Shown one piece after another: positions 1 through 64,000 of a stretch of DNA of 64,000 nucleotides (its first letter is position 1; every line of letters starts with the position of its first letter). This DNA comes from a virus. The position numbers were made by a program, and so were the translations under genes. Under the pieces are notes generated by a model that was given only the letters and a program-made list of their open reading frames with translations, did no database searches and had not been told where the DNA came from. Where the stretch lies: positions 37,689 to 101,688 of the IMG/VR virus record IMGVR_UViG_3300030061_002429, one strand, 5' to 3'.

Positions 1-1
1 C

Positions 2-43
2 CGAACCCTGCCGAAGTACATCGAAATGGTGGTGTTCAATTGA
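2..43 (+). CDS. 3' end of upstream virion gene (partial)
   Basis: Open frame RTLPKYIEMVVFN* whose TGA overlaps the TTG start of the next gene. Confidence 0.55.
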   Translation, partial: RTLPKYIEMVVFN

Positions 44-408
44 GCCGTGATAGGGACATTAAGAAAACCAATGAGGTTGTTTTTGAACAAATACGAGAAG
101 AACAACGGAAAAGTAAGCAGTTTCAACAGCAAATGTTTGATACTTTCACCGTTACTCCACCTGATTTACGTGAATTACTCTTAAGAATCGAGGCACAAAA
201 TCGTGGTTTTCAAATTATTGACGGGCAAATTGTTGATGATAGTGAACAACCTGTCAATGAGCAAACCGCTAAAATGGTCGAAGATGAAACCAACAAAGCG
301 ATGTTACGTAGCAATCCTAAAATGGAAGAACTGAATTATGAGTACAAGGACGGTTTTTTTGTAACCATTAGCGTCAAAAAAATGTTGGAAAAGGAGGGTA
401 AAGCCTAA
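40..408 (+). CDS. hypothetical protein, head-tail region
   Basis: 122 aa ORF, overlaps neighbours at both ends. Confidence 0.7.
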   Translation: MSRDRDIKKTNEVVFEQIREEQRKSKQFQQQMFDTFTVTPPDLRELLLRIEAQNRGFQIIDGQIVDDSEQPVNEQTAKMVEDETNKAMLRSNPKMEELNYEYKDGFFVTISVKKMLEKEGKA

Positions 409-857
409 TGGTTGCAACATGGAAGGAGGGTCTTACGTCACTGCTTGACATCTTCAAAACGGATTGGAATCGAGCCAATACTGGTAACTATCGGCCAGTC
501 GTTTTGGACATCACCGATACTTCCCCTGAACACGGCAAGCGTCTTGATTTACAGAAGCACGATTACGTCCTACTGTACGAAACAGCACACAACGAAGAAG
601 CACCTGAACTGTTCTACGATTTCGTCACAACACGTATAAATATAACCGTAGATATGAGAACAGTTAAGGGTAGGAAGCACTTGGAACTACTTGAGAACGA
701 GATACGAAGACTTGTCCACAGTAAACGAAAGGGGGATGGAACGAATTTTGACCGGTTAGTATTCAAGACACGAACTGACCTAAGTGACCGTAGCAAAATT
801 CTATTTCGTATGACGTTTCAGGTTGAAGTAGTGATACTCGCAGAATTGATACCATAG
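408..857 (+). CDS. putative tail terminator/neck protein
   Basis: 149 aa, immediately upstream of the tail tube gene; size and position typical. Confidence 0.55.
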   Translation: MVATWKEGLTSLLDIFKTDWNRANTGNYRPVVLDITDTSPEHGKRLDLQKHDYVLLYETAHNEEAPELFYDFVTTRINITVDMRTVKGRKHLELLENEIRRLVHSKRKGDGTNFDRLVFKTRTDLSDRSKILFRMTFQVEVVILAELIP

Positions 858-867
858 GTGATAAAAA

Positions 868-2784
868 ATGCCATCGACAGTCTACAAGGGAGATGTTTCA
901 GAAGTCTTATTCGCCCCTGAAGTGGGTTTAACCATACGCCATACAACAGACTCTACATTCACGCTTGCAAATTCGGGCGGTATTGCTACAATAACATTCG
1001 GTTCAGACACCAACACAGCACTGTTTGATAGTAGTAACCGTCTAAAATTCCCAGTCAATTCACTCGTTGGTTCTCATCTCACATTTGATAACGTACACGC
1101 TGATGTTGATGGAAAAGTATTCACAATTGTTGAAAACGATGGTACTGCCATAAAAATAAGTCCGGAAGTTGCCAACACTTCCACAGGAAGTAGCAATGTC
1201 ATATTTATTCATCCTTACAAAACTCCACCAATGGATAGTGTCAATTATACATATCGAGCAAGTGCAACAGGCGCACCTTCTGAAAGTCTACTTATCGACC
1301 AATTTTTAGGCATTGCAAACGCTATCACTCTACCTGAAACCAAGTTTGAGGTCAAGCGATACCACGTTGTCGGTCTTGGGCGGGAAACTTCAGTGCAAGT
1401 ACCCGGTAAGATTGTCACAGAAGGTGGCTCGTTTGAGGTTAATTTACACAGTGCTCGTTGGCTTAAGTACTGTTTAGGTGGCGAAGTAATTGGCGATGTT
1501 GGTGTTTCAGGTGGTCCTGTAGGGAATGTTTCAACGACGCTTAGTTCAGCCGCTAACGCTGGTGATGTACACATTGATGTTGCTTCGGCATCAAACTTTA
1601 CAGTAGGAAAATATGTTCTTATTCAAAATGAAAATGATGCGGCAATTGATATTACACCTGTTGGTCGTGCTTTAGATGATGTGTGGGACCAACTAATGAC
1701 TGCACGTAAATTTGACAAAGCCCTCCCATTTGAAATTCGACGTATCACTGCTGTACATAGCACTCGAATTTATCTTGATGAGCCACTTCAATATGACCAC
1801 GCATCGAGTGTAGACGCAGGTGATGCGGCATATGGTTCAAGCACAAACACTGTGTTTTGCCTCGATTACGCAACACCCGCTACTGGTGCGCCACAAATTA
1901 CAACACAAACAATTACCAATCCAATTACGCATCTTTTGTACGGTGCAAGTGAACAACCTTCGTTCTGTTTGGAGGTATCACAACGCCGTAGCAATGTCGA
2001 TAAATCCACAGTGGTTGATGGAAGCCAAAGCGATACAAAGGAACTTACCCGAATTTATCGTGGTTGCAAAGTCACTGATTTTACGCTTACAACCGATAAC
2101 GATGCGGCACTGCGTCTTTCAGTGAATTTCAATGCCGCACTGTGTTACACCGATACTGGAAGACTTGACACACCCGGCACATCAACAAACCGATACAATC
2201 CTCACCGTATGTTTGATGATACAGCAAGTTCAGCCAACGAGCGTTTGAAGGCGGGTATTGGTGTTGGAACGCAAAAACCGTTTATGTTTTACAACGGTCA
2301 AATCAATGTAGCGGGACGTACCGTAGCACAAGTACACAACTTTAGCCTATCAGGTCAAACAGGTATGCAAGCATTCCACACCATTAACAATACCAGTGTT
2401 TCAAACACATCGGCTGAATCGCAAGTACCGTTTGCAGGTAGTCGTAATACCTCAATTATGGTTGAAGGTCAAACATCGTATGAAATGTCATTAGAAATCG
2501 TTGTTGATGACCCAATATTCTTCCATAAGATGCGTTCTCAAGCCGAGTTTAGCGTATCAAGTACCGACGCTACAACCAATCAAATTGTCATTGATTTTGA
2601 AAAGCAAGTCATTGGAAGCACTAATGTGGCTGACAGTGAACGAATTACAATTTTGATTGACGAGTACTACATTATTGAAGCCCCTATGCAAATTCCTGAA
2701 GATAAGGGTGTTATGAAGAGTACATTGAAGATTATGCCGAAGAGTATCAAGGTACTTGCTCGTGATACTATTTTGAAGTATTGA
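868..2784 (+). CDS. major tail tube protein with inserted domains
   Basis: 638 aa, beta-rich; segments such as RIYRGCKVTDFTL and KPFMFYNGQI resemble tail tube folds; GGTGA RBS; upstream of chaperones and tape measure. Confidence 0.7.
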   Translation: MPSTVYKGDVSEVLFAPEVGLTIRHTTDSTFTLANSGGIATITFGSDTNTALFDSSNRLKFPVNSLVGSHLTFDNVHADVDGKVFTIVENDGTAIKISPEVANTSTGSSNVIFIHPYKTPPMDSVNYTYRASATGAPSESLLIDQFLGIANAITLPETKFEVKRYHVVGLGRETSVQVPGKIVTEGGSFEVNLHSARWLKYCLGGEVIGDVGVSGGPVGNVSTTLSSAANAGDVHIDVASASNFTVGKYVLIQNENDAAIDITPVGRALDDVWDQLMTARKFDKALPFEIRRITAVHSTRIYLDEPLQYDHASSVDAGDAAYGSSTNTVFCLDYATPATGAPQITTQTITNPITHLLYGASEQPSFCLEVSQRRSNVDKSTVVDGSQSDTKELTRIYRGCKVTDFTLTTDNDAALRLSVNFNAALCYTDTGRLDTPGTSTNRYNPHRMFDDTASSANERLKAGIGVGTQKPFMFYNGQINVAGRTVAQVHNFSLSGQTGMQAFHTINNTSVSNTSAESQVPFAGSRNTSIMVEGQTSYEMSLEIVVDDPIFFHKMRSQAEFSVSSTDATTNQIVIDFEKQVIGSTNVADSERITILIDEYYIIEAPMQIPEDKGVMKSTLKIMPKSIKVLARDTILKY

Positions 2785-2793
2785 GGTGAAAGT

Positions 2794-3318
2794 ATGATTT
2801 ATTCAATTAACCAGTGTCGAAAACTTGGACTACAAGACTATCTTGTATGGATTTGTGAGATTAACAATGTAGACCTTCCTACTGATGAGGTGTACATGCT
2901 TGACGCTGGACGAATACATGATTGGGTTGAATTATGTTTGAACCCAGTCGAAGAGATTGTAGAAGAAGTAGAGGTCAAGAGCGACCCAGTACCACCTGCA
3001 CCTGCTGATGCAAACCCATTCCCTACTGACTTACAGTATGATTCACTCACCGTAGCGGAACTCCGTGACTTATGCAAAGAGCGAGGTCTACCCGTATACG
3101 GTACAAAAGCCGAGATAGTTTTGCGATTAAAGCAGAACGATGAAGGTATTATTCCCGAAGAAGAACCCGATAGCCCTACCGAAGAGGTAGCCCTTGACGG
3201 TGATTCGGAAGCCCCTACCGAAGAGGTAGCCGCATCCAATGGAGAGGAAACAAATGAAACGGACAGTAATACAAGACAAGAGCCTATTGATGAGCAACCA
3301 AGTACCGAAGAAGCATGA
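2794..3318 (+). CDS. SAP-domain protein with acidic tail
   Basis: LTVAELRDLCKERGLPVYGTKAEIVLRL matches the SAP motif. Confidence 0.8.
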   Translation: MIYSINQCRKLGLQDYLVWICEINNVDLPTDEVYMLDAGRIHDWVELCLNPVEEIVEEVEVKSDPVPPAPADANPFPTDLQYDSLTVAELRDLCKERGLPVYGTKAEIVLRLKQNDEGIIPEEEPDSPTEEVALDGDSEAPTEEVAASNGEETNETDSNTRQEPIDEQPSTEEA

Positions 3319-3628
3319 AGTACAAATTGACCCTGACGACCCTTCGATGATTATCGAAGTATGGGTTAAAGAATTGACCTTTTTGGACATCCAAAAATCA
3401 GTCGAAAAACTTCTCAAAATTGGTAAAGACGGAAGCATCGGGCTTAATCTTGAAGGCTACTGGAAGTACGCTTTCTCACATTGGGTACAAAAAACAAATC
3501 CAAGTTTGACTGTTGATGATATGATGTCATTGACTGGATATGTTGGAGAACAGATGTCACAAATTTTGCCTAAGCCTCAAGACATTGCGGAGCAAATGCA
3601 AGCGGGGTTTACGAAAGCGAGTCTTTGA
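3254..3628 (+). CDS. tail assembly chaperone (gpG-like)
   Basis: Between tail tube and tape measure; ATG at 3254 after GGAGAGG. Confidence 0.65.
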   Translation: MKRTVIQDKSLLMSNQVPKKHEVQIDPDDPSMIIEVWVKELTFLDIQKSVEKLLKIGKDGSIGLNLEGYWKYAFSHWVQKTNPSLTVDDMMSLTGYVGEQMSQILPKPQDIAEQMQAGFTKASL

Positions 3629-3918
3629 GGATTCGCTCGTTTTTAGAAAAAGGTGAAGTAAGGGGCGTGCAAGACATAAAGACACAATTTGAATTGTGGG
3701 CTTATATGGTTGCAAAGCATTACAGTATATCGCTTCAAGAGGTGTATTCAATGAGTCCTGAAATGTTCAAGCAGTCTATTGTTTGGGCGGGTGTTACAAC
3801 TCAAATCCAAGGCGAAGAACAAGAAAAACGGATGGAAGAAATGAAACAAAAAACGAAGTCCAATGGAAATGAATCTGTTTCAATAGACCATTATAAGAAC
3901 TTCTTGGACATGGAGTGA
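3625..3918 (+). CDS. tail assembly chaperone C-terminal ORF (gpT-like, probably frameshift-expressed)
   Basis: In the -1 frame of the upstream gene, open from 3574, with only a weak TTG start; precedes tape measure. Confidence 0.55.
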   Translation: MRIRSFLEKGEVRGVQDIKTQFELWAYMVAKHYSISLQEVYSMSPEMFKQSIVWAGVTTQIQGEEQEKRMEEMKQKTKSNGNESVSIDHYKNFLDME

Positions 3919-3922
3919 TTAG

Positions 3923-5257
3923 ATGGCCGCACCTTTACTTGGAATGCTCACTTCCGCAAGTGGATTGGTTTCTACTATTGGTAGTGGTATTTCGAGTCTT
4001 GGTAAAATTATTGGCGACCTTGTTGGTGAAGTTTTTAATTTGATAAACCAATATCTTGTACAACCATTGACAGATTTTGGTTCTTTCATTTGGGACGGTA
4101 TCACTGCTGCATGGGATTGGACAGTAGCCACTCTTGGTGCGCTTATGGGGTTGATAGGTGACTTCTTTTCATTTGTGAATGAGAGCGTGCTTGTTCCGAT
4201 AGGGGATATGTTCGTAACTGGTTACGATTGGACTGTAACGGCTATAGGTGCTATCATAGGTTTCGTAGGCGATATATGGGACTTCATAATGACTTATGTT
4301 ATTGACCCAGCCATTTCTTTGTTTACTGCTGGTTGGGATGCAGGAAAGTCACTGGTTGGATGGGTAATTGATAGTGCTGTATCAATATGGGATTTTATTA
4401 CTAACAGCATGGTAAACCCAGCAGTGTCTTTGTATGGTATGGGAATGAACGCTCTTACGACATTATATGATTGGTTTTTAACCTCAATGAGTGCAATATG
4501 GGATTTCATTGATAGCGTTATTATTCAGCCTACAGTGTTTTTATTTGGAGCAGGAATGAACGCACTTACTGTATCGTACAATTGGTTCTTAACAGCAATG
4601 GGCGCAATATGGAATTTTATTGATACAGTTATTATAAAACCCATTGGATTTGTATTTGGTTTAGCATTAAACGCCGTAACCACCGCTTTTGATTGGTTTA
4701 CAAGTACGGTCACAACAATATGGAATTTTATTGATTCTGTATTTATTACCCCGTTGTTTAATTTTGGTTCAATGGTATGGAATGGTATACTGGCTACGAA
4801 AGATTGGATATTTGGCGCAATAAGCGAAACATGGAATTTTATGAACACATACTTCCTTTCACCATTAGAAACTGGAATTGATTTTCTTAGCGGTATAATT
4901 GATGATGTCGTAAGCAGTATCGAATGGGCTTTGGATGCAGGTAGCAACCTTTGGGACACTGCTACAGGGTGGATTCCCGGCTTTAGCGAGGGTGGTATTG
5001 CCACAGGACCATCAAGCGGTTACCCTGCTATGCTCCACGGTACAGAAGCCATTGTGCCGCTAAGTGGTGGGCGTTCAATTCCTGTTGAAATTAACGGGGC
5101 TACTGGTGGTGGTGGTAATACTTTCAACATTACTGTAAACGCAGGTGGTATTACGGACCGCACAGATAAAAGACAACTGGCACGAGAGATTGGTAATATG
5201 ATTCAACAGGAGATGTCAAGAAGCATTGGCGGTACAACGATGCAGGGGCGGTACTAA
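3923..5257 (+). CDS. tail tape measure protein
   Basis: Trp/Phe-rich amphipathic 37-aa repeats; C-terminal FSEGGIATGP...LHGTEAIVPL motif. Confidence 0.8.
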   Translation: MAAPLLGMLTSASGLVSTIGSGISSLGKIIGDLVGEVFNLINQYLVQPLTDFGSFIWDGITAAWDWTVATLGALMGLIGDFFSFVNESVLVPIGDMFVTGYDWTVTAIGAIIGFVGDIWDFIMTYVIDPAISLFTAGWDAGKSLVGWVIDSAVSIWDFITNSMVNPAVSLYGMGMNALTTLYDWFLTSMSAIWDFIDSVIIQPTVFLFGAGMNALTVSYNWFLTAMGAIWNFIDTVIIKPIGFVFGLALNAVTTAFDWFTSTVTTIWNFIDSVFITPLFNFGSMVWNGILATKDWIFGAISETWNFMNTYFLSPLETGIDFLSGIIDDVVSSIEWALDAGSNLWDTATGWIPGFSEGGIATGPSSGYPAMLHGTEAIVPLSGGRSIPVEINGATGGGGNTFNITVNAGGITDRTDKRQLAREIGNMIQQEMSRSIGGTTMQGRY

Positions 5258-6468
5258 TGGCAGGTAATGCAAACACCCCAGTACGTTTGGTAAGTCAAAA
5301 CGGTAAGTTTTACAATCTTAACTGTACTACACTTTCAATTGACATAGACAGAAAAGTAAACGCTTCCCCTATGCCGTTTATGAACAGTTATCGTTTCACT
5401 ATGGATTTGAACTTAACCAATGCGATTATTACGCTTGAAGGGTACATCACGGATGACGATGTTATTTCATTTAGTGACGGTAGTGTAGCAATTGCATATG
5501 TTGATTTTGACGCTGTGGAAACTGCAATTGGAAGTAACACAACTGCAACATTTGAGGATTACATTGATATTTTGTTGGATAACAAAACTTCCTTTAGCGG
5601 TATTTTAAATACGCATTCTCATGAACTTAATAGAAAACACGGCTTTGTGATTCAAGATGGTAATGGAGCATTAAGAACCATTTTCTTTGGTGTTATTTCA
5701 ACACAATATGCTACGCACAGTGCTGAATCTGATGCGTTTATTGTTCAAATTCATGACGGTACATCGAGTAAAACTAACGCTGAAATAGCGGCCAATCTAA
5801 AGGCTCTTGTCGATGCATCAATAGCAGGTGCTACTGCATCACTCCAAACGGGTGAAAAAGGAAACACTAACACAAGAGTACAAATTACTTACTCAAGCGT
5901 ACCTTCAGGTAGTACATACGTCAATAATAATTCACCTTACATTACATCAGCAACATGGAAAACAACAACACCCACACCTAAATTTACAACATTTTCAGGT
6001 GGAAAAAGTAACAGTTCTGACACTGGTATGAGTGCTGGTGATATGGTGCAACAACTTTATGCTATTATTGATAACTCAAACGACGAATGGGGTGACAATG
6101 GTAAATCAGACTATATACACGCTGTGCAAATACCATTTTTGTCCAAAGTAGCGGCTGAAACAGGTGACAAGTACTCTTCTCGATATTTCTTTCAAACAGC
6201 AGGTTACGATGTCGAAGATGGTGATTATCTTGGTGAATTTGCATCAGCATCACTAAGCGCAACGCTTACGAATAATTTACTACAAGAAGGCGGTATATAT
6301 GCAAAAGGTTCTGTACCAGTAGGTACAGAATACAGTGAGGCTTGGGGTGGTCGTACATTTACAGGTATCAAAGCCATTGTAGACAAAGCAACGTTTGTTC
6401 AAGTAGGCGGTGAGCCAAACATTTACCAGTTTACAATTATTATGATGCCAACAAATACAATTCTTTGA
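5257..6468 (+). CDS. putative distal tail/baseplate protein
   Basis: 403 aa directly after tape measure; beta-rich. Confidence 0.5.
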   Translation: MAGNANTPVRLVSQNGKFYNLNCTTLSIDIDRKVNASPMPFMNSYRFTMDLNLTNAIITLEGYITDDDVISFSDGSVAIAYVDFDAVETAIGSNTTATFEDYIDILLDNKTSFSGILNTHSHELNRKHGFVIQDGNGALRTIFFGVISTQYATHSAESDAFIVQIHDGTSSKTNAEIAANLKALVDASIAGATASLQTGEKGNTNTRVQITYSSVPSGSTYVNNNSPYITSATWKTTTPTPKFTTFSGGKSNSSDTGMSAGDMVQQLYAIIDNSNDEWGDNGKSDYIHAVQIPFLSKVAAETGDKYSSRYFFQTAGYDVEDGDYLGEFASASLSATLTNNLLQEGGIYAKGSVPVGTEYSEAWGGRTFTGIKAIVDKATFVQVGGEPNIYQFTIIMMPTNTIL

Positions 6469-6477
6469 TGTGATACA

Positions 6478-9400
6478 ATGGTAGCAATTGGAAGAACAAG
6501 TCACGCTTTCTTTTTTGATGGCGTATCTGATTCCATTATTATACCACAAAGCACATTTAACAGCACTGGAATAGAACGTAATGGTGTTAAAGCACCCCTT
6601 TCAGCATTGTCGGATGTTGAATTGCAAAACACCATAGGAAACATTTCGTATTCTGATTTTGTTATTGAAGCATGGGTCATTCCCGATTGTGGTGGTATTA
6701 TTGCTCAACGAGATGGACAGTTTCAATTGGAATTAGGAACAGTTGATACGCCCGGACCAGCAGTATTTCATCTTACTATGCAAACAGCGTTTGGTGATAA
6801 AACAATTACACTTAACACTGCTTTTGATAAAACAACTCGATGGGATGGCGTTGTTTACCCGTCACAAGAATATGGCGGTATACATGACTCATACAATCGT
6901 TTTGACACTTCCAATTACGGTGAAGCAAGTGGTTTGAATTTTAATAATCGACCACTGTATCATATTGTTGCTTCGTATCGAGGAGGTAACATTGAATTGT
7001 ATGTCAATACAGATATGGTTGCATCGAAAAAAGTCCCAATAGAATACCGAGTAAAACAGGTTGATGGTCACGTCTATGTTGGTGGGAAGGGTGGTCAATT
7101 TCGTGGTGCTATTGAAAGCATACATTTCTCCAACAGTAAATCAAATAACATTTTCCAACCTGATTTTCCAACGTTAGGGAATGCAAGCACTGGTTTGTAT
7201 CGTTTTGAAGAACCACTTGACATTGTAGAAAAGGTCTACACAATGAATGCTGTAACAGCCGCAACTGATGGTTCGACAAAAACCATCACGATTGGAACGG
7301 CTGATGCACAGGAACTCATCGCTAAATTAACTGGTAAAGCATACGATAGCAGTAGTCCTATTGCGACTTTTACCGAATCACCATACAGTATGGGGAATTA
7401 CGAAGTCAATGATTTTTATTCTACACCCGGTACGACTGCAAAACTTTCGATAGCGCACACGCCTTACAATCTACTCATCAATGCGGGTTCACTTAATCGT
7501 AACACGTTCAAGCCTAATCAAAAACCGCCTGAACGTGTGCGTTTGCATTCTATAGATGGAAGCAATGGAAACATTTCAATTTCGAGTATACACGTTGATT
7601 TCGTTAATGGTACAAGCGGATTGCGAGGTTTATTGCATTCAAGAACGGCTGATATTGATAATTATTTTGTAGTTGTTGGTGCTGATTTATTGATTGATAA
7701 CGGTACAGGAAAGCCCTATCAACCACCGCATTACGGTACACAAATTTTTGACAGAACGGGACAAATGGTTCTTGATGAATCGGACAGTGAATCTCACGGA
7801 TTAGTATACTCATCAAGAATGGCAACAACTACATCTGACCCTAAAAATCCTTTTGCGGTTGTATGGCCTACATCAATTGACACGTTGTTCCAAATTGGTC
7901 ACAGTGGAAGACATGCTCTTTCTCATATTACTGGACACGACTACATGCGAAGATTACCAGTACCAAACGATATGACTGTAGACCAAGTAATGAGTGGTAG
8001 TAGTGATATTGTTACGATGCGTTACGATTCTTCTCAACGTAACTTAAAAAATACAATCAGCATCAATAAGAATGTAGATGCTTACAGTCCTAATTTGAAA
8101 GGAAGCGTGAAAAGTTTTGTTAATACAAGTACTGTGGCTTCTATTGTAGATAACGGCTTACCTGCGTCGGTAAAGGAACTAATCGCTATTGGTGGGGCTG
8201 GGTTCGATGTACGACCGTTTTTCTTGAAAGGTCCAGTTCCACAATCATATGACGAAGAAAGTCGTCTTTTCCATTTACGACCTGAAAAAGAATCTCGTAT
8301 TGCTTTGCTCAAAGTACCCGCATTGCAGTCTTCTCACAATCTTGCACCGTTTGTTGAAATTCATTACAATGCAATTGACTTAACAGGTGCAAGCATGGGG
8401 ATTAGCGGTCCAATGCTCATGGTTGAAAAAACTGTACCAGCAGGGTCTTTTGACTTAGGTAGTGGTACTCGTGTCATTGATGTTATTACCAGTGACCTTG
8501 CGAATACTGTGCTTTATTCAGCAGGTGGAGTAATTGATTTTACAACGGGATATATGGGGTCAAACAATGTATTGAGTAAACCAAATTCTCTTGTTGGTGA
8601 TACGACTGGTGGTAATGATAATGATTCTGAACTTGACTTTTCGACTACACCTGCTGTATATACTCCTGTAAGTGATGTTAATGCTATACCAGCCTCCCCG
8701 CCTAAAGTTATCAAAAAGTCACATGTATCATCTAATCACAATTCAGTTTATCATAAACTGTACTTTACACCTTCAACTAACATAATAACAGAAGAAGACC
8801 AAACGTTTTATCGTAAAATAAAACCTCTTACAACAAAATCTTCCACTGGAGAATTTGATATTGGACCGGTCAACACTCGTTCACATATGTTTGAGATGTT
8901 TGATATTATTGATAATCAATCTACCAATGATAATCGAACAGCCATTTTATATGTTCAACCTTCAAACAAAAAACGTACAAATCAATTTTACAATTTATCC
9001 ACCGCTACAAATGGTCAAGCCACAAGAATGCATATATTGCAACTCATAACAAGAGGGCGAATCCGTAGCATCAATCAAGTTGTAGACGGTGAAACAAATG
9101 AAATTGATACTGAAATTGTCATTCGTGGTATATCGGATGAGTATCTTTCACAGAACATTGACGTTCTTGGTAGTGGTTCGCCTGATTCTCATGTCGTCAA
9201 AGAGATTGAACCCAATGCACCTGTCGTCACCGTCACGCTTGGCGGTCCCGGTCAAGGGGCGGTCAATACCAAGCCCACCTTCGACCCTTCACCGTTAATG
9301 CGTCTACCCGGCTCGACACGGCGAATGTGCGCTGTACAAGGCGTTGAGGTATTTGCTACAAACAGTAGTACAAGCGGTGTCACTGATTCGCTTACTATAC

Positions 9401-12400
9401 GACCTCTTAACAATCAATCACCAGATTTACTTTCATGGGGAACGTATTGCTTCCCAAAGATTGGTCGAGTGTACCTTGCAAGCGGCGCAAGTGCTCTTTA
9501 CTATGCAAAAACTGGTTCGGGCTTTGCATTTGAAAATTCGGCCACTGCAATCAGTGAGCGTCGATTTTTGCTTTCTGATGGAACGGCTGTTGAAAGTTTC
9601 TATGTATGGTGCAAAGCAAACGGGGTAATAACACAATCAGGTGCTACAGTTACAGAAGAAGTTTCTGATTACTTTTACAATGATGATAACTTCAATGATG
9701 ATTCACTTACACAAGATGGTAGTACGGTCAATGACCGTTTATTCCAGTCAATGGACGGAGTAACGCATGATTATCAGTTGGGTTCACAATACTCAAGCAC
9801 TCGTGCGATGGTTGAGATACCGTTTTTCCCTCAACAATTCTTTGACCATGAGAATGAAAACGTGTTCCCCGGACCTGACAACAGTATGAAAATTCATATT
9901 GATGCCACATACACAGCCCATACTTGGAATCCTACACCCGTTGGACGACGTGCTGATGATGTTCAAGTAGCCGACCGTACAGCGTCATCGGCTTATTCAT
10001 ACAATATCAACAATCAAGACTACGTTTCGTCTACAACAATTACAAAAGTAGAATACGACTCAAGTGGTAAATTCTACAAAATTTATGTGTCGCATCCATC
10101 GCTTTTCCCACCTGTCGATACATCAGTGTTTGAATACACCAACATGAAGAAACTACCTCGTTATCGACGTGCATTCTTAGCAAATGGTATGTGGTGTGTG
10201 TATCGTAACGACCCCAGTAGTGACGGTTATCTTCGTGTTGATGAGCATGAAAGTGCAACGAGTGGTGTCATATCAGGTTCGTACGCCAAAGGTTTCTTTG
10301 AAGGTGCAGTGCCACAAACTGCTCTCTTTATTGCACAAGGTTACCGCAGTGAAAATTTACTACCAATAGCATCCGATAATGAAACGCCTTCTTCTGATTA
10401 CGAAGCACGCTCACCGTACTACTACGACAACGCCAACGTCAAAACACAAGGCGGTAATCTTGACTATGGTCTTCGACAGTACGTGAGTGCAATCGAAATT
10501 AAAGCAGGTCCACTTGTCAATCCGCACGCCCCACGAGTTCAATCAGGTGTAGCACAATCTACAATTTTGTCTGTAAAAGGAACAAGTGGAAAATACGTAT
10601 TTAACTTAGAAGATGCCAGTTCGTTTCCTGTTCTTACTGAATATACAAAAGACGTTACAAATTTACTTGCTATTGACGAAGGCGACCTAATGTATATTGC
10701 AGAAGTGCGACTTGCTGATGGTACAACACATGAAATGGTTTATTTTGGAAAACTACTTGAAGATAAGTCTGAAAACACAATCATATGCAAATCGGCAAAT
10801 ACTTCTTTGACGGGTCTTGAAAACGCTACGTTGTCAATAAAAAGAGTTGGTAGAGCCTTACATTCAGCCGCAAGTGTATCAACTGCAACTGATAATGAAA
10901 GAAAGGCATTGACATTTCTCCCTGACACATCCGAACAGTGGACGGTCGCAGTTGCGGCAACCAGTGGTACTACTACTACGATTGAAATCACAACCACTGC
11001 ATCAGATAGACTTGCATCATCGAATACAATAGGATTGAATATACGCAAAGATGACGAGTTGTATATTGACGATGTATCGCATAATGACGTTGATTATCTT
11101 GGAAAAGTGTCTTCTATTGTATCAAACGTTGTAGGAGGTACAACAAACACAGTCATCACGCTTACTACAAACAATGCTTGTGATGTGGCAGTTGGTGACA
11201 AGATTCGAGTTTCAATTCAAAGCGTTGTAGCCGAAGACCAAGACGGTATTTTGAACGCAACGTGGCTAAATCCATACGCTACAGGTGGAATGCGTAACGG
11301 TGACACCGTATGGATGAACATGACCATGAACAACCCACACGCTGTAGAAGGGCTGTTCTGTAAGAGTCGTGGTGTATACAATGAGCATCTCGTATGGAAA
11401 GGTTTCAACGGTGGACGTGGTTCACTTACCAGTCGCCCTCGTGACTCAATCCCTCTTGAGAATTTTTTGATTGGTGATACGTGTTTAGAAACGGCGCAAA
11501 ACTTGGCTCAACACATTAACAAAACAATTGAAATCAATTATGAATCAATGCTTGGTAGTACATACACAGATATTCCAAGAGTAGCATACGTAGACCCATA
11601 TCTTGCTACAGAAGGACATGCTCGTGTATTGCTCTACGATGTAGCCCATGACCGTGAATTTATCGCATTCCATGACCTACACATGCAAGTTCAATCGAGT
11701 GCGGCTACACCGAATATTGGGTTTGGTCGTGACATTGTACATGCAGGTGGCGTTTTAAAACTCGACCGTTTCTTGGTATCTCACAATGGTGGCGCACCGC
11801 ATTACTTTACAACACAAATTGACGTAGCCAATGGATTCCCAAGTGAAAACAAATACTTGCGTAGTACGCAACAATCGAAGTTCATTGAATCAGCCTATGC
11901 ACACGATATAGCAAACAGTAGTGAGAATTTCTTGATACAAGACCCAACTACAAGAGGTAATAACATACAACTCAAAGGTAAAGGTCACGGTCACTTTGTA
12001 CATTCAGGACTAATGTATGGCTTCAATAGTAACATCTACGCTGTGAGTGACAATGCGTTACCTCGTGTTGAACCTGCTGTAGCATCAGTCTATTGGGCAA
12101 ATGAGAAACATAAAAATTCGAGGATAACAAGTCGAGATGCCTTTGTCAAAGCGGTGAAAAATCACCGATTGTCAAAAAATCCATCTACATTTAGTTTCCG
12201 TGACGCAAGTACGTTGTTCGATACACCTGATGGAACACGATGTATTTCAGCATTCTTGAGTTTGAAAGGCATACGCTCCTCTACTCTCGACTTATCGGGT
12301 CATGAAGAAGACCGTTTGGAACATCTACCACACTGGACAGAAATGGATTTTGTGCGACGTATGGTGATTGATTGTGGTGAAGTTGGTGTCAAAGAGGGTG

Positions 12401-15400
12401 TGACGGATATTGAAGCGGCTACTCGTGAAATTGTGCGTTTAATCAATCAAGGCAGTGCAAAGAATGGTCGAACTCACGCACGTCGTCCATCTCAACAATA
12501 CCCCGGTGAAAGTGAAAACCTTGACCTTACACGTATTGGTGTACGACAAGACGTGACTTCCGAAGCAAAAGACCCCAGTAGCGCACACATCAATGCTGAT
12601 TTCGCCGCTACGGGTTCAACCTATGACCCTGCACCGTGGTGGTTTGTAGAAGAAGCATTTGATACTCACGACCGTGGTAGCCACATGGGGTATGTACGTG
12701 CTCACATTGGACGTGTTGTTGAAGACATGAATGGTAATGAGGGCTTCTCAATTGTCATTCACTCCACCGTACCCGGTGCATCAGGTCGTAACTTCTGTGT
12801 ATGGCTTGACAACAGTAAGGGTCAATCGAACTACAAGCCGCAATTCCTTATTGGACACGGTGGGCGATTCCGTAACTTTTGGTGTCAGCCTGATGAAACA
12901 CTGGGCGAGAACATGCATCCAGCCCCAATGCCTCTTAACAAGCATGGTCGCCCATTTGCTCCTGTTACAACACTGCGTGAGTATGTACTTCAAGAAGAAC
13001 CCGATGAGCCATTTACCAACAACCATGATGTCGGTAATCGCAAATCAAACAACTCATCAGAAAACCGCAATGTATCGGCACGTATTGGTGGTATCAATCA
13101 CAATACTGTATCGGATGAGTCGTTTGAAGTCCAAGGTCTTTCGACCAATCTTGTCGAAGGATTGCGAGCAGGTAAGCAAGCAGTTGGGCGTATCAACTTT
13201 GGTGGGCTTGTTGCATCAGGAGTACCCGGCTTTGCACCCGATGCAGGTACACATGGCTTTGGTCGAAGAGGTGATGAGCGATTCGATTACAAATACGGTG
13301 AAGCCATTAAGTTTGGTGACAGTGACCCAACTGCTATCGCTTCATACACAGGACATGTCAATCCAAGTGATGTCACAGAAGATGCAATCGGGGATTCACC
13401 ACTATACGGTTTCAGATTTACCGACCATAGAGGTCGTGGGTATGGTGTACGTTATGTCTACCGTAAATTCGGTCAAGCGTTTTCCGATGAAAATACTACA
13501 TTACCTTCGACCTTAGAAGATGAAGTTATCATTCACATCAATGATGACGATGTTTCAATGGGTGGGTTTACTCTTGGTGGTCATATGCTCGGTTGGGGTG
13601 ACCCAACAGGTCGCTTAGATGTATCAGGACTTCAACTCTCTAAATGGCGTGGTAACCAATGGAGAGGCATGTACGCACCAAATGCAGGTGTTGATGCCGA
13701 AGTAACATGGGACGGTACAGCAAACACACTCACTGTTGTGTTTGAAGCACCATTCAATACTGGTGCTTCTTCATCACCATTAGCAAATCACCCTGATTTA
13801 CTTGGCTATCTTGGTTATCCTCATACCAATGGTGTCATTCATCTCCATGACACATTTACGGGTACAACTGATAAAGGGGTTGTTGGAAACGCATTGTCTT
13901 ACGAATCACGTACAGTGGATGATATAACGGGTACACATATCTTTTACGGGGTACGTGGAGAATCCTTTGTATCATCTCACTACGTGAGTAGCGGAACTGT
14001 AACAGATGCAATAAGGACACAACCTCACGCTTCAGACAACACTATGCGTGTGTTACTATCATCACGCATTAACTGGACAACACTGGTCACCGACGAAGTG
14101 CTTGCGTACGCTACCAACGTGGCTATCAATCATCCTAATCCAAATCAAGAAGATGGAATAGCAGTTGATGTACGTCGATTGTATGCGTGTGACGGTCGTA
14201 CGCTCGGTGAATGGGGCGTAGCCGAAGATGCAATCATTGTACGCTCGCACAACCCACAGCGTGGTGCTACGCCAATTTCAAGCATGTTCTCTTCAAAACT
14301 GCATACCGACTATGCTATACAAGCGGCTCATCTTGAGTACGGAGAATATGAAACATTAGCAAAGGACGCTACTGGGATTTACGCATTCAGTTCATCATCC
14401 GATGCTGTGCATCAACCGATAAGTGATGCACTACTTGACAAGAATAGACAAATTGACGCAGGGTATCTTCCAAGAACAGTACTGCAAATTCGCACAAAAG
14501 GACGAGGGTATCACGCCAACACCCCTACGCCTATCCTTGTTGATTCGTTTAACGACCCTGTACCAGTCGATGCGTGGCGAAAGAATCTGAAAGGTATCAC
14601 ATTCACATCAACAAGTGGTGACCATATCTTACCTGCACTTAACAACGAAATGTTGTTGTTCAATCATTATCAACACTCCGCAAAATACTTTTACCATACA
14701 ACTACAGATAACGGTATTTCTCATGCGCTTATTCCAGCAGGGCAAGAAGGTGCTACAATTGACACTTTTGCTAAAGAGGCATCTTTTGGTGAGCAAAAAC
14801 GTTTCTACTTTACCGATGTACAATATGCCTTGCTTAATTCTATACAGGGTACAAACTCGCTCACTCGTGTTGAATGGGGAAGAGATGACTTTGCAAACCA
14901 AGATTGGGTAGACCATTTCACTGCAAATTTCAGCAATGAAGACCACATATTAATGCGGTTTGGTAATCAAAAGATAGGTGGTCGTCGCTCATACGGTGCT
15001 GTTGATGCTGAACCGCTTGTTTACTTCAAAGGCGCAAAAGACAGCAACGACCATTCCGTACCACTGTACTTTGGTGGTGGTTTTAGCGGCGTAGTGCTGG
15101 ACATTAACGACGGTACAGAAAACGATTATTCATCGTTCTATACACACCCGTATTCCAATGGACCAACAGGTACAGCAGGTATACAAAATGCCAACGAGAT
15201 TTCTACTTCATTTGCTATTGTAGACTGCAATGCGTTGCTTGCATTCTTCCCTGCTACACCATTACTAAATCAACACCGTGGGAGTTTAACGCACCCAGTA
15301 GCCAACCGTAACAATGTCCTTTCACCCGATTTAGCGGCTGGAGCACACACAAGACACACCGATACACCTGCACACGTTGTAGCAAGATACACGGCAGGTA

Positions 15401-18400
15401 TCGTACAGCAAAAACCATCACCGCTTGTGTTGCGTGTAGCGAATCCAAATGCACGATACAAAGACACAGATGTGGGTGAAACACACACGACGTACATTAT
15501 CTTTGGTCCCGGTCAAGCCTTCCCGTTTACGGAAATGACAACAGTCAATTCGGATGAACAACCTCACCCCGGTTATGTTGTCACAACTGGTAATACATGG
15601 AGCAAAGTACCTGCTAACAAGAATCTACCAAATGAAATCAAAAACTCCGACGATAAATACGGACCACCATCAAGTACGTATCAATCAGCACGTCAAGTAT
15701 TCCATTGGAACACAACATGGAATTGGTCACCAGCGCAAGGTATACCTAACATTGGCACAACCACTGGTGCTGGACTTATACAACGTCCTGAACATGGTTC
15801 GCACTATGGTGAGCATTTTACAGGACATGTTGCTGTTACGTTAAACAATCTTGAAGATTATCGAAAAGCACATCCGTACAAGTTTGTAGGTGCAATGTAT
15901 TACGGTATCGCTATGGGTGCTGATTTGTGCTTCCACATGGACGGTGGTTATCATCCCGGTGGTTCTTGGATGGACAACCAGTTATCATTTAATCCACCAC
16001 ATGTCATTAGTGATTACAAAATAAATCGAGGACATAATATTGTACACCCATCAGCATTCCGTGTATCGGGTAAACTTGCAAACAATTTTGTTACAGGTGT
16101 AAGTAATGAAAACATTGCTTTATTGTATGAAGATGAGTTCATTGTAGTTGATGCTACACGTTGTCAAAACGGTGAAGAGTTGGCAACCGTACTCGGACAA
16201 TCCATCAATGAGTTCCCCGGAAGCAGTGCTATCAAAGCGATGGGTGGTACATTTGCACCTTCAATGGGTAATGCTATGCGTCAAGACCGATATGGTTGGA
16301 TTGAAATGTCATTTGAATCTTATACTGTAGACGGTCCACCAGTTGCAATTACTTCTTCAAAAACAATTTTGATAGCAAGTATATCAGGAGCATCTCAAGC
16401 AACGCTTGAACAAATACCCGCATGTGGGTGGCTCCGTACACCTGATGGTGGTACAACAAATGTTGGTTCGGGTGACATACCTACGTTTGCTCCATATCAT
16501 AGTCGAGAAGTTGTTTATGATAGCGGTAGTAGTAGTTACAAAGTGCATTTCTTACTTGCCCCAAACCGTTCATCGAGTCTACCTTTAATGGAAAGTCTAC
16601 GCACATATGATGATGTAGAACAAGGAACTTACGCCGCAGGTTTATCACATCCCGATTATGCAGGTGGAAATCCTACTGCTGTTTATGTGTGGTCAAAGGC
16701 AGGTGTGCATCGTTTCAACAATGAAAATGACTCAACTCGTGACCACATGACACAGGTACACTTTAGCGGTATAGTCGATGCTATTGACCGTACACGCCCC
16801 GTAGGTGCAGTAGGATGGGCAGGGGAGCGTTATTCGTACCTTAACTCTCTTAAGGTAGGTTCGGAGCAGTATGGTGCAGGTTTAGGTGCATGGCATCCAA
16901 TGCTTGGATTTTCACCGTATGGACCGAGTAACAGTTGTATGACAGCGTTTGGTCATCTTGCACATAGTAACCCAATTCCTTTTTCTCCTGAAGGAATAAA
17001 CAGAATCAATAATCAAACTATAGTGAGTGATGCCATCATCAGTAACATATATTCATGGAAGTATGGACTTCCGTCTACTGATGATTATTATGCAACAGAT
17101 TACGCTTTTGAACAGGCTGATAACTCCATTTTAGGAAAACAACCAGTAACATATCGTGATAATAGTGATGACACATTCGCACTACCACGTAGCCTTCACA
17201 TGCCTCAAGGTGTGTACAGTCGAGCGTTTGTTGTTATATCGTACGAAAGCGAAATGGCACTTGTAGCGAAGCACGACAGGGACGGTATCAAAGCAACAGG
17301 TGACTGGCTTTCTGTATCATCGAAAGTCAATGTTGATAGCGTAATCCCTGCAACAGCCATCACGTTTGCAGGTACTACACGATGGGATGAGCGTATTCAC
17401 AATCCTGAACGATTTACAGCACCCGCTAATGCTGGACCCAACGTAGAAGCATTGGTGAGAAAGGACGGTTCTGACCCGTTTACAATGCCTCAAGCGGAGT
17501 ACCCAAGTGCATTCAATTTTGGAGCACCATTGGCAAATGATGAAGATTTATACAACGCTGAACCTTGTTTTAATGAAACGGGTGATTTGTTTTATGATAT
17601 AGACATTAGCCCCGGTGCTTTCCATTTAGAAACAAGTGCGGGTGTTGAACGTAATTTACAACTTAAATACATTACAGGCAGTACAGATGCATCAATTACT
17701 TCTCGTTACACTATAAGCGGTGCTCGTGACTTTTGGGGCGGTGATTTGAATGCATTCCGTCTTGCTGAACATTCACCAGCAAGGAATTTCTCAATTGAAA
17801 ACATTGTATGGAAACGTATGGACGGTGGCAACTTATCACTCCCTGCTGTCAATGCTCGTGGTCTTGGTGCAGTACCGTTTATCACTCGTGTATCGGGCGG
17901 TACAGCCTACACCACTGGTGAAAAATTGTTTGGTAATTGTCGGTTCTCATTTGAAACAACGAACTCGGCAATGTACCCAATCATACAGGCACAGGAGTTG
18001 AGTCATCCACAAATTGCGGCTCGACATCCCGATGAGTTACGTAACGTGCTTGAGATACCGAATGAAGAGTTGCAATTCTTAGCCATGTCTGTTGTGGACG
18101 ACACTGGTCAAGAACATTCAATCGAAGGTGGTTCGCCGTTTGGTACAATCATACGTTCATTCAAACAAATTTCAGACCGTACAGCCGAGGGGTTAGCACC
18201 ATCGGAAGCGGGAAGCGGTGTTGAGCCAAACTTGAAGATTCAACTACCTGATGCTGATGCTATTCCCGGTAACATCATCGTACGTAGTGGATTTGACCGT
18301 CTACAAGCCTATCAGAACGAAACAATGGGTACGGGCGGTATGCTACGTCCAAACATCGAAACGGGCATAGAGGGCATCTTTACAGACGCTACAGACGGTC

Positions 18401-21400
18401 CACGCTTAGGACCGACGTTTAGTGACCATGAATACGACCATATCAGTCAAAACTCCGTAGGCGAAGCCTTCCCCGATATGACACGAAAGGGTTGGAAGTC
18501 GGCAACCAACAATGCACCACTAAAGACATCGTACGAACTGCATGACCGAGCCTTGTTCTTCCACATTACCAAGAACGGTAACTCGCACACGCATCGCTAT
18601 CCTACAATCTACACACACGATAATGGTGTCATCAACAACGCTCTCACGGCACAGACGTATTCAGGCACTACTTTAACAGTGAATGCAACTATCAATACAA
18701 CATTGTATCGTGACGCATATGGTGATTCACAGAAAGACGATGGTGGTACACGTCGATTTTTACGCATATACGACGACGCAACTGGTGAAAGTGGTGTTGC
18801 CTCGTTCACTGGAATATCGACCAATACATTCACTGGTTGTGTAGGTGATTCAGCATTCGATGCTATTGTTGCTAAGAGCAGTATAACGTCATTCAGCGTC
18901 GTGCCTTCATACTACGTACCTGCTGGTAGTAACCGATTCTTTGCGGCACGTCGAATCCGTGACCATGCGGAAGTAAGCGGTAACAGCCCTGACATGGCAC
19001 ACTCGATGTATGTGACTGGACATGGTGGACCGAATGTATTGTGTTATGATGCATACAAAAAGACACGACTTACACCAATGGCAATTCCACGTATGGGTCA
19101 TCACTTCGTTAATGCTACGCAAGCCATGTTACCCGGACATTGGGCGCACCCTGCGTATCAAGGATTGTACTTTAAGCACCGAGCCGACCGTTCAGCAACG
19201 CAAAAGAATCTTGAGCAAGACCTCATTCAAAGCACTGCTCTCGATACCGATAGGTCGAACTTACCAGCAGATACCCAACGTAAGTTACCAGTCTATGACC
19301 CTATGATTACATTCGGCGCAATGACTGCTACACCAAGTGGTCCGAGTGATATTCACGGCGGTGGATTTACACTCATGTTTGAAACCAAAGTCAAGTACGA
19401 TGGCTATGGTGTGTTGGCTTCAAAAGGTCAAGCGGGTGTTGTAAACTCGAAAGGTGGTCATACTATTGTATTGGAAGCAGGTGCTACATATACCCTTAAG
19501 CATCACTTCCCTGACCCATCAGAAGTTGGTGCGTACCAAATCATCATTCAACCTAACGTACACAAGTCACAGTTTTACGGCTACCACGAAAACGGCAGTG
19601 CTACTGGACTACCTGATGGTTCGGTTAATGAATTAACTGGACAACAAGTAGCGTTAGTTATCGGTATACGTGAGCCTGATTCAGCCACAGGTGGACTTGG
19701 TTTGGTCTTAGCCGAAGCAACTATGGCCGATGTACGTGGTTGTGAAGTGTTCATCAATGAGGTTATGCTTGACCATGACCCTGATTATGGTGGACAACTG
19801 GCAAACATACCTCCGCTATTGCTGTACAATGCGTTAGGTGTACAAGGTACAGAAGCACCTGCATTTACACGACGAAGCCTACCGTATCACCCCGGTATGT
19901 TTGTCGATGCTACACCCGGCTTTACAACCAACATACCGTGGTGGTCAATCGTTCACAAAATAAGTCCTGAAGATTCATCAGCAGTAGGATTCCGTCATTT
20001 GACATGGCACAGAATTGATAATTACTACGAGTTCTTACGTGCTGGTGCTGGAAGCATTGCGTGTCAATTGACTCTTGCAGGTTATCCGTCCAACTATCCT
20101 GACTTCTATTCGACCGTATTAGAAAATGTTAGCCTCTCACCTGTTGCTGTGGTAAAGTCGGTGTCTTCAACGCTTATCACTGTCGATGATGCAAGAGGCT
20201 TTCCTAAAGTGCCATACTATGGTATGAAGTTGGAATACACTGATGCTGACGGTATTCGACGTACACATACATACACTGAACGCAGTGGTAATGATGCAAC
20301 ATACATGAACAAACCGTATAGATTCACCATTACTGCATCTTCAAATTTCACCAATAACCTTACTGTGGGAACAAAGATTCGCTTGACTCGTGCATATGAT
20401 TTCCGCCCTGCTGGAAAATTGATGAAGGAATCGAGGTCAAGTATTTTTACACGCATGTTACCTCAATTACTACAAGGTAGTCGTGATACAAACAGCCTTC
20501 ACATGGCTGATGCATATCTATGTTTATGGAATCCAAACCTTGGCCGACCGCACACATTTTATTCAGATGGAAGTCGTACATGGTTGAGTCCAACTGGTGA
20601 CAGGGCAGTTAATCGAAAACCACTGAACAGCCTACCTGAACACTATGAAACCATCCATTACCATGATGCAACATACTACAACAGTTTAGGTCCGTTTACT
20701 TTTACAATGAATACAACAAGACCGATTCAACCATTAGTTACACACGCACTAAGTGATAGGATAATCGTATCAACTGCGAGTAATGTCATAACAACGGCAC
20801 ATTCGCCACCATCATTACCAAATGATACGATTCAAATTGAAAATGAAATTTTTGTTGTTGTGAGCGATACAGGTGCTTTGCTAACTGTGAATCGTGACAT
20901 AACGCATCTTACAAATGGTAGTAAGATATACATTCATGGAGATGGGGATGCAGTAACAGCAGGTGGGTTGCATAGTGATTACACGGCTCAAGGTGGTACA
21001 GATGTCATGCTCAATCATTACTGGCCGTGTGGTAGTCGTGGTGGGCCGCTTACCAGTCGCCTTGATGGGTATGGGTATGTAAGCACTGCGTGGGATTATC
21101 CACAAGAGTATACATCAGACGGTCCTGTATGGGAAGACCAAGATGATACTGGTTCATACGTAGTAAGCAGTGGTATCACAAAAACATCGTATGATTCAAT
21201 CAGTAGCCCTACACGACCTCGACCCTTTGGTTACCGCTTCGGATTGCGACAACCCTACAATAAACCACAGTGGGCTATGTACGGTGCTCGTGCATATCGA
21301 GAAACGCCTATCTCTTCATCAAACACCATTGCGGGGTATCAGCATGGTCCTTTGGTGCAATTAGAAGAAAGAACTACTGGAAACAAGTGGGAATACGTTG

Positions 21401-23208
21401 GTGGAAGTGGTTTATCAAATACCGACTTTAATGCCACATACGTTGGTATTATGGAGCGTCAAACAAACTTCTCCGCTATGCTCGGTGTAGACAAACCTGA
21501 ATGGCAAGTACGATACAGTAACGGTATGCGTATGACACGAGCGTTTGGTTGCCCAGTACGTGTATTACGTAACGCAAACACCGTCATACGTGATTGGTGG
21601 GGTGACCCGCTTGGTAAGAACATCTCAAAGGTAGATGAAGCAGTAAAGTATTATCTTGTTGATTGGTGGGGCAACACTCGTGGTGAAGATGTACGACGTT
21701 ATCCTGTGCGTGGTTTTGGTATACGCCCTGCTTGGGATTGCAGTGACGTATACGAATATGACCGCACCAACGACCTAACTCCATACGCACGTCTATGGAA
21801 CGGCGGTAATCCACTGGTCAATCTCAAGACGCTTGTTGATTTTACAAGTTCAGACCTAACGGCCACCGATGTGAACTTCCCACGTATGGCGGGACGAATC
21901 AACAACGTGAACAACAACGATTCAGCAAATCCAGTCGATGTGTTCTTCCCAACCAACCCACATCGTGTCGGTGACATGGGTAACGGTCGAGGTGTACGCT
22001 ATCCGACCATGTTCAACGAAGATGTACTCACAGACCTTGATGAGCCGTATCACGCCACAGGGGTCGTTCTTTCGCACCATACTGCCGAGCCGAACACATC
22101 AGACGGGTACGTGCGCCCACGTAACGATGTACTGCAACCCAACGAAGTACTGCGTGGTATCAGTGCTCGGTTGGGTGTCGATGAAGATGGACTGCTCAAA
22201 CCCGAAGCCGTAGCAAGCGACCGTGTAGAAGACTTCACTGGTGACACACCGCACAAGGATGCTATCAGTCGGTCAAGCCCACGTATCGGTATTGACAGCG
22301 AGAACATCGAGGGTGTAGATGACAACCTTATTGCTATCAACACAGAAGCACACAGTCTTCACACAGACCGCAACGTAGGACAGCGAGTGGTTATGGAGGG
22401 TGGCTTGACCGCAGGTTCACAGACGCTTACCGATTACGACCTTACTGGTTTGACCTTCGCTGCACAGCCACAGGGTGGTGCAATGAGATTGACCCACACC
22501 TCCAACTTCAACCCAATGGGTGGTACATACCTCGCTGAAACCCGCAACTTCCTTGCACCTATCAGTGACAAAGATTGGGGCGGTATAAGTGGGTCAAACA
22601 AGACATCAAACCCGTACGAAACAAACGTACACGTAAGCAACAAGCAAACAAACTTGACCGACAAGAAAGTTACTTTCATGCTTAGACCAGTGCGATTGCT
22701 TGACAAGCAACACGTTGAGATGTTCCGACCAAACAACAACCTGCACTCATCATCCCCGCAATACGGCGCAAACTACTTTTCGGCTACTGCTGGTGGTAAG
22801 TATGGTATGTATGTGTATGAAGTAGAAAATGGTCGAGCAAGTTCAGGCTACTACATCCGTAGCACTAACCCCGACACCAATCCACCTTATGCGCCGTTGT
22901 ATGTCATGGACATTAGTGGTGACGAGTCTGTACCAGTAAGCAAAGGGCCAAAGTTGCCCGGTATCAGTGAAACATCATTCGATAGTACAAAACTCAACAA
23001 TGCGGTCACTCGTATTGTCATCAGCGAAAACACGCTCCAACACTATCGTGCTGATGCGGCACGTCGTCGCTCCCGCATTGACAGTGATGAAACAACAAAG
23101 CGTATGGACTTCTCCGTAGTACCACGATTCTCACAGGCACTTCATCCAAAAGGACATAAAGGTGATGTAACCTACAACACATCAGACCACACAGGTGATG
23201 GCGCATGA
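6478..23208 (+). CDS. giant virion/tail protein (5576 aa) with N-terminal LamG/concanavalin-A-like domain
   Basis: Uninterrupted ORF; FFFDGVSDSI, FVIEAWV, YHIVASY, LYVN, FRGAIESI form a LamG-like pattern. Confidence 0.8.
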   Translation: MVAIGRTSHAFFFDGVSDSIIIPQSTFNSTGIERNGVKAPLSALSDVELQNTIGNISYSDFVIEAWVIPDCGGIIAQRDGQFQLELGTVDTPGPAVFHLTMQTAFGDKTITLNTAFDKTTRWDGVVYPSQEYGGIHDSYNRFDTSNYGEASGLNFNNRPLYHIVASYRGGNIELYVNTDMVASKKVPIEYRVKQVDGHVYVGGKGGQFRGAIESIHFSNSKSNNIFQPDFPTLGNASTGLYRFEEPLDIVEKVYTMNAVTAATDGSTKTITIGTADAQELIAKLTGKAYDSSSPIATFTESPYSMGNYEVNDFYSTPGTTAKLSIAHTPYNLLINAGSLNRNTFKPNQKPPERVRLHSIDGSNGNISISSIHVDFVNGTSGLRGLLHSRTADIDNYFVVVGADLLIDNGTGKPYQPPHYGTQIFDRTGQMVLDESDSESHGLVYSSRMATTTSDPKNPFAVVWPTSIDTLFQIGHSGRHALSHITGHDYMRRLPVPNDMTVDQVMSGSSDIVTMRYDSSQRNLKNTISINKNVDAYSPNLKGSVKSFVNTSTVASIVDNGLPASVKELIAIGGAGFDVRPFFLKGPVPQSYDEESRLFHLRPEKESRIALLKVPALQSSHNLAPFVEIHYNAIDLTGASMGISGPMLMVEKTVPAGSFDLGSGTRVIDVITSDLANTVLYSAGGVIDFTTGYMGSNNVLSKPNSLVGDTTGGNDNDSELDFSTTPAVYTPVSDVNAIPASPPKVIKKSHVSSNHNSVYHKLYFTPSTNIITEEDQTFYRKIKPLTTKSSTGEFDIGPVNTRSHMFEMFDIIDNQSTNDNRTAILYVQPSNKKRTNQFYNLSTATNGQATRMHILQLITRGRIRSINQVVDGETNEIDTEIVIRGISDEYLSQNIDVLGSGSPDSHVVKEIEPNAPVVTVTLGGPGQGAVNTKPTFDPSPLMRLPGSTRRMCAVQGVEVFATNSSTSGVTDSLTIRPLNNQSPDLLSWGTYCFPKIGRVYLASGASALYYAKTGSGFAFENSATAISERRFLLSDGTAVESFYVWCKANGVITQSGATVTEEVSDYFYNDDNFNDDSLTQDGSTVNDRLFQSMDGVTHDYQLGSQYSSTRAMVEIPFFPQQFFDHENENVFPGPDNSMKIHIDATYTAHTWNPTPVGRRADDVQVADRTASSAYSYNINNQDYVSSTTITKVEYDSSGKFYKIYVSHPSLFPPVDTSVFEYTNMKKLPRYRRAFLANGMWCVYRNDPSSDGYLRVDEHESATSGVISGSYAKGFFEGAVPQTALFIAQGYRSENLLPIASDNETPSSDYEARSPYYYDNANVKTQGGNLDYGLRQYVSAIEIKAGPLVNPHAPRVQSGVAQSTILSVKGTSGKYVFNLEDASSFPVLTEYTKDVTNLLAIDEGDLMYIAEVRLADGTTHEMVYFGKLLEDKSENTIICKSANTSLTGLENATLSIKRVGRALHSAASVSTATDNERKALTFLPDTSEQWTVAVAATSGTTTTIEITTTASDRLASSNTIGLNIRKDDELYIDDVSHNDVDYLGKVSSIVSNVVGGTTNTVITLTTNNACDVAVGDKIRVSIQSVVAEDQDGILNATWLNPYATGGMRNGDTVWMNMTMNNPHAVEGLFCKSRGVYNEHLVWKGFNGGRGSLTSRPRDSIPLENFLIGDTCLETAQNLAQHINKTIEINYESMLGSTYTDIPRVAYVDPYLATEGHARVLLYDVAHDREFIAFHDLHMQVQSSAATPNIGFGRDIVHAGGVLKLDRFLVSHNGGAPHYFTTQIDVANGFPSENKYLRSTQQSKFIESAYAHDIANSSENFLIQDPTTRGNNIQLKGKGHGHFVHSGLMYGFNSNIYAVSDNALPRVEPAVASVYWANEKHKNSRITSRDAFVKAVKNHRLSKNPSTFSFRDASTLFDTPDGTRCISAFLSLKGIRSSTLDLSGHEEDRLEHLPHWTEMDFVRRMVIDCGEVGVKEGVTDIEAATREIVRLINQGSAKNGRTHARRPSQQYPGESENLDLTRIGVRQDVTSEAKDPSSAHINADFAATGSTYDPAPWWFVEEAFDTHDRGSHMGYVRAHIGRVVEDMNGNEGFSIVIHSTVPGASGRNFCVWLDNSKGQSNYKPQFLIGHGGRFRNFWCQPDETLGENMHPAPMPLNKHGRPFAPVTTLREYVLQEEPDEPFTNNHDVGNRKSNNSSENRNVSARIGGINHNTVSDESFEVQGLSTNLVEGLRAGKQAVGRINFGGLVASGVPGFAPDAGTHGFGRRGDERFDYKYGEAIKFGDSDPTAIASYTGHVNPSDVTEDAIGDSPLYGFRFTDHRGRGYGVRYVYRKFGQAFSDENTTLPSTLEDEVIIHINDDDVSMGGFTLGGHMLGWGDPTGRLDVSGLQLSKWRGNQWRGMYAPNAGVDAEVTWDGTANTLTVVFEAPFNTGASSSPLANHPDLLGYLGYPHTNGVIHLHDTFTGTTDKGVVGNALSYESRTVDDITGTHIFYGVRGESFVSSHYVSSGTVTDAIRTQPHASDNTMRVLLSSRINWTTLVTDEVLAYATNVAINHPNPNQEDGIAVDVRRLYACDGRTLGEWGVAEDAIIVRSHNPQRGATPISSMFSSKLHTDYAIQAAHLEYGEYETLAKDATGIYAFSSSSDAVHQPISDALLDKNRQIDAGYLPRTVLQIRTKGRGYHANTPTPILVDSFNDPVPVDAWRKNLKGITFTSTSGDHILPALNNEMLLFNHYQHSAKYFYHTTTDNGISHALIPAGQEGATIDTFAKEASFGEQKRFYFTDVQYALLNSIQGTNSLTRVEWGRDDFANQDWVDHFTANFSNEDHILMRFGNQKIGGRRSYGAVDAEPLVYFKGAKDSNDHSVPLYFGGGFSGVVLDINDGTENDYSSFYTHPYSNGPTGTAGIQNANEISTSFAIVDCNALLAFFPATPLLNQHRGSLTHPVANRNNVLSPDLAAGAHTRHTDTPAHVVARYTAGIVQQKPSPLVLRVANPNARYKDTDVGETHTTYIIFGPGQAFPFTEMTTVNSDEQPHPGYVVTTGNTWSKVPANKNLPNEIKNSDDKYGPPSSTYQSARQVFHWNTTWNWSPAQGIPNIGTTTGAGLIQRPEHGSHYGEHFTGHVAVTLNNLEDYRKAHPYKFVGAMYYGIAMGADLCFHMDGGYHPGGSWMDNQLSFNPPHVISDYKINRGHNIVHPSAFRVSGKLANNFVTGVSNENIALLYEDEFIVVDATRCQNGEELATVLGQSINEFPGSSAIKAMGGTFAPSMGNAMRQDRYGWIEMSFESYTVDGPPVAITSSKTILIASISGASQATLEQIPACGWLRTPDGGTTNVGSGDIPTFAPYHSREVVYDSGSSSYKVHFLLAPNRSSSLPLMESLRTYDDVEQGTYAAGLSHPDYAGGNPTAVYVWSKAGVHRFNNENDSTRDHMTQVHFSGIVDAIDRTRPVGAVGWAGERYSYLNSLKVGSEQYGAGLGAWHPMLGFSPYGPSNSCMTAFGHLAHSNPIPFSPEGINRINNQTIVSDAIISNIYSWKYGLPSTDDYYATDYAFEQADNSILGKQPVTYRDNSDDTFALPRSLHMPQGVYSRAFVVISYESEMALVAKHDRDGIKATGDWLSVSSKVNVDSVIPATAITFAGTTRWDERIHNPERFTAPANAGPNVEALVRKDGSDPFTMPQAEYPSAFNFGAPLANDEDLYNAEPCFNETGDLFYDIDISPGAFHLETSAGVERNLQLKYITGSTDASITSRYTISGARDFWGGDLNAFRLAEHSPARNFSIENIVWKRMDGGNLSLPAVNARGLGAVPFITRVSGGTAYTTGEKLFGNCRFSFETTNSAMYPIIQAQELSHPQIAARHPDELRNVLEIPNEELQFLAMSVVDDTGQEHSIEGGSPFGTIIRSFKQISDRTAEGLAPSEAGSGVEPNLKIQLPDADAIPGNIIVRSGFDRLQAYQNETMGTGGMLRPNIETGIEGIFTDATDGPRLGPTFSDHEYDHISQNSVGEAFPDMTRKGWKSATNNAPLKTSYELHDRALFFHITKNGNSHTHRYPTIYTHDNGVINNALTAQTYSGTTLTVNATINTTLYRDAYGDSQKDDGGTRRFLRIYDDATGESGVASFTGISTNTFTGCVGDSAFDAIVAKSSITSFSVVPSYYVPAGSNRFFAARRIRDHAEVSGNSPDMAHSMYVTGHGGPNVLCYDAYKKTRLTPMAIPRMGHHFVNATQAMLPGHWAHPAYQGLYFKHRADRSATQKNLEQDLIQSTALDTDRSNLPADTQRKLPVYDPMITFGAMTATPSGPSDIHGGGFTLMFETKVKYDGYGVLASKGQAGVVNSKGGHTIVLEAGATYTLKHHFPDPSEVGAYQIIIQPNVHKSQFYGYHENGSATGLPDGSVNELTGQQVALVIGIREPDSATGGLGLVLAEATMADVRGCEVFINEVMLDHDPDYGGQLANIPPLLLYNALGVQGTEAPAFTRRSLPYHPGMFVDATPGFTTNIPWWSIVHKISPEDSSAVGFRHLTWHRIDNYYEFLRAGAGSIACQLTLAGYPSNYPDFYSTVLENVSLSPVAVVKSVSSTLITVDDARGFPKVPYYGMKLEYTDADGIRRTHTYTERSGNDATYMNKPYRFTITASSNFTNNLTVGTKIRLTRAYDFRPAGKLMKESRSSIFTRMLPQLLQGSRDTNSLHMADAYLCLWNPNLGRPHTFYSDGSRTWLSPTGDRAVNRKPLNSLPEHYETIHYHDATYYNSLGPFTFTMNTTRPIQPLVTHALSDRIIVSTASNVITTAHSPPSLPNDTIQIENEIFVVVSDTGALLTVNRDITHLTNGSKIYIHGDGDAVTAGGLHSDYTAQGGTDVMLNHYWPCGSRGGPLTSRLDGYGYVSTAWDYPQEYTSDGPVWEDQDDTGSYVVSSGITKTSYDSISSPTRPRPFGYRFGLRQPYNKPQWAMYGARAYRETPISSSNTIAGYQHGPLVQLEERTTGNKWEYVGGSGLSNTDFNATYVGIMERQTNFSAMLGVDKPEWQVRYSNGMRMTRAFGCPVRVLRNANTVIRDWWGDPLGKNISKVDEAVKYYLVDWWGNTRGEDVRRYPVRGFGIRPAWDCSDVYEYDRTNDLTPYARLWNGGNPLVNLKTLVDFTSSDLTATDVNFPRMAGRINNVNNNDSANPVDVFFPTNPHRVGDMGNGRGVRYPTMFNEDVLTDLDEPYHATGVVLSHHTAEPNTSDGYVRPRNDVLQPNEVLRGISARLGVDEDGLLKPEAVASDRVEDFTGDTPHKDAISRSSPRIGIDSENIEGVDDNLIAINTEAHSLHTDRNVGQRVVMEGGLTAGSQTLTDYDLTGLTFAAQPQGGAMRLTHTSNFNPMGGTYLAETRNFLAPISDKDWGGISGSNKTSNPYETNVHVSNKQTNLTDKKVTFMLRPVRLLDKQHVEMFRPNNNLHSSSPQYGANYFSATAGGKYGMYVYEVENGRASSGYYIRSTNPDTNPPYAPLYVMDISGDESVPVSKGPKLPGISETSFDSTKLNNAVTRIVISENTLQHYRADAARRRSRIDSDETTKRMDFSVVPRFSQALHPKGHKGDVTYNTSDHTGDGA

Positions 23209-23543
23209 TTGAATACGACTTTTGCGATTGTTGTACACCAATGGAAAATGCAATAGCATTGATGAAAGCAAAGAAAAAGAGCAAGCCTTTTCACGGCTAC
23301 AATCCAAATCGACATCACAGAAAGGGTGGTTTAAACGCTAAAGGACGTGCCAAAGCAAAGCGTGAAACTGGCGCAAACCTCAAACCACCTGTGACAACAA
23401 AGCCGAGCAAACTCAAACCCGGTAGCAAGAAAGCCAAGCGTCGTAAATCATTCTGTGCAAGAATGGGTGGTATGAAAGGACCAACATCGAAGAAAGGCAA
23501 ATTGACTCCGAAGGGTGCGGCTCTCAAGCGATGGAACTGTTGA
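23205..23543 (+). CDS. small basic conserved phage protein (DUF6321-like)
   Basis: GGLNAKGRA...RRKSFCARM...LKRWNC signature. Confidence 0.7.
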   Translation: MIEYDFCDCCTPMENAIALMKAKKKSKPFHGYNPNRHHRKGGLNAKGRAKAKRETGANLKPPVTTKPSKLKPGSKKAKRRKSFCARMGGMKGPTSKKGKLTPKGAALKRWNC

Positions 23544-23555
23544 GGTGGAAAAAAA

Positions 23556-24059
23556 ATGTTTGAGAAGGCATGGCGTTTTCTCAAGGCTTCTCGTCAAATG
23601 AAGTTGTACAATTACATTGAGGACTACCCCGGTATGAACCCTGTAAGTGGTTATAGAGGTGTACCACTAATGTCCACGGCTCCCCAAAGTCAAGAAAATT
23701 GGTCACAAAAACCCGATTCTTTCATTGACCTAAGCGGAAAAGGTACGTGGTGGGCTGATAAAAAAACCGTTGAACCACACGCAACTGCATCGTTTTTTGC
23801 TAACGCAAATTTTCATGATGTAGAAGGAACTCCAACAGTACTTGGTCTTCGTGGACCTATGGAGAATTATGGTAGAGTACAACGTAGACGAGGTTGGAAT
23901 CCAACAAATGAACGACTTCTTTCAGAAGCACTAATTACTCATGATAAGCCTATTGATTGGGAGAACATTGTGTTTTCTCAACCATCGGAAAGTGTGACTA
24001 CTGGTATGACTGAAGAAGAGGAAGAGGCATGGGCTAAACAACAATTTGGGTGGGCTTAA
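23556..24059 (+). CDS. putative ADP-ribosyltransferase-fold protein with MFEKAWRFLKA leader
   Basis: YRG, GTWW, A..FA and E-ALI arranged like an R-S-E ART core. Confidence 0.45.
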   Translation: MFEKAWRFLKASRQMKLYNYIEDYPGMNPVSGYRGVPLMSTAPQSQENWSQKPDSFIDLSGKGTWWADKKTVEPHATASFFANANFHDVEGTPTVLGLRGPMENYGRVQRRRGWNPTNERLLSEALITHDKPIDWENIVFSQPSESVTTGMTEEEEEAWAKQQFGWA

Positions 24060-24656
24060 ATGTTTGAGAAGGCATGGCGTTTTCTCAAGGCTACACGCCA
24101 AACCACACTTGGCGAGTTTCATCCTGATTTTCCAAGTCCTCATGGTCCTGTGACTATGCGAAGGTTTCACCCTACACAAGAATGGGGAAATAATTGGTTA
24201 AAAACAATTGATACAGGGTACGCTACTCATGATGATTTTAATCCTGATGAATTTCAACCGTATGAAGATTTAATTATTGAAGGTCTTAAACCGCAAGCAC
24301 CGACTTTAGATAGTATATTATGGGAAAATGACCATGTAGAAGATAACATAGATGATAATGTTAAACCATTTCGTTTAGATGAAACCACATTAGGCAATTG
24401 GTTTTATCCTACTGGAAAATTGACCGATGACCAAAAGGCTTTATCACATGAATTTATGATAGAAGATGGACAGCGAAAACAAATAGGTGTAAGAATGCCT
24501 ATTGAACAATTACAAGGCCAATTTAGAAATTTAGGGTATATGGGTGAAGCACCTGAAGCGCACGTAATAAATCATATTCCTCCGCAATACTTAGTACAAC
24601 TTCCTGATAATTTTTATGGCGAAGGAGAAGCAACTTGGGGGGCGAAGGGAGAATGA
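24060..24656 (+). CDS. putative ADP-ribosyltransferase-fold (KptA/Tpt1-like) protein with MFEKAWRFLKA leader
   Basis: FHPT, IIEGLKP, GNWF and EAHV..HIPPQYL resemble H-type ART/Tpt1 hallmarks. Confidence 0.5.
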   Translation: MFEKAWRFLKATRQTTLGEFHPDFPSPHGPVTMRRFHPTQEWGNNWLKTIDTGYATHDDFNPDEFQPYEDLIIEGLKPQAPTLDSILWENDHVEDNIDDNVKPFRLDETTLGNWFYPTGKLTDDQKALSHEFMIEDGQRKQIGVRMPIEQLQGQFRNLGYMGEAPEAHVINHIPPQYLVQLPDNFYGEGEATWGAKGE

Positions 24657-26062
24657 CACTCATCACAAACACCAGTACTGGGCGTTATGACACCGATGCC
24701 AACGAGGTCATGGACCACGTACGTAAGCCAGTCTTTGTCGATAACGCTGTTCATCATGGTCGCATAAGCGTGCAAACGTCAAACAAAGCAAAGATTACAG
24801 TCGAGAAGAACAACACTCGTAACCTGCAAGTCATGCCTCAAACACGCTATCAGATTGTCGAGAGCGAGGGTGGCGTACAACTCACACACGTACAAAAATC
24901 AGGTCACGAATACACTGGCGTTCCATACTTTAACGGGGAAACTTTGTCTTCGAGTAACATACCTATTCTCCTTTACAACGCCGACAACCCATCCGAGCGT
25001 ATCGTATTGAGCGATGTCGAGAACAGCACTATCGGTGTGTTTGGCAACCTACGTAACATGAAAGGCCGCACACTGCAAGACATTGGCTTTACCAGTGATA
25101 TTGTAAAACTCGGACAACCAGTGGACGTGGGACTGCGTACAACGGACTTGGCTATCAAGTTGGGTGAATCAATTAGTGGGGGTGCAACAAGCGTCAATAT
25201 CGCACGACCTGAAACAATCGTTGCACAGAATCGTGCTCACAGCACACGGTTTGTAGCACAAGATTTCAGGAATACCAATCTTATGACTTCACTACGCTAT
25301 CTTGCACGTCATGATGGACGTATGGTGATTCTCGATACCTTTGGGAATTTGTTGTACATCCCGCTATCGTTTACTGAAAACACTGTTGAAATCAAGAATA
25401 GAGTACCAACAGTCACAGTTGATAATCCGATTGATGATGCACCAAACAGGGTCACTGTACAGGGTCTTCCGATGGGGCTTAATGACTTGGTAATTGTCAC
25501 CGTTGATGATGCTGAATCACAAGTTGAAGAGGTACGTGAAGCACCTTCGGTGTTTGTAGACCACACGGTACGCAACACAACCAGTGCAAAGCGAATAGCA
25601 AGAAAGGTATTACGTGGTCATTCGTTGGTCAAGGGTAAGGAAGAGGTCAATGGAAACTACAACTCACTTGATGTACGACCCGGTATGACTGTTACTCATA
25701 ATGGAAAAAACAAGATAGTAACGGAAGTTCGACATTACCCATTTGCAAATCAAAGTGATTTTTCTTTAATGAATGTCGAAGTTGGTTTAGAAGGTATTCT
25801 ACAGGCTATTGATACTGGGGCAACTGTACAACAAAACAGTACAAACCCCGACACGGCTGTGCAGGTTGTAGACCTGAACCTCGCTATGTTTGGCCGTATC
25901 GAGTTACGTATTGAAAGCAAGGTTGTAGAGAACGTTGTTTACAAAACCGCAATGCTTATCGGTGGAACATCAAGAGGTACAATAGGAGGTAATGCTGAAA
26001 GCATAGGTGGTAATAAGAGCATCATCAGCATACAACGAAGGAGGGTTGGGGGATTCCAGTAA
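24653..26062 (+). CDS. baseplate hub/tail tip protein
   Basis: LARHDG..ILDTFGNLLY, NRVTVQG, AKRIARKVL, DVRPG resemble hub proteins; ATG at 24653 overlaps the upstream stop. Confidence 0.6.
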   Translation: MTLITNTSTGRYDTDANEVMDHVRKPVFVDNAVHHGRISVQTSNKAKITVEKNNTRNLQVMPQTRYQIVESEGGVQLTHVQKSGHEYTGVPYFNGETLSSSNIPILLYNADNPSERIVLSDVENSTIGVFGNLRNMKGRTLQDIGFTSDIVKLGQPVDVGLRTTDLAIKLGESISGGATSVNIARPETIVAQNRAHSTRFVAQDFRNTNLMTSLRYLARHDGRMVILDTFGNLLYIPLSFTENTVEIKNRVPTVTVDNPIDDAPNRVTVQGLPMGLNDLVIVTVDDAESQVEEVREAPSVFVDHTVRNTTSAKRIARKVLRGHSLVKGKEEVNGNYNSLDVRPGMTVTHNGKNKIVTEVRHYPFANQSDFSLMNVEVGLEGILQAIDTGATVQQNSTNPDTAVQVVDLNLAMFGRIELRIESKVVENVVYKTAMLIGGTSRGTIGGNAESIGGNKSIISIQRRRVGGFQ

Positions 26063-26397
26063 GTAATCACATTCGTCGTCTTCTTATTGAAACAATAAGG
26101 GACAACATCAACGAGGTCATTTTAGGCTTTGACGGTACACCTGCTACCAGTGACGATGGTTCGGCGGGAAGACCTGCCATCACACTCGTGCCTACGGTAA
26201 CTATTTTGGATGATTCAACGCTTCTTGTGCAAGCGGTCTTACCACAAACGCAATCCTTTACAGAACAAATCAAAGAGGTCTATTTGCAATTAAGAGGTGC
26301 ATCAAGTTTTACACCAGTGAGTAGATTCACCATTAAACCAATAACGAAAACGACGAGCAACGAAGTCAAAATTGAAATTACAATTGAGGTGGCATAA
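26053..26397 (+). CDS. small tail protein, probable ATT start
   Basis: Frame open from TAA at 26014; ATT follows a GGAGGGT RBS; first canonical start is GTG at 26188. Confidence 0.55.
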   Translation: MPVSNHIRRLLIETIRDNINEVILGFDGTPATSDDGSAGRPAITLVPTVTILDDSTLLVQAVLPQTQSFTEQIKEVYLQLRGASSFTPVSRFTIKPITKTTSNEVKIEITIEVA

Positions 26398-28103
26398 TGA
26401 CAGGGAATCCATTATCAGGACACACGAAAGGAAACATGACGCTCACAACGTATACCAGTTTATCCGTTCCTACTGCGGAAGATGGACTGTTTGACGGTGA
26501 GCATATCATCAGCCCTACGCTCACGAATGCGTACGAGGGCGTACACGGAAACGGCATTGTGCTTGAGGAAGACACTGCGGCAGGTGACGGTGACCGTAAT
26601 AATCCACTCAATCTCGCAGGACGTGTCAATGGTGTAGGTTCGTCAGTGCATTACCGTGTCAATGTACAAGGTGGGTATGCAGTGCTCGATGGAGTCATGT
26701 ACAACTTCGGTAGTTCAACCAACATTGATGTTGATTTGATTACTACCAGTACACACAAAGCGGGTTCGCCTACAGCACTAACAAGTGGACAAGAGGCTAT
26801 CATTGTTGTATACGTTAATACAGATACAAGCAACAATTGCATAGGATGGGAGATGGGTACGCCTGTTACTATTGGTGCATCATACCCACTTGCACCGTCG
26901 AGTTTTCTTAATTACCCGTCCTCATCGTTGAGTGTTAAACAATCATTGGTACTGGCGACTTTGCGTTGTGTTTTTGAATCGGGTTCAGGTGATTTAAACA
27001 TTAAAGTAACAGAAATCAACGATAAGCGAGTCTTCATCAGACCGACCCCAATTTACTTCACACCTGTTACATCAGGTGCGGTAGCCGCTACTGGTGCTAT
27101 TGATTCGCACACAGACCTCGATAACTTACACGGTGGTAGCGAGGCAGGTGCGCTTTCAAGTAGTCGTATGGGTGCTATGTGGCAATCGTACGACAGTGAA
27201 GGTAACCAAGTCATGTTTTACACAGGTAAGGATTCAGGTGGTAATCGGTTTACACGTCGTATCTTCAACTCGGTCTTGTCTTCTACGGCCACCAGTATTA
27301 CTGTTACGTCGGCTGATGAGAATGTACTCATGCTCACACCCAGTGGGACATGTACAGTAACACCAAGCGGTACATTCCCTGATGGTCACGTTATTACAAT
27401 CAAAAATCTACACGGTAGCAATACTGTTAATTTCAACTCATTGGGTGCGTTTGGTCAAACGGTGAAACAATACGTTTACGATAAAACTAACACATCTTGG
27501 AACAGTATTGAGGTCATCGGTACAGCGACAGGTACAGTAACTTCTATTGCGACTACCGCACCAATCACTGGTGGCACAATCACAACCACAGGAACAATAG
27601 GAATTAGTGCGGCTACAACAAGTGCCGCAGGTTCGATGTCGAGTGCCGACAAGACGAAGTTGGATGCAATACCTACTACGAGAGCACACATGTTTGCAAA
27701 AATAACAACACCGGGTTCGGCACTAACAAGTACTGTCCCGGCTGTCATACAACACAGTACGACAGAATACGATGAAAATAGCGACTTTCTTGCCAGCGAC
27801 TATGCCTTTGTCGCACCAAGAGATGGCTACTATCTTGTCAGTGTAGGATTTTATCTGAATCTTACCCCCACTTGGTCATTCTCAATGGTATATAAATCAA
27901 CAGATGGTGGTACAACCTACCCTGATATTGTTGTACGAGAAGTATCGGGTTCGGGACAAAAAAATCAATTAACAACCGTAGTCAAATTAGATGCAAATGA
28001 CAGATTACGCCACTACGCTAATGCCAGTTTTTCATCAGGTACGTACCAAGTACAAAGTGGTAACACTGCACTTACATATTTTAGAGTTTCGGAGTTGATT
28101 TGA
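26397..28103 (+). CDS. tail fibre/receptor-binding protein with C-terminal C1q-like domain
   Basis: GTVTSIA..TGGTITT and ATTSAAGSMSSADKTKLD fibre motifs; FVAPRDGYYLVS C1q-like. Confidence 0.7.
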   Translation: MTGNPLSGHTKGNMTLTTYTSLSVPTAEDGLFDGEHIISPTLTNAYEGVHGNGIVLEEDTAAGDGDRNNPLNLAGRVNGVGSSVHYRVNVQGGYAVLDGVMYNFGSSTNIDVDLITTSTHKAGSPTALTSGQEAIIVVYVNTDTSNNCIGWEMGTPVTIGASYPLAPSSFLNYPSSSLSVKQSLVLATLRCVFESGSGDLNIKVTEINDKRVFIRPTPIYFTPVTSGAVAATGAIDSHTDLDNLHGGSEAGALSSSRMGAMWQSYDSEGNQVMFYTGKDSGGNRFTRRIFNSVLSSTATSITVTSADENVLMLTPSGTCTVTPSGTFPDGHVITIKNLHGSNTVNFNSLGAFGQTVKQYVYDKTNTSWNSIEVIGTATGTVTSIATTAPITGGTITTTGTIGISAATTSAAGSMSSADKTKLDAIPTTRAHMFAKITTPGSALTSTVPAVIQHSTTEYDENSDFLASDYAFVAPRDGYYLVSVGFYLNLTPTWSFSMVYKSTDGGTTYPDIVVREVSGSGQKNQLTTVVKLDANDRLRHYANASFSSGTYQVQSGNTALTYFRVSELI

Positions 28104-28270
28104 TGCCGTCAGTAAAGGAAGCAATGGAAGCAAGATACCCTCTCTATGTTTATGATGAACATTTGCACTTAATCCGTGACGACGGAGATGGACTCGTTAT
28201 CCTAAGTGACGAGTGGCCGTCAGGTTGGGGCGCATGTCCTACGATACAAACAGTATTGAGTTGGCTATGA
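28103..28270 (+). CDS. small XkdW-like fibre-associated protein (55 aa)
   Basis: MPSVKEAMEARYP...LIRDDGDGLVILSDEWP; overlaps fibre stop; not in ORF track. Confidence 0.5.
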   Translation: MPSVKEAMEARYPLYVYDEHLHLIRDDGDGLVILSDEWPSGWGACPTIQTVLSWL

Positions 28271-28275
28271 TTTAT

Positions 28276-28362
28276 ATGAGTGTAATAGAAGTTATTTTAC
28301 TTTCTATTATATCTTTTATCGCAGGGTTTGTCGCAACATGGTTTGCTACGATTGGCGATTGA
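28276..28362 (+). CDS. 28-aa single-TM membrane peptide
   Basis: MSVIEVILLSIISFIAGFVATWFATIGD*; last gene of the + strand module. Confidence 0.45.
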   Translation: MSVIEVILLSIISFIAGFVATWFATIGD

Positions 28363-28519
28363 ACGCACTGTCAATCCAAAAGTGACCACACTCTTTGCAT
28401 TGCAACATGTGCAGTCGTTCTTTTTCACCGTCAATGTAGCGAGCAGTGAGCCTTCTCGGTATGTGCCAATGTGTGCATCTTCGGCACTTGACCTTCAAGC
28501 GGTCAAGCAAACGCCCCAT
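28346..28519 (-). CDS. zinc-ribbon protein (57 aa)
   Basis: MGRLLDRLKVKCRRC...QCKECGHFW; coupled to chaperonin stop; not in ORF track. Confidence 0.7.
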   Translation of the reverse strand: MGRLLDRLKVKCRRCTHWHIPRRLTARYIDGEKERLHMLQCKECGHFWIDSAFNRQS

Positions 28520-30039
28520 CACTCAACGCCTCGTCGTGCAATGATGTCATCAATGCGTAGGATAGCATTCGTGACTTCAGCCGCACTAAGCACTGCTTGA
28601 CGTACGAGTTCAGCAGGTTCAAGCACGCCCAACTTGAGCATGTCGCACACGCCTCCGTTCTCAACATCAGGACCAACCGTGAGGTCGCCGTCCATCAGAC
28701 GGTGACGTAGTTCAAGGATGGTATCGAGTGGGTCATGACCTGCATTCTCGGCAATGGTCGCAGGGATGGTTTCTAAGGCATCAGCAAACGCCTCAATAGC
28801 CATCTGTGCTCTACCCCCTACCTGTGCCGCATGTTGGCGTAGATAGACGGCCATACGAGCGTAGGCATTGCCTCCGCCCACGACGACCTTCTCATCACCA
28901 ATTACCATTGATACGACACCAAGAGCGTCATCAAATCCACGCTCGACTTCTTCCAGTGTGTGCGTGGTTGCACCACGCAAGATAAGCGTAGCCTCTTTGC
29001 TCTCCTTGTGATTTGAATGCACGAACAAATACCATATGTCGTTGTGCATCTCACGTACGACCTTTGTCATTGTCATGTCTTCGATGTCATCAACGGTTTG
29101 GTAGATGACACTGTTTGTAGCACGCTTCATGGCACGCATAGCGGATTCAGGCGTACGGCGTACAACATAGATACCGTTCTTCTTGAGGTACGCACAAACG
29201 TGGTCATTGACCCCATCACGTACGAAAACAATACCTACTTTACCTTTGAAAGCATCAACAATCTCTTTGGCTCTTGAAATCAAATCAGCCTTACCTGCCG
29301 ATTTGTATGTACTGTATGACTGTGCATCGAGTTGTACTTGCACGTTCTCTTCGTTCTTTTCAACATCAAGGCCAGTATTGATGAGCATCATGTGGTAGTA
29401 CTCGCTTGCATCAGACTCATCTTCAATCACGAAGTCCTTGCTCACAATGACACCGTTGAACAGGGATGAGTCATTGACCGAGCCACCCGGAAACGACACC
29501 ACACGCACAGACTTCGCATCACCCGCTTGCTCAACAGCCGATACACACAGTTCAGCCACTTGGTCAAGCGAATGCTCAAGTGTCTTACCAGTGATTGCTG
29601 TCTTAGCAACGGACAGTGTTTCATCTCGCCCTTCGGCAAGCATTGTAATTTCATCTTGCAAGTACTTGGTTGCCATTTGTGAAGCCTCGTGATACCCACG
29701 ACAAATCACATTCGGGTGCAAACCTTTAGCGAACAATGCTTCGGTATGTCCAAGCAATGCCCCTGAAAGTACGACTGTACTTGTTGTTCCGTCGTAGCAT
29801 AGGTTTTCTTGTGTCTTTGCTACTTCGGCAATCATCTTCCCGCCCGGATGTGAAACATCGACTTCACGGAGGATGGTAGCCCCGTCATTCGTTACGATGA
29901 CGTTGCCGTGTCCATCGACCAACATCTTGTCCATACCCATCGGTCCAAGCGTAGACTTGACGGTTTCAGCAATCGTCCTTGCCGCCCGTATGTTCATCGC
30001 TTGTGCATTCGTTCTTGTTTGTTCTGTATCTTTCTTCAA
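28519..30039 (-). CDS. ths: group II chaperonin (thermosome subunit)
   Basis: TLGPMGMDKML, TNDGATIL, DGTTS, ILRIDD. Confidence 0.95.
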   Translation of the reverse strand: MKKDTEQTRTNAQAMNIRAARTIAETVKSTLGPMGMDKMLVDGHGNVIVTNDGATILREVDVSHPGGKMIAEVAKTQENLCYDGTTSTVVLSGALLGHTEALFAKGLHPNVICRGYHEASQMATKYLQDEITMLAEGRDETLSVAKTAITGKTLEHSLDQVAELCVSAVEQAGDAKSVRVVSFPGGSVNDSSLFNGVIVSKDFVIEDESDASEYYHMMLINTGLDVEKNEENVQVQLDAQSYSTYKSAGKADLISRAKEIVDAFKGKVGIVFVRDGVNDHVCAYLKKNGIYVVRRTPESAMRAMKRATNSVIYQTVDDIEDMTMTKVVREMHNDIWYLFVHSNHKESKEATLILRGATTHTLEEVERGFDDALGVVSMVIGDEKVVVGGGNAYARMAVYLRQHAAQVGGRAQMAIEAFADALETIPATIAENAGHDPLDTILELRHRLMDGDLTVGPDVENGGVCDMLKLGVLEPAELVRQAVLSAAEVTNAILRIDDIIARRGVE

Positions 30040-30647
30040 TTCCAGTTCACCTCAACTTCAATTATTTGTCCCGTATCAACAGCACGAGAACGTACATAGC
30101 CTTCGCTCTTGCCGAAACTGTAGAGGTCGTAAGTAAGCCGAGCATCGCTCAAGCAGTACTTCGCCACCTCGTCGTATCGTCCGTTCCTCCAAGCCGTAGG
30201 CGCATCTTCGCTGTTCATTAACTTACTGTCGCCCAACGTGTGTTTGACAAGGGAATTTAGGTCAGTCATCACTTTCTGTTGCGACAGGGATGCCTTGTTT
30301 ACGAGATTCTTTGTGTCGATGACACTATCGCTCTTGAGCATGTCACCTGCTGTCCAACAATCCAATGCATCTCGTAGCACTGGTAGGTCAAAGGACTTGA
30401 TGTTGTGACCAATAATTGAACCACCCTTCTCCACATGGTCGGCTAAATCGTCACCGAGTGTACGTGGGTGTAGGGCTTTGACAGTAGCATCTATAGAAAG
30501 CGATTTGTTGCAATATACACTACCACTATCACCATTCCATGTAGCCACGACTGTAGGCTCAAACGAAGCCGTCTTGTCCCAACCACCTATCTCCCAAGAG
30601 AAGTTACCAGTTTCAATATCAAGTGCCATTACGTTATCGCTCACCAT
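30036..30647 (-). CDS. DEDD/DnaQ-like 3'-5' exonuclease
   Basis: ALDIET, GHNIKSFD, YCLSD. Confidence 0.85.
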   Translation of the reverse strand: MVSDNVMALDIETGNFSWEIGGWDKTASFEPTVVATWNGDSGSVYCNKSLSIDATVKALHPRTLGDDLADHVEKGGSIIGHNIKSFDLPVLRDALDCWTAGDMLKSDSVIDTKNLVNKASLSQQKVMTDLNSLVKHTLGDSKLMNSEDAPTAWRNGRYDEVAKYCLSDARLTYDLYSFGKSEGYVRSRAVDTGQIIEVEVNWN

Positions 30648-32040
30648 TATCACCCTTGCGTCTGTAGTACATTCGTCCGTTGCTCTTTTTACGATTGAAT
30701 AGTTTGGGTCCGTAGTCTTTGAAGTGACGCTGTACGGTACTCTTGCTCACTCCCGTATGTGACATATACTGATTCCATACGCTTGATTGCATTCGCCAGC
30801 CGTCACCATGACCATCCAACTCATATCCTGCACATTCGCCATACGCCTTAAGCATATCATCTTGCAACTTGGCTTCCTTTGCTTTGTTACCACCAATCTC
30901 GACAGAATCCTCAAGCCACGCAATGAGGTTTTGGAACAGGTCGAAAAGAATCTCATGCGCCATGTCTACGTGTTCAGGCTTGACTTCCCACTTCTCATCG
31001 AGTAGAGCCATGTGTACTGAAAAGATACCAAGATAATTCTCAACCGCAGGTGTGAAGGATGCTACAATTTCAGACATTGCCGCATCCATGTTGCGTAGTA
31101 GGTCGTATATCTCATCAGACGCTTGATACAGTGCAGTTTCATAGTCACTTGAAGCAGTGAACATATCCCACATCTTTTCTTGTACGAGGTCTTCTTTCTC
31201 ATCATTCGTCATCTCGTCCCATTGCGTGAATGTAATTTCACCCATGTTGAGAAGGCGGTCACGTATGCGCTTCTCGGTTGTTGTAAAGTAATCGTAGATG
31301 TCGTCCTTTGTGTATTCGACCTGCTTTGACTTACGGAAGAATGTACCCAGTCGAGTGTTGCTCACCTCTTGACGCATGTCCATGTCCCAGTGTGCCCAGT
31401 ACAACAGTACACGCTGAAAGATACCTTTCGTCAAGACATACTCCTTGACACCCTTTGGTGGGTACGTTGTAATCCATAGCGACACCAGTGAAGGACACTC
31501 AATCTTGTTACCCTTCATGTGCTTCACAAGTACATTGTTTCCGCTACCTACAGGGTTACAGGCTGTCTGTAGATACAGAACAGTTTCTTGACTGTGCTTG
31601 TTTGGGGTAAGAAGAATAGAACCCTCATCGAAGTTGATACCCTTGCGCCCTGCAAGAAGTCCTTCGACCGTTTCAACCTCGCTTGTTGGTTTACCGTTCT
31701 CATCCATGACGACATTCGTTGAACCAATCAGACCTGCGTCTGTACCCGAAGCAAACAACTCGGTTGGTAAATCGACATTCTCCATGATGTCACCAATGAA
31801 GTTCCATGCAATCGACTTACCCGTTCTCGATGGCTGAATCCAAAAGACGTGTACACGAGGGTCAAGGTGCGTGTCACCTGTCGGTATACGAATGTACGGT
31901 AATGCCAGTTGTCCTTGGATATAGAAAAAGGACAGTAGGCCCGGTATCTCATTGTTCATTGATGTTCTCGAAAAATGATGCAAGTATGCATCAAGAACTG
32001 GGAACTTTTGTACTGCTTTGTAATTGCTTGCTTCTGTCAT
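30634..32040 (-). CDS. AAA+ ATPase, MCM-like putative replicative helicase
   Basis: Walker A PSRTGKS, TDAGLIG, GLL, FDEG, FQR arginine finger; C-terminal HTH-like region. Confidence 0.6.
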   Translation of the reverse strand: MTEASNYKAVQKFPVLDAYLHHFSRTSMNNEIPGLLSFFYIQGQLALPYIRIPTGDTHLDPRVHVFWIQPSRTGKSIAWNFIGDIMENVDLPTELFASGTDAGLIGSTNVVMDENGKPTSEVETVEGLLAGRKGINFDEGSILLTPNKHSQETVLYLQTACNPVGSGNNVLVKHMKGNKIECPSLVSLWITTYPPKGVKEYVLTKGIFQRVLLYWAHWDMDMRQEVSNTRLGTFFRKSKQVEYTKDDIYDYFTTTEKRIRDRLLNMGEITFTQWDEMTNDEKEDLVQEKMWDMFTASSDYETALYQASDEIYDLLRNMDAAMSEIVASFTPAVENYLGIFSVHMALLDEKWEVKPEHVDMAHEILFDLFQNLIAWLEDSVEIGGNKAKEAKLQDDMLKAYGECAGYELDGHGDGWRMQSSVWNQYMSHTGVSKSTVQRHFKDYGPKLFNRKKSNGRMYYRRKGDNGER

Positions 32041-32054
32041 ATTTTCACACCTTC

Positions 32055-32076
32055 TTTCTCTTTGCCAGTTTATAAA
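32055..32076 (-). promoter_or_regulatory. repeated promoter cassette copy 1
   Basis: TTTATAAACTGGCAAAGAGAAA followed by RBS and the helicase ATG. Confidence 0.8.
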
Positions 32077-32778
32077 TCAGCGACGGACTTTACGCTCTTG
32101 TCTTACTTCTTCTTCACTCGTTAGTACTTTCATCAGTAATTTACGTCGTGCTTCACCAAGCCCTTTCACCTGTTTCAATGATTCAGGGAAAGCCATCTCC
32201 TCGATGCTACCGCACTTGTCAAGCAAGCGTTCAGCAATCTCTCGTCCTACGGAGGGTATAGCCATCAGCACGTCCATGCGTATGTCATTGGACGCTACAC
32301 GGCGCACTGCTTGAGCACCATGCTTACTTGCAGGTTTGTGCAACTTGTCGTGTAGTTTAACGACAAACATAGCCGCTTCACTAACGTGTGGAGTGTAGAA
32401 TACTTGGCAGTTGAAATCAGACATAATGCGTGCGATAGTGCCAATCAATTCGCTTTGAACTCGTGAGTATGTGACATTCTTACTCCCCTTGTTCTTCATT
32501 ATGCTTACGTGTTTTTCTATAGAACCGTGTACGAGAAGGAAGAACCTTTCGTAGTTGGCATCCATGTTGTCCAGTTGTCGCCATAGATGACCGTTGTGTG
32601 ATGACTGAAACAAGTCGCTGATGCTCTTGGCTTCAACACACGCCCCTCCTAATTGGTAGTCACCGACCACCAACACTTGGCGTGCGACAGTCATACCTGC
32701 TTTCTCGGCACGTCGTTCTACAGACTCGCATAGTGTTCCTCGTTCATTGCTGTCAATAATTAAATCAGGTTTAGCCAT
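32077..32778 (-). CDS. ERCC4/XPF-family nuclease with HhH motifs
   Basis: IIDSNER, GDY, VEAKSISDL, IPSVG and VKGLG HhH motifs. Confidence 0.85.
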   Translation of the reverse strand: MAKPDLIIDSNERGTLCESVERRAEKAGMTVARQVLVVGDYQLGGACVEAKSISDLFQSSHNGHLWRQLDNMDANYERFFLLVHGSIEKHVSIMKNKGSKNVTYSRVQSELIGTIARIMSDFNCQVFYTPHVSEAAMFVVKLHDKLHKPASKHGAQAVRRVASNDIRMDVLMAIPSVGREIAERLLDKCGSIEEMAFPESLKQVKGLGEARRKLLMKVLTSEEEVRQERKVRR

Positions 32779-33020
32779 TATTCTTCCTCCGTGATACGTG
32801 TGTTTATTTTTTGATGATTGTTGCAAAATAAACTATTCTGAATTCTAAATTGTTTACATCTTTTTCCTCTTGCTGTAATGGATTTACAATGATACTCTTC
32901 TTGCACTTCTTTCTTACCTTTACATGCATAACAAATTCGTACATAGCCTTCAAAGTAACGACTTGGTATTACAGTGCCTCTATTACCATTGCAGATAGTA
33001 CACGGAACAGACGGCATCAT
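32778..33020 (-). CDS. small zinc-finger protein
   Basis: CTICNG, CYACKG, CKSITARGKRC...FCNNH. Confidence 0.6.
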   Translation of the reverse strand: MMPSVPCTICNGNRGTVIPSRYFEGYVRICYACKGKKEVQEEYHCKSITARGKRCKQFRIQNSLFCNNHQKINTRITEEE

Positions 33021-34105
33021 AAACCACCCGTCCCATCATAGTAATTACACTTACCGACGCATAATCCTTCATTGTACAATGAAGCACAAGTCGCATGAGT
33101 ATGACCCGCCTTTACAATGTGTGACACACGCATTGTCGTATAATCACGGTCAAAGTCTACCCAGTTTTGTTGTGAGCAAATACTTACAATTGGTTCAACA
33201 TGTTTCATCCTATCTTCTTCCTTGACCTTCCATGCGGGAAAGAACATGCGGAAGCGGTCAGCAAGGTACGATACGAAGTGGTATCTTGCTCGGTCGGTGG
33301 GGTTGCCCCCACCCATAGCCGCTTGTGCCAAGCAGGGAAGAATGTGAATGTCATCATAGGATATGGTTGGTAAATCAACGGGCTTGATGTCGTTCATTGT
33401 CATCAGTTGGTTCTCAACTATCTTGAACTCCAACGGCTCACCACCCATACTGATGTAACCTTCGTGTGCATCCATTGCCTTGTCTTGTAGGTCATCATAC
33501 GAGAGGGTCATCAGGTCTTCGCTTGACAGTGGTATCGACCAACAATCTCGTCTTGCATTGTACGAGTTGGGAATACGAATCATACCACTGGTATCGAATG
33601 CTACTGTTGGGTCATTGCACCGCAGTCCACCAATGTCCTTCTCCCACTGGTTCAATAGCATTGCACCCGAATACTTTACTCTTGAAAGTTCAGAACCGCT
33701 TGTCGGATTTATTGATTCAGCAAACGGAACCCATACGTGAAAACCACCACCACTGAACCAAACAAAGTGTTCAATGTTCTTGCCCTGCAAGTGCTGATGA
33801 AGACGACGCACCTCCTCTTGAGGCACTTCAAAGTGTACCTCCGCACCACGATTCTTGAAGTCTTTACAATCAAAGTCCATAACGAAGTGATGTATCTTCG
33901 GAGTATTGTAATCGACTCGGTGATGCTTCGGTGCTTGCGTTTCATTGTAACCGTACGCTGTGAAGTATACGTTGCCCGAACCGTTCTTTCCTTTCCAGTA
34001 CTGTTGCAACTCATCAGCGTTGCGTACAATACGTCGCCAACCCTTCATGCCATTGGCAGGGAGTTCTAAGACCTCACGAGGGAAGTCTATCGGTACAAAG
34101 GGCAT
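33017..34105 (-). CDS. archaeo-eukaryotic primase, PriS-PriL(Fe-S) fusion
   Basis: DFD, FSGGGFHV, RIP; C-terminal LPC...C...GLC.GKC. Confidence 0.85.
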   Translation of the reverse strand: MPFVPIDFPREVLELPANGMKGWRRIVRNADELQQYWKGKNGSGNVYFTAYGYNETQAPKHHRVDYNTPKIHHFVMDFDCKDFKNRGAEVHFEVPQEEVRRLHQHLQGKNIEHFVWFSGGGFHVWVPFAESINPTSGSELSRVKYSGAMLLNQWEKDIGGLRCNDPTVAFDTSGMIRIPNSYNARRDCWSIPLSSEDLMTLSYDDLQDKAMDAHEGYISMGGEPLEFKIVENQLMTMNDIKPVDLPTISYDDIHILPCLAQAAMGGGNPTDRARYHFVSYLADRFRMFFPAWKVKEEDRMKHVEPIVSICSQQNWVDFDRDYTTMRVSHIVKAGHTHATCASLYNEGLCVGKCNYYDGTGGL

Positions 34106-34109
34106 ACAA

Positions 34110-34412
34110 TCACCGCTTAAGAAACATCATGGCATCAAGATGTTCAGCCATATCATCCATCAGTTGATTGATTTTTTCAGGCTTGAGGTATCTTGCATGT
34201 ACAGTGTAATGAATGTGATACGGTCCAACGAAATCAGGATAACCCGTTTCTTCTTCCAAAAATTTGTCAAGCGTCGTTTGGCGAAATACATTACAAGTGA
34301 AAGGAACTCGATTTGGTAAGTTGCCAGTTTTTTGCACAGCGATGTGTACAATGTGTTCTTCGTCTACTTTTTCCGATAGGTATTTTTCTATTGCTATTGT
34401 TGCTTCTTTCAT
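34110..34412 (-). CDS. hypothetical protein with PIP-like motif
   Basis: 100 aa; RQTTLDKF. Confidence 0.65.
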   Translation of the reverse strand: MKEATIAIEKYLSEKVDEEHIVHIAVQKTGNLPNRVPFTCNVFRQTTLDKFLEEETGYPDFVGPYHIHYTVHARYLKPEKINQLMDDMAEHLDAMMFLKR

Positions 34413-35434
34413 TGTTCGTCCTCCATTATCTTGTCTAAATATTCATCTGTTACCGACCAAAACTCGCAGTGGTCTTTGTAGTCGCACCAGTTACATTTGA
34501 GTTTCTGTTCTTCAAGGGGTACATCTTTTTTGAGCCTACCCAAGTATGGGTCGGGTGGGAACTCCATTGCGATGTGCGCTCGCACCATCTTCTCCAGTGT
34601 ACGCTCGACGCTCTTGACTGCGTTGCTTCCTGTCTTGTTTGTTGCCGATTCGTAGTGAATGGCTGGACCAGTACCACCCTCGATACCCCCACCCGGAAAC
34701 TCCCATCCCCAGTGGGTGATAGGAAGATACTCATGGTGTGGACTGTGGTCAAGCATCATCTTGTAGAAAGCCATCTCCTTACGCATGTTCGTAGGTTTGC
34801 TCTTGTTGTACTTACCACTCTTCAATTCCATGAGCGCATAACCATCAGACTCGCTTGGGAACAGCGTGTCAATAAATCCCGATAGGTGTACTTTCACTGG
34901 TGTATCATCAATAACAACGTAGCGGTTAGCATGTACGTTTGCCTCAACACCAGCAGGTCGCCACTTCTTACCTTGTGTAATGATGAGTCGATTGTATTGC
35001 CAATCAACCCATTGTCGAATCTGTTCCTCCTCACCGTACTCATACGGTTCAGGAGGCTGTGGAATAAAACTGTGGAGTAGCGCACGCCCTGCTTCATCAT
35101 CAAATTCAGCGAGGTTCAAAACCGCTTGCTCTTGCTTCTTCGATATGTTCTCCCAAAACCACTCCATCATGTCGTGTACGTTCAGTCCACGAGTGTGATA
35201 ATATCGGCTCTCGCCTCGCAGTCCCTTGAATTTCTCAAGGTAGTATTGTTGGCGACACCAACCGAATGTACCCATGCTTGACTTCGTGACTCTCAAGATA
35301 GTACCGTCTTGCAGGTTTGGATTCCAAGCGTATGTGCTGTTTTGATGCCACAGCATTTCTTCCCTGTGGCCTGTTTCAGCATTGTACTCTTCAATGGTTT
35401 GACGTGAGTCATCACCTGTTGGATTCCATCTCAT
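34409..35434 (-). CDS. Cas4/RecB-like PD-(D/E)XK nuclease
   Basis: WC, G..VH, GFID, ELKSG, CNWCDYKDHC Fe-S cysteines. Confidence 0.85.
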   Translation of the reverse strand: MRWNPTGDDSRQTIEEYNAETGHREEMLWHQNSTYAWNPNLQDGTILRVTKSSMGTFGWCRQQYYLEKFKGLRGESRYYHTRGLNVHDMMEWFWENISKKQEQAVLNLAEFDDEAGRALLHSFIPQPPEPYEYGEEEQIRQWVDWQYNRLIITQGKKWRPAGVEANVHANRYVVIDDTPVKVHLSGFIDTLFPSESDGYALMELKSGKYNKSKPTNMRKEMAFYKMMLDHSPHHEYLPITHWGWEFPGGGIEGGTGPAIHYESATNKTGSNAVKSVERTLEKMVRAHIAMEFPPDPYLGRLKKDVPLEEQKLKCNWCDYKDHCEFWSVTDEYLDKIMEDEQ

Positions 35435-35615
35435 CGGTCACCTCTCCTATCAATTTTTCAACATACACAGCCGCATCCATCAACTCTTCTTGGAGGTGGA
35501 TGAGCCACTCACGTAGTGAGAGAATCTCATCAGCCATGCTCACGCCATACTTCTTCAAACCGACTTCGGCTCGACCTTGAATCTTCTCACATACTTTGTC
35601 TTCTATTGTACTCAT
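35412..35615 (-). CDS. small all-alpha NTP-pyrophosphatase-like phage protein
   Basis: R..GLKKYG...WLIHLQEELMDAAVY. Confidence 0.55.
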   Translation of the reverse strand: MSTIEDKVCEKIQGRAEVGLKKYGVSMADEILSLREWLIHLQEELMDAAVYVEKLIGEVTDEMESNR

Positions 35616-35725
35616 TCCTCTTCCTCCTTCTTCTTCCATAATTCAGAACATCTTGGACCTGCACAGAAGCGGAAGCCACGATGTGCGGGTAGGCTACATC
35701 CACGCTTGGCGCAAGGGCGAGGCAT
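35612..35725 (-). CDS. 37-aa Cys4 microprotein
   Basis: MPRPCAKRGC...FCAGPRC...EEEE*; overlaps both neighbours; not in ORF track. Confidence 0.6.
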   Translation of the reverse strand: MPRPCAKRGCSLPAHRGFRFCAGPRCSELWKKKEEEE

Positions 35726-35943
35726 CAAATCATCCCCCTGTACTTACGTGGAGTGTTACCAAAGCCCACGCTTTCAGTCATCTCGTAATCCGTTAATCGC
35801 TTCTGTGATGGATGAGTCAAGTCAAAGAACTCATCCAGTGTAGTCTGTCGCATAATCTTACCACCGCAGTTACAACAATACTTTACCTTTGATTGTACAG
35901 TTTCCGCTTCGGTCACTTTTTTCCAAAATTTCCATTTACTCAT
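35725..35943 (-). CDS. small protein with two PIP-like motifs
   Basis: CCNC, RQTTLDEFF, QKRLTDY. Confidence 0.55.
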   Translation of the reverse strand: MSKWKFWKKVTEAETVQSKVKYCCNCGGKIMRQTTLDEFFDLTHPSQKRLTDYEMTESVGFGNTPRKYRGMI

Positions 35944-35947
35944 GTTA

Positions 35948-38350
35948 TCACCATCCATACCTCTTCGGTACTCGCAAGTCCGTTAGAGCATCCAAGTTCC
36001 AATAGAGAGTTTCGTATACTGATTTGATTTTCGACCGAATCCATTTCTCAACGGTAGTCGTCCAGTCGATGCTGTAGCCCTCCAACTGGTGAGGTTCTTC
36101 AAACGCTACGACGTTGCACATGGGTTGCCCTTCGGGAACACCGTCGATAAATACCCATCGTATGCTGTCGCCCTTGTTGAAGTCGGTTTGAAGGTGGAGG
36201 TTGGAGTAGCGTGCCGCTTTCGCAGGGTTGGGTACAACCTTGTCGTACTCATGTAGATGCTTAGAGATACGCCCACTTGAGGCAATCTCTTGCACGTCAC
36301 GCTCACCCTTGTACAACTGTTTGATGAGAGGACGTACCTGTTCAAACACCTCATCTTCATTAGCCCCAGTACCAATTAACGTAAACGCTGTCGAAAGAAT
36401 CTCTTTCGTAATAGCAGGTGCATTCGATGCCTTGAGTGAATACCCAGTGACCTTCATTTGACCCTCCTCTTCGGGAGGGAAAGACTTGATACCAAAGTTG
36501 CGATTCTTCATGTTGGCTGTAAACCAGTATGGGAAGAACGCTTCAAACTCAACGTCAAGGTAAGCCAAATTCATATCTTCTTGTGCGATGGTTGTCAACT
36601 CCTCGCACAAACCTTGAGCCTCATCAAACGGTACTTGTACATACACTGAATCCGTGTGACCTGCAAGTGCTTTGTAGCCACGCTTCTCACACTCATCAAC
36701 GAGCATGGTAATCGACCTGCGACCAAGATAGGTAATGGACTGTGCAATCGCATAGTTACTCCATTGGCCTGAAATTTTACGTGTGCCCGTCATGCCGTAC
36801 AGTGCATTGACTGCAACTTTGACAGCCATCTGCAACATGTTGTAACCCAGTTTCTCATCAGGGTTGGTTGCTTCTTTCATGAGAGTCTTGTACTCCTTAC
36901 GTAGAGCGAGTAATTCTTTAACAACCTTCGGGAACAAACCTTCCGTGGTTTGGTCCCAGTGATATGTACCACCAGTGCCTTCGATGTATGTGCCATCTTT
37001 GTCACGCTTTGGTGGAATGTTGAGTGTGAGTATACCTTCTCCACCCTCATCAACGAGGGTCGTCCAGCATAGGTTAGCGGAGAGGATAATGTTAGGATAT
37101 AGAGATGCGAAGTCTTTCAATGCAACGTTCTCATGACGACCCGGTACGGGTGTCATGACCCATGCGGCTTCAAGTTCAGGCCGTTCTTCAACGAATGAAG
37201 ATGGTGCTTTGAGTTCCGTACGTCGTCCTATCAGACCACGGAAGTAACGAGTCACCTTGTGCGTGCTTGCGAACTGTACACCACAGACTTTCTGTAGCGC
37301 AACGTGGAAGTCAGTGCAATGCAACTTCTCATCACAGTCACGCAAGAGTGTTGTGTCCACTAAACAATAATCAACGAAGTCATCATAGTAATCTGTCCAA
37401 CCGTTAAAGACGGTCATACCTTGAATGTCATTGGTTAGTTTACCTGCGAAACCAAGTTGTTTAGCAAACCAATCCAACTTTCTCGACTCGGCTTGTCCCT
37501 TGCCCGACTTTTGCCATATGGCCTCAAAGCCCGTACCGTCCGTCCACTGTGCGGCTGTGTCATACACCAGTCGTCCTTTGATGGGTTGGCGTGTTGTCTT
37601 GTACCCCGACCCATCCTTTGGTGGTGCAATGAAGATATTGAGTGGCGACATGCGCTCACGCTCAACACCGAGCCTCTTGTGTAGATGAGGCAGGTCAGCC
37701 CAGTGACCTGCGTGTGCAATCAGAATATCAGGGTCACGTTCCTCAAGGAAGGATAAGAAACCATCATGCATCTTGTGCTCATTGGGGAACGTACGCAACT
37801 CATAACCATCGTATCGGTCAATCCATTCAGTCTTGTACACGTTGTTCAGATTACTATGCTCATTCCATGCAAATACCACTGGATGTTCCATGTCGGTATC
37901 GACAACAGCCATGACTGTTGTGTAATCATTGTCACCGTTTGGATTCCATTCAAGGTCGTAATACCACTTACGAGGTTGGAAGTTGGGCATCTCATCAGGG
38001 TACAGTTTCATTAGCACTTGGTCTTGATACGATACATCAGCCTCGTGCGTCCAACGGTCACATCGGTCTTTGAGTTGCCATAGTGTGTTGGGGTGCGATA
38101 CTGATACCTTCCACAACTTGTTGCCGTACAAACCCTGTGCTACTTCATCGTAGTGTATGGTAGCGTTGAGCCGTTGCATCCTACGCAATACGTGTGTAGG
38201 TGCGGCTTGGTCTACCCAACAGAAGGGTCGCACGTAGTCTTCATCTTCCGCACGTATGTATCGCTCGTGCAGTACACCATCAGACCCACGAGTACGTAGG
38301 TACAGCACTGGTGCGTCGTACGCACTTTCCGAATACCAGTCGATTATCAT
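35948..38350 (-). CDS. polB: family B DNA polymerase
   Basis: DLE exonuclease motif, DFASLYP, KVAVNALYG, GHTDS. Confidence 0.95.
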   Translation of the reverse strand: MIIDWYSESAYDAPVLYLRTRGSDGVLHERYIRAEDEDYVRPFCWVDQAAPTHVLRRMQRLNATIHYDEVAQGLYGNKLWKVSVSHPNTLWQLKDRCDRWTHEADVSYQDQVLMKLYPDEMPNFQPRKWYYDLEWNPNGDNDYTTVMAVVDTDMEHPVVFAWNEHSNLNNVYKTEWIDRYDGYELRTFPNEHKMHDGFLSFLEERDPDILIAHAGHWADLPHLHKRLGVERERMSPLNIFIAPPKDGSGYKTTRQPIKGRLVYDTAAQWTDGTGFEAIWQKSGKGQAESRKLDWFAKQLGFAGKLTNDIQGMTVFNGWTDYYDDFVDYCLVDTTLLRDCDEKLHCTDFHVALQKVCGVQFASTHKVTRYFRGLIGRRTELKAPSSFVEERPELEAAWVMTPVPGRHENVALKDFASLYPNIILSANLCWTTLVDEGGEGILTLNIPPKRDKDGTYIEGTGGTYHWDQTTEGLFPKVVKELLALRKEYKTLMKEATNPDEKLGYNMLQMAVKVAVNALYGMTGTRKISGQWSNYAIAQSITYLGRRSITMLVDECEKRGYKALAGHTDSVYVQVPFDEAQGLCEELTTIAQEDMNLAYLDVEFEAFFPYWFTANMKNRNFGIKSFPPEEEGQMKVTGYSLKASNAPAITKEILSTAFTLIGTGANEDEVFEQVRPLIKQLYKGERDVQEIASSGRISKHLHEYDKVVPNPAKAARYSNLHLQTDFNKGDSIRWVFIDGVPEGQPMCNVVAFEEPHQLEGYSIDWTTTVEKWIRSKIKSVYETLYWNLDALTDLRVPKRYGW

Positions 38351-39108
38351 TCATCTCCCTCGTCTATTACAACCAGTAAAGTATTGGCTTGCTCAAAGAT
38401 AAGCGGAGTACCATCACCCATGTGGAAACGTGCAGTGCCTTCATCGAGGTACATCAGACAAACAGGCAACCACTCACCGAAGTTGGATTGGATGGTAGCC
38501 GAAGGTCCGTCTGTGTCCGTGATGGGCAATGTGGTAAACAGGCGACCACTTGCCGCCTTACCTGCAACGATACCGAACTCGTTCTCACCGCAGTGCGTAC
38601 GCACCTTGAACTGTGCATTGTCAGCGATGACCTTACGCATACCTGCAAGCGAAATCAAATCCTTCGTATCAGATATGCTTCCATGAGCACTCAATGGTGA
38701 CTTGTAGAATACAGTGAAGTTGTTGTCGATGCACGCACTGATGACCCGACCCATTGCATTGACCTTTGCAAACGATTCAATCTCGTCTGTACTTGGTATC
38801 TGAAGTCGGTTACCACCTGCATCAATGTGCAGTGGTTTCACTGGTGCAGTCTGTCGCAGTGTGATGTTGGTTTGCTTGCTCGCCTTGATGAATTTCAAGA
38901 ACTTGTCCATCAGTGCAATGTGAATGAAGCCCTCTTCCTCGATAGCCCCTGTTTCAACTGGAAACCTCTTGCGTAGGTAGTGGTTAGCATAGGCCACCTC
39001 AACCGTCAAGAACGCACCACTGCAAGCGATTCGCAGGTCGTCCAAGTCCTTTGCAAAGGACATAAGGAACGACTGAAAATCATTTCTGTTCACTGTTACT
39101 TTTACCAT
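38347..39108 (-). CDS. DNA sliding clamp (PCNA-like)
   Basis: 253 aa, clamp-like alpha/beta pattern, coupled to polB and near RFC. Confidence 0.6.
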   Translation of the reverse strand: MVKVTVNRNDFQSFLMSFAKDLDDLRIACSGAFLTVEVAYANHYLRKRFPVETGAIEEEGFIHIALMDKFLKFIKASKQTNITLRQTAPVKPLHIDAGGNRLQIPSTDEIESFAKVNAMGRVISACIDNNFTVFYKSPLSAHGSISDTKDLISLAGMRKVIADNAQFKVRTHCGENEFGIVAGKAASGRLFTTLPITDTDGPSATIQSNFGEWLPVCLMYLDEGTARFHMGDGTPLIFEQANTLLVVIDEGDE

Positions 39109-39120
39109 AAAATCACCTTA

Positions 39121-39245
39121 TCTGTATGTGATGGGGAGGGGCGGGAGGGAATGTAAAACCCCCCGACGAAGGCGGGATGCCCACAAGGAAGGGTATGCCC
39201 CAATTACTTGTCAGACCCATCACACAGAACCCCTGTACTGTGTGA
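39121..39245. ncRNA. putative structured RNA motif, copy 1
   Basis: Nested stems TGTGATGGG/CCCATCACA and GGGGC/GCCCC with 3 inner hairpins; fills the intergenic gap; homologous to 52535-52626. Confidence 0.55.
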
Positions 39246-39248
39246 ATA

Positions 39249-40199
39249 TCAAAGTTCTCCTTGATACAATTCTGGAAGGCCATACCATTCAGGCTCGCCA
39301 TCAGGTCTTGTAACGAATATCTTACGTCGTTGGTCTTGTAGGTTCGGGTTCGTCTTACACTTGTCGAACACTGCGTAGTAGACCGTTTCAATCAATTCAC
39401 CATCCGCATCGAAGACTTCTTCTTTCTCGGTCTTCAAGATGGTTGGAAGGTAGTTGTTGGACCTCTTCTCCCAGTCAGCGACGTATCGCTTGTTAGGTCC
39501 ATAGAAGTCCCTTGTCGTGACGTGCGTTTCCCAAAAGACACGTACGCCCATGCGAACAAGGTCACGAGAGAGCGAGGTCAATTGGTGGAAACGAGTGTTG
39601 CGGATAGCCCATGTCGATTGCTTATCGACCTTCGCCGCACCACTTCCGTCAGCCGCTTGAATGGCATCGCTTGCCAATCCCAAGTCCACAATACGCATGT
39701 TGTTGGTGCATATCTCAAGCCACGAATCAACACCACTGATGATGATACCCCAAATCGGTACACCTTGTTGCACTTGATTGTAAAAGTGCTTCATCAAGTT
39801 CATGACACGCTGATGTGTGTCAGGATAGTTGTAGGCTGTACGGTCGTTGTGACTCATCGCCCACGGATTCCATGAGATGATGTTCTCTTGTGGATGCAAT
39901 GCCGATGAAAGCATACCCACACCCATGTCGAAATCAATCGAGTGAAGGACTGAACCCTCCACCTTCTTCTTGTCGTTGCGGAACGCATCGAGTATGATAC
40001 CACTCTTACCTGTTCCGTCCTCGCCCCACACACCGATGAACTGATACTTCTTCTGTTTCGCATTCATCAGTAGTGCTTGTTCTTTCTCGAAAGACGCAAA
40101 GGGATTATCAGATGCAACAGCCGCTTGTGCTGTCGCTTCCTTCTTCGCTTCTTTCACTTCTTCTTTGATGTCCTGTACTTGTTGTCCAAATCCTGCCAT
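39249..40199 (-). CDS. RecA-fold P-loop ATPase (Sak4/AAA_24-like recombinase)
   Basis: GEDGTGKS, IDFD, IIISGVD, ETH. Confidence 0.7.
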   Translation of the reverse strand: MAGFGQQVQDIKEEVKEAKKEATAQAAVASDNPFASFEKEQALLMNAKQKKYQFIGVWGEDGTGKSGIILDAFRNDKKKVEGSVLHSIDFDMGVGMLSSALHPQENIISWNPWAMSHNDRTAYNYPDTHQRVMNLMKHFYNQVQQGVPIWGIIISGVDSWLEICTNNMRIVDLGLASDAIQAADGSGAAKVDKQSTWAIRNTRFHQLTSLSRDLVRMGVRVFWETHVTTRDFYGPNKRYVADWEKRSNNYLPTILKTEKEEVFDADGELIETVYYAVFDKCKTNPNLQDQRRKIFVTRPDGEPEWYGLPELYQGEL

Positions 40200-40210
40200 G
40201 TTTATTCCTC

Positions 40211-41548
40211 CTAATCGAATTGTCCTACTCCTGTGTTGCCACCAGTTGCACGTCGTCGGCTACGTCTTGGGTCAGCATAGACACCAAAGACGCTCATCTT
40301 GGGTGAAACAACACCGTTGTATTCCTTCATACCAAGACGGCCAAAGACAAGCACCGTAGAATTTTCAGCAATGTCAAACGCATCATCGCCCCAACCCGCT
40401 TTGAACGGTGTTGTAAGTTTGCCGACTGCACCTGAAATCCAACACGTCATGTCACCTGTAATGCTACTGGTGAGCGTCATGGAGTAGTTGTGACCTTCGG
40501 GGTCATACTCACTCTCACGAGGTTCTGTGTTGAGTGTTGATACCATACCTCGTGTGAACACGAGTGGACCCCATGAACGCTTCTCGCCTCCAATCATGCC
40601 ACTCTCCTTGCGAGTTTCAAACGCCTCCTCAAGTTCGTCAATGTGTACGTAGTAGTCGTGACCCAAATCTCGTGATGTCCAAAACTTGGATGCATTGAGA
40701 AGAGGCTTCACGTTATCAGCAACGAAGTCATCTGTGTATTCAACCTCAAAGGAACGGTATGTACCGAGTACATCCTTGAAGTTCTCACTCGCCTTCTCTC
40801 GTGGAGGTACGACCTGTATCTTACATGGCCGTCCGATGTCCACTTCAAGGTTTGATAACTCGTTGTTCAAGTCGATACGCCACAGTGAAACCTCACCCTG
40901 CTTGACAAACTTCTCTTCTTCGTTGCCGAGGAAGTAGTAGTAGCGACCCATCTTCTTGTACGGTGCAGGGTCGTCATTGTATGATGTAAGGCACACCCAA
41001 TCTTGGTCTACTTTAACACCGAAAGGTGGATTCTCATCAGCCGATACCTCAAGTTTCTTGACACCGTTCTTCGTATGCAATGACCAGTTCGCACCAGTCC
41101 TTTCAAACACACCAAGACGACCACTACCAATTGCTTCATTGGGGTCTTCCTGATACAACTTGATGTTGCTTGCAAGAATGTTCGCAAGCCTATCTCGTGT
41201 ACGGTCTTGTACACCTACGAACTCACCGACCCACGTCGATAGGTTCGCATTGCTTCCACCGCTTTGCTTGCGGGTTTCAGTGAACACTTGTTCGGCCCAA
41301 TCAATGAGCAGGTCTTCATCTGATTCCTGTGTGTAGTCATCCACACCGTAATGTTCCTTGATGTAGTCAAGGTACATTTGTCGTGCTTCGTCGGGCTTCT
41401 TTCCTGTACGTTCAGCAAATGCATTCATACGAACAAGGACACCCTTCGGTAAGTCGTTGCTCGTGGATTCTTGCACTTCTCCAAACCCATTCGTTTCTTC
41501 GTTCATGTTTTCCATCTCCATGTATTCATCTTCTTCTTGCCAAGTCAT
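40211..41548 (-). CDS. putative RPA/SSB (OB-fold)
   Basis: Acidic; OB-like C-terminus VLVFGRL...MSVFGVY; position in replication module. Confidence 0.55.
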   Translation of the reverse strand: MTWQEEDEYMEMENMNEETNGFGEVQESTSNDLPKGVLVRMNAFAERTGKKPDEARQMYLDYIKEHYGVDDYTQESDEDLLIDWAEQVFTETRKQSGGSNANLSTWVGEFVGVQDRTRDRLANILASNIKLYQEDPNEAIGSGRLGVFERTGANWSLHTKNGVKKLEVSADENPPFGVKVDQDWVCLTSYNDDPAPYKKMGRYYYFLGNEEEKFVKQGEVSLWRIDLNNELSNLEVDIGRPCKIQVVPPREKASENFKDVLGTYRSFEVEYTDDFVADNVKPLLNASKFWTSRDLGHDYYVHIDELEEAFETRKESGMIGGEKRSWGPLVFTRGMVSTLNTEPRESEYDPEGHNYSMTLTSSITGDMTCWISGAVGKLTTPFKAGWGDDAFDIAENSTVLVFGRLGMKEYNGVVSPKMSVFGVYADPRRSRRRATGGNTGVGQFD

Positions 41549-42471
41549 TGTTTCAACTCCTTCTTCAATCGAGCAGTAAATACGTCCACGTATGCCGCAT
41601 CAGTACCTACAAATTCATGCACAATCTGCATCATCTCACCCCAAACATATGTCACGGCAAACGCTGTTTCAGGCGTATTGTCGAACTGTTTGCTGATGTA
41701 CTTGTGCAGTCCATGCATGAATGTGGTGCGATTACCTGCATCTCTCAATCGCTGATGCAGGGTCTTGCGGATGTTGTCGAACTTGTGCTCATCAAGTTCA
41801 GCCCACCAGTTGTCTTCGCTGTCCTGTGTCACCACATGGTCAAGCGCATCAGGTGTGCGCTTGAGGGTGGACAGGTAATTGACACTCTTTCGTAGGTCAC
41901 CATCCATTCGTTCAACGAGCGCAGGGTAATTCTTCACCCACTCACTCGGTAGAAAATCAAGTCGTGATAGGTGCTTTGCACCCTCACTCGGAACAACACG
42001 GTCAAACACGTAGGTACGACATCGACTCTTAATCGCCTCGTGTATCTTCTCACCTTGATTTGCAGTGAGAATGAACACAATACGATTGGCGTATTGCTCC
42101 ATGATACCACGTAGGATTTGCTGTGCCTGTACAGTGAAACCATCGAACTCATCAAGCACAATGGGTTTCTTTTCTGTGCCTACACCACGCAAACGACAGA
42201 ACTGTTTGACCTCTTCACGGACAAAGGCGATGCCTCGTTCATCACTGGCATTCGTCCAAAGCATATTGATTGCGTTGTGAGCCTTACCGAGTATAGTACG
42301 ACACATGACATTGGCCGCACTGGACTTACCCGTACCCGGTGGTCCGAGTAAGAGGACGGCTGATGGGTAATCATCATTCTCAACCCAGTGACGCATGTCA
42401 TCTGTGAACTCCTTGTTGCCGACGATTTCATCGACAGTAACAGGGCGTAGTTGCTCATTCCAATTGTCCAT
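41545..42471 (-). CDS. rfcS: replication factor C small subunit (clamp loader)
   Basis: W.E..RP, GPPGTGKSS, NASDERG, LDEFD, SRC, GDLRK; start MDNW follows the promoter cassette. Confidence 0.92.
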   Translation of the reverse strand: MDNWNEQLRPVTVDEIVGNKEFTDDMRHWVENDDYPSAVLLLGPPGTGKSSAANVMCRTILGKAHNAINMLWTNASDERGIAFVREEVKQFCRLRGVGTEKKPIVLDEFDGFTVQAQQILRGIMEQYANRIVFILTANQGEKIHEAIKSRCRTYVFDRVVPSEGAKHLSRLDFLPSEWVKNYPALVERMDGDLRKSVNYLSTLKRTPDALDHVVTQDSEDNWWAELDEHKFDNIRKTLHQRLRDAGNRTTFMHGLHKYISKQFDNTPETAFAVTYVWGEMMQIVHEFVGTDAAYVDVFTARLKKELKQ

Positions 42472-42484
42472 ATTTCTCACCTTC

Positions 42485-42506
42485 TTTCTCTTTGCCAATT
42501 TATAAA
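42485..42506 (-). promoter_or_regulatory. repeated promoter cassette copy 2
   Basis: TTTATAAATTGGCAAAGAGAAA then GAAGGTGA. Confidence 0.8.
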
Positions 42507-42511
42507 GCAAA

Positions 42512-42787
42512 TCATCTCTTTCTCTCTTTTTGTGTTTTCTCACGAAGTTCTTCATTCATGTGATTAACCATCTTAATAAATGATTCAATTGATTCGGCAT
42601 GAAGAACGGCATGTAGTGATTTGAATTGTTCTTCCGTTAAGACATCCCATATTTTCATTTGCATAAAACTTTGAAGTGAGTGTCTTGTTCTTGTTTTTTT
42701 AAATTTCTTGACAACTTCAATAGGAAGCCCAAAGACGACTATTAACATTTCATCAAACATCGAATACATGCGTATATTATAATTCAT
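42512..42787 (-). CDS. hypothetical protein (AT-rich)
   Basis: ORF overlapping upstream stop. Confidence 0.55.
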   Translation of the reverse strand: MNYNIRMYSMFDEMLIVVFGLPIEVVKKFKKTRTRHSLQSFMQMKIWDVLTEEQFKSLHAVLHAESIESFIKMVNHMNEELREKTQKERKR

Positions 42788-43164
42788 AATTCATCCCTCA
42801 CTCGGTCAAATTCCTCCGCCCACTCAATGAAGTCATCGTAGGATGTACTGGGAACAGGATTGTTGAATGTGTACACCATTGTGTCGTAGTAGCGTTGCTT
42901 GGTCAGCAGGTGAGCGTACGGCTCAAGTGTGTCCAACCACTCGGTCACGTCAGCGTTAGCGGTTGCAGGTAGCGGAGGTAGCCCACTCTCATCAATCCAC
43001 ATCTGTACAGGTAACTCTTGGTCGCTGTCGTAGGTGATGTCGATTTTACGCTTGAGCCTGTACCCCACCCCAGTGTGTACCTTCTCGGCTGTGGTAGAGA
43101 AGCGTAGTTTCGACAGTAAAATACCAAGCCCTACGTTGGTCAGCCAGTCCTTTGTTCTACTCAT
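42784..43164 (-). CDS. hypothetical protein, possibly degenerate LAGLIDADG fold
   Basis: LGILLSKLRF...GVGYRLKRKIDI resembles LAGLIDADG topology only weakly. Confidence 0.4.
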   Translation of the reverse strand: MSRTKDWLTNVGLGILLSKLRFSTTAEKVHTGVGYRLKRKIDITYDSDQELPVQMWIDESGLPPLPATANADVTEWLDTLEPYAHLLTKQRYYDTMVYTFNNPVPSTSYDDFIEWAEEFDRVRDEL

Positions 43165-43462
43165 CTGTATCACCACTGAATGTGTAAAGCATTCCTTCAC
43201 CATTCTCGTTTATTGAAACCGTTTTTACTGTTACCATGCTTCGTCTTTTAAGAATAGGAATAGCCTGTGAGTTGTGAGTAAATTTTCTTGTTCTGAAAAC
43301 ATGTGACATACCAACATGATGCCTGTACGCTCTTTCAACTAAATACCAAAAATCAAACATCTCATCTTTGTTCAATGTTTGACCTTCGTGATATTGAGCG
43401 ACATCAATCACCGCTTTCCTGTATGCTTTGAAATCTATTTTTCTACTTCCACCCTGTGGCAT
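43157..43462 (-). CDS. hypothetical protein (AT-rich)
   Basis: ORF with GGTGA RBS. Confidence 0.6.
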   Translation of the reverse strand: MPQGGSRKIDFKAYRKAVIDVAQYHEGQTLNKDEMFDFWYLVERAYRHHVGMSHVFRTRKFTHNSQAIPILKRRSMVTVKTVSINENGEGMLYTFSGDTDE

Positions 43463-44684
43463 AATTCTCACCTACCAATGTAATGTAATCGACTATTTCA
43501 TCCACGTCGGACAAGCCGTATGAAGTGAAAAGTCCACTGTATATGAAGTGCCAGTTGCGTCGTGGACTCCAAGTATACTCTACTTTCACTGTTAAATTAT
43601 CAGAAAGCGGTTCGGAAACCTGCCTCGCTGTGACGTTGATGTGTTGTTTACGCAATTGCTGTTCAATCTCAAACGGCAGTTGTGTCATAGCAATGATGTC
43701 AGGCACATCAACAACATCAAGGCCGTCACGGAAACCGAGCGTGAACTCTATGTTGTCACCGACTCGCTTGTAATACATGAGTTGCCCCATCAATGATACT
43801 GTGCCACTGCTCATCAAGAAGTATTCACCATACTCTTTGATGAGGAAGCCACCCTTCGGGTAATTGTGTAGGAGTTGCAAAGACTCTTCCCACGATGTAG
43901 GAAGCGGTTCTTTGTATTTAGAAAACGGAAGTTCTATACTTTCGCTGTGAATGTAATTTGTTTGGAGTGGATTCAACCAACACCATGTAAGCGGTACATC
44001 TGTCGGTATGTCCATCATCAGGTCTACCACGAGTTCTTTGGCTCTATTGCGTACAGCACCTCGATGTACCTGTATGAGTGTACTGCAATCAGTGACGAAC
44101 CAATACTCACTTGATGTTCCAACAATCCCAAGTTTGTTGTTTGTATAGGGGCGCAATGGTACGAACATCTCCTCCGCTAATTTGTCCCTACCGATACCTG
44201 TAAACACCATCTGTATCAGCATTTCAGGATTGTAGTTACTGATGTCCGACATGCCGAGCCTTATCTTCAACCACTTAACCATACGGTAACGCACAGAAGA
44301 CCAACGGTACTCCAACGCCCAACGCCAAAACATCTCGGCTTCGATTAGGGACATTGAACGACATAGGTCAAGCAACCAGTCCTCATCAGGTATGTTGTGT
44401 ACCAACGCCATCAGTTCATCAACGTTCAAGCCTTTGCTTTGGTCGTTGGATTCCCATGTCAAGATTTTCGATATGTGTGCATTGTCGCCAACTGCATCGA
44501 GTTGTTCGACAAAGCAACCGCACTCGTTTGCAAGTTGTATCTTGACACGTCGTGCTGTCATAGGTAACCTTTCTTTGGCATCCAAGAAACGCCACACTGT
44601 AAGGGCTTCTTCCATTGACAAATCATTCGTCGTGAGATGACGTGGCATCTTTGAAACCAATACACATAGACGCTGGAAGTTCAT
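43443..44684 (-). CDS. degenerate ATP-dependent DNA ligase-like protein
   Basis: IQVH, GGFLIK, FTLGFRD and VKVEY resemble ligase motifs; no KxDG. Confidence 0.5.
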   Translation of the reverse strand: MNFQRLCVLVSKMPRHLTTNDLSMEEALTVWRFLDAKERLPMTARRVKIQLANECGCFVEQLDAVGDNAHISKILTWESNDQSKGLNVDELMALVHNIPDEDWLLDLCRSMSLIEAEMFWRWALEYRWSSVRYRMVKWLKIRLGMSDISNYNPEMLIQMVFTGIGRDKLAEEMFVPLRPYTNNKLGIVGTSSEYWFVTDCSTLIQVHRGAVRNRAKELVVDLMMDIPTDVPLTWCWLNPLQTNYIHSESIELPFSKYKEPLPTSWEESLQLLHNYPKGGFLIKEYGEYFLMSSGTVSLMGQLMYYKRVGDNIEFTLGFRDGLDVVDVPDIIAMTQLPFEIEQQLRKQHINVTARQVSEPLSDNLTVKVEYTWSPRRNWHFIYSGLFTSYGLSDVDEIVDYITLVGENYATGWK

Positions 44685-45010
44685 ACATGCACCCCCAAGT
44701 ATATCCTATCACTATCATCAACGATGAGGTTCTCAATCCACCCTGCACCATGCTCATCATGCTCGTACAACGCACCCGTCTTATCAGAACGGACTTTCAA
44801 GAATGGTATAGTTTCAGGGTGAAAGTTTTTGCTCACCATAAGATGACATCCTTTGTGTAATGCACTTCGTGCAATCAATGCACTTTGACTACGCAACAAA
44901 TTGTGTACAACGTCAGTGAGTGTGAAGGAAAGGCTTTCACCCGCAAGTGGTCCGTCAACGAATTCCCATGTCCTATTCCGTTGTTTCCAACGGAGAAGGT
45001 ATGCTTTCAT
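44681..45010 (-). CDS. hypothetical protein
   Basis: ORF starting MKAYLLRW. Confidence 0.6.
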   Translation of the reverse strand: MKAYLLRWKQRNRTWEFVDGPLAGESLSFTLTDVVHNLLRSQSALIARSALHKGCHLMVSKNFHPETIPFLKVRSDKTGALYEHDEHGAGWIENLIVDDSDRIYLGVHV

Positions 45011-45290
45011 CTTCTTCCCTCGCAATTCGTCGTTGTTGTTCTTCTTCGTTTGAGTCGATGTGGTCGAGTATCTCAACCAAGACTGGGAGAAGTTCTCGGA
45101 TTTGATTCGGTGTGAATCGAACTCCCTCTCTTGTATGTTCATAACCATCGTCCTTCCGTTTCAACACACGTATGTCAATCCAGTTTCGTCCTTTGAATTT
45201 AATCCATGCAGTGCGAACCTTTCCCTTTCCAGCACCCCACTTTTGGGTCTTCCCGTCTTGGAGAAGATAGTCCCGTTCAAAGTTGCTCAT
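44973..45290 (-). CDS. PC4/Sub1-like ssDNA-binding protein
   Basis: FKGRNWIDIR...TREGVRFT. Confidence 0.8.
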   Translation of the reverse strand: MSNFERDYLLQDGKTQKWGAGKGKVRTAWIKFKGRNWIDIRVLKRKDDGYEHTREGVRFTPNQIRELLPVLVEILDHIDSNEEEQQRRIAREEDESIPSPLETTE

Positions 45291-46033
45291 TCTTCTTCCT
45301 CGTCCTTCTTACGTGAAGTTCGTTCAACCAACAAGCCCCACATCCACGGAGGTACTTTACCTTCGTCGTGGTCGCTTCCTAAGACGTGATACAGTGAATT
45401 GTCATTCAAACTCTCTTCTGTGAAGAACCCCTTGTCGGCTCGCTCTTTCAACTCGATACGAGTCATCGCCTTGTAAGTGTGGTCGTCTGTGTGCCACGTC
45501 ATGTACAACTCGTCACCCGCAAGCAGGTGGTAGTCTTGTGGCTCCATAGCAATATCAGCACCGCACGCAGGGCATGTGATGTGTGTACGCCATAGTTCAA
45601 CTGGTGCAGTGTTCCCGCTATCGAGTTGAGCCTCGATGGTTTCAACGAACTCATCAGACTTTCTTTCAAGGTTAAAGTTTGCAAGTGGTTCACCACAGTT
45701 GCACGCCCAACCTGATGCAATCGCTTGTCGTTGTTGGAACTCTTGTTCCGCAACTTGTGTTGGGTCAAGTGGTGGTACAACCATTTCAAATCCATCGGGT
45801 GTTTGAACAGTGACACCCAGTTCACCGAACAAGTCCATCACGCTGTTGTGGAATGCGTGTGTGTCAGGATGGTCGTACATGGACATCAACGCCCATGTGG
45901 TTTCGTCTTGTTTGTGGTACTGAACACCTGCACCCTGTGGTGACCATGTGCCACCAACGGGTATGCTGTCAATGTGTTCCTTCGCCCATACAATCAGTTC
46001 TTCGTTTACTTCAAATGCTGTCATGTCATTCAC
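45287..46033 (-). CDS. zinc-ribbon-containing hypothetical protein
   Basis: WACNCG, CPACG. Confidence 0.7.
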   Translation of the reverse strand: MNDMTAFEVNEELIVWAKEHIDSIPVGGTWSPQGAGVQYHKQDETTWALMSMYDHPDTHAFHNSVMDLFGELGVTVQTPDGFEMVVPPLDPTQVAEQEFQQRQAIASGWACNCGEPLANFNLERKSDEFVETIEAQLDSGNTAPVELWRTHITCPACGADIAMEPQDYHLLAGDELYMTWHTDDHTYKAMTRIELKERADKGFFTEESLNDNSLYHVLGSDHDEGKVPPWMWGLLVERTSRKKDEEEE

Positions 46034-46253
46034 CTCTCTTTACTTTGCACACCGTGAATATTTCACAATGCTCACATGCAGTCAAAACCAAGTCGTCCTT
46101 GTCAAGTACATACACGTCAGCATTCGGTGCGTCACATACAGGGCATTCGGTTTCGTTCTTTAGTGTAACGGCTACATCATACTTCTTACCAAAGACTTTG
46201 ATGGTTGCTGATTCAAGCAACTCATGGTCACCCATTCGTACTTGCAACTTCAT
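46026..46253 (-). CDS. zinc-ribbon protein
   Basis: CPVC...CEHC. Confidence 0.65.
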   Translation of the reverse strand: MKLQVRMGDHELLESATIKVFGKKYDVAVTLKNETECPVCDAPNADVYVLDKDDLVLTACEHCEIFTVCKVKRGE

Positions 46254-47281
46254 TGAATCACTTCCAATGCCAACTCCCAAGCAATCTTCTTCTTGCGAGC
46301 GTAAGGACCGAAGATGGCCGACTCAATACCCTTGCGACTCTTCTCACCATTGCGAAGTGTCGTAGCGTGATGGTCGATGAACTCGGTGACAGCATTGTAT
46401 GCCGCCCACCATGTGCCACCCATGTCACCCACATTGTTCTGTGGACTTGAGAGCAACTGCATCAACTTATTCATCTTGAGTCTTGTTTTGGTGTTGTCAG
46501 CCATCTCACCCGTTTCAGGGTCACGCTTGAGGCCAAGCACATCAATGAAGTACTCCTTGACATCATCAATCTCGTACTGAACAGTAGCCAGTTCACTTGC
46601 TTGTTCACCCCATTCGATGAACTGCTTGTTCATGATACCCAATGCTCGACGCACATCATCAACACGCTGACCCATCTTGGATGTGTGACGCACGTTGTAC
46701 GTGGATGCCTTGCCTTGTCCAATCGCACCACTCAATGTATTTTGACAAACGACACGGATTGGTGTAGGAAGGAACTTCACTGCACCTGTACCGTCGTGCT
46801 TGTTTGTGATAAGGAAGTATTGTTCCACTGGGTCTTGTCCATTGATGACAATGGTATCAGGCAACTTCGCCAAAATCCATACGGTTTCCCCGTTACCCAA
46901 CGCACCTGCAACTTCGATAGCCGCCTCGTGTGATTGTAGAATCTCATCCATGAATGCAAACGCATCCACGTTCTGTAGTGGTTTCCATACCCGACCTACG
47001 GCTTTACCCCCACGAGTGAGTGGGACAAGTCCATCCTCGCTCTCACGGAAGACACCGTATGTATCAGGTACAGCATTGAAAGAAGGATTAACAGTCAAAT
47101 CATCTGATGTATCATACCACAATGGTAACTTCACCACACTCCAATCAAGGTGTGCTTTCTGTAATGCTTCCGTCGTAGTCATCAGACCCTCGACAGATGT
47201 TCCCAGTCCATGCCACGGTGTACTACCCGCCCATGCTGTCATGTATTCTCCGCTTGCTGTTTGTGCTAAATCGTGTGCCAT
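46250..47281 (-). CDS. DUF932 / TIGR03299-family phage protein
   Basis: PWHGLG, PLQN..AF, HDGTG, TPIRVVCQNTL, RHT, AYNAVTEFIDH. Confidence 0.88.
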   Translation of the reverse strand: MAHDLAQTASGEYMTAWAGSTPWHGLGTSVEGLMTTTEALQKAHLDWSVVKLPLWYDTSDDLTVNPSFNAVPDTYGVFRESEDGLVPLTRGGKAVGRVWKPLQNVDAFAFMDEILQSHEAAIEVAGALGNGETVWILAKLPDTIVINGQDPVEQYFLITNKHDGTGAVKFLPTPIRVVCQNTLSGAIGQGKASTYNVRHTSKMGQRVDDVRRALGIMNKQFIEWGEQASELATVQYEIDDVKEYFIDVLGLKRDPETGEMADNTKTRLKMNKLMQLLSSPQNNVGDMGGTWWAAYNAVTEFIDHHATTLRNGEKSRKGIESAIFGPYARKKKIAWELALEVIQ

Positions 47282-47283
47282 AC

Positions 47284-47445
47284 TTAGTCCTCCTGTAGTA
47301 TCTCGTAATCCACTGCGTCAAACAATGTGTCATCGAATGGTTTGTCGAACAACTTGTGTACGAGCCACAACTTCTCCTCAAGTTCTACTTCGCTGTCAGC
47401 AAGTATCTCGCCTTCGTACGTTACTTTGACCATGAATGTTTTCAT
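47284..47445 (-). CDS. hypothetical protein
   Basis: MKTFMVKV, preceded by GAGGTG. Confidence 0.55.
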   Translation of the reverse strand: MKTFMVKVTYEGEILADSEVELEEKLWLVHKLFDKPFDDTLFDAVDYEILQED

Positions 47446-47446
47446 C

Positions 47447-47962
47447 TCAAGCACCTCGTCCATACTGCAATACCATTGCCAACAATTGAGGATGCGTTTC
47501 ACGTAGGGTCTTGATTGGTGTGTGGTAAATCAAATCATCAAACACACTCAACAGGTCATCTCGTTGTACACCCATGATGAGTAGCACTTCCCCAACAGGT
47601 ACGTCTTCAACGTCAGCCACACGATGTTCAGGCTTGACCGCTTCAATAACGTCGTTCACTTTCTTGTGGTCTGCACTGTAATATTGTGCATTAACATGCG
47701 ATTGATTCCATTGCTTTGCACCTGAAATGATACGACTGTACACCATGCGTTTGCGTGATGGACACTTACGCTTGGTTGCATATCCCATCTGTGCCATGTT
47801 TGATAATTGTTCGGACAAGTTCTTGAATGTCACATTGGAACGCTTGGAGATGAACGGGAAGAGTTCTTCTCGTGAACACTCCGTATCTCCAAACTCTTCA
47901 TTCAATACTCGCCAAACATAGTTGCGCTTCGTTTCTTTTGGTTGTCTTTTGTAAACTGCCAT
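47447..47962 (-). CDS. putative winged-helix DNA-binding protein
   Basis: Basic N-terminus; LSEQLSNMAQMGY...KRMVYS. Confidence 0.5.
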   Translation of the reverse strand: MAVYKRQPKETKRNYVWRVLNEEFGDTECSREELFPFISKRSNVTFKNLSEQLSNMAQMGYATKRKCPSRKRMVYSRIISGAKQWNQSHVNAQYYSADHKKVNDVIEAVKPEHRVADVEDVPVGEVLLIMGVQRDDLLSVFDDLIYHTPIKTLRETHPQLLAMVLQYGRGA

Positions 47963-47974
47963 TTTATCACCTTC

Positions 47975-47996
47975 TTTCTCTTTGCCGATTTATAAA
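47975..47996 (-). promoter_or_regulatory. repeated promoter cassette copy 3
   Basis: TTTATAAATCGGCAAAGAGAAA then GAAGGTGA. Confidence 0.8.
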
Positions 47997-48005
47997 GGAA
48001 ATCGG

Positions 48006-48419
48006 TCATTCCTCCTCATAAGCAATGCGCTCATTGTCGTATACCATACCAAAATCATCCAGTGTAGTGTACTCATTCGTTGGTCGATGTGGCATGCCCC
48101 ATTGGTACATTGTGAACCACACATCGGTCAATGCACGAGCATACGTTTTGTCAGGGACGCTTGCTTTGAAATTGTCATAGTCAATGCGGTTAATCTGTCT
48201 GTTCATGTATCTATCGAACTCCTCTCTCGTGACATACATTCGATACGGGTAATCCGCATCAAAGTCTATGAAGATACGGTCACCCTCAAGCGATGGATGT
48301 TCCTGTAGATACAACAAGACACAGATTAGGTGCGCTTCATTGCGAGCACGCACCAGTAGTTCATCTGTACCACGTCGCTTAACGACGCTTACCCATCCTT
48401 CATTCGTTGCTATCCACAC
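48006..48419 (-). CDS. conserved phage hypothetical protein
   Basis: MWI...GWVSVV, LLVRAR, DYPYR, IDYDNFK. Confidence 0.7.
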   Translation of the reverse strand: MWIATNEGWVSVVKRRGTDELLVRARNEAHLICVLLYLQEHPSLEGDRIFIDFDADYPYRMYVTREEFDRYMNRQINRIDYDNFKASVPDKTYARALTDVWFTMYQWGMPHRPTNEYTTLDDFGMVYDNERIAYEEE

Positions 48420-48651
48420 GGTTATCCTCTCCCATAATCATTTCAATTCCTTTGAACTGCCACACTTCAAACCACATTGATTTGCAATCAGCACAGGCCA
48501 CGTCGATTGACCCACTCATGAAATCGCTACGGTATCGTAACTGGTCACTTCCACAAGAGGGACAATGTACAATCTCCTCTTGCTCTTGTTGTGAAAGTAT
48601 CAACTCACACAATTCTTTCTTCGTCTTTCTCATCAATTTTTTCTCGTCCAT
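48400..48651 (-). CDS. zinc-ribbon protein
   Basis: CPSCGS...CADC. Confidence 0.65.
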   Translation of the reverse strand: MDEKKLMRKTKKELCELILSQQEQEEIVHCPSCGSDQLRYRSDFMSGSIDVACADCKSMWFEVWQFKGIEMIMGEDNRVDSNE

Positions 48652-48731
48652 ATTATCACGCCTCAAAGTATTCAATGAAGATGTATTCATCTTCTTCGAT
48701 TTTGATTTTGATATTGTGCTCGTTCATGTCT

Positions 48732-49205
48732 TTACTCATTGTCATCTCTCCCTTCTTCCAGTTCACCTATGACCTTGTAATACAAACTACCTTTCTCGTA
48801 TATTTTCTCGGTGAAAGTATTCATTCCAATCTTTGGTCGTGCCTTACCCATCATCTCCAATATCTTTCCACCTTCTTTCATGGGGAACATGTGGTTGAGC
48901 ACAATGAAACCTACACCGCCAGTGCGGTCACGTCCATGTACGCAGTGTAGCAGTACGTGCTTACCCTCGTCAAGTAAGTCGAGTACCAACTCCGAAGCAT
49001 GTTGCCAAATGAACGGGTCGTTGTTGTGCGCTCGGAAGTAGTAGTGATGTCGCTCTTGCTTGTCACTGTCAATGAACCGTGGCGGGTATCGGCACAGGGT
49101 CACAACTGTGTGTGTCGGCTTGAGTGTATCTCGAAAATCCTCAAGGTCACACATGGTCAGTGACGAGCCATTCGCAAATGTGATTGGTGTGTTCTTCATA
49201 TTCAT
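48732..49205 (-). CDS. dual-specificity/tyrosine phosphatase (CX5R)
   Basis: VLLHCVHGRDRTG. Confidence 0.88.
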   Translation of the reverse strand: MNMKNTPITFANGSSLTMCDLEDFRDTLKPTHTVVTLCRYPPRFIDSDKQERHHYYFRAHNNDPFIWQHASELVLDLLDEGKHVLLHCVHGRDRTGGVGFIVLNHMFPMKEGGKILEMMGKARPKIGMNTFTEKIYEKGSLYYKVIGELEEGRDDNE

Positions 49206-49366
49206 TCCTCCTCTCGTAGTGCAAAGCAATGTGAGCAAGCCATCGTGCCGTCCACATCGTACTCCTCAACGCTATCGACAATCTTGCCACACACGTCACA
49301 TTCGTACGATGCATTCGCTCGGTCTTCCCACATCTGTGCGTCCATCTTTTCGTACCAGTCGTACAT
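49202..49366 (-). CDS. 54-aa zinc-finger microprotein
   Basis: MYDWYEK...CDVCGK...CSHC...EEE*; not in ORF track. Confidence 0.65.
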   Translation of the reverse strand: MYDWYEKMDAQMWEDRANASYECDVCGKIVDSVEEYDVDGTMACSHCFALREEE

Positions 49367-49684
49367 TCATTCCTCCTCCCGTAGTTCATCGAATGGGTCT
49401 TCGATAACAGTGTTAGATAGTTTGAATGTTGTTGTACGCATTACACCGCACATGATACAGATTTGCAAGTTCTTCACAATCTCACTACTGTTATCATCGT
49501 ACCGAAGACCAGTCCATCCGTCTTGCCACTCTATGTCATGCCAGTCATGGTGTGATTCTTCACAGATATGTGTCCTGTAGCCTTGCCTCTCAAACTCTTC
49601 AAGCAGTGCCAGTCGTCGTTGCAGTGCTTGCAACTCCACACTTATCTTCATCTTCGCATCAATTATCTTGTCAGTTGTCGTCAT
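49367..49684 (-). CDS. hypothetical protein
   Basis: First gene after promoter copy 4; C...H...CIMC. Confidence 0.7.
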   Translation of the reverse strand: MTTTDKIIDAKMKISVELQALQRRLALLEEFERQGYRTHICEESHHDWHDIEWQDGWTGLRYDDNSSEIVKNLQICIMCGVMRTTTFKLSNTVIEDPFDELREEE

Positions 49685-49696
49685 TTTATCATCCTC

Positions 49697-49718
49697 TTTC
49701 TCTTTGCCAGTTTATAAA
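49697..49718 (-). promoter_or_regulatory. repeated promoter cassette copy 4
   Basis: TTTATAAACTGGCAAAGAGAAA then GAGGATGA. Confidence 0.8.
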
Positions 49719-49736
49719 TCAACAGTGAAAGTATGC

Positions 49737-49925
49737 TCACTCCTTCGCCTCCACGTCATCCACTCGTACAACAGTCCCACCACACGAGCATACATCACCA
49801 TAGAACGGTCTTGGGTTTTCGCCTTGCTTCTGTATGTATTCATCAGTAAAGTTCCACCAACACTTCTCGCACATTATCATGAAATGATTCTTTTTCTTCT
49901 CTTCATTCTTCTTCCAAAATCTCAC
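49737..49925 (-). CDS. zinc-ribbon microprotein
   Basis: CEKC...CSCG; GTG start within the junction repeat. Confidence 0.6.
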   Translation of the reverse strand: MRFWKKNEEKKKNHFMIMCEKCWWNFTDEYIQKQGENPRPFYGDVCSCGGTVVRVDDVEAKE

Positions 49926-50128
49926 GCCGTCACCTCCAATCCAAGATGTGTCGCTACCTCTTCCAGTGTAGCGAGTTCACAGTAACCCAAGTCATCATCA
50001 ATCATGCCCCAAAGATAATCAATACTGTAGATGTATTCGTGTTCTTTGTCTGTCACTATCTCGACATCCACTGGGGTATGTACTCCATGCTTGCTCAATA
50101 CGAAATGCTGTTCCCACCTTGTGTTCAC
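49922..50128 (-). CDS. hypothetical protein ending EVTA
   Basis: GTG start within the junction repeat. Confidence 0.6.
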   Translation of the reverse strand: MNTRWEQHFVLSKHGVHTPVDVEIVTDKEHEYIYSIDYLWGMIDDDLGYCELATLEEVATHLGLEVTA

Positions 50129-50280
50129 GCCGTCACCTCCATGCACTCACACTCTAAACCATAACCTACAATTGTAGCAAGAGGATAGTAAGTAATGGGG
50201 CAACCAGTACAACCTTTGCATTTCAGTAGTTGCACCTTTGCATGGTGTTCCCAATACTCATCATCAAAACATTCATTCAC
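50125..50280 (-). CDS. Cys-rich microprotein ending EVTA
   Basis: CKGCTGC...CEC. Confidence 0.55.
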   Translation of the reverse strand: MNECFDDEYWEHHAKVQLLKCKGCTGCPITYYPLATIVGYGLECECMEVTA

Positions 50281-50783
50281 GCCGTCACCTCCACGCCTCG
50301 CCACCAGTCGGGGGCAGGTGTACCCTTCTCCCACTTGGCGAACTGCTTGCTGTGGTAGTAGGCTTGGTATGCTACAACCGCATCGTCATTACGATACTCG
50401 TCGGGCATGGCCTGTGCGAATGGTGTGAGTTCATCATACGGAACAATACCATGTAGTGCATACATTATACCTATAGGTTCATGACACGCATGTTGTTTAC
50501 CGAATCGCATACTGTATTCTAAACATAGTGCCAAACCATGTTGGGCCAACCATCTAAAATTAGCACCGGAGTCACCAGCCCATACTGTGCATGGGTGATG
50601 CTTGTAGCCACCCTTGTAGGGCTTACCTGCTTTGGTGAGTGGCATGTCCTCATCAGTCGCACCATGTCGGCGCAGGGCTGATGCCATCATCTGTGCGGCC
50701 TCTACACACATCTTGGGGATGTGCTTGTCGCAGTGCATTCGTGCCGCAGTGATTGGGTTTCTGTCTAATACAAATATGTTCAT
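50277..50783 (-). CDS. pyrimidine-dimer DNA glycosylase / endonuclease V-like protein
   Basis: MNIFVLD...HCDKH..KM..EAAQM, HHPCTVW, EY..RFGK.H, QAMPDEY. Confidence 0.8.
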   Translation of the reverse strand: MNIFVLDRNPITAARMHCDKHIPKMCVEAAQMMASALRRHGATDEDMPLTKAGKPYKGGYKHHPCTVWAGDSGANFRWLAQHGLALCLEYSMRFGKQHACHEPIGIMYALHGIVPYDELTPFAQAMPDEYRNDDAVVAYQAYYHSKQFAKWEKGTPAPDWWRGVEVTA

Positions 50784-50911
50784 TCGTTCCCCTCCGTACA
50801 GTATGGACAACAAATGTAACCAGCATCCATATCAAACGACTTGTCGCACCACGGACACAGCATAATCGGTATCAACACTGGTACGTGCTTTGGTGGGTGT
50901 TTTTTCTTCAT
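50780..50911 (-). CDS. 43-aa zinc-finger microprotein
   Basis: CPWC...CPYC; not in ORF track. Confidence 0.55.
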   Translation of the reverse strand: MKKKHPPKHVPVLIPIMLCPWCDKSFDMDAGYICCPYCTEGNE

Positions 50912-50914
50912 TCT

Positions 50915-51142
50915 CTATTCCTCCAATTGATAATCGAAGTACAGGAAAGCAATCGCTTCCGCTATTGTTTCGGGTGACATCCAATGATGACCACCAAAAC
51001 CAACACGTATACTGCACCCACTCGTGTCTTCCCATGCCTCTTCCAATCCTAAACCACAAGCGTGTTTACACGCTTTGTCGGCTTCTTCAAATCTATCGTG
51101 CGTTTTCCAAATTTCTATATTCCAACCCCATGTCATATTCAT
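50915..51142 (-). CDS. hypothetical protein
   Basis: ORF with ATGA overlap. Confidence 0.6.
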   Translation of the reverse strand: MNMTWGWNIEIWKTHDRFEEADKACKHACGLGLEEAWEDTSGCSIRVGFGGHHWMSPETIAEAIAFLYFDYQLEE

Positions 51143-51612
51143 CCCACCCTGTAAATGAAATACGTGACATCTTCAAACAATCCGTTTTGGAAAGTCACAA
51201 AGTTTTCTTCGGAGTCGTATCGTGCAAGGAAGTGTCCTCGTCCATCACAGCGTACAGCGTCTTCAACAAAGTGGTCGAAGTCCTTAATCATCGCAGTGAT
51301 GGCTTGGTTTGCACTTGGACTCATCTTCTTTTGCACTTCTTCGATTATGTTACTGCTTACACCAGTGTGTGCTTGGAGGAAGGATGGGGTGAACCCCCAT
51401 ACCGTTTCCTCGATATACTCACGCACTGCTTCATCCGCTTCCTCATCAGTATAGACAAGATAATCGTTGTCGATGTAACCGTCCACTTCTTCAAAGTCAT
51501 ATTCACCAAGATGTATCGCCAGTGCAATGACACGCTCACGGTCATCGCCTACGTTTACAAATGCTCTCTCCCATAATTCGTTCTTCATTCCTTCAATTGT
51601 TTTTGCTTTCAT
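51139..51612 (-). CDS. conserved phage hypothetical protein
   Basis: YLVYTDEEAD, DGRGHFLARYDSEE. Confidence 0.75.
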   Translation of the reverse strand: MKAKTIEGMKNELWERAFVNVGDDRERVIALAIHLGEYDFEEVDGYIDNDYLVYTDEEADEAVREYIEETVWGFTPSFLQAHTGVSSNIIEEVQKKMSPSANQAITAMIKDFDHFVEDAVRCDGRGHFLARYDSEENFVTFQNGLFEDVTYFIYRVG

Positions 51613-51818
51613 TCGTTCACCTCATCCATTAACAGTTTCAACCATTCGTTCACAATAGCCATACCCCTGAGTAACTCTATCTTGCACATCCTTGCCCAAT
51701 CACTCACGTCATCCATATCGTGTATGTGATAGAAGGACAGGATGTTGTCGGTTAGATTGTTAGCCTGTACCTTGAGGTCGATTGCTCCCACTTGTATTTC
51801 TTCAATGCTTTCGCTCAT
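51609..51818 (-). CDS. hypothetical protein
   Basis: First gene after promoter copy 5. Confidence 0.6.
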   Translation of the reverse strand: MSESIEEIQVGAIDLKVQANNLTDNILSFYHIHDMDDVSDWARMCKIELLRGMAIVNEWLKLLMDEVNE

Positions 51819-51845
51819 ACTTTCACTTCCAATGTTTTCACCTTC

Positions 51846-51867
51846 TTTCTCTTTGCCGATTTATAAA
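51846..51867 (-). promoter_or_regulatory. repeated promoter cassette copy 5
   Basis: TTTATAAATCGGCAAAGAGAAA then GAAGGTGA. Confidence 0.8.
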
Positions 51868-51882
51868 GCAAAGATTACTGAA

Positions 51883-52506
51883 TCAAGCCACTCGTCGTGC
51901 AATGTCTTGCACTCGTTGTTGCATGATGTTGCGAGTCTGTGCATCACGGAGGTACTGCAATGCTTGTTCCATTGGTTCGATACCTCCATGTGCATCGAGT
52001 GAACGTCCTAAGTCTTGTTCACTCATCCCCTGAAACACAGGGTTGCGTTGTCGAAGTGAGTCGAGTTCACCTACATTCGTGGTGAATCTATCTCCCTTCG
52101 GTGCGCCCATTGCTCGGAACGCACCCGCCCCTCCTACATCGACGTAGGAGAGAGAGCCGTCAGGTTGGCGTAGTACATTGTCACCCGTCATACCAAGCAC
52201 ATCCCAGTTGGCTGTTAATGCGTGGGGTACGAAGTCACGCTGTAGTTGTCGTACGTCTTCTTGAGTTGGTCTTGTGCCGACCTCTTGTGAATCGGCTATG
52301 AAGTCGGCAAGCATGGTTGGCTTTCCCCTGTGTGTAATCATCTCGGCTTGAGGTACATTCACACCTAAAGCATTCAAGTATCGGTTCATGTCGAACTCGT
52401 TCTGAATGTGTGCAGGATGCGCTCCTTGCTTGCCTACTCGTGGCCCCTGTTCAGTATCGTACAGGGTTGCACCAGTCGAACCTCCTAAGAATCGAACTGG
52501 TCGCAT
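51883..52506 (-). CDS. HipA/PI3-4-kinase-like kinase
   Basis: Gly loop LGGSTGA, V.K, NE helix C, ANWDV.G...DNVL catalytic loop, YVDVG. Confidence 0.72.
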   Translation of the reverse strand: MRPVRFLGGSTGATLYDTEQGPRVGKQGAHPAHIQNEFDMNRYLNALGVNVPQAEMITHRGKPTMLADFIADSQEVGTRPTQEDVRQLQRDFVPHALTANWDVLGMTGDNVLRQPDGSLSYVDVGGAGAFRAMGAPKGDRFTTNVGELDSLRQRNPVFQGMSEQDLGRSLDAHGGIEPMEQALQYLRDAQTRNIMQQRVQDIARRVA

Positions 52507-52534
52507 GGTTATCCCATGTAATCATTGTACATAA

Positions 52535-52626
52535 ATTCAGATGGGGAAGGGCTTCATTGTGAAAACACAACAACTATCTCCGAGGTCAAACCTTTTGCCC
52601 TTATTATTGGATAAACCCATGCGAAT
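52535..52626. ncRNA. putative structured RNA motif, copy 2
   Basis: ATGGGGAAGGGC...GCCCTTATTATTGGATAAACCCAT; covaries with copy 1. Confidence 0.5.
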
Positions 52627-52857
52627 CTAATCAAGTGGATGTTCTATATTCAGGTCACCCAGTACCCATCGCAACGCCTTGACCACGCCTTCCAGTGCTT
52701 TGTAGTTTCTCATGTGAAACATACGCTTGTCCCTCGTGCATGATTGCATTGCTGTGTAATGTTTATTTTGTAATCGCTCGGCTTTGTCGAGCATCTCTTC
52801 AATCTCTACCCACGTTCTTTCGTAGGTGAAGTGTTCACTGTCTTGATGGTCGTTCAT
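52627..52857 (-). CDS. hypothetical helical protein
   Basis: MNDHQDSEHF...ALEGVVKALRWVLGD. Confidence 0.7.
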   Translation of the reverse strand: MNDHQDSEHFTYERTWVEIEEMLDKAERLQNKHYTAMQSCTRDKRMFHMRNYKALEGVVKALRWVLGDLNIEHPLD

Positions 52858-53180
52858 TCTACTTCCGCCTTCCATTCGCTTTGTTCTTCATCACCATACT
52901 GTACCATGACACGATGGCCTTTTTCAAGCATCCATGTTTCACAGTCTTCGTAACAACGAGCATCCCTGTAATCATAGAAGGCTTGCACGATTCGTCGCTC
53001 AATACGCAGTGCTTCACGCAACCGCTTGACTTCTGCAAGAAGTTTTGGTGCGTCATTCAGTAGTGCGGAGGTAGCCTTGTGTTGTTCAATCGTTTCAGCG
53101 TTTTTCAGCATCCATTTAGACCAAGCCCAAGTCTGTCCTTCACTCGCTAAGTGTCCTTCGTATTTGTCTGTGTCAATCAT
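52854..53180 (-). CDS. MIDTDKYEG family member 1
   Basis: Constant boxes MIDTDKYEGH and DAPKLLAEVKRLRE. Confidence 0.8.
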   Translation of the reverse strand: MIDTDKYEGHLASEGQTWAWSKWMLKNAETIEQHKATSALLNDAPKLLAEVKRLREALRIERRIVQAFYDYRDARCYEDCETWMLEKGHRVMVQYGDEEQSEWKAEVE

Positions 53181-53518
53181 TCTTCCTCATCCTCGTGGTA
53201 ACCTATCATATCTCTCAAGCAATCAGTGGCATGTTGTATGTCACGAATGTAGTGGTTGTCCATGCTGTCAATCATGTCCACAATCTGCTCACGCAACCGC
53301 TTGACTTCTTGAAGGAGTAGTGGTGCGTCTTGTAAGAGTTGAATGTTAGGGTAATCAGCGTGAGTGAAGTCAATGTCAGTGAAGTAAGATGTTTCAGTCA
53401 CCAGCACTCCGTTTGCATCTACGATGTCAAGGTGAGAGCCTTCGTCATCGTATGGTTGTCCTTCGGCAGTTCGCCACGGCCCCAACCTGTGTCCTTCGTA
53501 TTTGTCTGTGTCAATCAT
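53177..53518 (-). CDS. MIDTDKYEG family member 2
   Basis: HRLGPW; DAPLLLQEVKRLRE. Confidence 0.8.
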   Translation of the reverse strand: MIDTDKYEGHRLGPWRTAEGQPYDDEGSHLDIVDANGVLVTETSYFTDIDFTHADYPNIQLLQDAPLLLQEVKRLREQIVDMIDSMDNHYIRDIQHATDCLRDMIGYHEDEEE

Positions 53519-53825
53519 GTTTCGTCATCTCCTTGTATGTTCCCCCATAAAGCCATGTGCATTTCATAGAATCGCATCCACGAATCGCTTCATGTAATCG
53601 CTCATTCTCTTCACGCAACCGCTTGACTTCGGCAAGAAGTTTTGGTGCGTCTGCCATAAGTTGTTGAGTTGGCGTATCATCATTCCAATCTTCGCCAACA
53701 AGTTCAACAGTACATGGCTCTCCTAAAACCTGTACTATTTCTTTCCCTATTGCATTGTATAAGCAAAAGTAATCCCAATGCCACGGTCCTTCTGTATGTC
53801 CTTCGTATTTGTCTGTGTCAATCAT
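53511..53825 (-). CDS. MIDTDKYEG family member 3
   Basis: HTEGPW; DAPKLLAEVKRLREENERL. Confidence 0.8.
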   Translation of the reverse strand: MIDTDKYEGHTEGPWHWDYFCLYNAIGKEIVQVLGEPCTVELVGEDWNDDTPTQQLMADAPKLLAEVKRLREENERLHEAIRGCDSMKCTWLYGGTYKEMTKHD

Positions 53826-53829
53826 TCAA

Positions 53830-54291
53830 TCACCTCTTTCGTGCAACTTCACTTGGTTCACCCCAATGCTTTACCCAAGCATCTCGGTTAGTAGTAATGT
53901 ATCTCTCAATGAGTTGAACAGTTCCTTCTTCGTCATAATCCCAATAGTGGGTTTCGGGATAGAGCCATACTTCCATAGCGTAGTGCCATGTGTTATCTCC
54001 TACCTGCGCCCTCATGTGTTCGGCTTGTGTGATTGCATAGTCTTTCAACTGATACTTCTTGACTTCTTGAAGGATTAGTGGTGCGTCAGCGATGAGTTGT
54101 GCGTCGGCCTTAGACAATGTATTCTTACGCACACCGAGCATACATTTATCGAGGCGTGTAACATTGATGGATTGAGAGTTGTTCTTGTGTGTAGGAAGAA
54201 GAACCTCCCATCCAAAACCGTGTGTGTCTGTACCATCGTATGCGTACCATTCTCCTTCTGTATGTCCTTCGTATTTGTCTGTGTCAATCAT
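53830..54291 (-). CDS. MIDTDKYEG family member 4
   Basis: HTEGEW; DAQLIADAPLILQEVK. Confidence 0.8.
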   Translation of the reverse strand: MIDTDKYEGHTEGEWYAYDGTDTHGFGWEVLLPTHKNNSQSINVTRLDKCMLGVRKNTLSKADAQLIADAPLILQEVKKYQLKDYAITQAEHMRAQVGDNTWHYAMEVWLYPETHYWDYDEEGTVQLIERYITTNRDAWVKHWGEPSEVARKR

Positions 54292-54620
54292 TCTTCTTCA
54301 CCCCAAACATAGTCATCAAAGTTCATCATCGCTGAATCATTGTGGAGAACTTGTTTGTAAGCCCATTTAGTCGCCCTTGATAACTGTTCACTCAACCTCT
54401 TGATGTATGCTTCTCGTCCGTCTAATTCTTCACGCAATCGCTTGACTTCCTCAAGGAGAAGTGGTGAGTCGGCTATAAGATGAGTATTGATTTCTTCAAT
54501 CACAGTCGCAATTTTACCACCTACATTCCCTATTTTGCAAGCGTCTTGAGCATGGATGCGCTCTCCATGAATCTCCCACGGCGCAGGTGTATGTCCTTCG
54601 TATTTGTCTGTGTCAATCAT
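54288..54620 (-). CDS. MIDTDKYEG family member 5
   Basis: HTPAPW; LIADSPLLLEEVKRLRE. Confidence 0.8.
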   Translation of the reverse strand: MIDTDKYEGHTPAPWEIHGERIHAQDACKIGNVGGKIATVIEEINTHLIADSPLLLEEVKRLREELDGREAYIKRLSEQLSRATKWAYKQVLHNDSAMMNFDDYVWGEEE

Positions 54621-54847
54621 TCTTCTTCACTCCTATACTCTTCATCGTAAGCACCATATCCAACGGCTTTCTCAACCATGTCCCTTAGTCGCTCATTTTC
54701 TTCACGCAGTCGCTTGTACGCTTCAAGGAGAAGTGGTGCGTCATTCAGTAGTGCATAAGTAGCAACCAGTTCTTTTCCATCATTCACAACCACTATCTCA
54801 TAAGTGTATTCGGTTGAGTGTCCGTCGTATTTGTTTGTGTCAATCAT
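54617..54847 (-). CDS. MIDTDKYEG family member 6
   Basis: MIDTNKYDGH; ALLNDAPLLLEAYKRLREENERL. Confidence 0.8.
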   Translation of the reverse strand: MIDTNKYDGHSTEYTYEIVVVNDGKELVATYALLNDAPLLLEAYKRLREENERLRDMVEKAVGYGAYDEEYRSEEE

Positions 54848-55047
54848 TCAATCATCACCTTCAAAGCACCTTTGATTCCCAATAAAATATCTTCATCCTC
54901 ATAAGTGATAACTGCATCAAGATATTCATACAATGTCTTCACTCCTTTTCGCAACCGCTTGACTTCTGCGAGCAGGTCAAGTGCCAACACATTGTTTCTC
55001 CCATCATCATCTTTGAGAATGCGCTCGTATTCGTCTGTGTCAATCAT
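54844..55047 (-). CDS. MIDTDKYEG family member 7 (minimal)
   Basis: MIDTDEYE; LLAEVKRLR. Confidence 0.75.
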   Translation of the reverse strand: MIDTDEYERILKDDDGRNNVLALDLLAEVKRLRKGVKTLYEYLDAVITYEDEDILLGIKGALKVMIE

Positions 55048-55649
55048 TCTTCTTCACCTTTTGATACACCTTGTGTTGGTCGCTTACCTTCACACTGAAT
55101 GTACGCATTGTTTTGTTCAACGAAGTTAATCATTTCACTGCACTTCTTGAAATCAATATCAAGTCGCCATGTGTTTGAGAAGTTGAACTTGAACACATGC
55201 TCAAGGTTTGGATTCATCACTGCATTGTTTGAGCCGTCAATGACCAACTGGTAGCCATCTTCGTACTTTTCAACACTGATGTTACGCACGTAACATACTG
55301 TATCTGATGCAAACGACGTATGTGTTGCTTTGAGAGCATGTAAATATGCCCCCACATCAGGAGGCATGGTGTACTTACCTGCGAAACCGTATTCACGGTT
55401 GATGGTAACTTCACCAAAGCCCTGTACATGCATGACACCAGTGCCCTCGCTACTGATTGTCCTTACCTGTAAGGTCGGTTCGTTCACTTGTTTTGCTTCT
55501 TTGTATTGTTCGTCTATTGTTTGTTCTCCCATGTTGTTCACTTCCATATTCATTGGCATTGGCACAGAAAATAGTTTCGCAATGAAATCTTGTGCATCTG
55601 CAATTTGTTCGGTCATTTCTTTTGTTTCGTCTTCATTGTTTTCGGTCAT
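55044..55649 (-). CDS. hypothetical protein
   Basis: 201 aa ORF. Confidence 0.7.
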   Translation of the reverse strand: MTENNEDETKEMTEQIADAQDFIAKLFSVPMPMNMEVNNMGEQTIDEQYKEAKQVNEPTLQVRTISSEGTGVMHVQGFGEVTINREYGFAGKYTMPPDVGAYLHALKATHTSFASDTVCYVRNISVEKYEDGYQLVIDGSNNAVMNPNLEHVFKFNFSNTWRLDIDFKKCSEMINFVEQNNAYIQCEGKRPTQGVSKGEEE

Positions 55650-55857
55650 TGTAATCCCTCTCTTGTTCTATGTTTTTCATGTCTTTCAGCACTTTCTTCC
55701 ACATGTCTATGATGTGTGGAATGTACTCAATAATGTCATCCACTTCTTCATCAAAACCGTAGTCTTTCAAGTCCTTGAGTGTAATCCGTCCATCACCACT
55801 CCAGTGATGGTTGTATGCTAATTCGTCCAGTGTCGCAGGGCAACTCACCATGTTCAT
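55633..55857 (-). CDS. hypothetical protein
   Basis: ORF with ATGA overlap. Confidence 0.6.
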   Translation of the reverse strand: MNMVSCPATLDELAYNHHWSGDGRITLKDLKDYGFDEEVDDIIEYIPHIIDMWKKVLKDMKNIEQERDYNDRKQ

Positions 55858-56105
55858 TCCTCCTCGTTCATGTAATCAGGTATGTTCATCGGTATCAGTG
55901 ATGCTCGGTTGGGTACGACGTACGATGGTCCGACATCCGATAGGTCGTTGAATAACTCCCATCCACGAGTCGTCTTGCGTACCATGTAGCCCACGTATCG
56001 CTCGTCACCGTTCTCAACGAAGGTCACTTGATACCAATGTGGGTTCACTCGTTGCATCTCATACCAATGCGTTGTGCTTAATACCAGTCTGTAATAGTCA
56101 TCCAT
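55854..56105 (-). CDS. hypothetical protein
   Basis: Start MDDYY follows promoter copy 6. Confidence 0.65.
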   Translation of the reverse strand: MDDYYRLVLSTTHWYEMQRVNPHWYQVTFVENGDERYVGYMVRKTTRGWELFNDLSDVGPSYVVPNRASLIPMNIPDYMNEEE

Positions 56106-56119
56106 AGTTCTCATCTCCA

Positions 56120-56140
56120 TTCTCTTTGCCAATTTATAAA
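56120..56140 (-). promoter_or_regulatory. repeated promoter cassette copy 6
   Basis: TTTATAAATTGGCAAAGAGAA then TGGAGATGA. Confidence 0.75.
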
Positions 56141-56166
56141 GCAGTGATTGATGATAGTCATCAGAC

Positions 56167-57480
56167 TCACGCATCAGCCTCCGCCTTTTCCTTCTTCACA
56201 CGCTGGATGTGCAAAGGCAACTTAGGGAGGTTATCATACATACCACTGTAGTTGCTCTTGCTCGCAGGTGCTTTGAGAAATTCTTTGAACATGTCTTGGG
56301 GTGTGGGTAAATCTTCAACAAACACATCGGGCTTGAGTCGTAACTCGTAACTCATTCTCTCCAACACACTCGTTACCTGTTGGTCTGTGATGTTGAACTC
56401 TTCATCAACCTCTCGATACACTGGGTACGCACCCGATGGTAGTGGCAATGCTTCCACCAACATGTCCCTGTATTGTTGGGCAGTGGTTTTATCAGCAAAG
56501 ATGTAAGGTGTTGATACACTACTTGTATCGAAACGTGGGTAGTACTCCCACTTGTGTGTCGTGTAGTTGTATGAACGACTGTGACCTAACGTACCGCCAA
56601 CGACTGTGACTGAAAAGTACGTCAACTCCTCGACAGGTTTCCAGTGATACTTGTTCACCGCTATACCCCAATAGTCTGTCGTGTTCTTTACAGCATACTC
56701 CCAGCCGTTGATGGTGTCACCAATCTTACGGTTGAACGAGTTGCTTACAAGAACTTCTTGACGTACAGTTTCCAACCATGACCACTCTCGCCACTCGAAT
56801 GTACGACCTCGACCCACTGATGTTTGTCTACATCTTCCGTTCTTGACCATGCGATTGAAACCTTTGTTGATACAGCGAAGCAATTCTTTCTCACCATCCT
56901 TGTCAGTAAGCACTCGTATCAAACCACGCCAGTCTGAATCCGATACTTCTGTTAGGTGTTTGGTTGATTGCCAATTCCTAAAGTGTGAACGATTCTTCTC
57001 CCACGATGAAATCAACTTACCACGATACAGTGGGGTTAATGCACCTGTTGAGCCGTTGCTTTCTTTCATCTCCTTCCATGTGCTTCCACTGTTAATCCGT
57101 TCCAACAAATTCGTTCTCATGTGCCATGACATTCCACTCACCATCGGGTACTTACCGTGTTGCTCAAAGTACGCTTGATTCGTTTTGTCCTCGACCTTTG
57201 TATCAACGAGAGCAAACAATCGTGTGTCGTACCAAAAGGCACGTCGTGTCTGTTCGTTGATGCAATCCTTTGCTGTCACTTGCACATCAGGTCCGAGTGA
57301 CATCAGTGTATAGGTCAGCGCAATGTCCATTGCACATGACCTGCGACACATGTCTTTGGTCTTACCAATACCAAGTGTCGATATAATCTCATCATCGGTG
57401 AAGCGTAAGGATGTACCTACTAACCCTACCCTTTCCCATTCATTTGCGCTTCTATGTGTGTTGTGGTGTGTTCGTCCCAT
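56167..57480 (-). CDS. hypothetical protein (437 aa)
   Basis: Long ORF alone between promoter copies 7 and 6. Confidence 0.8.
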   Translation of the reverse strand: MGRTHHNTHRSANEWERVGLVGTSLRFTDDEIISTLGIGKTKDMCRRSCAMDIALTYTLMSLGPDVQVTAKDCINEQTRRAFWYDTRLFALVDTKVEDKTNQAYFEQHGKYPMVSGMSWHMRTNLLERINSGSTWKEMKESNGSTGALTPLYRGKLISSWEKNRSHFRNWQSTKHLTEVSDSDWRGLIRVLTDKDGEKELLRCINKGFNRMVKNGRCRQTSVGRGRTFEWREWSWLETVRQEVLVSNSFNRKIGDTINGWEYAVKNTTDYWGIAVNKYHWKPVEELTYFSVTVVGGTLGHSRSYNYTTHKWEYYPRFDTSSVSTPYIFADKTTAQQYRDMLVEALPLPSGAYPVYREVDEEFNITDQQVTSVLERMSYELRLKPDVFVEDLPTPQDMFKEFLKAPASKSNYSGMYDNLPKLPLHIQRVKKEKAEADA

Positions 57481-57493
57481 ATTTCTCATCTCC

Positions 57494-57515
57494 TTTCTCT
57501 TTGCCAGTTTATATA
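57494..57515 (-). promoter_or_regulatory. repeated promoter cassette copy 7
   Basis: TATATAAACTGGCAAAGAGAAA then GGAGATGA. Confidence 0.75.
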
Positions 57516-58763
57516 TCAGTTCTTACTTTTACAATCAAAGCATGTCACTGTGGAATCCGTAGTGTCAATCATATAGATGTAACGCACAGGCTTGTGCTTG
57601 AGGCACACAGTGCATTGCACTGTAGCCTCGTTGTCTTTCTTAGGTGGTTTGAATACCAGTGGTTTTGCACCAGTGCGTAGTTCAGCATTCGCACGTTCAA
57701 CAGTACAAGATGCACAGGAATCATCACCCTCCTCAATGTAATGCTCACGCACGTTGAGGTCACGGTCACAGTCTAAGCATATCTTCTTGTCTTTGCTCTC
57801 GGCTTCTCTCGTTGTGTCGTAATCACAATCCATACAGATACCGTAGTCATCCACATGGTCATTACCACAAGCAGGACACACGTATATCTTCACATCAGGT
57901 GCGCCACCAATAGCAAGGCCACAAGAAGGACAGTCACCATACTCGTAGTCTGTTGCGCTAAGAAAGTTGCCACAGCCTTCACAGATGTCATCATCATCTT
58001 GTGAACCTGTGGCCGACTCAAAATGTGTGTCGCCCCATTTCTTGTAGGGATTGTACCCAGTGTAGTACGAGGTGCTGTACTTCTCAATCTTCGCCTCCCC
58101 TACTGGTAGGTCACACACATCAGCGATGTACTGCTGTTGAGCAGTGGTTTCGACAGCGTGGTGGCAGTGTGCATCACGCACCCAATCAATGAGTTGCCCA
58201 GCAGTGGTGATGCCTGATGCCTCACGTTCTTCTGTGGTGAAAGTAAGATAGCGGAAGATGCACAACTGCACACCAGTCCGACCATGCCCACCCGCACACT
58301 GAACAGACACACGAGTAAGTTTATGCTCACGTATGTCATCAAGTAGTGCATACCAAAACAACACTGGTGAAGCAGGGATGCCAAAGTCGGGGAAGTCCAA
58401 GTGGATGAACAACGGTTCGGGTTCGGGCGAACCGACGAACTCGGCGCACGAGAAACCATCGGGTACAGTGGTGTCATCTGATGATGCAGGTGTACCATGC
58501 ATTGTTTCGCTCGGACCCATTGCAAGGTCGGGTAGTGGCGACATCTTGTGCCAACCACCTGCACGATTCTTACCACCGCCGAAGAAGGTGATGCCATCTG
58601 ATGTAGTAAAGATGGGCTTCTGTCCTGTGTGGCACGATGTCTTGTCCCACTTGTTTTTCTTCGTCGTTGTATTTGTAATTGGTTTCATGTTTTTTCCTCC
58701 TGTATTTTTCTTGTTCTTTCGTTGTTGCTTTCGTGTCTTGCGTTTGTTACGTCGTCCCATCAT
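57516..58763 (-). CDS. CX5R phosphatase with multiple C-terminal zinc ribbons
   Basis: FPDFGIP acid loop, VQCAGGHGRTG, VETTAQQQY; 8 CxxC motifs. Confidence 0.85.
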   Translation of the reverse strand: MMGRRNKRKTRKQQRKNKKNTGGKNMKPITNTTTKKNKWDKTSCHTGQKPIFTTSDGITFFGGGKNRAGGWHKMSPLPDLAMGPSETMHGTPASSDDTTVPDGFSCAEFVGSPEPEPLFIHLDFPDFGIPASPVLFWYALLDDIREHKLTRVSVQCAGGHGRTGVQLCIFRYLTFTTEEREASGITTAGQLIDWVRDAHCHHAVETTAQQQYIADVCDLPVGEAKIEKYSTSYYTGYNPYKKWGDTHFESATGSQDDDDICEGCGNFLSATDYEYGDCPSCGLAIGGAPDVKIYVCPACGNDHVDDYGICMDCDYDTTREAESKDKKICLDCDRDLNVREHYIEEGDDSCASCTVERANAELRTGAKPLVFKPPKKDNEATVQCTVCLKHKPVRYIYMIDTTDSTVTCFDCKSKN

Positions 58764-61117
58764 TCTTCCTCCGATGTAGTTACCTGCTGGAATGTGTCAA
58801 TGTATTCACTGCTGAACATGAGTGAATAGAAGTGAGCAAAGGCTTCACTCGATTTCTGTTTGTGGTATGGGGTCATCAAGTTCCATTTGCTTTCAATGTC
58901 CTTGCCCATGTCGAGAGTCTTGGTGATGAATGATTCATTCAATGTACCCTTACCTCGCAGTGCTTGCTTGAGTATGACCACACCCGCATACATGATGTTG
59001 GATTGTGTTTCATCAACAGTGGATATTGTTGGGAAGTCCAAGTCAAGTTTAGTTGCACTGGGCTTTATCTTGTACAATGGTAGGTCCATTTGGATGTTGT
59101 TGAATACCATGTCTTTACACTTCCCACAGTAGGCTGAACCACATGGAATGAATGTGTCCATTGTATGACTGCCGTTTGTACCGTGACCGTGGAACTTGTC
59201 GTACCCTACAATTGTATCTTCAAGTACCCGCATCTCTTTGGGTATGTCCTTGCGTACAAAGATAGGTTTGGTACGAAGGTCATCTTCCGATATGTTCTCA
59301 ACATACTTGAGGATGTGAGTAACGTCAGTGGATGGGAAGTCTGTGTCCTCATTGAATTGATACGCATCGAAAGCGGAGTAGTACACACGGAAGAATTCAT
59401 GAGGGTTCAAAACAATATTGGATGCATTAGTACCCCAGTCGAGTGCTGTCTTGGATAGGAACTTGTTGAAGAAGAAACCAGTGTTGTGTATGTTGTTCTC
59501 ACACAGGTTGGCTTCACCAATAACATCGAGCATGTTCTTCTCGGTAGGTTTGTTCATGTAACGCTTGATGGACTGTGCAAGTTTGAGTGTGTTGTCCACC
59601 GACTTCTTGTACTTCGCACCACCGTAACCATTCGACCAACCGCCGTAGTACTTCTTGCTCGTCCACTTGAGTAGTGCGATGATGGAGTCGAGGGTGATAG
59701 GTTCGTTCTCAATGGCTGTGTAGTAGTGCTTACGATTACCCGATAGAACGTCACCCGATTGTTTCTGTGCTTCCTTACCATAGATGGATGCAACCACGAG
59801 TGGTGTCATGTAGTTGTGCTTATCGGAACGCATACCTGCGGAGTGTCGCAACTCACCAACAGATACGGACAGCCCTGCATTGACAAGCCAACCGACAAAC
59901 ACACCACCGAAGAAGGCAGTGTTGGATGGGTCAATCAATGGCGCACCAATGAACTGATGGAAGTGATTGGAGAGCCAACCATGTTGGCGAGCGAAACGAT
60001 ACAGTCCTACGTTAAGTCCCTGCTTGAACGCATCACTGAACTCGAATGGATTGTATGGCATGGCCTTCAACTTCATGTTGGTTGTCACCCAACCCGATGC
60101 AACCTCTTTCCATGACTGTCCGACCTCAACCTCATTGACGATGTAAGGAACTCCATACTTACGGCACTGCCCTGCATGGTGGGACAGGTGAGATGCACCT
60201 GTACCAATGTGTGATACAACTGTACCCTTTGGTGGGTCGCTACGTAGCAACTCTTCAAGGCGAGCCAACTCTTCGTCGCCTGAATTGTGAACTGTGTGTA
60301 CGGCCTTGACCTTGACCTTACCTTGTGGAATCGAACCGTTGATGGTCACACCCGCAGGTGGAGTGAGCAGTGGAGTGTGTCCTGATGAGCCACGCAACTG
60401 AACGATGTAAGATGCGTGATTCACTGCATAAGAGTTACGAACATTGGTACGGTCTTTGTACCCATCACTCATTTGCGAGATAAATTCCAACTCAATGTGA
60501 GCAGGGTCAATGGAGAGTTCTTCCAAGTTTTTCCTTGTCGCATAGTCACCTGTATGTGGGAGAGCAAGGCGAAGGGTTGCGCTCCCTGCTGTGATACCAT
60601 CGTGGCTGTCACCCATCATGATGTATGAGTTGGGTGCAACAACTGCTGATGCATCAGCGTTGATGAATGGTTGAATAATGATGCAACCGAATGGGTCAAT
60701 GAGTCCGTGGTCGTATGCTGTAGTATCGGCTGTATCAACGGACAACATCTTGTCGATGATGCGAACAATGGTTTCACGCAACTCTTCTGTGGAATGTGCG
60801 GGTGATGACTCCAACACACCGGGGCGTGGAGTGAGTGGACACGCACGAACAAAGAGTGGTCTGTTCTTGGTGGGAGAACCAACATGTAGTTGGATGCTCT
60901 CAACTTGTTTGTCAATGAGTGCGTCGTCAAGGAAGACTCCCTTGAGTCTTTCACTCATCTCTTCATTACTAACCGTACTCGAAAGTGCTTCCACGAGTTT
61001 TAAATCTTCTACGAGATTGATACGATGGGTGACAAGTGGTTGCCAATACCCACTCATCATCCCTGCTTCGTGTGCCTTCGTGTACTTCGCCAATGCTTCT
61101 GCCTTCTGTGATGTCAT
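58760..61117 (-). CDS. PEP-synthase/PPDK-like dikinase (ATP-grasp + phospho-His swivel + unknown C-terminal domain)
   Basis: FVRAC...PGVLES, IIQPFINA..SAV, IELEF, YIVQLRG, LSHHAGQCRKYGVPYIV. Confidence 0.7.
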   Translation of the reverse strand: MTSQKAEALAKYTKAHEAGMMSGYWQPLVTHRINLVEDLKLVEALSSTVSNEEMSERLKGVFLDDALIDKQVESIQLHVGSPTKNRPLFVRACPLTPRPGVLESSPAHSTEELRETIVRIIDKMLSVDTADTTAYDHGLIDPFGCIIIQPFINADASAVVAPNSYIMMGDSHDGITAGSATLRLALPHTGDYATRKNLEELSIDPAHIELEFISQMSDGYKDRTNVRNSYAVNHASYIVQLRGSSGHTPLLTPPAGVTINGSIPQGKVKVKAVHTVHNSGDEELARLEELLRSDPPKGTVVSHIGTGASHLSHHAGQCRKYGVPYIVNEVEVGQSWKEVASGWVTTNMKLKAMPYNPFEFSDAFKQGLNVGLYRFARQHGWLSNHFHQFIGAPLIDPSNTAFFGGVFVGWLVNAGLSVSVGELRHSAGMRSDKHNYMTPLVVASIYGKEAQKQSGDVLSGNRKHYYTAIENEPITLDSIIALLKWTSKKYYGGWSNGYGGAKYKKSVDNTLKLAQSIKRYMNKPTEKNMLDVIGEANLCENNIHNTGFFFNKFLSKTALDWGTNASNIVLNPHEFFRVYYSAFDAYQFNEDTDFPSTDVTHILKYVENISEDDLRTKPIFVRKDIPKEMRVLEDTIVGYDKFHGHGTNGSHTMDTFIPCGSAYCGKCKDMVFNNIQMDLPLYKIKPSATKLDLDFPTISTVDETQSNIMYAGVVILKQALRGKGTLNESFITKTLDMGKDIESKWNLMTPYHKQKSSEAFAHFYSLMFSSEYIDTFQQVTTSEEE

Positions 61118-61144
61118 ACTTTAACCTCCATTGTTTTCATCCTC

Positions 61145-61166
61145 TTTCTCTTTGCCGATTTATAAA
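61145..61166 (-). promoter_or_regulatory. repeated promoter cassette copy 8
   Basis: TTTATAAATCGGCAAAGAGAAA then GAGGATGA. Confidence 0.8.
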
Positions 61167-63770
61167 TCAAACCGATTCAGTCCTCTTTTTCTTCTCAAGG
61201 AAATCGGATGGAATGTCGCCGTCTTGTATCATCTTAGCGATGAGCATGTTGGATATACCTACACGTTCATCCACTGTGCCACCGTCAAGCACAGCCTGTA
61301 CAACCTTACGCTTCTGTTCGATGACGTAGTTGAACTTCTCGTCAATGGTGTTCTCGACGGACAAGTACACCGCACTTACTGAATTACTCTCTTGACCGAT
61401 ACGGTTCACTCGGTCTTCGGCTTGCTCCTCGTATGCGGGAACCCACTCACGTTCAACGAACAAGGTGGTGTCGGATGCTGTAAGTGTGATGCCCTCCTTC
61501 GCTGCGATGGTCGAGCATACGAGTACCATGAGGTCGCCACGTTGGAATGCTTCGACTTGTTGCTGTCGCTTCTGTGCTGGCATGTCACCTGCGATAGCAC
61601 CGACCTTACCACGTAGGTTCTCGTCCTCACGTAGTGTGGTAAAGATGCTTTGAAGAATGTCACGATGATGTGCGAAGACAACGATGGGCTTACCGCTAAT
61701 CTCCACGTAGTCTTTGACGTACTGGATGGCATGGTCAACCTTCATGCGACCACACTCATGACGTAGGTCAGTCAGCATGTTGAGAACGAATCCTTTGGGT
61801 AGTGTACCGTAGTGTCGGTGTGCATCATACTCGTCAAGCCACTTGCGAAGCAGGGCGTTGTAGTCCTTGGTTTGTTGCGACGTTGGATTGATGTAGTGAA
61901 GCGAGCGTACTTTAGCAGGTAATTCAGTAAGCACCTCGCTCTTGAGTCTACGAATACAGAAGTCACGAGTACGATTGTGCAACTCGTCTGTGTTGGATGC
62001 ACCATTGAAGTCCCATGCGAACCTGCCTCGACCAATTGGTTTCTGATGTCCGTCGCAGTATCGTTTGCCGTACTCATAGAAGTTGCTGAACTCGTTGGGG
62101 CGTAGGAGATTGAGTGTGGTATAGAATTCGTTTGGTCTGTTGGTGATGGCCGTACCTGAAAGACAGATGACCGACTCGGATTGCTTGGCAATCTCAAGCA
62201 CTGCTTGTGTGCGTTGAGCCTTGCTGTTCTTGAGGTAGTGCGACTCATCACATACAACAATGTTGAAACCATAGTCAAGCAGTTGCTCACGTCGCCGTGA
62301 GATGAGGTCGTAGTTTGCGATGACAACATTGCAGTGGCGAGGGATGTCACCCTTCCATCCACTAAGGACTTCGACCTTCCATTCAGGTAGCCATGCCTTG
62401 ACTTCCTTCTCCCAGTTGTACTTGACCGATGCTGGACAGACAACCAGTGCAGGTGTGTTGTGCATGTTCAATGCTATGTGTGCGATGGCTTGGATGGTCT
62501 TACCGATTCCCATGTCATCACCAATCAAGGCACGACCATGTGCGAGTTGAGCGAACTTAACTCCGACGTACTGGAAGGGGTACAGTTCACGGTCATCGGG
62601 AAACGATTCAATGAGTATGTCCTTGATGTCTTGGATGGCTTCGTCGTCATCGAGTACGGATGCACTGCTGATGGCGATGCGTTCAGCACGCTCCCGCATG
62701 TAGGATGCGACTTCGGGTATGGCTTCGATGGCATCAGCAATCTCAACGAGATAAGGTACAGCAGACTTAGAGAAGAACCTGCCTTCTTGTTTCTTACGAA
62801 TCCTATCAACGAGTGGTGATGCTTCGGACAATGCAATGCTCCATGTCTTGTCATCAGGATTGAACTTGCGACCCTGTGTTTCTTTGATGTGGCTCAGTGT
62901 CAGGGTACGCTTTACTGGGTCTTGAATGAACGGCCATTGTAAGATGACGCTTGTGCCTTGTAAGCGTGCGCTTACTTGCGTGACTGAAGGGGCTTCGGGC
63001 TTGGCTTGATTGAACTCGGCTGTGAGTTGCTCGGCATTGATGTACACACCTTCTTCTTTGAAGCGTTGGCGTACGAGGTCAAGTGTTTCCTGTGTGTTCT
63101 CGATGGTCCACTTCTTGAGGTCGCCATTGAACTTGACCTTCGGGAATGGTGCAACGGACTTGAGTATGTTGTTCCAGTCTGTGTTGAATGGATAGGACAG
63201 ACCAATGCGTACGCTTGTGAACTCCTTGCCGTATCGGTTCTTCCATACGTCATTGACATGGAAGGCTGTGATGGTTGGTACGCTTGTACTCTCCAACAAA
63301 TCCATAGCGTACTGCTCACTGATTGGCGATTGTCCTGATGCGTATTCGTTGTACATGAGTTGTACAGATGGGACAGAAGGCTTCTCTCCAGTTGCGAGCA
63401 TGTGCCTACGGATGTGGTCTTTTGTCGCTTTGTCGAATGGTCGCATGGCTTCTCGCTTGGCACGAAGTGCTTCTTGCTCACGCTCGTACTTCTCTTTGGC
63501 AACCTCGCCACGCTTGCGTAGGTCGTCAAGGAATGCATCGACTGAACCTTCAATGCCAGCGTCACGTAGGATGGAAGGCATCTGTGTGTTGCGGTACTTG
63601 TAGAATCGTTCCGATGCTTCGATGAGTTCACGCTCAACGAGTTGCTCTTGGTGTGCAAGGCGTGAGAAGAAAGGCCAGTCAGGTTTGTTCGGACCTACGT
63701 CATCCTTGTGGTCGGGCGCACCGTAGCCCACGAAGGTTCGTATCATTTGATGTATGGTATCAGCGTTCAT
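61167..63770 (-). CDS. SNF2-family helicase, SMARCAL1/HARP-like
   Basis: LYPFQ, GDDMGIGKT, CDESH, LSGT, QAEDRVNRIGQ; two HARP-like segments (KFNGDLKKWTI, KFNPDDKTWSI). Confidence 0.9.
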   Translation of the reverse strand: MNADTIHQMIRTFVGYGAPDHKDDVGPNKPDWPFFSRLAHQEQLVERELIEASERFYKYRNTQMPSILRDAGIEGSVDAFLDDLRKRGEVAKEKYEREQEALRAKREAMRPFDKATKDHIRRHMLATGEKPSVPSVQLMYNEYASGQSPISEQYAMDLLESTSVPTITAFHVNDVWKNRYGKEFTSVRIGLSYPFNTDWNNILKSVAPFPKVKFNGDLKKWTIENTQETLDLVRQRFKEEGVYINAEQLTAEFNQAKPEAPSVTQVSARLQGTSVILQWPFIQDPVKRTLTLSHIKETQGRKFNPDDKTWSIALSEASPLVDRIRKKQEGRFFSKSAVPYLVEIADAIEAIPEVASYMRERAERIAISSASVLDDDEAIQDIKDILIESFPDDRELYPFQYVGVKFAQLAHGRALIGDDMGIGKTIQAIAHIALNMHNTPALVVCPASVKYNWEKEVKAWLPEWKVEVLSGWKGDIPRHCNVVIANYDLISRRREQLLDYGFNIVVCDESHYLKNSKAQRTQAVLEIAKQSESVICLSGTAITNRPNEFYTTLNLLRPNEFSNFYEYGKRYCDGHQKPIGRGRFAWDFNGASNTDELHNRTRDFCIRRLKSEVLTELPAKVRSLHYINPTSQQTKDYNALLRKWLDEYDAHRHYGTLPKGFVLNMLTDLRHECGRMKVDHAIQYVKDYVEISGKPIVVFAHHRDILQSIFTTLREDENLRGKVGAIAGDMPAQKRQQQVEAFQRGDLMVLVCSTIAAKEGITLTASDTTLFVEREWVPAYEEQAEDRVNRIGQESNSVSAVYLSVENTIDEKFNYVIEQKRKVVQAVLDGGTVDERVGISNMLIAKMIQDGDIPSDFLEKKKRTESV

Positions 63771-63874
63771 TGTATCGACCTCTCTCTCTTTGCCGAGTTA
63801 TAAAGCAACTTAACTGCGATGGTAATGTACACTGCTCCGACGAACAGAAGGGGGAACACTTCGACCATGTTCAT
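63767..63874 (-). CDS. 35-aa membrane peptide spanning promoter copy 9
   Basis: MNMVEVFPLLFVGAVYITIAVKLLYNSAKRERSIQ*; ATGA overlaps at both ends. Confidence 0.45.
   Translation of the reverse strand: MNMVEVFPLLFVGAVYITIAVKLLYNSAKRERSIQ
63783..63804 (-). promoter_or_regulatory. repeated promoter cassette copy 9
   Basis: TTTATAACTCGGCAAAGAGAGA. Confidence 0.7.
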
Positions 63875-63999
63875 GCTGTCACCTCAATCCAGTTGCCGTC
63901 CCATGCCTCACCATTGAGATACCATTGGAAGTCACGTTGGTTAATACTTACATGAGGTATAGCGTTGAGTCGTTCTTTGGTTGTGACCGTAGGCCAACC
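63871..63999 (-). CDS. 3' part of conserved phage protein (partial), ends EVTA
   Basis: GWPTVTTKERLNA...QRDFQWY. Confidence 0.7.
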   Translation of the reverse strand, partial: GWPTVTTKERLNAIPHVSINQRDFQWYLNGEAWDGNWIEVTA

Positions 64000-64000
64000 C

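Follow-up and report, generated by a model that had tools for sequence, protein, structure and literature searches.

The gap between the genes for a RadA-like ATPase and a sliding clamp in a viral replication operon almost certainly encodes a real, selected RNA structure, a pseudoknotted element whose length ranges from ~85 to 135 nt among its members. The element is maintained throughout a lineage of related viruses. We regard it as a new family within a familiar type of RNA, that of the cis-acting structured viral RNAs, and we infer that its role is probably the post-transcriptional control of the replication operon. The specific reading that we favor, with a probability of roughly 0.35, is that of a putative compact, nuclease-resistant boundary for processing or stability inside the operon mRNA. 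To our knowledge, structured regulatory RNAs are almost unknown in the viruses of archaea, and magroviruses, to which we would assign the virus in question, have never been cultured.

The Replication Operon and Its Gap

The window, by which is meant the whole 64-kb stretch of DNA analyzed here, is the 3' part of a 101.7-kb IMG/VR virus record that is ~94% complete. The minus strand carries all of the genes around the element. As every local gene lies on that strand, the element belongs to the sense RNA, and the RNA sense is therefore the reverse complement of the letters given in an earlier note on this DNA, which had been made from the sequence alone. Read in the sense direction, the order is a promoter-like motif, an RFC-like AAA+ ATPase (assigned by Pfam AAA / DNA_pol3_delta2), a 445-aa protein, a 316-aa protein, the gap, a 253-aa protein, and PolB. 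The promoter-like (TATA-like) operon motif, TTTATAAATYGGCAAAGAGAAAGAAGGTGA, has nine copies on the minus strand. The features around the gap are these:

35948-38350, minus strand: family B DNA polymerase, after the clamp (Pfam PF00136, E 3.6e-45)
38347-39108, minus strand: PCNA-fold sliding clamp, 253 aa, the downstream gene; ATG at 39106-39108
39109-39248, minus strand: gap of 140 nt between the RadA-like and clamp genes, holding copy 1 of the element
39112-39119, minus strand: Shine-Dalgarno (SD) sequence of the clamp gene, AAGGUGAU, read from the sequence
39249-40199, minus strand: RecA/RadA-like ATPase, 316 aa, the upstream gene; stop codon TGA at 39249-39251

The AlphaFold2 model of the 316-aa protein (pLDDT 84.6) has its best Foldseek matches in RecA, Rad51, RadA, and Sak4, with E values from 5e-9 to 1e-6, while for the 253-aa clamp (pLDDT 93.5) the top matches are archaeal PCNAs at E ~1e-13. 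Other genes of the virus specify an SNF2 helicase and a thermosome-type chaperonin; haloviruses have the polymerases closest to its own, and the homologues of its proteins come from marine samples. The gene set agrees with that of the group A magroviruses as described earlier (PMC5434244), and this agreement points to a group-A-like magrovirus, that is, a tailed virus of marine archaea, and hence to an archaeal host, presumably Marine Group II.

A 92-aa open reading frame runs through the gap on the minus strand (39113-39391). Close relatives differ in this region by insertions or deletions of 1, 2, and 5 nt, and because these are not multiples of three, the region cannot be coding.

Architecture of the Element

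The element follows one plan from 5' to 3'. The stop codon of the RadA-like gene is followed by a hairpin, P0, by the 5' arm of P1, by a pseudoknot strand of the form UUU(U)RNNN, by a single-stranded RGUAAU, and by the 5' arm of P2. A variable linker, with or without a hairpin, then leads to the pseudoknot partner, to P3, and to the 3' arm of P2, after which come two or three pyrimidines, the 3' arm of P1, a spacer of 4-12 nt, and the SD and AUG of the next cistron. The parts of copy 1 in the window, with the evidence for each in brackets where one was recorded, are as follows:

39238-39245 with 39220-39227, minus strand: P0 hairpin, arms TCACACAG/CTGTGTGA (sequence)
39216-39228 with 39121-39135, minus strand: extended outer stem, 11 contiguous pairs including one G-U (sense RNA)
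39216-39224, minus strand: 5' arm of P1, UGUGAUGGG, with the conserved core AUGGG at 39216-39220 (covariation and RNAalifold)
39210-39215, minus strand: 5' strand of the pseudoknot, UCUGAC, the 5' half of a large internal loop (pairs with 39162-39167)
39203-39208, minus strand: single-stranded RGUAAU hexamer (AGUAAU in the window), conserved; it follows the pseudoknot strand and precedes P2
39197-39201 with 39138-39142, minus strand: P2, GGGGC/GCCCC (covariation)
39162-39167, minus strand: 3' strand of the pseudoknot, GUCGGG, overlapping the first G residues of P3 (permutation test)
39143-39164, minus strand: P3 hairpin with a U-rich loop, its G-run 5' arm at 39159-39164 and its CCCUCC(C) 3' arm at 39143-39149
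39136-39137, minus strand: 3' loop of two pyrimidines, UC (UC, CC, or UU in 36 of 39 elements)
39127-39135, minus strand: 3' arm of P1, CCCAUCACA (P1 pairing)

P0 starts about 3 nt past the stop codon (five bases from the first base of the stop) and ends exactly at P1, into which its 3' arm continues directly; the hairpins found at this position in relatives differ in sequence (CAATACC/GGTATTG, CTCG/CGAG, CTCA..TGAG). P3, with its G-rich 5' arm, U-rich loop, and C/U-rich 3' arm, adjoins the 3' arm of P2 and appears just 5' of that arm in constrained folds of nearly all relatives. The hexamer reads A/G-A/G-UAAU in 38 of the 39 distinct elements and AGUAAA in the remaining one.

The outer stem, the GGGGC/GCCCC stem, and the P0-type hairpin described in the earlier note are thus all present where it had placed them, on the minus strand. 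Of the three inner hairpins that it had drawn, one, P3, proves to be conserved, while the others vary or are absent in relatives, the middle hairpin of the linker being optional and missing altogether from some members.

The same note had seen in P0 a hairpin that competes with the outer stem and excludes it, and a cis-regulatory switch was among its inferences. P0 and the extended outer stem do share GUGA in the window, and the window's lineage is one of a few in which P0 competes with an extended P1. Elsewhere, in the majority of relatives, P0 simply abuts P1, and the two overlap in some lineages only. The (U/C)GAG of the 5' flank pairs with a post-stop CUC in most relatives and with the 3' flank in about half of them, and a conserved P0/P1 switch was rejected on these grounds. 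Nor does the outer stem, which had been described as ending next to the ribosome-binding site, hide anything there: the complementarity of the P1 3' arm and flank to the SD is not in excess, with a mean z of +0.28 against shuffles.

These observations bear on the idea, which we consider distinctly improbable, that the core of P1, pseudoknot, and P2 is a riboswitch aptamer, with a nucleotide, a dNTP-related metabolite, or some other small molecule as its ligand, and would tune the replication genes. Much about the fold would suit an aptamer, for it is pseudoknotted and supported by covariation, its junction nucleotides are conserved, and its enclosing P1 lies beside the SD; the strand order inside P1 is that of a preQ1-II type pseudoknot with an embedded hairpin, and the tandem arrangement at a second locus recalls tandem riboswitches. 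What speaks against it is that no expression platform is evident, given the SD complementarity just quoted, that the P0/P1 competition is not conserved, and that the U-run lies inside the loop of P3 and is not conserved either. The element is, moreover, retained ahead of a promoter-like motif in one clade, and it is found at syntenic viral sites only, a sample of 151 genomes from the phylum presumed to hold the hosts having yielded none.

Homologues and Covariation

Relatives of the clamp in viral contigs form several groups, ranging from 98% down to ~50% protein identity. The gap upstream of the clamp aligns among them in blocks only, and the plan recurs; even where the clamps are 98% identical, the elements measure 98, 96, 97, and 103 nt.

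Two covariance models were employed. The first, R1, was built from five copy-2 units only and searched against the window and relatives; it recovers clamp-linked elements at full length and in the correct orientation, with E-values, rough ones for both models, of 5e-11 for L062, 5e-4 for L047, 3e-3 for L055, and ~0.01 for L024 and L006, and gives no unrelated match at E<=10. Because a model made solely from copy 2 finds elements of the copy-1 type, this search is an independent test that both loci belong to one family. The second model, R2, was iterated, with only P1 and P2 annotated, and on the same rough scale of E-values it picks out the element 50 times across 351 kb of DNA from related viruses, each time in the sense orientation, with one weak stray match at E 7.4. 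A search with the pattern GTYTGWCAAGTAATWRGRGG, which excludes the window's own variant, found the L007 clade only.

The covariation alignment comprises 39 distinct elements and one stray match, or 40 distinct rows. Standard pairs fill 99.5% of the 392 cells of P1 and P2 (99% for P1 and 100% for P2), and nine of the ten pairs, including all five of P2, vary on both sides, with 112 compensatory cells. The corresponding figures are ~55% when the partners are slid and 73% when they are shuffled, shuffle controls of this sort overstating significance because the sequences are related. As the alignment had been fitted to the model, two other checks were made. Given 15 diverse members aligned simply with MAFFT, RNAalifold arrives at both P1 and P2 de novo, and 8 of the 12 pairs are compensatory; among the 39 distinct sequences, a direct count finds P1 in 13 different versions and P2 in 22. 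The pairs of P1 and P2 in those sequences are Watson-Crick in 374 cases, G-U in 11, and A-C in none. The presence of G-U and the absence of A-C indicate that the structure is read on the sense strand, as fits RNA and not duplex DNA. The central claim of the earlier note, that of a structured RNA motif, is in this way borne out by homologues found with a covariance model and by abundant covariation.

The comparison with shuffled controls, to which the same note had also looked, turned out otherwise. Single-sequence folding is weak, with z-scores of -0.16 for the whole gap in the sense direction and, when each copy is folded by itself, of -1.84 (copy 1) and -0.73 (copy 2), and for this reason the case rests on the comparison of relatives and not on folding energy.

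Strand-specific covariation largely excludes a further explanation, and we hold it to be very improbable indeed: that the structure is incidental, arising from a terminator with promoter or 5'-UTR signals or from a DNA-level element such as an origin or protein-binding inverted repeats. The location between genes, beside the replication module, would agree with such an element, as would the U/T-run that follows a G-rich segment in many members and the G-quadruplex-like GGGGAGGGGCGGGAGGG on the complementary strand of the window. The quadruplex motif is, however, specific to the window's lineage, the T-run is absent from close relatives such as L020 and from copy 2a, and the nine-copy promoter-like motif is absent from the window's gap. 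Compensatory changes are present in four helices, and these, together with the 11 G-U and no A-C pairs, are strand-specific and RNA-like.

Several more particular candidates of this kind were tried and rejected. An intrinsic terminator fails because the U-run comes after the 5' arm of P3 alone, where it forms the hairpin loop, because it is lacking in L020 and copy 2a, and because the genes of the window run on with no fresh promoter motif. A bacterial-type terminator coupled to a promoter at copy 1 fails because the gap lacks the TATA-like operon motif and the T-run varies among relatives. A MITE or other inverted-repeat DNA element is at odds with a single syntenic copy and strand-specific G-U pairs.

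The Pseudoknot

The UUU(U)RNNN loop strand finds its complement in the bases that directly precede the G-run of P3 and extend into it. Since this pairing crosses P2, it forms a pseudoknot, whose length is 4-9 bp. The variable NNN and its partner change together, as in GAC/GUC, GUCA/UGAC, GUAC/GUAC, GCA/UGC, GCCA/UGGC, GGUGC/GUGCC, AGC/GCU, GAUGG/CCGUC, GUGA/UCAC, and AUCC/GGAGAU. In all, ~15 different pseudoknot helix sequences were read by eye, with one permutation test behind them. MAFFT could not align the interior of the element, and the register of the loop relative to P3 varies; a register-free test was accordingly used, in which each loop was paired first with the 12 nt adjoining the P3 of the same member and then with the corresponding bases of the others. 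The own duplexes average -3.85 kcal/mol, as opposed to -1.88 kcal/mol for the foreign combinations, and none of 5000 permutations did as well.

The Second Locus

A second site in the window, 13 kb from the first, carries the same fold, which the R2 model scores at 80 bits:

52541 to ~52620-52624, minus strand: copy 2 (R2 model, 80 bits, E 1e-14, again a rough value)
52616-52620 with 52541-52545, minus strand: P1 of copy 2
52609-52615 with 52574-52581, minus strand: pseudoknot of copy 2
52597-52601 with 52548-52552, minus strand: P2 of copy 2
52571-52574 with 52556-52559, minus strand: P3 of copy 2

Copy 2 is flanked by an 82-aa open reading frame (stop codon at 52627-52629) and by a 207-aa gene (ATG at 52504-52506), from whose start codon it is separated by 35 nt with a poor SD. 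That this locus is real, as the earlier note had supposed from its matching ends, follows from the recovery of copy-1-type elements by the copy-2-only model and from the 12-mer ATGGGGARGGGC, which occurs exactly twice in the window against 0.14 occurrences expected by chance. The compensatory G-C to A-U change that had been noticed at the base of the inner stem is likewise genuine (GGGGC/GCCCC versus AGGGC/GCCCU). The 207-aa gene belongs to no Pfam or PHROG family that could be found; a weak HipA-like lead is all that it offers.

In the relatives L015 and L016, two tandem units occupy the copy-2 site and differ from one another by paired changes: GAGG/CCUC versus AUGGG/CCCAU in P1, ACUGC/GCAGU versus AGGGC/GCCCU in P2, and GUGG/CCAU versus GUUG/CAAU in P3, the last with a compensatory U-A/G-C change. 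Occupancy of this site, single or tandem, is limited to the window's own lineage (records G000, G001, and G002).

Distribution and Genomic Context

Among whole viral records, 19 of 24 contain a match, with one copy each, and among the matching records is a complete genome of 107.6 kb that carries terminal repeats. Some records without a scoring match (G015) have a recognizable, more divergent element, and one record (G009) has a P1/P2-like frame without the conserved loop. The R2 model found no match in 151 sampled genomes of Thermoplasmatota, the phylum that we take to include Marine Group II, the presumed hosts.

The RadA-like gene directly precedes the element in all of the clamp-linked relatives inspected. 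What follows is more varied. In most relatives an SD of the GAGGUGAU type and then the clamp come 4-12 nt past the 3' arm of P1, while in L033, L036, L038, L040-42, L044, L058, and L061 a small inserted open reading frame with its own SD follows the element. In the clade of L025, L026, and L068, the element is separated from the start codon of the clamp by a promoter-like TATA motif and ~45 nt, and the helix changes in that clade are exclusively pair-preserving, so the element is still under selection there.

Translational repression of T4-type replisome genes is a textbook case, and it lends some weight to the idea that the element is a translational operator. On this account, which we would call unlikely but by no means fanciful, a viral protein (the polymerase, the clamp, the RadA-like ATPase, or a single-strand-binding protein) would bind the conserved loop and the pseudoknot. 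The bound protein would then block or trap ribosomes at the SD 4-12 nt downstream and thereby, to the same doubtful degree, place the clamp and PolB under autogenous control. The spacing is in keeping with this, since in most lineages the element ends at that short distance before a free GAGGUGAU SD whatever gene follows, as are the conservation of the single-stranded RGUAAU and of the U-run and the second site ahead of another gene in the window's lineage, which would fit a small regulon. It is harder to reconcile with the L025/L026/L068 clade, in which the element is kept by pair-preserving changes despite the intervening motif and ~45 nt, or with copy 2, whose start codon is 35 nt off with a poor SD.

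Comparison with known RNA families returned nothing that would place the element. Rfam 15 at the gathering threshold gives no match in the whole window and none in 20 diverse related loci, in agreement with the earlier note, which had called the motif unannotated; at E<=10 on 39050-39300, the only matches are chance ones outside the element, to SNORD75 (11.7 bits) and SOX2OT (9.3 bits). A C/D-box, a K-turn, a SECIS element, stop-codon read-through, and ribosome bypass were each set aside by eye because their defining sequence features are missing.

The Rfam result bears in particular on self-cleaving RNA. A ribozyme of a new class might split the polycistronic mRNA so that the RadA-like cistron is parted from that of the clamp, a proposal that we judge improbable. 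Like the small ribozymes, the element has a compact, pseudoknotted fold with few invariant nucleotides and very variable helices, and it is intergenic, viral, found in tandem and extra copies, and placed independently of what lies downstream. Yet no hammerhead, twister, twister-sister, pistol, hatchet, or HDV-like match appears at E<=10 in the 251-nt region, no candidate cleavage site can be named, and in most genomes the element is single-copy and syntenic, unlike many classes of ribozyme.

A Possible Processing or Stability Boundary

Of the roles that the earlier note had offered, namely a cis-regulatory switch, a processing site, or a small noncoding RNA, the sequence data lean toward an element of processing or stability, or one that binds a factor, and away from a classical switch. 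As we picture the boundary, the element, carried within the sense polycistronic mRNA of the replication operon, would either flag or resist RNA processing between the part of the message on the RadA side and that on the PCNA/PolB side. Once folded, it could shield the adjoining segment of message from exonucleolytic decay while the neighboring ribosome-binding site stayed free beside the fold, and the two halves of the message could then differ in amount. Recognition of the conserved loop by a trans-acting factor may also be involved.

We prefer this boundary to the other readings because the element stays anchored to the stop codon of the RadA-like gene whatever lies downstream, because the SD is not sequestered, and because the extra copies occupy another intercistronic site, in tandem in some relatives. 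The fold argues in the same direction, being compact and pseudoknotted with an inner strand order that, P1 left aside, parallels that of the flavivirus exonuclease-resistant RNA core, and so does the distribution, with mostly one copy per viral record and no match in the 151 genomes of the presumed host phylum. Other observations count against a boundary. The conserved RGUAAU and the U-run would fit a pocket for a ligand or a protein equally well, and the short, steady spacing before the SD that most lineages keep is also what a translational operator would show. Some members lack the optional hairpin by which a three-way junction would be completed, and what the element shares with exonuclease-resistant RNAs (xrRNAs) is strand topology only, with no covariance-model match to Rfam families.

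Novelty and Significance

Literature searches found nothing on the element, and a search by term of the magrovirus paper (PMC5434244) turned up no RNA element. A 2023 survey of IMG/VR predicted 8,495 unnamed candidate structured RNAs (PMC10690425), and the motif may already be listed, undescribed, among those candidates.

Four covarying helices, a pseudoknot, and invariant loop bases are marks that the element shares with riboswitches, ribozymes, and nuclease-resistant RNAs. It is conceivable, though on the whole we doubt it, that a new functional class of RNA in archaeal viruses begins with this element, be it a ligand-sensing riboswitch, a self-cleaving ribozyme, or an archaeal counterpart of the xrRNAs, whose framework would be a pseudoknot enclosed by P1 and a conserved RGUAAU loop; any of these, if true, would be the first for viruses of archaea. 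The element sits at the center of a viral replication operon, between a recombinase-like ATPase and the clamp and polymerase genes, and it could show how abundant ocean viruses set the dosage of the parts of their replisome. It is a candidate for biochemical screening and also a clean marker of this virus lineage in metagenomes and metatranscriptomes.

Comparison with Known Systems

The core of a flavivirus xrRNA is ordered, from the 5' end, as a 5' strand, a helix, a hairpin, the partner of the 5' strand, a second hairpin, and the closing strand of the helix. By analogy, the same strand order can be traced inside P1 of the present element, where the junction would likewise be closed by a 5' pseudoknot, and both RNAs are viral, compact, capable of tandem arrangement, and located at a boundary of the message. 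They differ in that no similarity of sequence or covariance model connects them, and in that the present element has an additional outer P1 and P0, a 6-nt RGUAAU linker, a longer pseudoknot of 4-9 bp, a middle hairpin that is optional, and an archaeal host, presumably with different nucleases.

The preQ1-II and preQ1-III riboswitches offer a second parallel in their topology of S1, L1, S2, S1', an embedded hairpin, and S2', as well as in their conserved loop nucleotides and their position just upstream of a ribosome-binding site. Here, too, there is no covariance-model match, and unlike in those riboswitches, the SD lies outside the fold and is not sequestered. The element is, in addition, enclosed by P1 and found only in one virus lineage, at a syntenic site.

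The operators of phage T4 (the gene 32 pseudoknot, the gp43 hairpin, and the RegA sites) and those of E. coli S4 and S15 resemble the element as structured, partly pseudoknotted RNAs near a start site, serving a replisome or operon gene in a polycistronic message, and the free SD seen here would be compatible with entrapment of the ribosome. The sequence of the element is unrelated to theirs, its fold is larger, and its host is archaeal; unlike such operators, it is kept even where a promoter-like motif has come to lie between it and the gene.

A further parallel is offered by the intercistronic mRNA stabilizers and processing structures of bacterial operons, of the puf, pap, and gapA type, which also lie inside operons, between cistrons that need different dosage, and whose position is likewise tied to the end of the upstream cistron. 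Those structures are simple hairpins without conserved loop sequence, whereas the element described here is a four-helix, pseudoknotted fold with invariant single-stranded bases.

Copy 2 and its tandem form

The second locus of the RNA element, copy 2, is doubled in tandem in two close relatives of the virus, the related viral loci L015 and L016, with a repeating unit of ~87 nt and the short sequence ATTCAC standing before each unit.

L015:1796-1970 and L016:1798-1970, tandem copy-2 pair, counterparts of window 52507-52626
Window 52854-55073, seven short genes in an array, their 5' boxes repeated (families D2-D5)

Three helices carry compensatory changes between the two units of these pairs. 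Copy 2 of the window corresponds to the second unit only, which suggests that a unit was gained or lost through recombination between short direct repeats. The seven-gene array lies directly upstream of copy 2, within one operon.

Variant and inserted sequences at the clamp locus

Variation is also seen between the RadA-like ATPase gene and the PCNA clamp gene, where the RNA element has its first copy.

G009:C1:22879-23474 (locus L174), P1/P2-like frame between the RadA-like and clamp genes
L033, L036, L038, L040-L042, L044, L058 and L061, about 2219-2500, small ORF of ~90 aa starting MAHVKSMS...
Window 39133-39149, plus strand (template), canonical G-quadruplex-forming run GGGGAGGGGCGGGAGGG

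The frame in viral record G009, UGGGG...AGGGC / GCCCU...CCCCA, encloses two inner hairpins, lacks the conserved UUUG...GUAAU loop and is separated from the clamp gene by an inserted ORF; this could be a decayed or variant form of the RNA element. The ~90-aa ORF is likewise an insertion, separating the RNA element from the clamp gene; its Shine-Dalgarno (SD) sequence, of GAGGUGAU type, is directly 3' of the element. The GGGGAGGGGCGGGAGGG run is complementary to the C-rich 3' arms of the element's helices (P3'/P2'/P1'); it is limited to the window's lineage and is no feature of the RNA-element family.

Virion and thermosome genes

Elsewhere, the virion module contains one uninterrupted open frame (window 6478-23208, 5576 aa), which lies 3' of a tape-measure-like gene (3923-5257, with matches to PHROG tail tape measure). 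The viral thermosome gene finds its top match in the genome collection, at 51% identity, in L093 (NZQM01000180.1, labelled Parvibaculum MAG), a contig of 9.6 kb from an alphaproteobacterial bin; the contig is probably a mis-binned fragment, viral or archaeal.

Promoter-like motif of the operons

Nine minus-strand copies of a motif, TTTATAAAT(C/T)GGCAAAGAGAAAGAAGGTGA, are found in the window, each with a start codon after it.

32024-32081, 42454-42511, 47944-48001, 49666-49723 and 51815-51872, minus strand, first five occurrences of the motif
56088-56145, 57463-57520, 61114-61171 and 63752-63809, minus strand, other four occurrences of the motif

For the RFC-like AAA+ gene (41545-42555), an in-frame ATG at 42471 lies 3' of the motif and of a AAGGTGAG SD; the ORF start given, 42555, probably lies too far 5'. 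In the clade of loci L007 and L025, the motif separates the RNA element from the clamp gene. The nine-copy motif looks like an archaeal TATA-box promoter, joined to a common leader and SD, at the head of each replication or early operon.

What the first reader, a model, noticed from the sequence alone, without database searches (positions are those of the whole stretch)
57516..61117. Coupled dikinase-like enzyme and CX5R phosphatase: candidate viral phospho-writer/eraser pair
Seen: one unit between promoter copies 8 and 7 holds two genes joined by an ATGA overlap. The 785-aa protein has PEP-synthase/PPDK-type ATP-grasp motifs (FVRAC, IQPFI, IELEF, IVQLR) and a phospho-His swivel motif (LSHHAGQCRKYGVP versus canonical SHAAIVARExGIP). 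Its C-terminal half is not a recognisable PEP/pyruvate barrel and carries CGSAYCGKC. The partner is a CAGGHGR phosphatase with a basic N-terminus and 8 CxxC motifs. Known: this dikinase chemistry is reused on other acceptors (rifampin phosphotransferase, glucan-water dikinase), and glucan phosphorylation is reversed by CX5R phosphatases. Inference: a reversible phosphorylation system acting on an unknown substrate such as a host protein, nucleotide signal, nucleic acid end or glycan.
Basis: partly seen in the sequence, partly recalled or inferred. Interest (0 to 1): 0.82.

Follow-up and report, generated by a model that had tools for sequence, protein, structure and literature searches.

The report
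Conserved viral dikinase–phosphatase gene module
An archaeal-virus operon encodes a very divergent ATP-driven "dikinase" fused to a previously unnamed helical domain, followed by a tyrosine-phosphatase-like enzyme; the same parts travel together in hundreds of viruses, including cultured bacteriophages, and their target is unknown.

Summary
A 785-aa ORF (58760-61117, minus strand) and a 415-aa ORF (57516-58763) overlap by ATGA. They sit between two copies of a nine-copy TATA-type promoter motif in a magrovirus-like archaeal virus.

The partner has the WPD-like, CX5R and Q-loop motifs of classical tyrosine phosphatases, a basic tail and four zinc ribbons.

The phosphatase gene is adjacent in 85 of 85 related loci. 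It is also adjacent in 66 of 67 loci of a clade only 22-36% identical.

Cultured Vibrio, Stenotrophomonas, Rhizobium and Rhodobacter phages carry the same set as three genes: a canonical PPDK_N+swivel "kinase", the phosphatase, and a stand-alone homolog of the helical domain (hhalign 96%).

Most likely this is one phosphotransfer module acting on a shared, universal substrate. "Writer/eraser" is plausible but unproven. The substrate was not identified, and RNA-ligase co-occurrence does not support end-healing as a general function.

The module appears undescribed. Published genome reports annotate its parts separately, and partly wrongly.

The parts
61144..61164 (-). Promoter-like motif (TATA box plus GGCAAAGAGAAAG), eighth copy by coordinate, 27 nt upstream of the dikinase start codon
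   Evidence: 9 copies on the minus strand, 0 expected; a GGAGG lies just before the ATG.
58760..61117 (-). Gene for the 785-aa dikinase-like fusion protein (K785)
   Evidence: ORF; family of >110 close and about 1000 distant representatives; model pLDDT 87.8, pTM 0.82.
60353..61117 (-). Residues 1-255: ATP-grasp nucleotide-binding domain of PPDK_N type (R91, R98-P-G100, E209-x-E211, Q240-x-R242)
60071..60352 (-). Residues 256-349: phospho-histidine swivel domain; candidate catalytic His313 (codon 60179-60181) in LSHHAGQC
59198..60070 (-). Residues 350-640: all-helical domain, presumed acceptor site; motifs GE422xR424H425, R462, W494xxGY498GGxxY503, N537xxExxxH544N545xxxxxxK552
   Evidence: domain model pLDDT 86.5; no specific PDB match; motifs invariant across the superfamily; hhalign 96.4% (E 1.2e-9) to the stand-alone phrog_20946 proteins of cultured phages.
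59117..59191 (-). Residues 643-667: H-x15-C-x4-C-x2-C (includes CGSAYCGKC), a probable zinc site specific to the magrovirus subfamily
   Evidence: H643, C659, C664 and C667 are invariant in 82 sequences; present in only about 21 of 109 distant members.
58763..59029 (-). Residues 697-785: variable acidic C-terminal helical bundle
   Evidence: helices, after a disordered linker at 686-696; distant homologs stop aligning near residue 667-700.
58760..58763 (-). ATGA stop/start overlap joining the two genes
57516..58763 (-). Gene for the 415-aa phosphatase (PTP415)
   Evidence: family of >175 proteins.
58644..58763 (-). Residues 1-40: lysine/arginine-rich tail (pI 12.0)
58074..58643 (-). Residues 41-230: PTP catalytic core. 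KNRxGGW (66-71), FPD126FGIP (WPD-like loop), C156AGGHGR162TG (P-loop; Cys codon 58296-58298), Q209Q210 (Q-loop)
   Evidence: the family profile hits only classical PTPs in the PDB (RPTP-alpha E 8e-6); these residues are invariant. PF22784 E 2.8e-4 and phrog_17568 E 2.7e-10; distant partners pass the Pfam cut-offs.
57519..58001 (-). Residues 255-415: acidic region with eight CxxC motifs, read as four zinc ribbons
   Evidence: positions 261-411; the cysteines are conserved; weak zinc-ribbon Pfam hits.
57493..57513 (-). Next promoter-like motif (seventh copy by coordinate), directly after the phosphatase stop; it heads the following gene (56167-57489)

Best explanation
The two genes form one bicistronic phosphotransfer module of a magrovirus-like archaeal virus.

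K785 most likely works like rifampin phosphotransferase, PEP synthase and PPDK. The ATP-grasp binds ATP. His313 on the swivel domain takes the beta-phosphate, releasing AMP and Pi. The swivel then carries the phosphate to the fused helical domain. There a polar pocket (E422/R424/H425, R462, W494/Y498/G499-G500/Y503, N537/H544/N545/K552) positions an acceptor hydroxyl.

PTP415 is made from the same transcript by coupled translation. It is an active cysteine phosphatase with a general-acid Asp and a Q-loop. It removes a phosphate from the same substrate, either resetting the mark or completing a two-step conversion.

The same three parts occur in viruses of marine Euryarchaeota, Proteobacteria, Acidobacteria and Chloroflexi, and no fourth gene is conserved beside them. 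The substrate is therefore probably universal or virus-borne. My leading guess is a nucleic acid, nucleotide or nucleic-acid-bound component, with an aryl (Tyr-type) phosphate second.

Shown here: the folds, the motif conservation, the linkage, and the homology of the helical domain to a separate gene in cultured phages. Inferred: catalysis, the direction of transfer, that both enzymes share a substrate, and the substrate class.

For: Conservation. R91, Q240, R242 and H313, and the helical-domain motifs, are kept in 82 close and 109 distant members.

Phosphatase. The PTP motifs are invariant and the family profile hits classical PTPs. Distant partners pass Pfam cut-offs.

Linkage. ATGA overlap inside one promoter-bounded unit. 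Phosphatase gene adjacent in 85/85 loci and 66/67 distant loci. Only these two genes are conserved in the neighbourhood.

Cultured phages. They carry canonical PPDK_N+PEP-utilizers, then the PTP, then a helical-domain protein. The helical protein is found in 41 phage records from the same four host genera as the full-length dikinase hits, at identical counts (Vibrio 34, Stenotrophomonas 4, Rhizobium 2, Rhodobacter 1).

Precedents. Dikinase chemistry on non-pyruvate acceptors is established for RPH (PMC4844700) and HpeHI (PMC12167813).
Against: No sequence method links K785 to known dikinases. Pfam finds nothing. The PF00391 and PF01326 models do not hit the genome even at E 10. A family profile against PDB sequences finds nothing. 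hhalign against PpsA and against the cultured-phage dikinases is non-significant. The PEP-utilizer His signature, as I recall it, is absent. The dikinase assignment therefore rests on a predicted structure.

The helical domain has no informative structural relative, so nothing identifies the acceptor.

A writer and an eraser expressed together look futile unless the cycle itself is the function. No biochemical data exist.
Confidence: 0.55

Rival explanations
1. End-healing or phosphate relocation on broken nucleic acid, as in T4 polynucleotide kinase-phosphatase. The dikinase would phosphorylate a 5'-OH, and the PTP-fold enzyme would remove a 3'- or 2',3'-cyclic phosphate (or a 5' tri/diphosphate) so that a ligase can seal the break. 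This would counter host nucleases. It is a special case of 'same substrate, different phosphates'.
For: In locus L127 a T4 Rnl1-type RNA ligase gene (PF09511, E 5.5e-19) directly precedes and overlaps the dikinase-like gene, and an ATP-dependent DNA ligase lies 3 kb downstream. The substrate would be universal, which fits the host breadth. The phosphatase carries a basic tail and zinc ribbons. The module sits among replication and repair genes: SNF2 helicase, PD-(D/E)XK nuclease, AAA_25. From general knowledge, PTP-fold enzymes acting on RNA 5' ends exist (baculovirus BVP, PIR1).
Against: Ligases do not travel with the module. Rnl1 is in 2/49 records, the PF09414 family in 11/50 and RtcB in 5/50. 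That gives 15/50 with any RNA ligase, and none among the 14 magrovirus-like records searched, G000 included; many records rated complete lack all of them. ATP-dependent DNA ligase turns up only as weak hits inside about 1,900-aa ORFs of the magrovirus group, plus one phage. No dikinase is known to act on polynucleotide ends. The zinc-ribbon region is acidic (pI 4.5).
Confidence: 0.15
2. A PTS-like phosphorelay. The swivel His~P would pass its phosphate, at the helical domain, to Cys156 of the PTP-like protein. That protein would act as a phospho-carrier or phosphotransferase towards a final acceptor rather than as a hydrolase.
For: The swivel domain is the fold of PTS Enzyme I. The RPH paper notes similarity of RPH subdomains to PTS parts (PMC4844700). 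His-to-Cys transfer onto P-loop cysteines is established in PTS EIIB proteins (general knowledge). The strict one-to-one linkage and translational coupling suit a complex.
Against: The invariant general-acid Asp126 and the Gln209-Gln210 Q-loop are the hallmarks of hydrolytic classical PTPs, where the Gln positions the attacking water. Some phages carry two PTP genes per module, which fits enzymes better than a stoichiometric carrier. No complex prediction could be run.
Confidence: 0.08
3. An auxiliary metabolic gene: a genuine pyruvate phosphate dikinase or PEP synthase that boosts host central carbon metabolism, as published for the related gene of Vibrio phage vB_VneS_J26.
For: GenBank records and PMC12038007 annotate the cultured-phage homologs of the N-terminal part as PPDK. 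The fold of residues 1-349 matches PPDK and PEPS.
Against: There is no PEP/pyruvate-binding TIM barrel. K785's C-terminal half is helical. The cultured-phage proteins have PF01326 and PF00391 but not PF02896, whereas E. coli PpsA relatives have all three. The constant association with a PTP and with the helical domain has no place in PEP synthesis.
Confidence: 0.03
4. Two unrelated neighbours: the dikinase-like and phosphatase genes act independently and are adjacent only by shared ancestry of the genomes.
For: Close magrovirus relatives are broadly syntenic here (the SNF2 helicase and the 440-, 106- and 201-aa genes are also kept), so adjacency among close relatives alone proves little.
Against: Adjacency persists in a clade only 22-36% identical, on otherwise unrelated phage genomes of 17-448 kb. 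There, no other neighbour is conserved: the pair is kept in 50/50 and 49/50 loci, while the next true cluster covers 9. Adjacency also survives gene-order changes (phosphatase upstream, or on the opposite strand) and the splitting of the dikinase into separate genes in cultured phages.
Confidence: 0.03

Closest known systems
Rifampin phosphotransferase (RPH-Lm; PDB 5hv1/5hv2/5hv3)
   Different: The domain order is grasp-acceptor-swivel in RPH and grasp-swivel-acceptor here. The acceptor domains show no detectable similarity (RPH is absent from the domain searches; only a sub-threshold language-model lead to 'Rph_4th', score 0.83). Identity is 14-15% and there is no HMM-level relationship. RPH has no phosphatase partner.
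Pyruvate phosphate dikinase / PEP synthase (PDB 1kbl, 2ols; Pfam PF01326 + PF00391 + PF02896)
   Different: The third domain is not the PEP/pyruvate TIM barrel. The Pfam models do not detect K785, and the His signature is divergent.
Glucan water dikinase with SEX4/LSF2, or laforin (starch/glycogen phosphorylation cycle)
   Same: From general knowledge, this is the only established case of a His-swivel dikinase and a CX5R phosphatase acting on one substrate. Both steps are needed together for turnover, which shows that co-expressing writer and eraser need not be futile.
   Different: No carbohydrate-binding module was detected in either protein. Those phosphatases are dual-specificity type, whereas PTP415 carries classical-PTP WPD and Q loops. 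The genes are eukaryotic and unlinked.
Phage 'PPDK/kinase' + PTP + phrog_20946 gene sets of Vibrio phages SIO-2, VHS1 and J26, Stenotrophomonas DLP3/DLP5, Rhodobacter RcZahn, Rhizobium RHph_Y1_11
   Same: The phosphatase core is homologous (A2 profile E 2.6e-7 to 1.6e-14). The helical domain is homologous (hhalign 96.4%, E 1.2e-9; A5 HMM down to 5e-13). The same three functions lie within about 4 kb, in a replication-gene context.
   Different: There the ATP-grasp and swivel are canonical (PF01326 E 1e-45, PF00391 E 2e-19). They are encoded separately from the helical protein, with 1-3 small genes in between and often a second PTP. Their dikinase has its own unrelated 190-215-aa tail. The hosts are bacteria.
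Classical protein tyrosine phosphatases (PTP1B, RPTP-alpha; PF00102) and PF22784 PTP-SAK
   Same: WPD-like loop (FPDFGIP, 30 residues before the Cys), CX5R-(S/T)-G P-loop, and a Q-loop 53 residues after the Cys. Only classical PTPs are hit in the PDB.
   Different: The core is only about 190 aa. The window protein scores below the Pfam cut-offs (21.4 against 27 bits; 17.2 against 20.9). It carries a basic tail and four zinc ribbons.
Two-component aryl dikinases (phenylphosphate synthase; HpeHI, PDB 9goj)
   Different: The match is weaker than to RPH, they have no helical domain of this type, they are catabolic bacterial enzymes, and they have no phosphatase partner.

Membership tests
PEP-utilising His-swivel dikinases (PPDK/PEPS/RPH/GWD superfamily) | N-terminal ATP-grasp of PPDK_N type | tested here: met
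PEP-utilising His-swivel dikinases (PPDK/PEPS/RPH/GWD superfamily) | Mobile phospho-histidine domain with an invariant catalytic His preceded by Ser/Thr | tested here: met
PEP-utilising His-swivel dikinases (PPDK/PEPS/RPH/GWD superfamily) | Sequence-profile membership (PF00391 / PROSITE-type His signature) | tested here: not met
   PF00391 gives no hit at E<=10, and Pfam finds no family at E<=1. The signature pattern, recalled from memory, is absent in K785 but present in 4 of 5 cultured-phage dikinases. hhalign is non-significant, although its best local alignment does pair H313 with the TSH histidine.
PEP-utilising His-swivel dikinases (PPDK/PEPS/RPH/GWD superfamily) | ATP -> AMP + Pi with beta-phosphate transfer through His | not testable with these tools
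   Requires biochemistry.
Genuine PPDK / PEP synthase | C-terminal PEP/pyruvate-binding TIM barrel (PF02896) | tested here: not met
   Residues 350-785 are all-helical in two independent models. There is no PF02896 hit, whereas E. coli PpsA relatives carry it.
Rifampin phosphotransferase family | RIF-binding domain between grasp and swivel, with a C-terminal His domain | tested here: not met
   The order here is grasp-swivel-helical. Similarity of the helical domain to the RIF-binding domain is inconclusive: it is absent from the top rows, with only an atlas lead at 0.83. PF27448 is not in the local Pfam copy.
Cysteine-based protein tyrosine phosphatases (class I, classical-type core) | CX5R(S/T) P-loop | tested here: met
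   C156-AGGHG-R162-T-G, invariant in 69 sequences. It aligns to the PTP P-loop.
Cysteine-based protein tyrosine phosphatases (class I, classical-type core) | General-acid Asp on a WPD-type loop, and a Q-loop glutamine | tested here: met
   FPD126FGIP aligns with WPDFGVP of RPTP-alpha, and Q209/Q210 align with the QTxxQ region. D126 and Q209 are invariant; Q210 is nearly invariant, at 90% or more.
Cysteine-based protein tyrosine phosphatases (class I, classical-type core) | Passes curated family thresholds | tested here: inconclusive
   The window protein is below the cut-offs (PF22784 21.4 against 27 bits; PF00102 17.2 against 20.9). Homologous partners pass them: PF22784 at 43.6 and 39.5 bits, PF00102 at 27.4 bits. 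The family profile against the PDB gives E 8e-6.
phrog_20946 (unnamed phage protein family) | Helical domain with the RE.RH / W..GYGG..W / HNNG..FNK motifs | tested here: met
   hhalign of A3 against five members gives 96.4%, E 1.2e-9 over 154 columns. The PHROG HMM itself did not report K785 at E<=0.01, so membership is at superfamily level.
Magrovirus-like archaeal virus (genomic context) | About 100-kb genome with archaeal-type replication genes, a thermosome and an SNF2 helicase | tested here: met
   The record is 101,688 bp. It carries PolB, an RFC-like ATPase, a PD-(D/E)XK nuclease, a thermosome-type Cpn60/TCP-1 and SNF2. TATA-type promoters are present. PMC5434244 reports SNF2 in group A and a thermosome in groups A and D. 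No capsid or polymerase phylogeny was done.

The most novel reading that the evidence does not exclude
The triad (ATP-grasp/His-swivel engine, helical 'ERH-WGYGGW-HNNG-NK' domain, PTP-type phosphatase) is a virus-specific, ATP-driven phosphorylation-dephosphorylation machine. It acts on nucleic acid or a nucleotide-derived molecule. That would make it a previously unrecognised kind of genome, RNA or immune-signal modification used from archaeal viruses to bacteriophages, for example as a counter-defence. The helical domain would be a new phosphotransferase fold.
Probability: 0.25. Interest if true: 0.9.

Novelty: new variant of a known kind. Interest (0 to 1): 0.75.

Why it matters
Three parts with catalytic-looking, invariant residues are kept together across about 1000 sequence clusters. 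Their hosts span two domains of life. The family was found almost only in viruses: the close family is absent from 185,579 species genomes, and the distant clade is present in 5.

No database names the fused protein or the helical domain. Published genome reports file the pieces as "PPDK", "thymidylate synthase", "membrane protein" or auxiliary metabolism.

Recognising them as one module corrects those annotations. It defines a new acceptor domain for the His-swivel dikinase engine. It also points to cultured, tractable phages (SIO-2, VHS1-like vibriophages, DLP3/DLP5, RcZahn) in which the substrate can be found.

If the target is nucleic acid or an immune signal, this would be a new viral modification or counter-defence chemistry. 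If it is a protein tyrosine, it would be a kinase-independent route to phosphotyrosine.

Tried and rejected
- Pfam, PHROGs and PDB sequence searches with K785 alone or as a family profile found nothing. tblastn against 50,697 phage records also found nothing.
- The PF00391 and PF01326 models gave no match in the genome at E<=10.
- hhalign of the family against a shallow E. coli PpsA profile was non-significant. So was hhalign against five cultured-phage dikinases. The last homolog search returned only PpsA relatives at >=85% identity, so no deep profile could be built.
- The protein-atlas lead 'Rph_4th' scored 0.83, below the level where it counts. It could not be tested because PF27448 is not in the local library.
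- No fused dikinase-PTP protein was found among 150 representatives.
- The C-terminal tail of the cultured-phage dikinases shows no similarity to K785's helical domain.
- The RNA-repair idea was tested through co-occurrence of Rnl1, Rnl2-type, RtcB and ATP-dependent DNA ligases. Support was weak.
- Bacillus phage G gp139, the best BFVD match, is a canonical 365-aa PPDK_N+swivel protein without the module's partners nearby. I did not treat it as a member.
- Nineteen distant superfamily members carry no Pfam family that passes its threshold.
Linkage was tested through the search for related loci instead.
- Earlier scan notes held nothing similar by sequence.

Full report
**What is there.** The window is bases 37689-101688 of a 101,688-bp IMG/VR virus record rated 94% complete. 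On the minus strand, a 785-aa ORF (58760-61117, "K785") is followed by a 415-aa ORF (57516-58763, "PTP415"). The stop of the first and the start of the second share ATGA.

A 21-nt motif, TATAAAYNGGCAAAGAGAAAG, occurs nine times in the window. All copies are on the minus strand, and shuffles expect none. One copy ends 27 nt before the K785 start, and a GGAGG precedes the ATG. The next copy lies directly after the PTP415 stop and heads the following gene.

**Genomic setting.** Neighbouring genes include:
- an SNF2 helicase (PF00176, E 1.7e-41);
- a family-B DNA polymerase;
- an RFC-like AAA+ ATPase;
- a PD-(D/E)XK nuclease;
- a thermosome-type Cpn60/TCP-1 chaperonin.

Together with the TATA-type promoters, the roughly 100-kb size and the marine (Tara/JGI) origin of all relatives, this matches the magroviruses of Marine Group II archaea. 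For those viruses an SNF2 helicase is reported in group A and a thermosome in groups A and D (PMC5434244). The two magrovirus papers I checked mention neither a dikinase nor this phosphatase.

**The 785-aa protein.** Sequence methods are blind to it:
- no Pfam family at E<=1 and no PHROG;
- no PDB sequence hit, even with a family profile;
- no hit of the PF00391 or PF01326 models at E<=10.

It does have more than 110 full-length relatives. An 82-sequence alignment gave a confident AlphaFold2 model (pLDDT 87.8, pTM 0.82). Foldseek's best PDB matches are the three known His-swivel dikinase families: rifampin phosphotransferase (E 6e-5, prob 0.99), PPDK and PEP synthase.

They are invariant: R91, R98/G100, E211, Q240, R242 and S312-H313. 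I file residues 1-349 as a dikinase engine at fold level. Sequence-profile membership fails, and the assignment rests on a predicted structure.

**The C-terminal half.** Residues 350-785 are helical in the full model. They are helical again when residues 350-690 are folded alone from an independent 80-sequence alignment (pLDDT 86.5, pTM 0.87). This is not a PEP/pyruvate TIM barrel.

The domain carries many invariant polar and aromatic residues:
- E422-x-R424-H425;
- R462;
- W494-xx-G-Y498-G-G-xx-Y503;
- N537...H544-N545...K552.

The magrovirus subfamily adds an H643/C659/C664/C667 site, which includes CGSAYCGKC and is probably a zinc site.

**The phosphatase.** PTP415 has three parts: a 40-residue basic tail (pI 12), a core of about 190 residues, and an acidic tail with eight CxxC motifs.

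The core aligns to classical PTPs across three catalytic loops. FPD126FGIP pairs with WPDFGVP, C156AGGHGR162TG with CSAGVGRTG, and Q209-Q210 with the Q-loop. A 69-sequence profile hits only classical PTPs in the PDB (best E 8e-6). The catalytic residues D126, C156, R162 and Q209 are invariant, and Q210 is kept in 90% or more.

The window protein itself falls below the Pfam cut-offs, but homologous partners elsewhere pass them (PF22784 43.6 bits; PF00102 27.4 bits). Its best PHROG, phrog_17568, is labelled "thymidylate synthase". That label traces to GenBank annotations of the small PTP genes in phages SIO-2 and DLP5 and is almost certainly wrong.

**Linkage.** In viral and metagenomic loci carrying a K785 relative with at least 1.5 kb of downstream sequence, a PTP415 homolog follows on the same strand in all 85. 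The script counted 82; in the other three the match merely begins up to 73 nt before the stop. Gaps range from -73 to +152 nt, and K785 identity falls as low as 30%. Loci found starting from the phosphatase show the dikinase gene upstream wherever there is room.

A profile search of 1.84 billion representative proteins found 1010 relatives (778 at E<=1e-10). None of the 19 I scanned has a Pfam family that passes its threshold. Across 109 distant members, H313 (108/109), R91, Q240, R242 and the helical-domain motifs remain essentially invariant.

A clade only 22-36% identical gave 67 viral loci on contigs of 17-448 kb. A PTP gene is adjacent in 66; the exception is a contig that ends there. It usually lies directly downstream. 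In three loci it lies upstream, and in one there are two copies on the other strand. In these genomes nothing else in the neighbourhood is conserved: 50/50 and 49/50 loci for the pair, against 9 for the next real family. Neighbours such as an Sf6-type small terminase, AAA_25 and a class II aminoacyl-tRNA synthetase mark these as tailed bacteriophages.

The close family is absent from 185,579 species genomes. The distant clade occurs in five bacterial genomes (Chloroflexi, Acidobacteria including one isolate, Salinarimonas, Thioalkalivibrio). The PTP gene is adjacent in the four that have room for it.

**The link to cultured phages.** This is the most informative result. A paper on Vibrio phage vB_VneS_J26 calls its ORF98 a PPDK and its ORF100 a tyrosine phosphatase (PMC12038007).

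ORF98 and its relatives occur in SIO-2, RcZahn, RHph_Y1_11 and DLP5. They are 645-734-aa proteins with canonical PF01326 and PF00391 domains but no PF02896 barrel (domain scan run on the J26 protein). Each is followed, after one to three small genes, by a PTP whose core matches my phosphatase profile (E 2.6e-7 to 1.6e-14).

Each PTP is followed in turn by a 337-357-aa protein annotated as hypothetical or "membrane protein" (phrog_20946, function unknown). That protein is homologous to K785's helical domain:
- the distant-clade HMM scores it at E 5e-13 to 1e-5;
- hhalign of the K785 domain profile against five of them gives 96.4% probability (E 1.2e-9, 154 columns, K785 residues 365-554);
- the GE.RH, W..GYGG and HNNG..FNK motifs are aligned.

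This helical protein is found in 41 phage records: Vibrio 34, Stenotrophomonas 4, Rhizobium 2 and Rhodobacter 1. The dikinase hits show the same counts for those four genera, and the helical gene lies about 3 kb from the dikinase gene in the records I compared.

The module is therefore a triad: dikinase engine, PTP and helical domain. In the window's family the first and third are fused. This supports the fold-based reading of K785's N-terminal half from a second, independent direction. It also shows that the helical domain is a discrete functional unit.

**How it most likely works.** By analogy with RPH, PPDK and PEPS (PMC4844700), ATP binds the grasp domain and His313 takes the beta-phosphate, leaving AMP and Pi. 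The swivel then delivers the phosphate to the helical domain, where the invariant Glu/Arg/His/Asn/Lys and aromatic residues would hold an acceptor hydroxyl. In RPH, an Arg-Glu pair of the acceptor domain contacts the phosphate and the catalytic His. E422-x-R424 may play the same role here; that is inference.

PTP415 has an intact general acid and Q-loop, so it looks hydrolytic. It would take a phosphate off the same molecule. Whether that is the phosphate K785 put on (a true writer/eraser cycle, as in starch phosphorylation by GWD and SEX4) or another one (a two-step conversion) cannot be decided here.

The triad serves viruses of Euryarchaeota and of several bacterial phyla, and no target gene is conserved beside it. 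The substrate should therefore be universal or virus-borne, which argues against lipids, cell walls and lineage-specific signalling proteins. Three things make a nucleic-acid-linked or nucleotide substrate my first guess:
- the basic tail and zinc ribbons of PTP415;
- the recurrence of zinc ribbons on a distant partner;
- the replication-gene context.

**Rivals tested.** One distant locus has a T4 Rnl1-type RNA ligase directly upstream of the dikinase gene. That prompted a PNKP-like end-healing hypothesis.

Across 50 module-bearing virus records, Rnl1 occurs in 2, PF09414-type ligases in 11 and RtcB in 5. That is 15 with any RNA ligase, none of them magrovirus-like. ATP-dependent DNA ligase appears only as weak matches inside about 1,900-aa ORFs of the magrovirus group, plus one phage. 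End-healing is therefore not supported as the general function, although host ligases could serve.

A PTS-like His-to-Cys relay is conceivable but fits poorly with the hydrolytic PTP loops. The published "PPDK auxiliary metabolic gene" reading fails because there is no PEP/pyruvate domain. Chance adjacency is excluded by the linkage data.

**Novelty and limits.** The fold classes are known. Three things are new as far as the held literature shows:
- recognition of a strictly linked viral triad;
- a large, virus-restricted, unannotated dikinase family;
- a new helical acceptor domain.

Genome reports list the pieces without connecting them.

The limits are these. No biochemistry exists. The dikinase assignment depends on predicted structures. 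PTP415 itself was not folded. Locus counts include some duplicate contigs held in more than one collection.

Noticed in passing
window 32054-63802, minus strand (nine sites listed): A 21-nt TATA-box-plus-GGCAAAGAGAAAG motif occurs 9 times (0 expected). It heads successive minus-strand gene units, which suggests one co-regulated, probably early or replication-phase, transcription class with archaeal-type promoters.
   Followed up: partly
phrog_17568; L193:5506-5982 (Vibrio phage SIO-2 VPEG_00063); L195:5869-6339 (DLP5 gp080): The PHROG family and the GenBank products labelled 'thymidylate synthase' are small PTP-type phosphatases (A2 profile E 2.6e-7 and 2.3e-11; the homologous J26 gene hits PF22784). 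The label looks like a propagated mis-annotation.
   Followed up: yes
L192:14495-16570 (Vibrio phage vB_VneS_J26 ORF98) and relatives: The published 'pyruvate phosphate dikinase' auxiliary metabolic gene has PPDK_N and PEP-utilizers domains but no PEP/pyruvate-binding domain (PF02896). It belongs to the triad described here, so the metabolic interpretation is doubtful. The 'putative membrane protein' two genes downstream is the helical-domain homolog.
   Followed up: yes
L194 (RcZahn gp9 and gp11); DLP3 gp139 and gp141 (PMC7326821); L166:2576-4554: Several phages carry two PTP-type genes per module. In L166 both lie on the opposite strand, upstream of the dikinase gene.
   Followed up: partly
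G000:C1:29468-29719 (outside the window) and the equivalent sites in 10 of the 13 other magrovirus-like records searched: Weak ATP-dependent DNA ligase domain matches (PF01068, E 4e-6 to 4e-4) lie inside ORFs of about 1,800-2,400 aa. A ligase module may be embedded in a giant polyprotein.
   Followed up: no
window 6478-23208 (+): A single 5,576-aa ORF, very large for a 100-kb virus. Earlier first-stage notes on this genome describe repeated peptide tags in such polyproteins.
   Followed up: no
window 28519-30039 (-): A virus-encoded thermosome-type chaperonin (PF00118, E 1.4e-124).
   Followed up: no
A3 members (C-terminal parts of K785 homologs): 13 of 80 homologs give weak RING/C3HC4 zinc-finger hits (best E 0.0015) near the H-C-C-C site. 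Some family members may carry a larger zinc-finger insert there.
   Followed up: no
L125, L128, L133, L134, L156, L159, L166 (e.g. L133:9501-10058): A stand-alone RapZ C-terminal-domain-like protein (PF22740, E 7e-16) recurs within a few kb of the module in 7 distant-clade loci. A DUF7296 protein recurs in another 7.
   Followed up: partly
window 56167-57489 (-): The 440-aa gene after the phosphatase has no Pfam or PHROG match. It is conserved downstream of the pair in many magrovirus-like loci (27-61% identity), while in others the SNF2 helicase takes that place.
   Followed up: partly
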